From: Sinorhizobium meliloti
GTDB taxonomy: Bacteria; Pseudomonadota; Alphaproteobacteria; Rhizobiales; Rhizobiaceae
Direction of reading: 5' to 3'
Assembly: GCF_017876815.1 (NCBI RefSeq)
Contig: NZ_JAGIOS010000001.1
Coordinates: forward strand, 2,370,001-2,402,000
Length of the DNA: 32,000 nt
The notes under the pieces: model-generated
What the model was told of the DNA's origin: nothing
What the model saw: only the letters and a program-made list of their open reading frames with translations
Database searches by the model: none
Position numbers and translations under genes: made by a program
Shown: piece after piece, positions 1 to 32,000 of the stretch
Layout: the number at the start of each line of letters is the position of its first letter
Numbering within the stretch: the first letter of the stretch is position 1

Positions 1-917
1 TCGATCCGGTGCTTGCCGTTCTCGGCGATCGGGCGCCGAATCACGTCGTGGAACGCACGCGCGAGGCGATGGGGCTCAACCTGCCGCTTTACCAGCAGTT
101 CTTCATCTACTGCCGGCAAGCATTCACCGGCGACTTCGGGACTTCGGTGCTGACCACCAATCCGGTCATGGCGGATATCCGCCGCGTCTTTCCGGCGACC
201 ATGGAACTCGCGACGCTCGGAACGCTGATCGGTGCATTCATCGGCGTGCCGCTCGGCGTTCTCGCCGCCGTCAAGCGCGGCAGCATCGCCGACCAGGTGG
301 TTCGCGTGATCGGCCTCGTCGGCTATTCCGTGCCGATCTTCTGGCTGGCACTGCTCGCGCTGCTCGTCTTCTATGCGCGGCTGCAATGGGTCGCCTATCC
401 CGGCCGCATCGATATCGTCTACGAATACAGCTTCACGCCGGTTACCGGTTTCTACCTCCTGGACTCGGCCTGGCAGGGTCAATGGGATGTCTTCCGCGAC
501 GTCTTCCGGCACATCATCCTGCCGGCTTCGCTGCTCGGCTATTTCTCGCTCGCCTATATCAGCCGCATGACCCGCAGCTTCATGCTGAACGAGCTGCAGC
601 AGGAATATATCGTTGCGGCGCGCGCCAAGGGGCTTTCTGAGGCGCGGATCATATGGACGCACGCGCTGCGCAATGCGGCGGTGCCGCTGGTGACGGTGAT
701 CGCGCTCTCCTATGCCGGCCTGCTCGAAGGGTCGGTCCTGACGGAGACCGTATTCGCCTGGCCGGGGCTCGGCCTCTACATCACCAATTCGCTGCAGAAT
801 GCCGACATGAATGCCGTTCTCGGCGGCACGATCATCATCGGATCGGTCTTCATCGCCATCAATCTCCTGTCCGATCTTCTCTACCGGACGCTTGACCCGA
901 GGACGGGTGCCCGATGA
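1..917 (+). CDS. ABC transporter permease, peptide/nickel (DppB/OppB-like) family; 5' end lies upstream of the window
   Basis: The frame of ORF 9..917 stays open back to base 3 (reads GDPVLAVLGD). Multiple hydrophobic segments and an EAA-type loop (SRMTRSFMLNELQQEYIVAARAKGLSE). The stop overlaps the next start (ATGA at 914-917). Confidence 0.85.
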   Translation, partial: DPVLAVLGDRAPNHVVERTREAMGLNLPLYQQFFIYCRQAFTGDFGTSVLTTNPVMADIRRVFPATMELATLGTLIGAFIGVPLGVLAAVKRGSIADQVVRVIGLVGYSVPIFWLALLALLVFYARLQWVAYPGRIDIVYEYSFTPVTGFYLLDSAWQGQWDVFRDVFRHIILPASLLGYFSLAYISRMTRSFMLNELQQEYIVAARAKGLSEARIIWTHALRNAAVPLVTVIALSYAGLLEGSVLTETVFAWPGLGLYITNSLQNADMNAVLGGTIIIGSVFIAINLLSDLLYRTLDPRTGAR

Positions 918-1846
918 GCCTTGCCACCGAAACACGCCCGATGACGCGCCGCGAGTGGCTGCTTTCAGATCGTCCGCAGTCGCGGACCCAGGCTCGGCTC
1001 GGCCGCGCCTATATGACCTGGCGGCGTTTCTCCGCCAACCGGCTTGCGGTGCTCGGCCTTTGCATTCTGCTGGCGCTCGTATTCGTTGCGATCTTTGCCG
1101 ATGCGCTCGCGCCTCACTCTCCGGTCATCGGAAACCTTGCCGGGGCGCGGCTTCTGCCGCCCGGCAGCGAAGGCTACCTGCTCGGCACGGACGACCAGGG
1201 CCGCGACATCCTGTCCCGGCTGATACACGGTTCGCGGCTGACGCTCCTCGTCGTCCTTCTCGTCGCAATCATCGCGGCACCCGTCGGCCTGATCGTCGGC
1301 GCCGTCGCCGGCTATGCCGGCGGATGGGTCGACGCGGTCCTCATGCGCATCACCGACATCTTCCTCGCCTTTCCGAAGCTCGTGCTGGCGCTCGCCTTCG
1401 TCGCGGCGCTTGGCCCGGGGATCGAAAATGCGGTGATCGCAATCGCCATCACCTCCTGGCCGCCCTATGCGCGCATCGCCCGCGCCGAAACGCTGACGGT
1501 GCGCAATTCCGATTACATCGCCGCGGTGCGGTTGATGGGCGCGTCGCCGCTGCGCATCGTCTTCCGCCATGTCATGCCCATGTGCATGTCGTCGCTGATC
1601 GTCCGCGTTACGCTCGACATGGCCGGCATCATCCTGACTGCGGCTGGCCTCGGCTTCCTCGGTCTCGGCGCCCAGCCGCCGCTGCCGGAATGGGGCGCCA
1701 TGATCGCCTCCGGCCGGCGCTTCATCCTCGACCAGTGGTGGGTGGCGACCATGCCCGGCATCGCCATTCTGATCGTCAGCCTCGGCTTCAACCTGCTCGG
1801 CGACGGGCTGCGCGATGCGCTCGATCCGCGGGAGAGCGGCCAATGA
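914..1846 (+). CDS. ABC transporter permease, peptide/nickel (DppC/OppC-like) family
   Basis: 310-aa ORF with several TM segments and a permease core (ITDIFLAFPKLVLALAFVAALG, VRLMGASPLRIVFRHVMP). ATGA overlaps at both ends (914-917 and 1843-1846). Confidence 0.88.
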   Translation: MSLATETRPMTRREWLLSDRPQSRTQARLGRAYMTWRRFSANRLAVLGLCILLALVFVAIFADALAPHSPVIGNLAGARLLPPGSEGYLLGTDDQGRDILSRLIHGSRLTLLVVLLVAIIAAPVGLIVGAVAGYAGGWVDAVLMRITDIFLAFPKLVLALAFVAALGPGIENAVIAIAITSWPPYARIARAETLTVRNSDYIAAVRLMGASPLRIVFRHVMPMCMSSLIVRVTLDMAGIILTAAGLGFLGLGAQPPLPEWGAMIASGRRFILDQWWVATMPGIAILIVSLGFNLLGDGLRDALDPRESGQ

Positions 1847-2672
1847 GCCCGCTTCTGACCGTCGAGGACCTCCGGGTCCGGTTCCCGACGCGCACCGGTG
1901 TAGTGGAGGCGGTGCGCGGCGTTTCCTTTACTCTCGGGCGCGAGCGCCTCGGCATCGTCGGCGAAAGCGGCTCCGGCAAGTCGCAGACGGGCCGCGCCAT
2001 CATGGGGCTGACGCCGCCGCATGCGGAGGTGACGGCGAAACGGCTTGCCTTCGAAGGAATCGACCTTCTTTCGGCCTCCCCGAAACTCCGGCGGGACCTG
2101 CGCGGCAAGCGCATCGCCATGATCCTGCAGGATCCGAAATATTCGCTGAACCCGGTGATGAGCATCGGACGGCAGATCGTCGAGACCTTGCGGCGGCACG
2201 AGAAGGTCGGCCGCGCGGAAGCGCGGGAGCGGGCGCTCGACATGCTCGCGGCCGTGCAGATCCGCGATGCTTCCCGCGTCTTCGACCTCTATCCGCACGA
2301 GGTCTCGGGCGGGATGGGGCAGCGGGCGATGATCGCGATGATGCTGGTTGCCGGGCCGGAACTCCTGATCGCGGACGAGCCGACCTCGGCGCTCGACGTG
2401 ACGGTTCAGCTCGAAGTCCTCGCGATCCTCGACAAACTGGTGGCGGAACGCGGCATGGGGCTGATCTTCGTGTCGCACGACCTGCGCCTCGTCTCGTCTT
2501 TCTGCGACCGCGTTCTGGTGATGTATGCGGGCAGGATCGTCGAGGAGATCGCCGCGTCGGAACTCGGCAATGCCAAGCATCCCTATACACGAGGGCTCCT
2601 GAACTGCATGCCGGTGATCGGGGCGGATCGCCATCCATTGCCGGTTCTCGACCGCAAACCGGAGTGGGCGCT

Positions 2673-2676
<4 letters not shown>
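1843..2676 (+). CDS. ABC transporter ATP-binding protein (DppD/OppD-like)
   Basis: Internal ATG of ORF 811..2676 at 1843 (MSPLLTVEDLRVRF). Walker A GESGSGKS, signature VSGGMGQR, Walker B LLIADEPTSALD. The upstream part of the ORF is Arg/Pro-rich junk overlapping the permease gene. Confidence 0.9.
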
Positions 2677-3440
<764 letters not shown>

Positions 3441-3536
3441 GGAATGGACCCTCTGTTCAACCGGGTTGATACTCGACATTTTAGACCGGGATGATGGTCG
3501 ACAGATTCTGGGTAGCCGCGGTCTGAACCCCCCGTT

Positions 3537-3680
3537 GCCCCTCACCCTAACCCTCTCCCCGCGCGCGGGGAGAGGGGACACGGTTGCGCGTCTGCGTCAG
3601 CCTCGACGAACAAAAGCGAACTCGTCCCCTCGCCCCGCTTGCGGGGAGAGGGTTAGGGTGAGGGGCAGACCGAGGGGCAG
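3537..3680. repeat. Composite REP/RIME-like intergenic element: two inverted palindromic units separated by a 46-nt spacer
   Basis: Unit 1 (3537-3578): GCCCCTCACCCTAACCCTCTCCCCGCGCGCGGGGAGAGGGGA. Unit 2 (3625-3666), inverted: TCCCCTCGCCCCGCTTGCGGGGAGAGGGTTAGGGTGAGGGGC, with a trailing GAGGGGCAG. The same architecture recurs at 22701-24154. Confidence 0.85.
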
Positions 3681-3765
3681 GGCCTTACTTCGGGACAATC
3701 TGCCCTGCGGGGGAGATGCGCGGCAGGGCAGAGGGGATATTGCTGATACCCACCCGGATCCCGCT

Positions 3766-4683
3766 CTAACCCCGCGGCAGCTTGTCCCGTCCGATCAGCG
3801 CGCCATGATGGCCGATCACGGCGGCCGCAATACGGGCGGCGAAGGCGGCGGCATCAGCCGGACTGTCGCCGCTGGCAAGACGGGCGAGGAAGGAGCCGTT
3901 GAAGCTGTCGCCGGCGCTGGTCGTGTCGACGACGGCGGAAACCTGCGAGGCGGGAACGTGAACGCGTTCCTTGCCGGCAAAGCAGAGCGTGACGCCGTTT
4001 TTACCATCCTTGACCGCAACGTTTTCGGCGCCGAGCGCCCGATAGCGCTCGATGGTCGCTTCCACGGATGCATCGCCGAAATGCGTGGCCTCGTCGTCGA
4101 AGCTCGGCATCACCATCGTTGCCGCCCGGCCACCGGCTTCGATCGTCGCGCGCATCCGAGCGGCGTCGTCCCAAAGGCGCGGCCGGATGTTCGGGTCGAA
4201 GACGACCTGCCGTCCGCCCGCCTTTGCCCGCCGAAGCTCCGCAAGCAATGTTTCTGCCGCGTCCGGCGACAGGATCGCCAGGGTGATTCCCGAGAAGAAC
4301 ACCACATTGGCCGCCTCGATCGCCGCCCGGAGCCGATCGGGATCGTCGGCGAGCAGTTTGGCAGCGGAGGTCGAGCGCCAATAGGAGAAGCTGCGCTCGC
4401 CGTCCTTGAGGTGGATCATATAGAGGCCGGGCGTCCGGCCTTCGATCCTGCGGATGTGCGCCGTGCCGACGCCGGTGCTCTCGATGAAGGCCAGCAGCTC
4501 GTCCGAAACGGTGTCGGTCCCGACGGCCGTGAAATAATCGACCGTCCAGTCCGCCGGCAGGAAGAGCCGGGCGTAGTAGGCGGTATTGAAGGTGTCACCG
4601 GCATAGCCCTTGCGCAGCATGTCACGCTCCGCCTGCATGAGCTCCACCATGCATTCGCCGATCGAAAGCAGTTTCCCCGTCAT
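3766..4683 (-). CDS. kdgK: 2-dehydro-3-deoxygluconokinase (PfkB family sugar kinase)
   Basis: 305 aa. N-terminus LLSIGECMVEL...GYAGDTFNTAYY resembles KdgK (IGECMIEL...GGDTLNT, recalled from memory). PfkB signature DTTSAGDSFNG near the C-terminus. Confidence 0.8.
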   Translation of the reverse strand: MTGKLLSIGECMVELMQAERDMLRKGYAGDTFNTAYYARLFLPADWTVDYFTAVGTDTVSDELLAFIESTGVGTAHIRRIEGRTPGLYMIHLKDGERSFSYWRSTSAAKLLADDPDRLRAAIEAANVVFFSGITLAILSPDAAETLLAELRRAKAGGRQVVFDPNIRPRLWDDAARMRATIEAGGRAATMVMPSFDDEATHFGDASVEATIERYRALGAENVAVKDGKNGVTLCFAGKERVHVPASQVSAVVDTTSAGDSFNGSFLARLASGDSPADAAAFAARIAAAVIGHHGALIGRDKLPRG

Positions 4684-4817
4684 TCAGTCCTCCCTTTCCG
4701 CTGATCCGAATTAAGCGCATGTCACTGCGCGAGCAAGCGAATGTTGACGGCGGCGTTTACTCGAAGAAGCGGTGAAGATAAATCTGGCATTGCTAAATCA
4801 ATCATGGAGAATTGCGC

Positions 4818-6461
4818 ATGCCGGCGGCATCGGGATCTGACGAAAACTGGTGGCGCGGAGCGGTGATCTATCAGGTCTATCCGCGATCCTTCCAGGACAC
4901 GGACGGCGACGGAATGGGCGACCTTCGCGGCGTCACCCGCCGGCTTCCCCATATCGCCTCGCTCGGGGTCGATGCCATCTGGCTTTCGCCCTTCTTCACC
5001 TCGCCCCAGGCGGATATGGGCTATGACGTTTCGGATTATTGCGACGTCGATCCCATGTTCGGCACGCTCGCCGATTTCGACGAGATGCTGGCGGAAGCCC
5101 ATCGGCTGGGGCTCAAGGTGATCATCGACCAAGTGATCTCGCATACATCCGACCGGCATCCCTGGTTCGTCGAAAGCCGCTCGAGCAGGACCAATGCCAA
5201 GGCGGATTGGTATGTGTGGGCCGACCCGAAGCCGGACGGAACGGCGCCGAACAACTGGCTTTCGATCTTCGGCGGTCCGGGCTGGGAATGGGACGGGGTG
5301 CGCCGGCAGTACTACCTGCACAATTTCCTCTCCTCGCAGCCGGACCTCAACTTCCACAACCCGGAGGTTCAGGAGGCGGTGCTCGCGACGGTCCGCTTCT
5401 GGCTCGACCGCGGCGTCGACGGTTTCAGGCTCGATACGGCGAATTTCTATTTCCACGACCGGCTTCTGCGGGACAACCCGCCGCTGGTGCCGGATCCGGA
5501 CGCGACGAGCCGCGATGCGCCGGAGGTCAATCCGTACGGAATGCAGGACCACCTATATGACAAGACGCAGCCGGAAAACCTCGATTTCCTGCGCCGGTTT
5601 CGGGCGGTGCTCGATGAATATGGCGGCCGCGCGACAGTGGGGGAGGTCGGGGACGGGTCACGCTCGCTGCAGACGGTTGCCGCCTATACGAGCGGCGGCG
5701 ACAAGCTGCATATGTGCTATACCTTCGACCTGCTCGGACCGGAATTCACCGCGCGCCACTTCCGCCGCTGCGTCGAGAATTTCCAGTCGACGGTGACGGA
5801 CGGCTGGGTCTGCTGGGCCTTTTCCAATCACGACGTGATGCGTCATGTCAGCCGCTTCGCGCTGCGCGAGGCCGACCGGGAGCGCGTGGCGAAGCTTGCG
5901 ATTTCGCTGCTTGCCAGCCTGCGGGGCACCATCTGCCTTTATCAGGGAGAGGAGCTCGGCCTGCCGGAGGCGGAGCTTGCCTTCGAAGAATTGCGCGACC
6001 CATACGGCATCCGCTTCTGGCCGGCCTTCGCCGGACGTGACGGGTGCCGGACGCCGATGGTCTGGGAAAGAGAACTGTCGAATGCCGGCTTTTCCGCCGG
6101 AACCCCCTGGCTGCCGGTTCGCGATGGGCACCGGATGCTGGCGGTGGACGCGCAGGAGGGCGTGGAAGGGGCGGTGCTCGAGCACTATCGCCAGACCCTT
6201 GGGTTCCGTCGGGCGCAGTCCGCGCTGGTCGACGGAGACATGGTCTTCCTGGGCACCAACCAGGACCTTCTGGTCTTCACGCGGGAAAAGGACGATGAGC
6301 GGCTGCTGTTCGTCTTCAATCTGACCCAGGAGCCGCAGACGTTTCACCTCCCGACGACGCTCGTCGCCGAGCCGCATCCGATGCCCGGTTTTGCACCGGT
6401 TTTCGCTGACAATGCGATAAAGCTCGCCGCGCTCGACGTTTTCTGCGGGAGGTTGCGTTAG
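4818..6461 (+). CDS. GH13 alpha-glucosidase / oligo-1,6-glucosidase-like
   Basis: WWRGAVIYQVYPRSFQDTDGDGMGDLRG, GVDAIWLSPFF, GVDGFRLDTANF (nucleophile region), VGEVGD, FSNHDV (NHD). ATG at 4818 lies 7 nt after GGAGA; the track ORF opens at TTG 4812. Confidence 0.9.
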   Translation: MPAASGSDENWWRGAVIYQVYPRSFQDTDGDGMGDLRGVTRRLPHIASLGVDAIWLSPFFTSPQADMGYDVSDYCDVDPMFGTLADFDEMLAEAHRLGLKVIIDQVISHTSDRHPWFVESRSSRTNAKADWYVWADPKPDGTAPNNWLSIFGGPGWEWDGVRRQYYLHNFLSSQPDLNFHNPEVQEAVLATVRFWLDRGVDGFRLDTANFYFHDRLLRDNPPLVPDPDATSRDAPEVNPYGMQDHLYDKTQPENLDFLRRFRAVLDEYGGRATVGEVGDGSRSLQTVAAYTSGGDKLHMCYTFDLLGPEFTARHFRRCVENFQSTVTDGWVCWAFSNHDVMRHVSRFALREADRERVAKLAISLLASLRGTICLYQGEELGLPEAELAFEELRDPYGIRFWPAFAGRDGCRTPMVWERELSNAGFSAGTPWLPVRDGHRMLAVDAQEGVEGAVLEHYRQTLGFRRAQSALVDGDMVFLGTNQDLLVFTREKDDERLLFVFNLTQEPQTFHLPTTLVAEPHPMPGFAPVFADNAIKLAALDVFCGRLR

Positions 6462-6508
6462 AGCACTTCCAGGAAAAGTGTGTAACGGTTTTCCGTCGGG
6501 AAGTGCGT
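6459..6508. repeat. Small hairpin (MITE-like) intergenic element beginning at the alpha-glucosidase stop codon
   Basis: TAGAGCACTTCC-aggaaaagtgtgtaacggttttccgtcg-GGAAGTGCGT followed by TA. Terminal inverted arms are GCACTTCC/GGAAGTGC. The sequence type recurs just beyond the IS at 7579-7618. Confidence 0.6.
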
Positions 6509-7565
6509 TAGAGCGGTATGTATTTAAGCCCGTTCATATCCCGCCTCTTTGAAGTAGGCTGCGCATTCCTGTGGGGTGACGGCTTGGAGAATGTGGCGCA
6601 GTTCGTCATGGATTGCGTCGCGTGATCTGGCCTGTGCCTCACGCAACCAGTGCTTGATTTTGGCGAAGAGCTTTTCGATCGGATTGAGATCGGGGGAATA
6701 TTTCGGCAGAAAGAACAGGCGGGCGCCGGCCTTACGGATGGCGGCGCGGATCTCCTGACCCTTATGGGAGCCGAGATTGTCCAGGATGACGATGTCGCCG
6801 GCTTTGAGTTCCGGCACCAGAACTTGCTGGACATAGATGCGGAAGCGTTCGCCATTGATCGGGCCATCGAGGATAAAGGGAGCGCTGACGCGGTCGGCCC
6901 TGAGTGCGGCGACAAAGGTCATGGTGTTCCAATGGCCGAAGGGGGCGTAGCCCACCAGTCGTTCGCCGCGAGGCGCCCAGCCCCGCAGCGGCGCCATGTT
7001 CGTCTTCGTCCAGGTCTCATCGATGAAAACGAGGCGGGCGGGATCAATTCCGGGGCAGTGCTTCAGCCATCGTGCCCGGTGGCGGGCGACGTCGGGCCGC
7101 TCCCGTTCGCTGGCGACCAGCGTCTTTTTTTATAACTCAACCCCTCTTCGTGCACGAAGGTCCAGACGGCGCGATAATCCACCTTCAGGCCGCGCTCGCT
7201 CAACTCGGCGACAAGTCCGTGCAGCGTGAAGTCGCGCTCGCGGCAGCGGCAAAGCAGCCAAGCCCGGTGCGGACCGGAAAGCTTGCGGGGCTTGTGCCCA
7301 CCCATCTGGCCGGGTGCGGCGCTGCCCGTCTCGCGAAACCGCCGCACCCAATCGATCGCGGTGCTGATGCCGATGCCGAAGCGCTTGGCCGCTGCCCGGC
7401 ACGATAGGCCCTCGCCCGTCACCGCATCGACAACGCGTTCCCGAAGATCATTCGAAAAAGGTCTCGCCATAAAGGCCGGCCTCCTTCACCGGCCTGAATG
7501 GTGAATCTGATTTGCGCAGAAAAAGGAATCCCCTTTCCGATTCCGCCTAAATGCATCCCGCTCTA
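6509..7565 (-). mobile_element. IS630-family insertion sequence, copy 1 (1057 bp including flanking TA dinucleotides)
   Basis: Imperfect terminal inverted repeats: TAGAGCGGTATGTATTTAAGC (6509->) and the reverse complement of 7565<- , TAGAGCGGGATGCATTTAGGC. TA at both ends. All six-frame ORF translations are identical to copy 2 (11984-13040), and both ends match base for base where I compared them. Confidence 0.9.
6524..7470 (-). CDS. IS630-family DDE transposase, two ORFs (7470..7063 and 6997..6524) joined by a predicted -1 frameshift
   Basis: N-terminal HTH ORF ([42 protein letters not shown]). C-terminal ORF with LVFIDETW (after the frameshift), [23 protein letters not shown]. Slippery T7 run on the + strand at 7125-7131. 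Confidence 0.85.
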
Positions 7566-7618
7566 GATCAAACGGTTAGAGCATTTCAGTTTTTCCATGA
7601 AACAGTGAAGTGCTCTAG
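7566..7618. repeat. Second small hairpin (MITE-like) element on the other side of IS copy 1
   Basis: gatcaaacggt, then TAGAGCATTTCAgtttttccatgaaacagTGAAGTGCTCTAg. Termini TAGAGCA.../...TGCTCTA. Confidence 0.55.
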
Positions 7619-7654
7619 TGGAGTTGAGGTGCCGCTGCGACAGTGAATGCGGCA

Positions 7655-7674
7655 CCCCCTCTGGCCAGAGGGGG
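7655..7674 (-). terminator. Perfect 20-bp palindrome downstream of the adenine deaminase stop; possible non-canonical terminator
   Basis: CCCCCTCTGGCCAGAGGGGG, 26 nt beyond the stop at 7700, preceded by a second hairpin GTGCCGC-N13-GCGGCAC. No U-tract on the minus strand. Confidence 0.3.
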
Positions 7675-7699
7675 CTTTCCGGATGCCGCGCCTCGACCG

Positions 7700-9397
7700 T
7701 CACCCGATCAGCATGAACCTGTCTACATCCACCAGCCCGCGGTCCGAGATCTTCAAATGCGGGATCACCGGCAGCGGCAGAAAGGCGAGTTGCAGGAAGG
7801 GCTCTTCCAGCGTGGCGCCCAGGGCGAAGGCGGCCTGGCGCAGATGGTGCAGGGTGTCTCGCACGCGCTCGTAAGGTTCGAGGCTCATCAGGCCGGCGAC
7901 GGGCAGGGCGATCTCGCCGGTGACCTTGCCGTCATGGACGACGACGAAGCCGCCTTTGATCTCGCCGAGACGATTGACGGCAAGTGCCATGTCGTCGTCA
8001 TTGACGCCGACGACGCAGATATTATGGCTGTCATGCCCGACGGTGGACGCGATCGCACCCTTCTTCAGGCCGAAGCCCTGGACGAAGCCATTGGCATGAT
8101 TGCCGTTGACGCCGTGGCGCTCGATCACGGCAACCTTGATGATGTCCCGGTCTAGATCGACGCCGGTCCGGTTGCCTTCGGCGGGCAGGCGATACCGGCG
8201 GTGTTCGGTGATGATCTTGCCGGGCAGGACGCCGAGCACCGAAGTCTCGCCTTCGTTGTAGGGGAGGCCGAAGTCCGCGGCCTTGACTTCGCGTGCCTTG
8301 ACGCTGTCGAGCCCCACCGGTTCGACCGGCTTGCGCCCGGCGAAGAGTGCATCCGTAACGCGCCGCCCGGCGGAAAGGACGAGTTCGGCCTTGCAGTTTT
8401 CCAGGCTGTCTACGATGACGAGGTCGGCGCGCCAGCCAGGTGCTACGAGGCCGCGATCGCGCAGGCCGAAGGCGCGCGCGGCGGAAATCGAAGCGGCGCG
8501 ATAGATGGCGAGCGGCTCGACGCCGGCGCTTATAGCCGTGCGGATCATGTGGTCGAGATGGCCCTGCTCGGCGATATCGAGCGGATTGCGGTCGTCGGTG
8601 CAGAGAGCCAGATAGGGCGACAGCCGCTCGGTGAGGATCGGCATGAGGGCCTGCAAGTCCTTGGACACGGAGCCTTCGCGCACGAGGATGTGCATGCCCT
8701 TGCGTATCTTTTCGAGCGCTTCCTCCGCGCTCGTGCATTCGTGATCGGTGCGGATCCCCGCCGCGAGATAGCCGTTCAGTTCCTTGCCGCGGAGCAGAGG
8801 AGCATGGCCGTCGATATGCCCGTCCTGGAAAGCATCGAGCTTGGCGAGGCAAACCGGATCCTTGTTGACCACACCCGGGAAGTTCATGAATTCGGCAAGG
8901 CCGATTACCTTCGGGTGGTGACGGAAGGGCGTGAGGCGCCCGACCGGCAGGTCGGCACCGGACGTCTCCAGGTGGGTCGCCGGCACGCAGGAGGAGAGCT
9001 GGACGCGGATGTCCATGACCGTCTCCATCGCCGAATCCAGGAAATACTGGATGCCTTCGGTGCCGAGCACATTGGCGATCTCGTGCGGATCGCAGACAAC
9101 AGTGGTGATACCGAGCGGCAGCACGCAACGGTCGAACTCGTGCGGGGTAACGAGCGACGATTCGATGTGGAGGTGCGTGTCGATGAAGCCGGGAACGACG
9201 ATGCGGCCGGTAACGTCGATCTCCTCGCGGCCCTCATAGTCGCCGCAGGTACCGACGATGCGCTCGCCCGAGATGGCGATGTCGGAGGCGACGAGCTCGC
9301 CGGTGACGAGATCGAAGAACCGCCCGCCCTTGAGCACGATGTCTGCCGGTTCACGGCCGACGCCCTGATCGATGAGACGCTCCAGCGCTTCGGACAT
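7700..9397 (-). CDS. ade: Adenine deaminase (amidohydrolase superfamily)
   Basis: About 565 aa. [13 protein letters not shown] metal-binding HxH, typical Ade length and architecture. ATG at 9397 (MSEALERL) preceded by GAGGTG; the track ORF extends to 9427. Confidence 0.88.
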
Positions 9398-9435
9398 GTG
9401 TGCACCTCGCCCTTGATGTTGATTCACGACAATAA

Positions 9436-9461
9436 CCCTCTCCCCGGATCCGGGGAAAGGG
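9436..9461. repeat. Short GC hairpin between the aminotransferase and ade genes
   Basis: CCCTCTCCCCGGATCCGGGGAAAGGG. The stem resembles the core of the larger REP units (CCTCTCCCCG/CGGGGAGAGG). Confidence 0.4.
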
Positions 9462-9484
9462 CTTCGCAGCTGGTGAGGAACGCG

Positions 9485-10813
9485 TCAGATGTTGTTCTTC
9501 AGCACGTCGCGCAGCTTGTCGAAAAGCTCGTCGATCTGTCGCTTTTCGATGATCAGCGGCGGCGACAATGCAATGATGTCGCCCGTGGTGCGGATCAGGA
9601 GGCCTTTCTCATAGGCCTTCAAGAAGGCCGAGAAGGCGCGCTTCGTCGGCTCCCCTGCGATCGGCTCGAGCTCGACCGCGCCGATCAGTCCGATATTGCG
9701 GATGTCGATGACATGCGGGCAGTCCTTCAGCGAGTGCAGCGCCTCCTCCCAATAGGGGGCAAGCTCGGCGGCGCGCGTCAGCAGGCCTTCTTCCCTGTAG
9801 GTGTCCAGCGTTCCGAGTGCCGCTGCCGAGGCGATCGGATTGCCCGAATAGGTGTAGCCGTGGAAGAACTCGATAAGGTGTTCCGGCCCGGTCATGAAGG
9901 CATCGTGGATTTCCGATGTCACGAAGACCGCGCCCATCGGAATGACGCCGTTGGTAAGCCCCTTGGCCGTGGTGATGATGTCGGGCTTCACGTCGAAATA
10001 TTGAGCGGCGAAGGGCGTGCCGAGACGGCCATAGCCGGTGATCACCTCGTCGAAGATCAACAGGATGCCGTGCTTGGTGCAGATTTCGCGCAGCTTCTGG
10101 AGATAGCCCTTCGGCGGGATGAGAACACCGGTCGAGCCGGCGACGGGCTCGACGATGACTGCTGCGACCGTCGAGGCGTCATGCAGGGTGACGATGCGCT
10201 CGAGTTCGGCTGCGAGATCGGCGCCGTGCTCGGGCTCGCCGCGGCTAAAGGCGTTCTTGGCCGGCAGGTGCGTGTGTGGAAGGTGGTCGACGCCCGTCAA
10301 CAGCGTGCCGAACATCTTGCGGTTGGCGACGATGCCGCCGACCGAGATGCCGCCGAAGTTGACGCCGTGATAGCCGCGTTCGCGGCCGATGAGCCGGAAG
10401 CGCGAGCCATTGCCCTTGGCGCGGTGGTAGGCGAGAGCGACCTTCAAGGCGGTATCGACCGACTCCGACCCTGAGTTGGTGTAGAGAACGTGGTTCATGC
10501 CCTCGGGCGCGATATCGACCAGCCGATTTGCGAGCTCGAAGGCTTTCGGATGGCCGAGCTGGAAGGCCGGCGCGTAGTCGAGTTCGCCCGCCTGTTCGCG
10601 AATCGCCTCGGTGATTTTCGGCCGACAGTGGCCTGCATTGACGCACCAGAGCCCCGCGGTCCCATCGAGAACCGTCCGCCCGTCATGGGTGGTGTAATAC
10701 ATGTCCTTGGCGCCGACGAACAGCCGCGGCTCCTTCTTGAACTGCCGGTTCGCCGTGAACGGCATCCAGAAGGCGCTGAGATCGTTGGGCGTGGTGTTCA
10801 GGCGGTTGGACAT
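9485..10813 (-). CDS. Class-III PLP aminotransferase (omega-amino acid / beta-alanine:pyruvate transaminase-like)
   Basis: 442 aa. LIFDEVITGYGRLG, PDIITTAKGLTNG (PLP lysine), YTNSGSESVDTALK. RBS GAGGAGG upstream of the ATG at 10813. Confidence 0.88.
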   Translation of the reverse strand: MSNRLNTTPNDLSAFWMPFTANRQFKKEPRLFVGAKDMYYTTHDGRTVLDGTAGLWCVNAGHCRPKITEAIREQAGELDYAPAFQLGHPKAFELANRLVDIAPEGMNHVLYTNSGSESVDTALKVALAYHRAKGNGSRFRLIGRERGYHGVNFGGISVGGIVANRKMFGTLLTGVDHLPHTHLPAKNAFSRGEPEHGADLAAELERIVTLHDASTVAAVIVEPVAGSTGVLIPPKGYLQKLREICTKHGILLIFDEVITGYGRLGTPFAAQYFDVKPDIITTAKGLTNGVIPMGAVFVTSEIHDAFMTGPEHLIEFFHGYTYSGNPIASAAALGTLDTYREEGLLTRAAELAPYWEEALHSLKDCPHVIDIRNIGLIGAVELEPIAGEPTKRAFSAFLKAYEKGLLIRTTGDIIALSPPLIIEKRQIDELFDKLRDVLKNNI

Positions 10814-10902
10814 GTGTTTCCTCCTCGTCGAGTCCCGGCAATCCGGATTTGCCAGGCCGGATTCTTTACCCGCTGGTCAAACTATCAGCCCGCCGATGGG
10901 CG

Positions 10903-11436
10903 TCAAGCCAGGCGAAACGATCCGCTTTTCACGGCCTGGATCACGGCACTCAGCGTGTCCTCCCGGGTGTGTCCTTCGGTCGGGAGAACATGCCGTTCAA
11001 GGGGGCCGAGCGATGAGAGTTGCTGATGAAGCGCTGCGATGGGCACCGGGTCGGTCAACGTGTCCCCGCCGCGCTGTTGGCAGCGCCGGATGGCTACATC
11101 GAGCGGCGGACGCAGAACGACGTAGTGGAGCGGTGCCGTTATTTTCCTGAATGGTTCCAGGAACCACGGTCCGACGATCCCGTCCACAACGACGAAATAG
11201 CCGCCACGTGCGTAGGTTGCGGCCACTTTCGTCAGCACATCGACGACGACGGCGTTTTGTTGGTGAGCTTCAGGCAAATAGGGTGGGATCGCCCCGTTCT
11301 TGATGAAATGCCAGAAGTCGTCGCAGTGAAGATGGACCTTCGACGATCCGGGCTCTGCGGCGAGCGCCTGCGCTGTCGTGGTCTTTCCGGAGCCGGGTGG
11401 CCCGGTGAGGACGAGAATTTCGCTTTCAAGGTTCAT
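10903..11436 (-). CDS. P-loop NTPase / small-molecule kinase-like protein (AAA_33-type), function unknown
   Basis: Walker A LTGPPGSGKTT immediately after MNLESEILV. About 177 aa. The alternative upstream ATG is at 11454. Confidence 0.6.
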   Translation of the reverse strand: MNLESEILVLTGPPGSGKTTTAQALAAEPGSSKVHLHCDDFWHFIKNGAIPPYLPEAHQQNAVVVDVLTKVAATYARGGYFVVVDGIVGPWFLEPFRKITAPLHYVVLRPPLDVAIRRCQQRGGDTLTDPVPIAALHQQLSSLGPLERHVLPTEGHTREDTLSAVIQAVKSGSFRLA

Positions 11437-11506
11437 GGCGCGATCATGTAGCACGATGCTGCGGGCCAGTCAGCGACAGGACGGAGGAGAAGGCTGCTCA
11501 CCCGCC

Positions 11507-11541
11507 AAAAATGAAGCCCCGCGATCGGATCGGCGGGGCTT
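11507..11541 (-). terminator. Rho-independent terminator downstream of the ArsR/NolR-like gene
   Basis: Minus strand reads AAGCCCCGCCGATCCGATCGCGGGGCTT, then CA, then TTTTT. It lies about 40 nt after the stop at 11582. Confidence 0.7.
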
Positions 11542-11581
11542 GAGGAGGCGGTGCTGTTCGGTCGAAGGACGTCTTGGGAGA

Positions 11582-11950
11582 TTACGCCGATTTGCGAACG
11601 AGAGGCTTTTCTTCCACGGCATCGGTGTCGTCGCCGTAAATGTCGGATAGTGCGCCCAGAATCTTCAATACGGCGTCGGACGAGCTCGAATAATAGATCG
11701 TCTGTGCGTCACGACGGGTGCTGACCAGGTTCTGCGCACGAAGCTTCGAAAGGTGCTGAGAAAGAGCCGATTGGCTCAGCCCGACCTTATGGGCCAGGGC
11801 GCCAACCGCCATTTCCTCCTTGACGAGAGAGTCGAGGATGAGCAGGCGTTTCGGATTTGCCATGGCCGAAAGGAAACCGGCTGCTATCTCGGCGTCCTCG
11901 TGTTTTTCAGGCGGAAGAGGCTGCATCGTGTGCTCCATGCGAAAATTCAT
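11582..11950 (-). CDS. nolR: ArsR/SmtB-family winged-helix regulator, NolR-like
   Basis: HTH region NPKRLLILDSLVKEEMAVGALAHKVGLSQSALSQHLSKLRAQNLVSTRRDAQTIYY. The whole sequence matches my memory of Sinorhizobium NolR; this is unverified. Candidate starts: GTG 11953, ATG 11950, ATG 11935, ATG 11926 (the last preceded by GGAG). Confidence 0.7.
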   Translation of the reverse strand: MNFRMEHTMQPLPPEKHEDAEIAAGFLSAMANPKRLLILDSLVKEEMAVGALAHKVGLSQSALSQHLSKLRAQNLVSTRRDAQTIYYSSSSDAVLKILGALSDIYGDDTDAVEEKPLVRKSA

Positions 11951-11983
11951 CACACGTAGTTATGATTGATGAAGCACGATAAT

Positions 11984-13040
11984 TAGAGCGGGATGCATTT
12001 AGGCGGAATCGGAAAGGGGATTCCTTTTTCTGCGCAAATCAGATTCACCATTCAGGCCGGTGAAGGAGGCCGGCCTTTATGGCGAGACCTTTTTCGAATG
12101 ATCTTCGGGAACGCGTTGTCGATGCGGTGACGGGCGAGGGCCTATCGTGCCGGGCAGCGGCCAAGCGCTTCGGCATCGGCATCAGCACCGCGATCGATTG
12201 GGTGCGGCGGTTTCGCGAGACGGGCAGCGCCGCACCCGGCCAGATGGGTGGGCACAAGCCCCGCAAGCTTTCCGGTCCGCACCGGGCTTGGCTGCTTTGC
12301 CGCTGCCGCGAGCGCGACTTCACGCTGCACGGACTTGTCGCCGAGTTGAGCGAGCGCGGCCTGAAGGTGGATTATCGCGCCGTCTGGACCTTCGTGCACG
12401 AAGAGGGGTTGAGTTATAAAAAAAGACGCTGGTCGCCAGCGAACGGGAGCGGCCCGACGTCGCCCGCCACCGGGCACGATGGCTGAAGCACTGCCCCGGA
12501 ATTGATCCCGCCCGCCTCGTTTTCATCGATGAGACCTGGACGAAGACGAACATGGCGCCGCTGCGGGGCTGGGCGCCTCGCGGCGAACGACTGGTGGGCT
12601 ACGCCCCCTTCGGCCATTGGAACACCATGACCTTTGTCGCCGCACTCAGGGCCGACCGCGTCAGCGCTCCCTTTATCCTCGATGGCCCGATCAATGGCGA
12701 ACGCTTCCGCATCTATGTCCAGCAAGTTCTGGTGCCGGAACTCAAAGCCGGCGACATCGTCATCCTGGACAATCTCGGCTCCCATAAGGGTCAGGAGATC
12801 CGCGCCGCCATCCGTAAGGCCGGCGCCCGCCTGTTCTTTCTGCCGAAATATTCCCCCGATCTCAATCCGATCGAAAAGCTCTTCGCCAAAATCAAGCACT
12901 GGTTGCGTGAGGCACAGGCCAGATCACGCGACGCAATCCATGACGAACTGCGCCACATTCTCCAAGCCGTCACCCCACAGGAATGCGCAGCCTACTTCAA
13001 AGAGGCGGGATATGAACGGGCTTAAATACATACCGCTCTA
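11984..13040 (+). mobile_element. IS630-family insertion sequence, copy 2 (inverted relative to copy 1)
   Basis: Same 1057-bp element in the opposite orientation, with TA at both ends (11984-11985 and 13039-13040). Identical ORF translations in all frames. Confidence 0.9.
12079..13025 (+). CDS. IS630-family DDE transposase, ORFs 12079..12486 and 12552..13025 joined by a predicted -1 frameshift at A7G
   Basis: Frame 0 reads TAT AAA AAA AGA. Slipping -1 on the A run at 12418-12424 gives ...[52 protein letters not shown], which restores the first catalytic D. Confidence 0.85.
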
Positions 13041-13099
13041 GCCGTGATGCATAAAAGGGCAACCACCCCCTGCAAGAAATGGGGGTAGCTAAGATGCGA

Positions 13100-13843
13100 T
13101 TAACGGTAAAGTTTTTTTAGAATTGGCCGTAATTCGGCCGCGTCGGCAAGGGGCGTCTCAAACTCCAGGCGGCGCAGACGGTCGCCGTCCGACAGGTCGA
13201 GCCCTGCCGAATCGATGCCGACGATCTTCCAGTCGCCTTCGGGTGCGCGGCAATGAGTGGTTGCATAATATCTCACGGCTTCGGCGTGATCGGCGTTCAT
13301 GTGCTCGATCGCGCCGCCTTCCATCTCCGCGATCGCGGCCGCGGCCGGTGACGCGATGGCGAGATCCTCAGCCGTCAGCACATAGGCGCGGCCGAAGCCG
13401 CCGTTGAGGCTTGCCCGCAATGGGTTGAGTCGGAAGAAGCCGAAGTCCGGAAAATCGACATAGAGTTTGGACTTGGGGTGCCGGCGAAGGAATCGTTCGC
13501 GAAGACGCAGGTGGAGCGCGCAATCCCGCGGGACGGCCTCCGCCTCGCACTGGACCGTCAGTCGCGGATGGGCGAGCGGGTCGCCTTTGCCCGGCTCGCC
13601 GGTCAGCAGCGAAGCACGCCGGTCCGCCGTGAGCGCTTGAGTATGGGTCGAAAGCCGCGACACGAGGATGACCGGCGTTCCGTCGATGTCGATGCCGACG
13701 AGTACACGGCTGACGAAGGGGAAACCATCGCTCGCCGGCTCTATCGCGGCAAGCGCGCCGCTTCTCGCCGAACGAAGAAGCACACGGGCAAGCTTGCGTG
13801 CTTCCTCGTCCGTCTCGCGCAGCACATTGGGTTTCTCGCTCAT
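13100..13843 (-). CDS. HugZ/HutZ-like split-barrel (PNPOx-like) protein with C-terminal DUF2470-type domain; putative heme utilisation
   Basis: 247 aa. N-terminal FPFVSRVLVGIDIDGTPVILVSRLSTHT. C-terminal IEHMNADHAEAVRYY...GIDSAGLDL...RLEF, typical of DUF2470. RBS AGGAGG. 33 nt downstream of choV on the same strand. Confidence 0.65.
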   Translation of the reverse strand: MSEKPNVLRETDEEARKLARVLLRSARSGALAAIEPASDGFPFVSRVLVGIDIDGTPVILVSRLSTHTQALTADRRASLLTGEPGKGDPLAHPRLTVQCEAEAVPRDCALHLRLRERFLRRHPKSKLYVDFPDFGFFRLNPLRASLNGGFGRAYVLTAEDLAIASPAAAAIAEMEGGAIEHMNADHAEAVRYYATTHCRAPEGDWKIVGIDSAGLDLSDGDRLRRLEFETPLADAAELRPILKKLYR

Positions 13844-13876
13844 GATCGCCTCCTTCCGGCGGGCCGGCGTGCCGCG

Positions 13877-14926
13877 TCAACCTTTGTTGCGGTGGCGCGT
13901 CAACCCTTCGACGATGTTTTGCGCGTCGATGGTCCCGACGACGGAGCCGTTGTCGACCACACCTATGCTGCCCGGCTGGCGCGACATGGCGTCGAGAATA
14001 TCGACGAGCGGCGTGGTGGGCCTGGCCGTTGCCGAAACGCCGGTACTGGCGGCGGCTCGCCCGACGCCGGTCTGCATCACATCCTTCGCCGTCAGCATGG
14101 TGATCGGGTTCATGTGCTGGACGAAATCGGCCACGTACTGATTTGCCGGCTTCTTCACGATCTCCTGCGGCGTCCCGCACTGGATGATCCTTCCGCCTTC
14201 CATGATGGCGATGCGGTTGCCGATGCGGAAGGCCTCGTCGAGATCGTGGCTGACGAAGATGATCGTTTTTTTCAGCCGCCGCTGGAATTCGAGCAGTTCG
14301 TCCTGGAGGCGCGTGCGGATCAGCGGGTCGAGAGCCGAGAACGGCTCGTCCATCAGCAGGATCGGGGCGCCGGTGGCAAAGGCTCTTGCGAGACCGACCC
14401 GCTGCTGCATGCCGCCCGAGAGCTCGTTGACCTTGCGGTCCGCCCATTTGGCCAGGTTGACGAGTTCAAGCTGCTCGCCGACTCGCTTTCTTCGTTCGGC
14501 ATCGGCAACGCCGGCCAGTTCGAGCCCGAACCCGACATTGTCCGCCACCGTTCGCCACGGCAGAAGCGCAAACTGCTGGAACACCATCGAGACCGTATGC
14601 ATGCGGAAGTCGCGGAGCGACTTGGCGTTGCAGCGATAGGGGTTCAGCGATCCGTTCGCGGTCTTGACCTCGACCTCGCCGCGCACGACCGGCGCGAGGC
14701 CGTTGACGGCCCTGAGCAGCGTCGACTTGCCGGAGCCGGACAGACCCATCAGAACGAGGATCTCGCCTTCATTGATGGTCAACGAAGCGCCGGCCACGCC
14801 CAGCACCAGGCCCGTGGCTGCACCGATCTCGTCGCGCGTCTTGCCCTGGTCGACCATCTGCACGGCAAGTTGCGGGTTCTTGCCGAAGATGATGTCGACG
14901 TTCTTGAAAACGACGGCGTCGCTCAT
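13877..14926 (-). CDS. choV: Choline/betaine-type ABC transporter ATP-binding protein
   Basis: GLSGSGKST, LSGGMQQR, ILLMDEPFSALD, plus a C-terminal regulatory extension. Its start overlaps the permease stop. The order binding protein-permease-ATPase matches choXWV. Confidence 0.85.
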   Translation of the reverse strand: MSDAVVFKNVDIIFGKNPQLAVQMVDQGKTRDEIGAATGLVLGVAGASLTINEGEILVLMGLSGSGKSTLLRAVNGLAPVVRGEVEVKTANGSLNPYRCNAKSLRDFRMHTVSMVFQQFALLPWRTVADNVGFGLELAGVADAERRKRVGEQLELVNLAKWADRKVNELSGGMQQRVGLARAFATGAPILLMDEPFSALDPLIRTRLQDELLEFQRRLKKTIIFVSHDLDEAFRIGNRIAIMEGGRIIQCGTPQEIVKKPANQYVADFVQHMNPITMLTAKDVMQTGVGRAAASTGVSATARPTTPLVDILDAMSRQPGSIGVVDNGSVVGTIDAQNIVEGLTRHRNKG

Positions 14927-15768
14927 GCGCCTTCTCCTTCATCGGACGAGCGGAAAAGACGGTCGAGAACGATCGCGAGAATGACGATACAGAGACCGGA
15001 CTCGAATCCCCTGGCGATGTTTACCGTGTTCAGAGCCCTGAGGACAGGCACGCCGAGTCCGTCGGCACCGACGAGCGCCGCGATCACCACCATCGAGAGC
15101 GACAGCATGATGGTCTGGGTCAGGCCCGCCATGATCTGCGGCATGGCGAAGGGCAGTTCGACCTTGCGCAGCACCTGCCAGGGCGTCGCGCCGAAGGATT
15201 CGGCGGCCTCGACCAGCGCCGGTGGCGTCGAGATGATGCCGAGCCGCGTCAGCCGGATCGGCGCGGGGATGGCGAAAATGACGGTGGCGATCAGCCCGGG
15301 TACCATTCCCAGTCCGAAAAGGATCAGCGCCGGAATGAGGTAGACGAAGGTGGGGATCGTCTGCATCAGGTCCAGGATCGGCCGCATGATCGAGTAGATC
15401 CAGGCACGGCGCGCGGCAGCTATGCCGAAGGGCACGCCGACGGCCATGCTGACGAAGGTTGCCGCAAGGACCAGCGCCAGCGTCTCCGTAGTCTCCTGCC
15501 AATAGCCCTGATTCACGATCAGGAGCAGCCCGAGACAGGTGAAGGCGGCAATGCCGAGGGAGCGCCGGAACCACCATGCGAGCGCCGTCACGACGGCGAT
15601 GATGATAAGCGGGTGCGGCGTCTGGAGGATGTAGAGCAGGACCGAAATGATCGCCGAAAGCACATTGGCGAGCTGGTCGAAGAACAGGTTGAAATTCGTC
15701 GTCAGCCAGTCGACGAAAGACTTCGCCCAGGCGCCGATCGGGATGGGGTTTTCAGTCAGGAATTCCAC
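14923..15768 (-). CDS. choW: Choline/betaine-type ABC transporter permease
   Basis: 281 aa, multi-TM. Permease core AAESFGATPWQVLRKVELPFAMPQIMAGL. Confidence 0.85.
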   Translation of the reverse strand: MEFLTENPIPIGAWAKSFVDWLTTNFNLFFDQLANVLSAIISVLLYILQTPHPLIIIAVVTALAWWFRRSLGIAAFTCLGLLLIVNQGYWQETTETLALVLAATFVSMAVGVPFGIAAARRAWIYSIMRPILDLMQTIPTFVYLIPALILFGLGMVPGLIATVIFAIPAPIRLTRLGIISTPPALVEAAESFGATPWQVLRKVELPFAMPQIMAGLTQTIMLSLSMVVIAALVGADGLGVPVLRALNTVNIARGFESGLCIVILAIVLDRLFRSSDEGEGA

Positions 15769-15819
15769 GAAACAGGGTCCCTCTTGCCAGGGTCAACACT
15801 CAGGTCGGAAGACCGGTGG

Positions 15820-15844
15820 AAAAAAGGCGGGGTGTTTCCCCGCC
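15820..15844 (-). terminator. Intra-operon rho-independent terminator/attenuator between choX and choW
   Basis: Minus strand reads GGCGGGG-AAACA-CCCCGCC followed by TTTTTT. It lies about 80 nt after the choX stop and about 50 nt before the choW start. Confidence 0.7.
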
Positions 15845-15924
15845 TCACTGCATTTCCCATATCGGAGCCGATTTGAGCATGGAACATGCAGCAATTCAAA
15901 ATGCTACGCGTGATCTGCCGCCGA

Positions 15925-16881
15925 TCAGAGGCCGAGGGCGGCCTTGACCGCGGCCAGTCCGTCGCCGCCATCCTTGGTCGCCACCCCCGAAAGCCAGGGT
16001 TCGATGCTCTGCGGATTGTCCTTCAACCACGCGGCCGCAGCTTTCTCCGGGTCTTCACCGTCGTTGAGGATCTTGCCCATGATCTCGTTCTCCATCTGGA
16101 GGGAGAACGAGAGATTCTGGAGCAGCTTGCCGACATTCGGGCATTCGGTCGTGTATCCGGCGCGCACATTGGTGTGCACAGTCGCGCCGCCGTAATTCGG
16201 GCCGAATACGTCATCGCCGCCGGAAAGATAGGTGAGCTTGAAATTGGCGTTCATCGGATGCGGTTCCCATCCGAGGAAGACGATCGGGTCGCCGGACTTT
16301 TCGGCGCGGGCGACCTGGGCCAGCATCCCCTGCTCGGAGGATTCGACGACTTCGAAGCCCTTGAGATCGAAGGTGCCTTTTTCGACCATGTCGATGATCA
16401 GGCGGTTGCCGTCATTGCCCGGTTCGATGCCGTAGATCTTGCCGTCGAGCTCGTCCTTGTGGGCAGCGATATCCTTGAAGTCCTTGATGCCGAGCTCCGC
16501 GCCCTTGGCATTGGTCGCAAGCGTGTATTTCGCGCCTGCGAGGTTTTCGCGCACCGTCTCGACGGATTTATCCTCGCGGTAGGGGGCGATATCCGCTTCC
16601 ATGGTCGGCATCCAGTTGCCGAGGAAGACGTCGATGTCCTTGTTCTTCAGCGATGTGTAGGTAACCGGCACCGACAGCACCTTCACGTCCGTCTCGTAGC
16701 CGAGCGCCTCGAGGATGGTCGTCGCGGTCGCCGTCGTCGCTGTGATGTCGGTCCAGCCGACGTCGGAGAAGCGGACGGTGCCGCAGCTTTCCGGCTCGGC
16801 TGCAAAAGCGCTTCCGGCGGTCAGGGTTGCCATGCAAACGGCTCCCGCCAGCATGAATTTGAGAGAAAGCGTCCTTATCAT
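15925..16881 (-). CDS. choX: Periplasmic choline-binding protein
   Basis: The internal ATG at 16881 gives MIRTLSLKFMLAGAVCMATLTAGSAFAAEP (signal peptide), with RBS GGGGA upstream. SDVGWTD and GNWMP aromatic-box segments are typical of ProX/ChoX-type binding proteins. The upstream part of the track ORF (to 17118) is not coding. Confidence 0.85.
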   Translation of the reverse strand: MIRTLSLKFMLAGAVCMATLTAGSAFAAEPESCGTVRFSDVGWTDITATTATATTILEALGYETDVKVLSVPVTYTSLKNKDIDVFLGNWMPTMEADIAPYREDKSVETVRENLAGAKYTLATNAKGAELGIKDFKDIAAHKDELDGKIYGIEPGNDGNRLIIDMVEKGTFDLKGFEVVESSEQGMLAQVARAEKSGDPIVFLGWEPHPMNANFKLTYLSGGDDVFGPNYGGATVHTNVRAGYTTECPNVGKLLQNLSFSLQMENEIMGKILNDGEDPEKAAAAWLKDNPQSIEPWLSGVATKDGGDGLAAVKAALGL

Positions 16882-17167
16882 CGTCGTCGTTCCCCTGCCT
16901 TGTGTTCTTTTTTTAGCCAAACACCAATGAAGCGCGAATTCAAGCGCCCTGGCGTTTAAAGAAGTGTATTGCCTCAGTACATTAACGGGATGCACAAAGC
17001 GACGCCTGATGTCGCAATGCCCGCGAAATGCCGGCCCGCCGAACCGATCAGCACTTGCGGGCCAAAGCATGTGCGTCCTTGCCGAAAACTGTGAGTCGCT
17101 GCGGGATGCTCTGGTCATCGGACGCGTGCCCCGTCATGTAGCGGGCACGATGTCCGGAGATGGGACC

Positions 17168-17755
17168 ATGTCCAAACTTTATTTCAGCTATGCGACGATG
17201 AATGCCGGCAAGAGCACGCTGCTCCTGCAGGCCGCCTACAACTATCAGGAGCGCGGCATGCGCGTCGTGATGCTGATAGCAGCCTTCGACGATCGCGCCG
17301 GCCAGGGTCGCATCGCGTCTCGCATCGGGCTGGAATCGGAGGCGATCCCCTTCCGCGCAGAGGATGATCTCCATGGGCTGATCGAGCGCCTGAACGGCGA
17401 CGGCTCCGGTGAAATCGCCTGCGTCTTCGTGGACGAGGCGCAGTTCCTCGGTGAAGATCAGGTCTGGCAGTTGGCGCGTGTGGCGGATCGCCTCGGCATT
17501 CCGGTCATGGCCTATGGCCTGAGGACGGACTTCCAGGGCAAGCTCTTCCCCGGCTCCATGGCTCTGCTCGCTATCGCGGATGAGTTGCGCGAAGTCAGGA
17601 CCATCTGCCATTGCGGGCGCAAGGCAACGATGGTCGTCCGCCTCGACGGCCGCGGCAAGGTCATGCGGGAGGGCGCGCAGGTGGATGTCGGCGGCAACGA
17701 GAAATACGTCTCCTATTGCCGTCGCCATTGGGACGACCGGATGCGCGAAGGCTGA
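17168..17755 (+). CDS. tdk: Thymidine kinase
   Basis: MSKLYFSYATMNAGKSTLLLQAAYNYQERGM aligns with my memory of the E. coli Tdk N-terminus. Zn-ribbon cysteines CHCGRKA...YVSYCRRHW. The alternative ATG is at 17150. Confidence 0.9.
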   Translation: MSKLYFSYATMNAGKSTLLLQAAYNYQERGMRVVMLIAAFDDRAGQGRIASRIGLESEAIPFRAEDDLHGLIERLNGDGSGEIACVFVDEAQFLGEDQVWQLARVADRLGIPVMAYGLRTDFQGKLFPGSMALLAIADELREVRTICHCGRKATMVVRLDGRGKVMREGAQVDVGGNEKYVSYCRRHWDDRMREG

Positions 17756-17821
17756 CGCGCAAGCCGACCGGCGGCGATGCACCGGCCCTGCTGCCCTGCA
17801 CTCGAAAAAGCGGCCACCGCC

Positions 17822-17853
17822 CTTGTCGTTCCGTGCTAAACATCCTTTATATA
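17822..17853 (+). promoter_or_regulatory. Candidate sigma-70 promoter for the five-gene module
   Basis: CTTGTC, then N17, then CTTTATATA, in an AT-rich patch 60-90 nt upstream of ATG 17916. Compare the rhizobial consensus CTTGAC-N17-CTATAT. Motif match only. Confidence 0.35.
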
Positions 17854-17915
17854 AGTGCAATCAAGGGCTGAAACGGTCCGGCGTGCACTGCTGGCTGGCT
17901 TGAGGGGAGAAGGCA

Positions 17916-19004
17916 ATGGCGACGCTGCAGAATTTTGATACGGAGATCGAGAAGACCAGAACCGTCGTCAAGGACATGCGCAGCAAGCTCGAGCAGTCCG
18001 GCGTCGTTCTCGAGCAATTCGCCAAGGCGGACACCAAGCTCGGCGACGTCAATTTCGATATCGAGAACGCCCGCATCCAGGACGTCGTCAACCAGCAGAA
18101 GGTGATGGAAGCCAACATCGCCGATCTGATCATCGGACTGGAAGACGCGACCAATGTCTTCGGTGCCGAGTTCGAGAGCATGAAGAGCTATACCGGCTAC
18201 GAGAAGTTCATCGGCATCTTCTCAAGGCAGAAGATGCAGCGCTTGCGCACCGATCGCGTGCGCAACATGTCGCTTGCAGGGAACCTGCAGGAACTGCTTT
18301 CGAAATCGGACACCATCGTCGGCATCCTCAAGGACCAGAAGGCGATCCTCGACCAGCGATACAAGACCTCCGAGCAGAGCCTCATCCAGGTGATCGAGCG
18401 CCGCAAGGGCACGATGGCGGCGCTGGAACAGACGCAGAAGCGGATCGAAGAGCTCAACCCGCTGCTGCTCGATATCGAGAACAGGATCGCCGCCTCGACA
18501 GACCAGAAGACCCGAACCGACCTCGAGGGCGAGCGCTCGCAGCTTGCGACCGAATACAACGAAAAGCAGGCGAAGGAGCAGGAGCTTCTGGCCGAGAGCC
18601 AGACGCTCGAGCGCTACACGGCCATGTTCCAGACCTTCGTCGATTCGCTGAACAACCAGATCGCCGCCCAGAACACGCTGATCAACAAGCTGACCATCGA
18701 CACGGAACAGCGCATCGTTCTCTACAAGGCGCTGGAAGATTCGTTGAAGACGGCTGCGCAGCAGGACGTGGCACACAAGATCAACACGCTCGGCAGCCAG
18801 GTGGACACGGCCGCCGAGGAGACCATGGCCGGGATTGGCGCGGCCGCGCAGCGCCACATCGGCGACTTGCTCGAGATGCATGAAAAGAACATGCTTGCGA
18901 CGCAGGATATCCAGCGGCGCAAGAAACTCGCCGACGACGCCTTCGCGCGCCGCTTCCAGACGGTGATGGACAAGCATAATGCCGCAAATTATGTGAAGCA
19001 GTGA
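17916..19004 (+). CDS. All-helical coiled-coil protein of unknown function (module gene A)
   Basis: 362 aa. RBS GGAGAAGG. No Cys or Trp, a single Pro, rich in Q/E/K/D/L. High GC3, i.e. native codon usage. No catalytic motif recognised. Confidence 0.8.
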   Translation: MATLQNFDTEIEKTRTVVKDMRSKLEQSGVVLEQFAKADTKLGDVNFDIENARIQDVVNQQKVMEANIADLIIGLEDATNVFGAEFESMKSYTGYEKFIGIFSRQKMQRLRTDRVRNMSLAGNLQELLSKSDTIVGILKDQKAILDQRYKTSEQSLIQVIERRKGTMAALEQTQKRIEELNPLLLDIENRIAASTDQKTRTDLEGERSQLATEYNEKQAKEQELLAESQTLERYTAMFQTFVDSLNNQIAAQNTLINKLTIDTEQRIVLYKALEDSLKTAAQQDVAHKINTLGSQVDTAAEETMAGIGAAAQRHIGDLLEMHEKNMLATQDIQRRKKLADDAFARRFQTVMDKHNAANYVKQ

Positions 19005-19065
19005 TCGGCAAGGCGGCAATGACCCGATTTCCGACCGCCTTTCGGCATTTGCCGGGAGAGCTGCC

Positions 19066-20214
19066 ATGAATACCGCCATTTCTCCGGCCGTCAGGCAATA
19101 TTTCGGCTCCATCCGCGCGGCGCTCGCAGGGCTCGAGCTCTTCCTCGGAGACCGCAATTCGCCGCTTTACCGTGACACAGTCGTCGGCGAGATCATCGTT
19201 CCCTATCTTGCCCGGCTGAAAGCCTCGATCGCCTGCTGGGAAAACCGGATCGGTTTCGTCGAACAGTTTCGCATCTCGCGCGCCGAAAGCGGCTTTCCCG
19301 TTTTCCAGAACGTGCTGGAACTCGAGAACGACCGGCAGAATGCGGAGAAGCGGCTTGCGAGCATTCCTTCAACCGATGCGCTGCGCGAGGAGATGGTCGA
19401 TTTCATCCTGAGGCAGAAGGCGTTCCCCGAGGCGCTTCAGGCGCGCATGGCCGAAAGGCTCTATCTGGAGCAGATCGGCAAGGGGGATATCTTTTCGCCG
19501 TTTGTGCTGCCGGAGACGATCCGGGTCGCGGTCAATTCGAAGACGATGCGGCCCTTTTACGTCGTTTCCTGGGGCGCGTTCGACGGCAGCCAGACGCTGC
19601 CGATGATCTATATGGCGACGATCGAGGATTCCTCGGAAAATCTCGTCGAGATGCTGGTGACCGAGGATGGCAAGCTCAATCCGGACGTCCAGATTCCGCT
19701 GCCGGTCGGCGGTCTGCTCAATCCGGAGCTCGCAAGCCGTTTTGACGATTTCGCCTCCAAGAACAGCACCTATTCGCTGACGCCGGTGACGATCGCCACC
19801 AATCTCGACAGGGACTTCCCGGAACTGCATCCGAAGCAGCTTCGGCGGATCGTGCTCGGCCCATTCTATTCGGCGGGCATCACCGAGAACAATGCGAGGA
19901 TCAACGACATTCTCTCCAGGGTGCGCAAGACCGAGAATGCGTGGCTGCTCACCTGGACGGTGCAGGAAGTCTTCTCGAAGGCGGAGCGGCCGGCGACGCG
20001 CGGCTTCTGGTCCTCCACCCAGGCGCAGGAGGAGTTTCACATCGACACCGCCGATCTGGAGGCCGCGCGCATGGGGGTCAGCGCTTACGAGAAGCATGCC
20101 CTGGTGCCGCATGACGCGTACCAGGCGCTCTATGCCTCCGGCGAGGCCGCCCAGGTCTTCGGCGATTACAAGGTGCATGTCATATCCGGCAACCAGGTGG
20201 TGAGCGAGGTCTGA
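19066..20214 (+). CDS. Hypothetical protein (module gene B)
   Basis: 382-aa ORF with native codon bias. Its stop lies 3 nt before the gene C start. No motif recognised. Confidence 0.7.
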   Translation: MNTAISPAVRQYFGSIRAALAGLELFLGDRNSPLYRDTVVGEIIVPYLARLKASIACWENRIGFVEQFRISRAESGFPVFQNVLELENDRQNAEKRLASIPSTDALREEMVDFILRQKAFPEALQARMAERLYLEQIGKGDIFSPFVLPETIRVAVNSKTMRPFYVVSWGAFDGSQTLPMIYMATIEDSSENLVEMLVTEDGKLNPDVQIPLPVGGLLNPELASRFDDFASKNSTYSLTPVTIATNLDRDFPELHPKQLRRIVLGPFYSAGITENNARINDILSRVRKTENAWLLTWTVQEVFSKAERPATRGFWSSTQAQEEFHIDTADLEAARMGVSAYEKHALVPHDAYQALYASGEAAQVFGDYKVHVISGNQVVSEV

Positions 20215-20217
20215 GCC

Positions 20218-22134
20218 ATGGCATTGAACACGGGGCTGACGACGCTGCATGAGGACGAGATCGCCAGACATCAGGCGGTGGCGCAGAGCCTGGTAACCAA
20301 GCTTGCCATTGTCGAGCGGGACGATGGCGCCGCCGCCACACCGCTGGCAGGAACGGGGCGCCGTTTCGTCTCGACGGTCTCGACCGGCGGTCAGCGCCGC
20401 AGCCGCGAGGTCGAACTCGCACGCACCATCCAGGCGGTTCGCAGCGCCGATCCGCTCCTGTCGCCGGCGCAGCATTCGGTACTCTATCGCACCCGCCGCG
20501 GCATCCAGGTGGCGATGGCGGTTGCCGATGTCTTCGCGCGGCAGACGAGCCTTGAACAATTGCAGGCGCGTAACGCCACCGCGCCCCTTACCGGCGAGGA
20601 TGCGGCTCATTTCAAAGCGCTTCTCTCTGCTTCGGCCTATATCGCCGCCTTCACGCTTGCCGCCTATCTCGGCGCGACGCTGCAGGGAGAGGGCGAGCCG
20701 GTGGACGATGCCGCAGAGCCGGATTTCCTTTTCGACACGCCGCAGGATGCGCTGAAAACCATGGTTGCCGGTCTCGACCGCAGCATTGCCGGTGCGCCGG
20801 ACGAGCTCGCGCTGGTCGCACGGGCCCGGGCCTTTTCCCGCATCGCGATCGAGGGGCTGATTGCGCGCAAGGCGCGTTTCACCGGTCTGCAGAATTTCGA
20901 GAGCGTGCACATCCGGCTCGACCAGGACGATTTCACGCTCAACGGTTTCGACGTTGCGCCCGGGCAGAAGCGCAAGCCGCTGGTGATGACCTTCAAGAAG
21001 CCCGAGGAGATCATCGGCAACCACATCGCCAAGTACCAGGCGCTGAAGCTCGCCAAGATGCTGATGGCCTACGACTTCGACCGGCAGATGAACCCTTTCG
21101 TCGAACTCGGCGGTTTTCTCTTCACCTTCATCGGCGACGGCATGCCGGGCACTGGCAAGACGATCCTGATCCAGATGCTCGCCGGCATGCTGCACGAATA
21201 TTGCGGCATCGCCGGTTATCCCTTCCATTACGAGAATTTCGGCGTCGACCAGATTTCCTCCTATCAGGGCAAATCGGGCCAGAATTGCAAGGAATTCGTC
21301 AACAATGTCGTGAACCCGCGGGCGATCGGCTTCGGCACGATCGACGATGTCGACCAGGTGGCGGCAAAGCGCTCCGACGACCGTGCCTCGGCCGGTCAGC
21401 ACGAGGTGACGGCGGTGCTGATGGAGAGCTTCGCCGGCGCCTCGACGGTGGTGCGCGGCAACTGCACCTTCGGCATGTTCTCCAACTATCCGGAGAATGT
21501 CGACGACGCGCTGCGCCAGCGCGCCGGCGCGCGCTGGCTGGTCGACGGGCCGCAGACGGAGGACGACTATATCGACATCTTCGCGCTGCTCGTCGGCAAG
21601 AACCACCAGATCCCGCTCGGCGAGCATGATCTCTATGCCGGTCAGGAGATCAAGCGCGCCGTCTCGCAATCCTATGCCGCGCATGCGCGGCCGCAGGAGG
21701 AGGGGCTTGCCGCGGTCTGGGAACGCTATCAGAAGGAGAAGGGCAAGATCGCCACGCTCGCCGATGTCGGCGCCTACCTGCACATGATCAAGGAGGCGGA
21801 ACCCCGCTTCACCGGGCGCGCGATCAGGAACATCACCGATGCCGTCAAGCTGAGGGCCATGGACGTCGAACTGCCCGACGACTGGTTCAAGGACGCCGGC
21901 TCGTTCATGCATAGGCCCTACGACGAGAAGAAGGCGATGATCGAGGAACTGCGAGGCCCGATCACCATCGACATGGTGCTGCAGGAAATCAATCGCTATG
22001 CCGATAGCGAGTTCCGCTACACCGACAAATCCGACGATGCGGCCGTCGGCGAGATCATCCGCCGCGAGCGCCAGCGCGAGAGGGCGGTCCGAGAGATCGA
22101 GACGATGAAGCGCGAGGGCAGGTGGCAGGGATGA
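20218..22134 (+). CDS. Classical-clade AAA+ ATPase with unknown N-terminal (~250 aa) and C-terminal (~180 aa) regions (module gene C)
   Basis: Walker A GDGMPGTGKT (21133-21162). Walker B GFGTIDDVD (DD at 21343-21348). SRH-like FSNYPENVDDALRQRAGAR. A pre-Walker segment VMTFKKPEEIIGNHIAKYQALKLAK resembles the AAA N-linker. Confidence 0.88.
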   Translation: MALNTGLTTLHEDEIARHQAVAQSLVTKLAIVERDDGAAATPLAGTGRRFVSTVSTGGQRRSREVELARTIQAVRSADPLLSPAQHSVLYRTRRGIQVAMAVADVFARQTSLEQLQARNATAPLTGEDAAHFKALLSASAYIAAFTLAAYLGATLQGEGEPVDDAAEPDFLFDTPQDALKTMVAGLDRSIAGAPDELALVARARAFSRIAIEGLIARKARFTGLQNFESVHIRLDQDDFTLNGFDVAPGQKRKPLVMTFKKPEEIIGNHIAKYQALKLAKMLMAYDFDRQMNPFVELGGFLFTFIGDGMPGTGKTILIQMLAGMLHEYCGIAGYPFHYENFGVDQISSYQGKSGQNCKEFVNNVVNPRAIGFGTIDDVDQVAAKRSDDRASAGQHEVTAVLMESFAGASTVVRGNCTFGMFSNYPENVDDALRQRAGARWLVDGPQTEDDYIDIFALLVGKNHQIPLGEHDLYAGQEIKRAVSQSYAAHARPQEEGLAAVWERYQKEKGKIATLADVGAYLHMIKEAEPRFTGRAIRNITDAVKLRAMDVELPDDWFKDAGSFMHRPYDEKKAMIEELRGPITIDMVLQEINRYADSEFRYTDKSDDAAVGEIIRRERQRERAVREIETMKREGRWQG

Positions 22135-22172
22135 AGGTTGTGTTCGCGGCATTTGCCCTCCACCTCGGGGCT

Positions 22173-22226
22173 GCCCCTCACCCTAGCCCTCTCCCCGCGC
22201 GCGGGGAGAGGGCTAGGGTGAGGGGC
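22173..22226. repeat. Perfect 54-bp palindrome (REP-like unit), 39 nt after the AAA+ stop codon
   Basis: GCCCCTCACCCTAGCCCTCTCCCCGCG|CGCGGGGAGAGGGCTAGGGTGAGGGGC. The arms are exact reverse complements. Confidence 0.9.
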
Positions 22227-22246
22227 AAGAGGGCGGACCAAAAGAG

Positions 22247-22651
22247 ATGAGAGGAGCGAACGAACGCAAGACAGAACGCGCGAGAGGTCTGCGGCAAAGC
22301 GACAACGATGCAGAAGCGCTCCTTTGGTCGGAGCTGAGAGACCGGCGTCTAAACGGCTTCAAGTTCGTCCGGCAGGTCGCCGTCGGTCCTTACTTTGCTG
22401 ATTTCGCCTGCCGTGATGAGAGGCTGGTCGTCGAGGTCGACGGCAGTCAGCATCAGATCGGCAGCGGCGATGCGAGGCGCGACAAGTTCATGGTCATGAA
22501 TGGATGGAGTGTGCTCCGCTTCTGGAATACGGACATCTTCAATGACCGCGCCGCGGTACTGGAGACGATCGTGGCGGTGCTCGAGAAGCGGTTGGTGCGG
22601 GAAGTGAGGAGTGCGGATTTGACGTTCATTCCGGGGGAGAAGAAGAGATGA
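22247..22651 (+). CDS. DUF559 (Vsr/restriction-endonuclease-like fold) domain protein
   Basis: 134 aa. LRQSDNDAEALLWSELRDRRLNGFKFVRQVAVGPYFADFACRDERLVVEVDGSQH...WSVLRFWN, typical of DUF559 as I recall it. Flanked by REP units on both sides. Confidence 0.75.
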   Translation: MRGANERKTERARGLRQSDNDAEALLWSELRDRRLNGFKFVRQVAVGPYFADFACRDERLVVEVDGSQHQIGSGDARRDKFMVMNGWSVLRFWNTDIFNDRAAVLETIVAVLEKRLVREVRSADLTFIPGEKKR

Positions 22652-22700
22652 GTCCGGTGTTGAATTTGGCGTCTCGGTCTGCCCCTCTCTTCAGCCTATT

Positions 22701-22808
22701 GCCCCTCACCCTAACCCTCTCCCCGCGCGCGGGGAGAGGGGACGCCGTTGTGTTCGATCGCACCCGACAACGCGCCCATGGGATCTCGTCCCCTCTCCCC
22801 GCCTGCGG
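22701..22808. repeat. Composite REP/RIME-like element, left part (unit 1, 46-nt spacer, and first half of unit 2), interrupted by an IS
   Basis: 22701-22742 is identical to 3537-3578. 22789-22808 (TCCCCTCTCCCCGCCTGCGG) is the left half of the inverted unit. Confidence 0.85.
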
Positions 22809-24107
22809 CAGGGCTGTCCGGGGAAAATTCATGCATAGCGGAAGACCATTTGGTTTGGGATGGTCCGGGGTTTTGGTCGGCTTGGATTGACCTGCGGCGG
22901 CTTGTGGATTTCGGCGATGCTTTTGCGCTGGAACAGGCACTGGGTGACGAGGTCGGTGAAGCGCAGGATCGGTAGAGGGACGCGGGCGAGGCGGGCGGCG
23001 ATGCGCAACAGTGCATAGGCGATCATCGCCGCGAAGATCTGCAGGCGGATGGCGTTGTCGTTGTTGCCGAGGAACTTGCGGATCTTGAGGTGCTGTTTGA
23101 TCCAGCGGAACAGAAGCTCGATCTGCCAGCGATCCTTATAGAGCTGGCCGATCTCGACGGCGGAGCGCTCGAGGTCGTTGGTCAGAAGCGTGATCGTATC
23201 GCCGTCCTGGCGCTTGACGATTACCCGGCGCAAGCCGATCGGCAGCTTGGAATCGCCCTTGCTGGCGAGGCTGACCTGGCTGTCTTCGAGGACCAGGAAG
23301 CCATCGCCTTGAGGTTGCTCAACGGGGCGTTCAGCGACCAAAGCCAGTCCCATGTTGGTCTTCGGCCGGGTGACGAAACTGGCGCCGGCTTCGGCGATCG
23401 CCGTCCACCAGCCGTAATGGCAGTAGCCCTTGTCGAAGACATAGGTTGCGCCCTTTTCGATGGTGATCGTGCGGCCGATCTGGGCGTCGTTGACGTTGGC
23501 GTCGGTGATGTCGAGGATGCCTGGACAATCGGCCTTGGGATCATAGACGACATGCAGCTTCATGCCGCGGATGCGGCCGTTCGACTTGGCCCAATCGTAC
23601 AGCTTACCCAGCGGTATCGGGGTCGAATCGATCAGCCGCAGCATCTTGGTGCCCTCCCGGCGCGTCTGCCGGTCGAGCTGACCGGCCAGAAGCGCGAAGG
23701 TCTCGGCGAAGACGGCGACCGGGCGGCGGCGGTTGGCGTCCGACAGCGTCGAGCGCATCAGCCGGCCACTGCCGAGATGGTAATGATGCTGACTGTTGGC
23801 GTTGAAGCTCGCCTCCAACCCGCGCAGGCTGGTCGTGGCGCTCAACTGGGCATAGATCAGTGCCACCAGATGATCCCAGCTGGTAAAGCACTTGTCGTAG
23901 GCATCCCCGGCATGACGATCCACAATCGCCTGAAAGCTGCGGCGATCAATCGCTTTCAGCAGCTGGGCGAAAATGCTAGGGGTGAACCGCATGCTCCGTC
24001 TCCTTTTCTGAGTCTCGACAACCAGAAAATAGACGGAAAAACGCCGTCTGACGGGGCATGCGCCTGCGACATTTCGATTCACCCGGAACTTTCCCCGGAC
24101 AGCCCTG
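22809..24107 (-). mobile_element. IS4/IS5-superfamily insertion sequence (1299 bp) inserted into the REP hairpin
   Basis: Terminal IRs: CAGGGCTGTCCGGGGAAAATTC (22809->) and the reverse complement of 24107<- , CAGGGCTGTCCGGGGAAAGTTC. Flanked by a 9-bp near-perfect direct repeat: CGCCTGCGG (22800-22808) and CGCGTGCGG (24108-24116). Confidence 0.88.
22829..23992 (-). CDS. DDE transposase (DDE_Tnp_1 type, IS4/IS5 superfamily)
   Basis: ATG at 23992 (MRFTPSIFAQLLKAIDRRSF) with RBS AAGGAGA. ATYVFDKGY, LLTNDL, and the YKDRWQIELLFRWIKQ signature. Confidence 0.88.
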   Translation of the reverse strand: MRFTPSIFAQLLKAIDRRSFQAIVDRHAGDAYDKCFTSWDHLVALIYAQLSATTSLRGLEASFNANSQHHYHLGSGRLMRSTLSDANRRRPVAVFAETFALLAGQLDRQTRREGTKMLRLIDSTPIPLGKLYDWAKSNGRIRGMKLHVVYDPKADCPGILDITDANVNDAQIGRTITIEKGATYVFDKGYCHYGWWTAIAEAGASFVTRPKTNMGLALVAERPVEQPQGDGFLVLEDSQVSLASKGDSKLPIGLRRVIVKRQDGDTITLLTNDLERSAVEIGQLYKDRWQIELLFRWIKQHLKIRKFLGNNDNAIRLQIFAAMIAYALLRIAARLARVPLPILRFTDLVTQCLFQRKSIAEIHKPPQVNPSRPKPRTIPNQMVFRYA

Positions 24108-24154
24108 CGCGTGCGGGGAGAGGGTTAGGGTGAGGGGCAAAAGGTGAGGGGCAG
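24108..24154. repeat. Composite REP/RIME-like element, right part (second half of the inverted unit)
   Basis: CGCGTGCGGGGAGAGGGTTAGGGTGAGGGGC plus a trailing GGTGAGGGGCAG. Removing the IS and one copy of the 9-bp duplication restores a 42-nt unit of the same length as 3625-3666. Confidence 0.85.
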
Positions 24155-24175
24155 AACGCTGAGGAGCATGGCCGC

Positions 24176-25465
24176 ATGAAGCGCCTTTTGGAAGCGGAGC
24201 TCATCTATGGACGGCTGCTTGATATTTCCGAGCCGCATCTCGTCGCGCGCTACAACAAGGCTCTCAATGGCTTCGGGCTGAAACCTACGGCTCTCCAGCG
24301 GTTCAGCATCGACATGACCGGCTTCTCACCCGAAATCGCCGAGGAAATCGGCGACCGCGACTATCTGGATCCGAACCGGGTCAACCGGCGCTTCATCATC
24401 CTGACACCGGCGCAGGCGGAGCTGCCGGTCGTGCATACGAGCTTCTCCAACACTGCGGCACTGATGCACGAATTCTTCAACGCCAATGGCCGCGCGATCA
24501 ACGCGATCACCATCAAGGATGCGCTCTACGGCGAGATCGAGGATTCGGTCTCGGTCGTCGAGGACATTGACGATCTGCTTTCCATCAACGAAGTCCGCTT
24601 CCGGGTGCTTTCGGCCGAGGACATGCTCGGCAAGGCGACCGAACTGCGCGAGCTCGTGGACCGGCTGAAAAAGGTGCCGAACGCCTGGGCGGACGACGCG
24701 ATGCTCGATCGGATGGTCGAACTCGCCAGGACGACCGGCGACATAAGGCAGAACGTGCTCGTGCCGGACGAACTCGTCTTCCGCCATGAGGCCTTCTGGG
24801 CCAATCACTTCGGCGGCGTCTACGTCTTCCTCGACGAGAAGACGACGACTGTCATCTGCGACCCCTCGGTGCCCGGTTTCCGCCGGTCGCGGCCCTGGCA
24901 GGTCAGCTACATGGCCATAACCGACCACGCCCGCATCTATGACTTTCTGGCGACGACCAACCGGCTGCAATTGCCGCAGGCATCCTGGGTGCAGGAGTCC
25001 GGCCTCTTCCAGCATCGCGCGGACATGGTGATCCGCGGGCTCGTCGACGCCGCCGACCCGAATGCGGACCTGATGAATGTCGACCGGATCTGGCTGCAGA
25101 CCTGGATCCACCGCAATGCGGCGCTCGTGGCGCGCGACGGGATTTACCCCTTCCTTCAGGAAATGGCGCGGGCGATCGCTGCGACGGGCACGGTCAGGAT
25201 GCAGGACGTCGCCCCGGAGAACCGGTTCCTGCTCGTCCGGGCCGCCCCGCAGCATCCGGATCAATGGCTCGTCAACCGCCTGATCTCCGAACTCGTCCCG
25301 CGCGATTTCGTCTCGCGCTTCGTGTTCGACAAGCAAGGCTTCTACAAAGCCTATGAGGGCTACAGCGAAAAGTTCCGCGAATATGTTGTTGCGACACTGA
25401 CCGGCACATATCTCAAGGACAAGGCCGCCTTCCGTCACAAGCTTTACGGTCTCAAAGAGGAATAA
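24176..25465 (+). CDS. Hypothetical protein (module gene D)
   Basis: 429-aa ORF. RBS GAGGAG 9 nt upstream. Its stop lies 3 nt before the gene E start. No motif recognised. Confidence 0.7.
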   Translation: MKRLLEAELIYGRLLDISEPHLVARYNKALNGFGLKPTALQRFSIDMTGFSPEIAEEIGDRDYLDPNRVNRRFIILTPAQAELPVVHTSFSNTAALMHEFFNANGRAINAITIKDALYGEIEDSVSVVEDIDDLLSINEVRFRVLSAEDMLGKATELRELVDRLKKVPNAWADDAMLDRMVELARTTGDIRQNVLVPDELVFRHEAFWANHFGGVYVFLDEKTTTVICDPSVPGFRRSRPWQVSYMAITDHARIYDFLATTNRLQLPQASWVQESGLFQHRADMVIRGLVDAADPNADLMNVDRIWLQTWIHRNAALVARDGIYPFLQEMARAIAATGTVRMQDVAPENRFLLVRAAPQHPDQWLVNRLISELVPRDFVSRFVFDKQGFYKAYEGYSEKFREYVVATLTGTYLKDKAAFRHKLYGLKEE

Positions 25466-25468
25466 AAC

Positions 25469-26692
25469 ATGTTCGATCCGATCGTTGCGTTCTTCCAGCG
25501 TGTATTCACCGCGATCGGCCGTGGCATCGGATTGGCGGTGGCGTGGCTTCTCTGGCCGTTCGTCGCGCTCGGCAACTGGTATCGGGGACGAAGCTGGATC
25601 ATCAAGGGGCCGATCGGCCTGATCCTCCTCTGCCTCGTGCTCTTCTACGCCTACTTTGTCTGGCAGACGCAAGCCTGGACGAATTTCGACCCGGACTATG
25701 TCGACCGATACAAGCTCGCCGACCGCAGGACGCCGGCCGGTTCACCCGTCAGCGGTCCGGGGGCAACAACGGGACAGTCAGGCTCGGCGGCTGACGCAAA
25801 CCAGGCCGCCGCGGTCGCTCCTTCCGGTGCGGACAGTACGACCGAAGCCCTTGCCGTGGCCCAGCTTCCGGCCGGGACGGTCTGCCAGACTTCGGCCATC
25901 GTCGACGTGGCGGCCGACCTCATCGACCTCAATGTCAATCAGAATGCCTGGATATCGTCGATGCTCGGCTACAAGCTCGGCTTTTTCGGGATTGACTGGG
26001 ACGACACGCCCTGGCTCGACAACAAGGCGTCCTTCCAGCGCGGCGTCAACCAGGCGGTGCGCCGCACGTCGGTGGAACTCGTCGATTCGCTTGGGCGCGT
26101 CCGTGGCACGTCGGGGGTCAACAACGAGCTCCAGAACGCGCGCGGAAGCATCCAGTTCGACGAGGAAACCTGGTATTTCGGCCTGAACCCCTTCGGCCCC
26201 AAAACCCCGACCCCGAGCTTCTACCGCTCGGCTATGCGCGATCTCAGGAAGTTCAACGTCTCGCTCGGCAAGTGCGAAGCGATCTTCGACGGCCGATCCG
26301 ACAACATGGTCGAGTTCCTCGACCGGGTCGCGAACGATCTCGGCAATACCTCGGCGATCATCCGCGAACGTTCGGAGTTCCACAATGGCGGCTGGTTCGA
26401 CACGCGGGCGGACGACCGCTTCTGGTTCGCCTTCGGCCAGCTCTACGGCTATTACGGCATTCTCTCGGCCGCCGGCGCCGATTTCGAGAATGTCGTCACC
26501 CAACGTGGCCTGGCGCCGATCTATACCGAAACGATGAAGCAGCTTCGCGCGGCACTCAGGATCCAGCCGCTCATCATCTCGAACGGGCGCGAGGACGGCT
26601 GGATCATGCCGACGCACCTCGCGACGATGGGCTTCTACATCCTCCGGGTTCGATCGAACCTCGTGGAGATGCGCGATATTCTTGCCCGTTGA
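25469..26692 (+). CDS. Membrane protein with N-terminal two-TM hairpin, Pro/Ala/Ser-rich linker and a DUF2333-like C-terminal domain (module gene E)
   Basis: TM segments GIGLAVAWLLWPFVALGNW and GPIGLILLCLVLFYAYFVW. Linker RRTPAGSPVSGPGATTGQSGSAADANQAAAVAPSGA. C-terminal motifs (SDNMVEFLDRVANDLG, DDRFWFAFGQLYGY, PLIISNGREDGWIMPTHLATMGFYI) resemble my recollection of DUF2333; this is unverified. Confidence 0.75.
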   Translation: MFDPIVAFFQRVFTAIGRGIGLAVAWLLWPFVALGNWYRGRSWIIKGPIGLILLCLVLFYAYFVWQTQAWTNFDPDYVDRYKLADRRTPAGSPVSGPGATTGQSGSAADANQAAAVAPSGADSTTEALAVAQLPAGTVCQTSAIVDVAADLIDLNVNQNAWISSMLGYKLGFFGIDWDDTPWLDNKASFQRGVNQAVRRTSVELVDSLGRVRGTSGVNNELQNARGSIQFDEETWYFGLNPFGPKTPTPSFYRSAMRDLRKFNVSLGKCEAIFDGRSDNMVEFLDRVANDLGNTSAIIRERSEFHNGGWFDTRADDRFWFAFGQLYGYYGILSAAGADFENVVTQRGLAPIYTETMKQLRAALRIQPLIISNGREDGWIMPTHLATMGFYILRVRSNLVEMRDILAR

Positions 26693-26782
26693 CGGGCGGC
26701 ATGTCAGCGTAAGCGATAGGAAACGGAACTTGCGCATTTTCGCGGAGGAGGCGGGATGCGCGAGGCAAACTGGGGGGAAGCC

Positions 26783-28462
26783 GTGGGAGAGGTAAAGTCC
26801 GACATCGAGATCGCGCGCGCCGCGCGCAAGCAGCCGATCATGGAGGTCGGCGCGAAGCTCGGCATTCCGCCGGAGCATCTGCTTCCCTACGGCCATGACA
26901 AGGCCAAGGTCAGCGCCGAATTCATCGCGGCGCAAAACGAGAAAAGGAACGGCCGGCTCATTCTGGTGACGGCGATCAACCCGACGCCGGCGGGCGAGGG
27001 CAAGACGACGACGACCGTCGGCCTCGGCGACGGCTTGAACCGCATCGGCAAGAAGGCGATCGTCTGCATCCGCGAGGCGTCGCTCGGTCCCTGCTTCGGT
27101 ATCAAGGGCGGGGCGGCGGGCGGCGGTTACGCCCAGGTTGTGCCGATGGAGGACATCAATCTCCATTTCACCGGCGATTTCCATGCGATCACGTCGGCGC
27201 ATAATCTGCTCTCCGCCTTGATCGACAACCATATCTATTGGGGCAACGAGCAGGCGATCGACATTCGCCGCATCGCCTGGCGGCGGGTCATGGACATGAA
27301 CGACCGGGCGCTTCGCCAGATCGTCGGCTCCCTCGGCGGCGTCGCCAACGGCTATCCAAGAGAGACCGGCTTCGACATCACCGTCGCCTCGGAAGTCATG
27401 GCGATCCTGTGCCTGGCTATGGACATCAAGGATCTCGAAAAGCGGCTCGGCAACATCATTATCGGGTACCGTCGTGACAAGAGCCCGGTCTTCGCCCGGG
27501 ACATCAAGGCGGATGGGGCAATGGCGGTACTGCTCAAGGACGCGATGCAGCCGAACCTGGTGCAGACGCTCGAGAACAACCCCGCCTTCGTCCATGGCGG
27601 CCCCTTCGCCAATATCGCGCATGGCTGCAATTCGGTCGTGGCCACCACGACGGCGTTGAAGCTTGCCGACTATGTGGTAACCGAGGCCGGCTTCGGTGCC
27701 GATCTCGGCGCCGAGAAATTCTTCGACATCAAGTGCCGCAAGGCAGGGCTCACGCCCGATGCCGCCGTAATCGTCGCGACTGTCCGCGCGATCAAGATGA
27801 ACGGCGGAGTGAAGAGGGAAGACCTCGGGAGAGAGAGCGTCGAGGCGGTCAGGAAGGGGTGCGCCAATCTCGGCCGCCACATCCAGAACGTCAAGAAGTT
27901 CGGCGTACCGGTGCTCGTCGCGATCAACCATTTCACCTCCGATACCGAGGCCGAGGTCCGGGCGATCAAGGATTATGTCAGAACGCTCGGTTCCGAAGCG
28001 GTTCTCTGCAAGCACTGGGCCGAGGGTTCGGCGGGCATCGAGGAGCTCGCTTACAAGGTCGTGGACCTCGCCAATGCCGGCCATTCGCAATTTTCGCCGC
28101 TCTACCCCGACGAGATGCCGCTCTTCCAGAAGATCGAGACGATCGCAAAGGACATCTATCACGCAAGCGAGGTGATTGCCGACAAGCTGGTGCGCGAACA
28201 ACTCCGGACCTGGGAAGACCAGGGCTATGGCGATCTGCCGATCTGCATGGCGAAGACCCAATATTCCTTCTCCACCGACCCGAACCTGCGCGGAGCACCG
28301 ACGGGCCACGCCGTGCCGATACGCGAGGTTCGGCTGGCCGCCGGGGCCGGCTTCATCGTCGTGATAACCGGCGAGATCATGACGATGCCCGGCCTGCCGA
28401 AGGTGCCTTCTTCGGAGCGGATCCGGCTGAACGAGCAGGGGTACATTGAAGGGTTGTTCTGA
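26783..28462 (+). CDS. fhs: Formate--tetrahydrofolate ligase
   Basis: [11 protein letters not shown]...[16 protein letters not shown]-loop, full-length Fhs architecture. GTG 26783 ([10 protein letters not shown]) follows GGGGGAAG. The upstream in-frame ATG 26756 is an alternative start. Confidence 0.92.
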
Positions 28463-28480
28463 GGTGATTAGAGCTGGGCT

Positions 28481-28538
28481 GCCCCTCACCCAGGCTGCCC
28501 CTCACCCTAGCCCTCTCCCCGCAGGCGGGGAGAGGGGA
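28481..28538. repeat. REP-like palindromic unit with a partial arm duplication, just after the fhs stop
   Basis: GCCCCTCACCC (partial), then GCCCCTCACCCTAGCCCTCTCCCCGCAGGCGGGGAGAGGGGA (28497-28538). Confidence 0.85.
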
Positions 28539-28559
28539 CGAAGGAGGCGCCGCTTGTGT

Positions 28560-28611
28560 CCTTCTCCCCATGAAAACGGGGAGAAGATGGCCGGCAGGCC
28601 GGATGAGGGGC
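28560..28611. repeat. Second REP family: hairpin plus conserved tail
   Basis: CTTCTCCCC-atgaaaac-GGGGAGAAG followed by ATGGCCGGCAGGCCGGATGAGGGG. I recall this sequence type as a common rhizobial intergenic repeat, but there is only one copy in this window. Confidence 0.55.
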
Positions 28612-28622
28612 GGCCGTACCCC

Positions 28623-29456
28623 TCAACGGCAATAGCGGTACCCGTTTTTCCGCTCGATGACATCCAGATGCAAGTGGTCTTCATGCGCCGCATCGCTCCC
28701 CGGATCGAGCACGGTCGTGAAATAAAGGCAGGCCGACGCCGTGACCGCCCGCTGGAATGCGCCGGTAAGGGTTCCGTCCTCGTCGCGGGGCTGGATCTCG
28801 ACGGTCTTGCCGTCGCTGAGAGTGAACGAGGCGATATCGACCGCGTTGCCGCGCGCATGTTCGGAGATCTTGCCGGCGTCTGCATTGTTCCTCAGGCGGC
28901 AGACATAGGTCGAGGCCTGGTTCAAGGCGGTAATGCGGGTCTCGGGGCTGAAGGCGCTGCTCGTGGCCGGGGCCGCCGTCTCCTTGGTCCAGCGGGCCAG
29001 CGCCAGCGCGGCTTCGCAGCGCATCACTCCCTCGGGCTTCAGGGTCACGCCCGGCAGGATCGCGCGGACCTCAATCGGCTTGTCGATGCCGCACCCCTTG
29101 CCGTCGTCGATGCGGTCTACTTCGGAAAAGCTGCTCCCGAGCGATTTGAGTTCGGAGAGACAGGACGCATATTCCTGCGGGTTTTCCTTTTCGATCACCA
29201 GGACCGGCACGGCGTCGAGGGCGTCGTCCTTCCAGCCCGGGGGTAGATCCCTGTCGGCGCGAGCATCATTCCCCGCCCTACCATTGGACTTTTCCTCTGC
29301 ATCGGCACCATTCGCCCGCGGCGTGGCGGGCTTGGGCGTCGGCGTCGGCCGATCATCGCCGCTCGAGGGTCGCGCCAAAGGCATCGGACCCCGTTCGGGC
29401 AGCGTTGCTCCCGAAACGAGAAACGCGACGATCAAAATTATCCCGGCGTGGCGCAT
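28623..29456 (-). CDS. Extensin-like C-terminal domain protein (secreted/periplasmic)
   Basis: ATG at 29456 (MRHAGIILIVAFLVSGA signal peptide) with RBS GGAGAGG. Pro-rich linker. C-terminal GNAVDIASF...HEDHLHLDV motifs are typical of the extensin-like family. Confidence 0.75.
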   Translation of the reverse strand: MRHAGIILIVAFLVSGATLPERGPMPLARPSSGDDRPTPTPKPATPRANGADAEEKSNGRAGNDARADRDLPPGWKDDALDAVPVLVIEKENPQEYASCLSELKSLGSSFSEVDRIDDGKGCGIDKPIEVRAILPGVTLKPEGVMRCEAALALARWTKETAAPATSSAFSPETRITALNQASTYVCRLRNNADAGKISEHARGNAVDIASFTLSDGKTVEIQPRDEDGTLTGAFQRAVTASACLYFTTVLDPGSDAAHEDHLHLDVIERKNGYRYCR

Positions 29457-29593
29457 GCAGGTCCTCTCCATCTCTCTGCGGCCCCAGTCGGCGAAACGCA
29501 CGAAGGAACGATCCTGTTTCAAATTGTGCTGAAACTGAGGACGAGGGCGGTTCGCAGGCGATGGAGATGGAGATCGGACCCCTAGATTTATAT

Positions 29594-29608
29594 TGACAAT
29601 CACACTCA
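29594..29608 (+). promoter_or_regulatory. Candidate RirA-type iron-responsive operator (IRO-like TGA-N9-TCA)
   Basis: TGAcaatcacacTCA in an AT-rich patch, about 125 nt upstream of the TonB-dependent receptor ATG. Motif match only. Confidence 0.35.
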
Positions 29609-29732
29609 TGTTTTCTTATGTGACGAAAATAAGGCGCAAATAGATCGCCTTGCCCAATTCCGCACTGCCCAGCCAGCCCTTGAGTTCGCCGCTCAACAGC
29701 AAGCCCGGCCAACACTTTCAAAGGACTGGTCC

Positions 29733-31964
29733 ATGCTCAACCGGCATCATCGCCTGGCGCTTTTGGCTTGCACGGCAGCAATATTCGCGCTCCCGATCCC
29801 CCCGGTTCTGGCGCAGAGCGCGCCAACCGAAACGGCGGCGGAAGGAAATGCCAACACGACCGTGCTGAAGAAGATCGTCGCGAAAGGCGACCGCCTGGCA
29901 GGTGCGCAGCGTGGCGGCATCGCGGATACGCCGCTTGCGACCGAGATCGACGCAAAGACCCTGGAGGAGAAGCAGGTCACGGATCTCGACGATCTCGGCC
30001 GCAGCGTCGACGCAGGGATAAATGCATCGCGTGCCGACTTCGGTATCAATCTTCGCGGTCTTTCCGGTCCTCGTATCGTGACCACGATCGACGGCGTTCC
30101 GATCCCCTATATCTCGAACAGCGCCCGTCAGGGTGCCTTTGCCTCGATCAATGCGAACGGCGGCGGGGACATGTTCGATTTCAATTCGCTCTCCGTGGTC
30201 GACATAGTGCGCGGGGCGGATTCGAGCCGTGGCGGTTCCGGCATGCTCGGGGGCGCCGTGGTGCTGCGCACGCTCGAGCCCGAGGATGTCATATCCGACG
30301 GAAAGGATTGGGGCGCGATCTTCAGGTCCATCTATGACAGCGAAGACGACAGCATTGCGGGCTCGGTTGCTGGAGCCCACAGATTCGGCCAGACCTCCGT
30401 TCTCTTTCAGGGCAGCTACCGCAAGGGGAATGAACGGGATAACGAGGGGACGGTCGGTGGCTACGGATCCGCCCGCACGGAGCCCAACCCTACCGATTTC
30501 GACCAGAACAACTTGCTCTTCAAGTTTCGGCATGAACTCGAAGGCGGTCACAGAATCGGCCTGACGGCGGAAAGCTTCCGCCGCGACGCCGACAATGATC
30601 TCAGAGCGGAACAGGGGCGCCGGTACAAGATCGGCGACTATACCGGTTTTGAAGACCGCGACCGCAAGCGCGTCTCGCTGGACTATGATTTCGAGGCCGC
30701 CTCGTCGGACGACTTCTTCAGCTTCGCCAGGGCATCGCTCTACTGGCAGGATCTGGAACGCTCCTCCGGCTCGAATGGCCGGACGATCGCCGATGTGCCC
30801 TACGGGCGCGACAATTCGATCAGCAACGAGAGCGTGGGTTTCAACGGACGCGCAGGCAAGGATTTCGAAACCGGCGGTTTCGATCATTCGCTAACCTTCG
30901 GCCTCGATGTCGCCCGTTCCGAGTGGAGCCAGTATACCTCGGCGGTTTGCCCGACGCCGGCGACATGCCCGGCGCTCAACAACCAGTCCGAAGTCCCCGA
31001 CGTGAGGAGCATGACGGTCGGCGCCATATTGGAAGACCGCATTTCGGTCGGCGACAGCGCGTTTGCGCTCACGCCGGGGTTGCGCTTCGACTGGTTCCAA
31101 TATGACCCTCAGCTCAATGCAGGCTTCGAGTCGAATACAGGATCGGGAATCTTCGGGGATCTGAAGGCCAGGGATGGGGTTCGCCTGTCGCCGAAGCTCC
31201 TCGCGACCTATGACGTTACGCCGGATGTCGAGCTGTTCGCACAATGGTCGATGGCCTTCCGGGCGCCGACCGTGGACGAGCTTTATAGCCGCTTCTACAA
31301 CCCGTTCGGAAACTATGCCCAGCTCGGCAATCCGGATCTCAAGCCGGAAACCGGCAAAGGATTCGAGATCGGTGCCAATTTCGACACCGGTGAGCTGAGC
31401 GGCCGGGTCGCGGCGTTCCACAATATCTATGACAATTTCATTGAAACCGGCGATTCCATCAACAGCGACACCGGGATCAGGGAATTCAAATATGCCAACG
31501 TCAACAAGGCCCGAATCTCGGGTATCGAGTTGAGTGCGTTGAAAACCTTCGACAACGGCTTCAACCTCCATGCGTCGCTTGCCTACTCCTATGGCAAGAA
31601 CGAGGACGAGGGCACGCGGCTGCGGACGGTCGCGCCATTCAAGGCGATCATCGGCGGCGGCTACAGCCAGGAAACCTTCGGTGTCGATGTCTCGACGACG
31701 GTCTCGGCAGCCATGCCGGACGATAACGACAGCGAAACCTTCGATGCCCCCGGCTACGGTCTCGTGGATATGACCGGGTGGTGGACGCCCGAAAGCTTCA
31801 AGGGATTGAGGGTAGAGGCCGGGGTCTATAACATCTTCGACAAGAAGTATTTCAACGCGCTCGGCGTACGTGGCGTCGACCTCGCCTCATCGTCCGCTCA
31901 GCCGCGCGACTTCTATTCCGAACCGGGACGCACGTTCAAAGTCTCGTTGACGCAACGCTTCTGA
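29733..31964 (+). CDS. TonB-dependent outer-membrane receptor, heme/hemoglobin-receptor-like (ShmR-like)
   Basis: Signal peptide MLNRHHRLALLACTAAIFALPIPPVLAQS, followed by plug and barrel. FRAP (WSMAFRAPTVDELY) and an NPNL-like GNPDLKPE motif. The terminal residue is F (TQRF). Confidence 0.85.
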   Translation: MLNRHHRLALLACTAAIFALPIPPVLAQSAPTETAAEGNANTTVLKKIVAKGDRLAGAQRGGIADTPLATEIDAKTLEEKQVTDLDDLGRSVDAGINASRADFGINLRGLSGPRIVTTIDGVPIPYISNSARQGAFASINANGGGDMFDFNSLSVVDIVRGADSSRGGSGMLGGAVVLRTLEPEDVISDGKDWGAIFRSIYDSEDDSIAGSVAGAHRFGQTSVLFQGSYRKGNERDNEGTVGGYGSARTEPNPTDFDQNNLLFKFRHELEGGHRIGLTAESFRRDADNDLRAEQGRRYKIGDYTGFEDRDRKRVSLDYDFEAASSDDFFSFARASLYWQDLERSSGSNGRTIADVPYGRDNSISNESVGFNGRAGKDFETGGFDHSLTFGLDVARSEWSQYTSAVCPTPATCPALNNQSEVPDVRSMTVGAILEDRISVGDSAFALTPGLRFDWFQYDPQLNAGFESNTGSGIFGDLKARDGVRLSPKLLATYDVTPDVELFAQWSMAFRAPTVDELYSRFYNPFGNYAQLGNPDLKPETGKGFEIGANFDTGELSGRVAAFHNIYDNFIETGDSINSDTGIREFKYANVNKARISGIELSALKTFDNGFNLHASLAYSYGKNEDEGTRLRTVAPFKAIIGGGYSQETFGVDVSTTVSAAMPDDNDSETFDAPGYGLVDMTGWWTPESFKGLRVEAGVYNIFDKKYFNALGVRGVDLASSSAQPRDFYSEPGRTFKVSLTQRF

Positions 31965-32000
31965 TCATTCAGCAAGTTCCGACGGTCTAAAGGCGGCTCG

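Follow-up and report, generated by a model that had tools for sequence, protein, structure and literature searches.

Genes A, B, C and D of the Sinorhizobium meliloti chromosome form a deeply conserved gene cluster that is kept in a fixed order and inherited together. They lie within the stretch of 32,000 nucleotides that was analysed (the window, to which all positions refer). We tentatively regard A-B-C-D as a self-contained, phylum-spanning operon encoding a cytoplasmic AAA+ machine that acts on the inner side of the cell membrane, a reading that is plausible if somewhat short of probable. Its product would best be read as a membrane-docked, substrate-threading AAA+ remodelling machine; the cellular process served is, at a guess, envelope or membrane maintenance, and the role in envelope remodelling or stress put forward earlier is likewise conjectural. 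A literature search found no paper on these genes and no function described for the cluster.

The layout of the locus, from an ORF scan, is as follows. All five genes of the module are on the + strand: A, the first gene of the conserved core (17916-19004, 362 aa); B (19066-20214, 382 aa); C, the AAA+ ATPase (20218-22134, 638 aa); D, the fourth core gene, a DUF6638 member (24176-25465, 429 aa); and E, encoding a DUF2333 membrane protein (25469-26692, 407 aa). The spacings are 61 nt for A-B, 3 nt for B-C, 2041 nt for C-D and 3 nt for D-E. Outside the module, also on the + strand, are tdk on the left (17168-17755; PF00265) and fhs, for formate-tetrahydrofolate ligase, on the right (26756-28462; PF01268, E 5e-269). 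The preliminary description had the coordinates, gene sizes, shared strand and spacings right, and the Pfam matches bear out its naming of the flanks. It had also called the high GC3 native-looking, and the values of 0.81-0.86 for A-E indeed match those of tdk (0.81) and fhs (0.84). In strain 1021, tdk is SMc02736 according to a gene association in a metabolic model (PMC5929573); the tdk identity is also backed by the annotation of strain Ak57. Reckoning from tdk, A-C are probably SMc02735-SMc02733.

The neighbourhoods of 160 relatives of ATPase C were examined, with the counts for A and B (115 loci) and for D (108 loci) restricted to loci having sufficient flank. A is found upstream of C in 113 of 115 loci, B directly upstream in 109 of 115, and D downstream in 102 of 108. 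The loci are from Alphaproteobacteria-like metagenome contigs, Bacteroidota, Deinococcota (Trueperaceae), Gammaproteobacteria, Desulfobacterota, Verrucomicrobiota and Patescibacteria; the cluster is additionally present in Shinella and on Vibrio megaplasmids. An exception is one locus of a Patescibacteria MAG, which reads A-C-X-Y and has neither B nor D. The recurrence of this order in about 160 loci from several phyla puts the adjacency far outside what chance would give, and the module proposed earlier is a genuine one. That proposal had envisaged a unit of five families, and examination of co-occurrence and synteny across lineages upholds it for four: A, B, C and D keep the same order and strand in distant lineages, but E is confined to Rhizobiaceae-like loci and occurs in 2/30 of the Alphaproteobacteria-like and 0/60 of the distant loci. 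Gene E is a lineage-specific partner and not part of the conserved core.

The cluster in Shinella occupies the same position between tdk and fhs. The four core genes show purifying selection as strong as that on the adjacent housekeeping genes: identities between S. meliloti and Shinella are 91% for A, 84% for B, 82% for C and 79% for D, with 70% for E, and those of the flanks in the same genome pair are 78.5% (tdk) and 86% (fhs). The comparable identities and the shared position agree with the earlier view of a core-genome locus and are as expected of vertical inheritance. Across clades, the flanks are ordinary housekeeping genes, different in each.

The 2041-nt interval between C and D is fully explained by repeats, a DUF559 gene and an IS, as had been claimed. 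A perfect 56-nt palindromic repeat at 22172-22227 (28+28 nt inverted repeat, 100% complementary), outside the module, has a second copy at 22695-22740 by repeat-family comparison. The DUF559 gene (22247-22651, + strand; PF04480, E 1.5e-34), with a Vsr-like endonuclease fold, is inserted cargo and likewise outside the module. An IS4-family, ISRm16-like element lies on the - strand at 22808-24108 (DDE_Tnp_1 and IS4 models), with 23-nt terminal inverted repeats at 22808-22830 and 24086-24108 and a longest transposase ORF at 22829-24082; it splits a third copy of the palindromic repeat into halves at 22787-22808 and 24108-24144. ISRm16 is annotated at the same place in strain Ak57. One Shinella genome has a DUF559 gene at this position, with a product only 62% identical to that of S. 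meliloti, and another has an RHH/ParE pair instead. The C-D gap is at most 150 bp in 46 of 133 loci and exceeds 500 bp in 68 of them, and in many loci the two genes adjoin or overlap, in keeping with the ancestral contiguity that had been proposed. About half of the loci carry extra genes at the C|D junction, some 90% of these on the operon strand. The cargo includes DUF559, Mrr, HEPN, PIN, a ParE/RHH pair, D12 methyltransferase and NUDIX genes, and much of it is not effector-like (SnoaL, signal peptidase, AraC, IS elements). Insertion at the C|D junction recurs in different phyla, and this site may also have been selected as a landing slot for accessory genes.

The gene after D usually starts at 0-25 nt, or with an overlapping stop/start, and encodes an integral membrane protein that varies by lineage. 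In S. meliloti, this is E, with two N-terminal TM segments by hydropathy, an Ala/Ser/Gly-rich linker and a DUF2333 domain (PF10095, E 3e-16, 59.8 bits vs a cut-off of 22). Since its best stretch covers only positions 86-196 of the 330 in the profile, E is a divergent DUF2333 member. Its description as a two-TM membrane protein without a pathway is accurate as to the TM segments and now has to accommodate a Pfam family, one that itself has no described function. Outside the Rhizobiaceae, D is followed by a 2-TM peptide and a DUF1523 protein, or by a 3-TM protein and a protein of about 550 aa. The peptide is present in 24/30 and DUF1523 in 25/30 of the Alphaproteobacteria-like loci, and X and Y follow D in 58/60 distant loci each. 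By hhalign, E has no homology to the membrane proteins in its place elsewhere, and these partners are mutually non-homologous. On the Vibrio megaplasmids, A-B-C-D has no adjoining membrane gene. The membrane association suggested for the module survives in altered form, with lineage-specific membrane proteins after D as the constant feature.

ATPase C consists of an N-terminal domain of about 275 aa of no recognised type, an AAA core at about 285-510, and a C-terminal extension of about 130 aa. PF00004 (AAA) matches residues 308-438 (E 1.8e-10). There is no Pfam match to residues 1-300 and no recognisable MIT or other substrate-binding domain at the N-terminus, a profile of the N-domain finds nothing in the PDB at E<=10, and neither a TM segment nor a protease domain is seen by hydropathy and Pfam. 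The closest PDB sequences are Yme1, Afg2 and PAN (E 8e-6 to 5e-4). A search of 1.84e9 cluster representatives gave 640 matches at E<=1e-3, 186 of them at E<1e-30. By its sequence, C founds its own AAA+ family, since just these 640 proteins of the 1.84-billion-protein library are detectable with it.

The Walker A motif of C (G308-T315, GMPGTGKT; 21139-21162, + strand) fits the pattern GxxGxGK[ST], with G308, P310, G311, T312, G313 and K314 invariant in 161/161 members. Pore loop 1, Y349-Q350-G351 (21262-21270, + strand), aligns with the YVG loop of Yme1. Compared with the usual aromatic-hydrophobic-Gly, this [YF]-Q-G loop keeps the aromatic and the Gly and has Gln in place of the hydrophobic residue; Y/F349, Q350, G351 and S353 are invariant or conservatively replaced in 161/161. 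The pore-loop stretch is the most conserved part of the distant-clade alignment and was picked automatically as the search pattern. Sensor-1 N423 and the second region of homology, whose R435 and R439 are putative arginine fingers (21484-21534, + strand), line up with the N...ALxRxGR stretch of Afg2 and Yme1; N423, D429, A431, R435 and R439 are the same in 161/161 members. C thereby retains all of the residues predicted to serve in nucleotide binding, inter-subunit arginine contacts and as the pore-loop aromatic. The Walker B segment (D376-D377, TIDDVD; 21343-21348, + strand) departs from hhhhDE: Asp replaces the catalytic Glu, the +2 position is D or E, and DE never occurs, with DD in 161/161 members. 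The assignment of C to the classical clade of AAA+ proteins therefore holds for PF00004, Walker A, sensor-1 and the arginines, with the caveat of this Walker B. The invariance of DD in the family suggests slow or regulated hydrolysis by C. A DD Walker B is found in some non-hydrolysing AAA domains, for example NSF-D2, and C might on this account act as a switch and not as a motor.

The remaining core proteins A, B and D match nothing in the PDB, and no profile library places any member of the module in a characterised pathway, just as the preliminary description had it. A is a soluble, Pro-poor protein of predicted helical structure, having 1 Pro in 362 residues, abundant A/L/Q/E and no TM segment. 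It has no family in Pfam, NCBIfam, PADLOC or PHROGs, and its profile gives coiled-coil matches in the PDB at noise level only (Vipp1, E 0.88). The S. meliloti protein is of the short-A type; in Bacteroidota and other distant clades, A has about 445 aa and a YGIDPxxSSFF tail. An HMM built from the upstream genes of the distant clades matches S. meliloti A at E 3e-20. B is soluble, with a helical N-terminal part, a beta-rich C-terminal domain and no TM segment. It has no family in Pfam, NCBIfam, PADLOC or PHROGs, and its 1597 homologues are, without exception, named 'hypothetical'. The AF2 model of B (pLDDT 73, pTM 0.69) gave no fold match in the PDB by Foldseek (best E-value 0.79). D, in which no motif had been recognised, does match a family, DUF6638 (PF20343, E 4e-76, 256.9 bits vs a cut-off of 27, profile positions 2-413 of 439), which is itself of no described function. 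D of the distant clades scores 170 bits against DUF6638. The protein is soluble, with no TM segment by hydropathy, and its invariant N-terminal motifs include RYN, F-x-x-D-x-x-G-x-SPE and GD. It has no match in NCBIfam, PADLOC or PHROGs, and in Pfam matches its own DUF only; its AF2 model (pLDDT 77, pTM 0.72) has no fold match in the PDB or BFVD. Both models are of moderate quality, and the absence of a known fold for B and D is therefore to be taken as provisional.

We propose that C forms a ring and threads polypeptide through its pore, and that its conserved partners A, B and D would serve as substrate and adaptors. Lacking conservation, the membrane proteins are less likely candidates for the substrate. 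The long helical A would be the best candidate for an assembly that is built up or taken apart by C; parallels are Vps4 acting on ESCRT-III, NSF on SNARE bundles and ClpV on the T6SS sheath. Docking or sensing at the membrane would fall, via D, to the membrane proteins specific to each lineage.

The insertion slot invites another reading, that of an anti-phage or conflict system in which exchangeable effectors sit in the C|D slot of a conserved chassis, A-B-C-D, that provides sensor and ATPase. The frequency and strand bias of the extra genes, DUF559, Mrr, HEPN and PIN among them, would suit such a system, as would the presence on Vibrio megaplasmids, the patchy distribution at the phylum level and the weak, AAA-level similarity of C to TRIP13 and IetA. 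We nevertheless consider it unlikely. A-D are free of nuclease, toxin and other effector domains and match no PADLOC model; none of the PADLOC or NCBIfam defence models picks up A, B or D in either clade, and D has no phage match. Moreover, the 46 of 133 loci that are cargo-free and the share of cargo that is not effector-like do not fit with exchangeable effectors, and the locus is fixed, with 79-91% identity across Rhizobiaceae genera like tdk and fhs and unlike defence islands, while the DUF559 cargo is far less conserved (62%).

The pile-up of insertions at the C|D boundary alone, with gaps of >500 bp in 68/133 loci, might instead mark the border of two independent side-by-side units, A-B-C and D plus its membrane protein, with separate functions and promoters. 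In S. meliloti, C and D are 2 kb apart, with an IS on the opposite strand between them, and a ChvI-bound fragment reported inside SMc02733 (PMC3687685), probably gene C, could mark an internal promoter. This is quite improbable, given that D follows C in 102/108 loci across phyla although the membrane partner changes, that many loci have C and D adjoining or overlapping, that the Vibrio megaplasmids hold A-B-C-D together without membrane genes, and that D still adjoins C despite repeated independent insertions. It is also rather unlikely that the cluster has a soluble quality-control or nucleic-acid-linked role, such as a dedicated unfoldase or chaperone for one complex, to which the membrane genes are incidental. 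The lack of TM segments in A-D, the Vibrio version without a membrane partner, and neighbours such as tdk, mfd, RNase H and NUDIX in various clades are consistent with that role. Such neighbours, however, change from clade to clade and have the look of background synteny; the membrane protein directly after D is almost universal and tightly coupled, and no nucleic-acid-binding domain is detectable in A-D.

Four genes have been kept together from Rhizobia to Flavobacteria, relatives in the Deinococcota and candidate-phyla bacteria, with housekeeping-level conservation, and two of them have no Pfam family. Conserved blocks of no described function tend to harbour undescribed cell biology. C has the apparent hallmarks of a substrate-threading motor, and membrane partners that are constant yet interchangeable point to an unstudied membrane-proximal process. 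For AAA+ mechanism, a DD Walker B throughout the family is of interest, and an insertion slot that recurs inside an operon is relevant to the choice of landing sites by accessory genes. Since S. meliloti is amenable to genetics and probable locus tags are available by inference, the role of the cluster can be tested directly.

Comparison with known systems begins with those used in defence, CBASS TRIP13/Cap6 and IetA of IetAS, which share weak core similarity with C (TRIP13, E 1e-5; IetA, E 1e-5). C scores far below family level, and the cluster differs from them in its core-gene-like conservation and synteny and in having no HORMA partner, IetS protease or other cognate partner. PADLOC-DB v2 and the NCBIfam antiphage models gave no matches for A, B, D and E, and generic AAA similarity only for C. 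The FtsH/Yme1, Msp1 and Cdc48/Afg2 group contains the nearest solved sequences (Yme1, E 8e-6; Afg2, E 5e-5) and has in common with C the pore-loop context S-x-Ar-x-G-x-S and a second region of homology that bears arginines. Unlike these proteins, C has no TM anchor or protease domain, and the similarity is limited to about 130 residues of the AAA core. NSF/SNAP/SNARE resembles the proposed machine in combining a classical-clade ring ATPase, a ring being only presumed for C, with adaptors that act on coiled-coil bundles at membranes. In contrast, only one AAA module is present in C; neither a SNAP nor a TPR adaptor was found among the proteins of the cluster, and no SNARE homology is detectable in A.

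Vps4/ESCRT-III, with archaeal CdvC/CdvB and the bacterial relatives PspA/Vipp1, resembles the cluster in its classical-type AAA+ with an aromatic pore loop, an ATPase gene adjoining that of a long helical protein, and a tie to the membrane. The match of C to CdvC is weak and at the AAA level (E 7e-4). C differs in having no MIT domain, in an N-domain that matches nothing and in its DD Walker B; B and D are obligatory and have no ESCRT counterpart. A gives nothing at E<=0.1 against the PspA_IM30, Snf7 and ESCRT-III profiles, and ESCRT-III proteins are far shorter than A (360-450 aa). It is conceivable, though doubtful, that the cluster encodes an unrecognised, phylum-spanning membrane-associated machine, a bacterial functional analogue of Vps4/ESCRT-III or NSF/SNARE composed of a new DD-Walker-B AAA+ family, three families of no known fold and interchangeable lineage-specific membrane modules. 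For the cluster, the best-supported working model would be that ATP drives the turnover of a helical assembly at the membrane.

Behind the five same-strand genes of the window stands an uncharacterised AAA+ module of four genes that is conserved widely and has different membrane partners in different lineages. An ORF scan reproduces exactly the coordinates, sizes and strand that the preliminary description had given for them, all on the forward strand, as follows: A (17916–19004, 362 aa), B (19066–20214, 382 aa), C (20218–22134, 638 aa), D (24176–25465, 429 aa) and E (25469–26692, 407 aa). The intergenic gaps are 61 nt for A–B, 3 nt for B–C, 2041 nt for C–D and 3 nt for D–E. C carries a Pfam AAA domain (PF00004) at residues 308–438. 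D had been described as lacking any motif and in fact matches DUF6638 over its full length (Pfam, E = 4e-76), and E is a divergent DUF2333 protein (Pfam, E = 3e-16); neither family has an assigned function. Hydrophobic segments are absent from A–D and number two at the N-terminus of E, as expected of the two-TM membrane protein that had been claimed. The GC3 of A–E, 0.81–0.86, equals that of tdk and fhs, the genes flanking the block on the left and right, and so bears out the native codon usage.

C homologues more than 80% identical to the window protein are found in Sinorhizobium, Rhizobium, Pararhizobium and Shinella, and the B homologues show 74–89% identity. In two Shinella genomes the order runs tdk, a 124-aa gene, A, B, C, an insert, D, E, fhs; one of them carries DUF559 as the insert, the other an RHH/ParE pair. 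To these were added 160 loci around relatives of C, in two sets of 80. The distant set, taken from one-genome-per-species contigs by a scan built on a 14-sequence alignment, spans Flavobacteriaceae and other Bacteroidota, Trueperaceae, Gammaproteobacteria, Desulfobacterota, Verrucomicrobiota and Patescibacteria; the intermediate set consists of Alphaproteobacteria-like metagenome loci. Neighbour genes were scored by ORF calling, phmmer and HMM searches, with the loci having enough flank as denominators. A lies upstream of C in 64/66 distant and 49/49 Alphaproteobacteria-like loci, B upstream of C in 61/66 and 48/49, and D downstream of C in 64/68 and 38/40; the order and strand of the four genes are constant throughout. 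Since the flanks are wholly different between clades (choline transporter, tdk and fhs; ABC-F; MnmG; aldehyde dehydrogenase and DeoC; hemC; sulfatase), the conserved block stops at A and just beyond D. In Vibrio vulnificus and V. parahaemolyticus, A-B-C-D lies on ~0.9-Mb megaplasmids, with mfd after it; on the 0.93-Mb plasmid of V. vulnificus FORC_036 the genes occupy 5632–11180 of the fetched locus (L164), and C is 38% identical to that of the window. The idea of a five-gene module therefore holds for A-B-C-D, which co-occur in fixed order across phyla, but not for E, which is outside the core. A divergent arrangement, A-C-X-Y with B and D undetected, was seen at 8478–14366 of a locus from a Candidatus Lloydbacteria MAG (L038; X and Y are membrane proteins described below), and is either a reduced candidate-phyla variant or an artefact of assembly or ORF calling.

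E (DUF2333) was found only in Rhizobiaceae loci and in two metagenome loci with the A–E order, one of which (L112) is also in the tdk...fhs setting. D is followed in most of the remaining Alphaproteobacteria-like loci by a two-TM protein of ~89 aa (24/30) and by a DUF1523 protein that has TM segments at its two ends (25/30); the stop codon of one gene and the start codon of the next often overlap. In Bacteroidota and other distant clades, the proteins after D are X, of ~180 aa with three TM segments (58/60), and Y, of ~550 aa with N-terminal TM segments (58/60). Comparison of E, DUF1523, the two-TM peptide, X and Y by hhalign found no homology. The best candidate, a relation of the two-TM peptide to X at a probability of 32%, was set aside as probable TM bias. 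No membrane gene adjoining A-B-C-D was found on the Vibrio megaplasmids. Given that E was found only in Rhizobiaceae-like loci and that unrelated proteins take its place elsewhere, we view the cluster as a four-gene soluble core with an interchangeable membrane module.

The repeats, DUF559 gene and IS that had been proposed to make up the C–D gap are all located within its 2041 nt. A perfect 56-nt palindrome (22172–22227) is followed by the DUF559 gene (22247–22651), a second repeat copy (22695–22740) and a third, whose halves (22787–22808 and 24108–24144) are interrupted by ISRm16, an IS4-family element with inverted repeats of 23 nt each (22808–22830 and 24086–24108). The repeat is palindromic and GC-rich (TGCCCCTCACCCTAGCCCTCTCCCCGCG and its complement), and its three copies flank the DUF559 gene on both sides; it has the look of a REP-like element or an IS target. 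S. meliloti Ak57 has the identical layout, in a 3.7-Mb record labelled plasmid in which the element is annotated ISRm16. In many loci C and D abut or overlap, with a gap of at most 150 bp in 46/133, which supports the single ancestral operon that had been suggested.

Across phyla, C and D lie more than 500 bp apart in 68/133 loci (L001–L162; window 22135–24175), and ~90% of the ORFs inserted there are on the operon strand. The cargo is highly diverse and includes NUDIX (in a Flavobacteriaceae subclade), SnoaL-like, S26 signal peptidase, DUF559, DUF4328, amidohydrolase, AraC, Mrr, HEPN, PIN, D12 methyltransferase and IS200; the ParE/RHH pair of Shinella and the ISRm16 of the window are further examples. 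Other parts of the cluster have far fewer insertions, the B–C gap being above 300 bp in 15% of the distant loci and 2% of the Alphaproteobacteria-like ones. A search for an RNA gene or attachment site behind the slot found no tRNA or Rfam family in that of the window. It is a curious feature that one junction of a conserved operon receives insertions in unrelated lineages, and we regard it as a permissive junction. In about 18 Flavobacteriaceae loci, a gene of ~190–215 aa sits between C and D (12041–12622 of L057 and equivalents); those scanned are NUDIX (eight Pfam matches). A stand-alone duf2333 gene is listed beside a NUDIX hydrolase gene in a paper on Pseudomonas fluorescens (PMC5256989), a parallel that may be a coincidence.

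When 1.84 billion cluster representatives were searched with C, only 640 matched at E ≤ 1e-3, 186 of them at E < 1e-30; the full-length ones among these 186 are mostly of 600–680 aa, with identity down to 24%. So small a number indicates that C founds a distinct family and does not blend into generic AAA+ proteins. Among 161 family members, the Walker A motif G-x-P-G-T-G-K-[TS], a pore loop [YF]-Q-G-x-S that aligns with the YVG of Yme1, and N423 (sensor-1), D429, A431, R435 and R439 are invariant. Walker B has D376-D377 (window 21343–21348); it is DD in 161/161 members and DE in none, with D or E two positions further on. It is unusual for an entire family to have lost the canonical catalytic Glu while the AAA+ core is otherwise intact. 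The closest solved sequences are Yme1, Afg2 and PAN (E from 8e-6 to 5e-4), which match over the AAA core only, and the N-domain of ~275 aa has no match in Pfam or the PDB by single sequence or profile. The features agree with an AAA+ protein that forms a ring and threads its substrate, with unusual hydrolysis chemistry; its ring formation and activity are predicted from the residues conserved.

A is a helical, Pro-poor protein. In Alphaproteobacteria and Vibrio it has ~360 aa, and in the other clades ~445 aa, with an extra segment of ~85 aa and a YGIDPxxSSFF C-terminal tail. Its conserved motifs in the alignment include FQSKERF and SDTEER. Within Alphaproteobacteria it is the best conserved protein of the block, at 91% and 82% identity, above fhs (window 17916–19004 compared with L001 7509–8597 and L112 7550–8638), and across phyla it is the one with the lowest identity, 17–19%. 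An A profile gave only noise-level coiled-coil matches in the PDB. The AF2 model of B is helical in its N-part and beta-rich in its C-domain (pLDDT 73, pTM 0.69), and that of D joins an alpha/beta N-domain, which holds the invariant residues, to a C-part that is helical (pLDDT 77, pTM 0.72). Foldseek found no fold match for B in the PDB (best E 0.79) or for D in the PDB (best E 2.0) and BFVD (best E 0.88); given the moderate confidence of the models, the term new fold is provisional for both. Alignment by hhalign among A, B, D and the N- and C-terminal domains of C found no internal paralogy.

Profile searches place none of the five proteins in a characterised pathway. Pfam, NCBIfam, PADLOC and PHROGs were searched with the window proteins, and the first three also with the distant-clade and Vibrio versions; the family matches were AAA, DUF6638, DUF2333 and DUF1523 only, the rest being coiled-coil or AAA noise. 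In the PDB, single sequences of A–E and profiles of A, the C N-domain and D found nothing significant past the AAA core. The upstream region of A, aligned for four loci, has no conserved regulatory box, and a promoter and terminator scan gave background level. A literature search found DUF6638 in no paper and DUF2333 and DUF1523 only in passing mentions. In S. meliloti 1021, tdk is SMc02736 (PMC5929573), which makes A, B and C probably SMc02735, SMc02734 and SMc02733. Within SMc02733, probably gene C, a fragment of 166 bp bound by ChvI was obtained in a published in-vitro screen (PMC3687685); it is a weak lead to envelope-stress regulation and may bear on the expression of D–E. Fitness values for SMc02731–SMc02735 were absent from two Tn-seq supplements.

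Between S. meliloti and Shinella, identity is 91% for A, 84% for B, 82% for C, 79% for D and 70% for E, compared with 78.5% for tdk, 86% for fhs and 62% for the inserted DUF559; a more distant Alphaproteobacteria-like contig retains the tdk...fhs setting, with A 82% identical. A, B, D and E have no PADLOC, PHROGs or antiphage NCBIfam match in the window or, PHROGs apart, in the distant clades, and D has none in a phage collection. Identities like those of the flanks, together with the lack of a defence or phage match, are the mark of a constrained function passed on vertically. The view of A–E as core genome and no recent island is supported to this extent, but the deep-level distribution is patchy and includes megaplasmids. 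A rival reading is a conflict system in which the C–D slot is a functional position for variable cargo, an effector slot; set beside these features, we consider it unlikely.

What is established for the cluster is co-inheritance, fixed order, tight coupling, purifying selection and the soluble nature of A–D; a membrane partner after D is nearly universal but non-homologous, and the nucleotide-binding, arginine and pore-loop residues of C are intact. That the genes form two independent neighbouring units, with the co-inheritance and fixed order on the other side, is the least probable reading. A soluble function away from the membrane would suit A–D themselves, and, next to the near-universal membrane partner, we hold it to be about as improbable as the conflict system. 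We tentatively propose instead that C assembles as a ring and threads a protein. As A, B and D are conserved and the membrane proteins variable, the conserved client and adaptors would be drawn from A, B and D, with the membrane proteins as anchors or sensors. A, a long helical protein constrained along its entire length within a lineage, would be the most likely assembly to be remodelled. The preliminary description is thereby confirmed in its observation and partly supported in its interpretation, a membrane-associated ATP-driven machine. The module belongs to the broad kind of AAA+ remodelling machines with dedicated partners and is a member of no described system; the proposed action of C on A would resemble Vps4/ESCRT-III, NSF/SNARE and ClpV/TssBC, in which an ATPase remodels an assembly.
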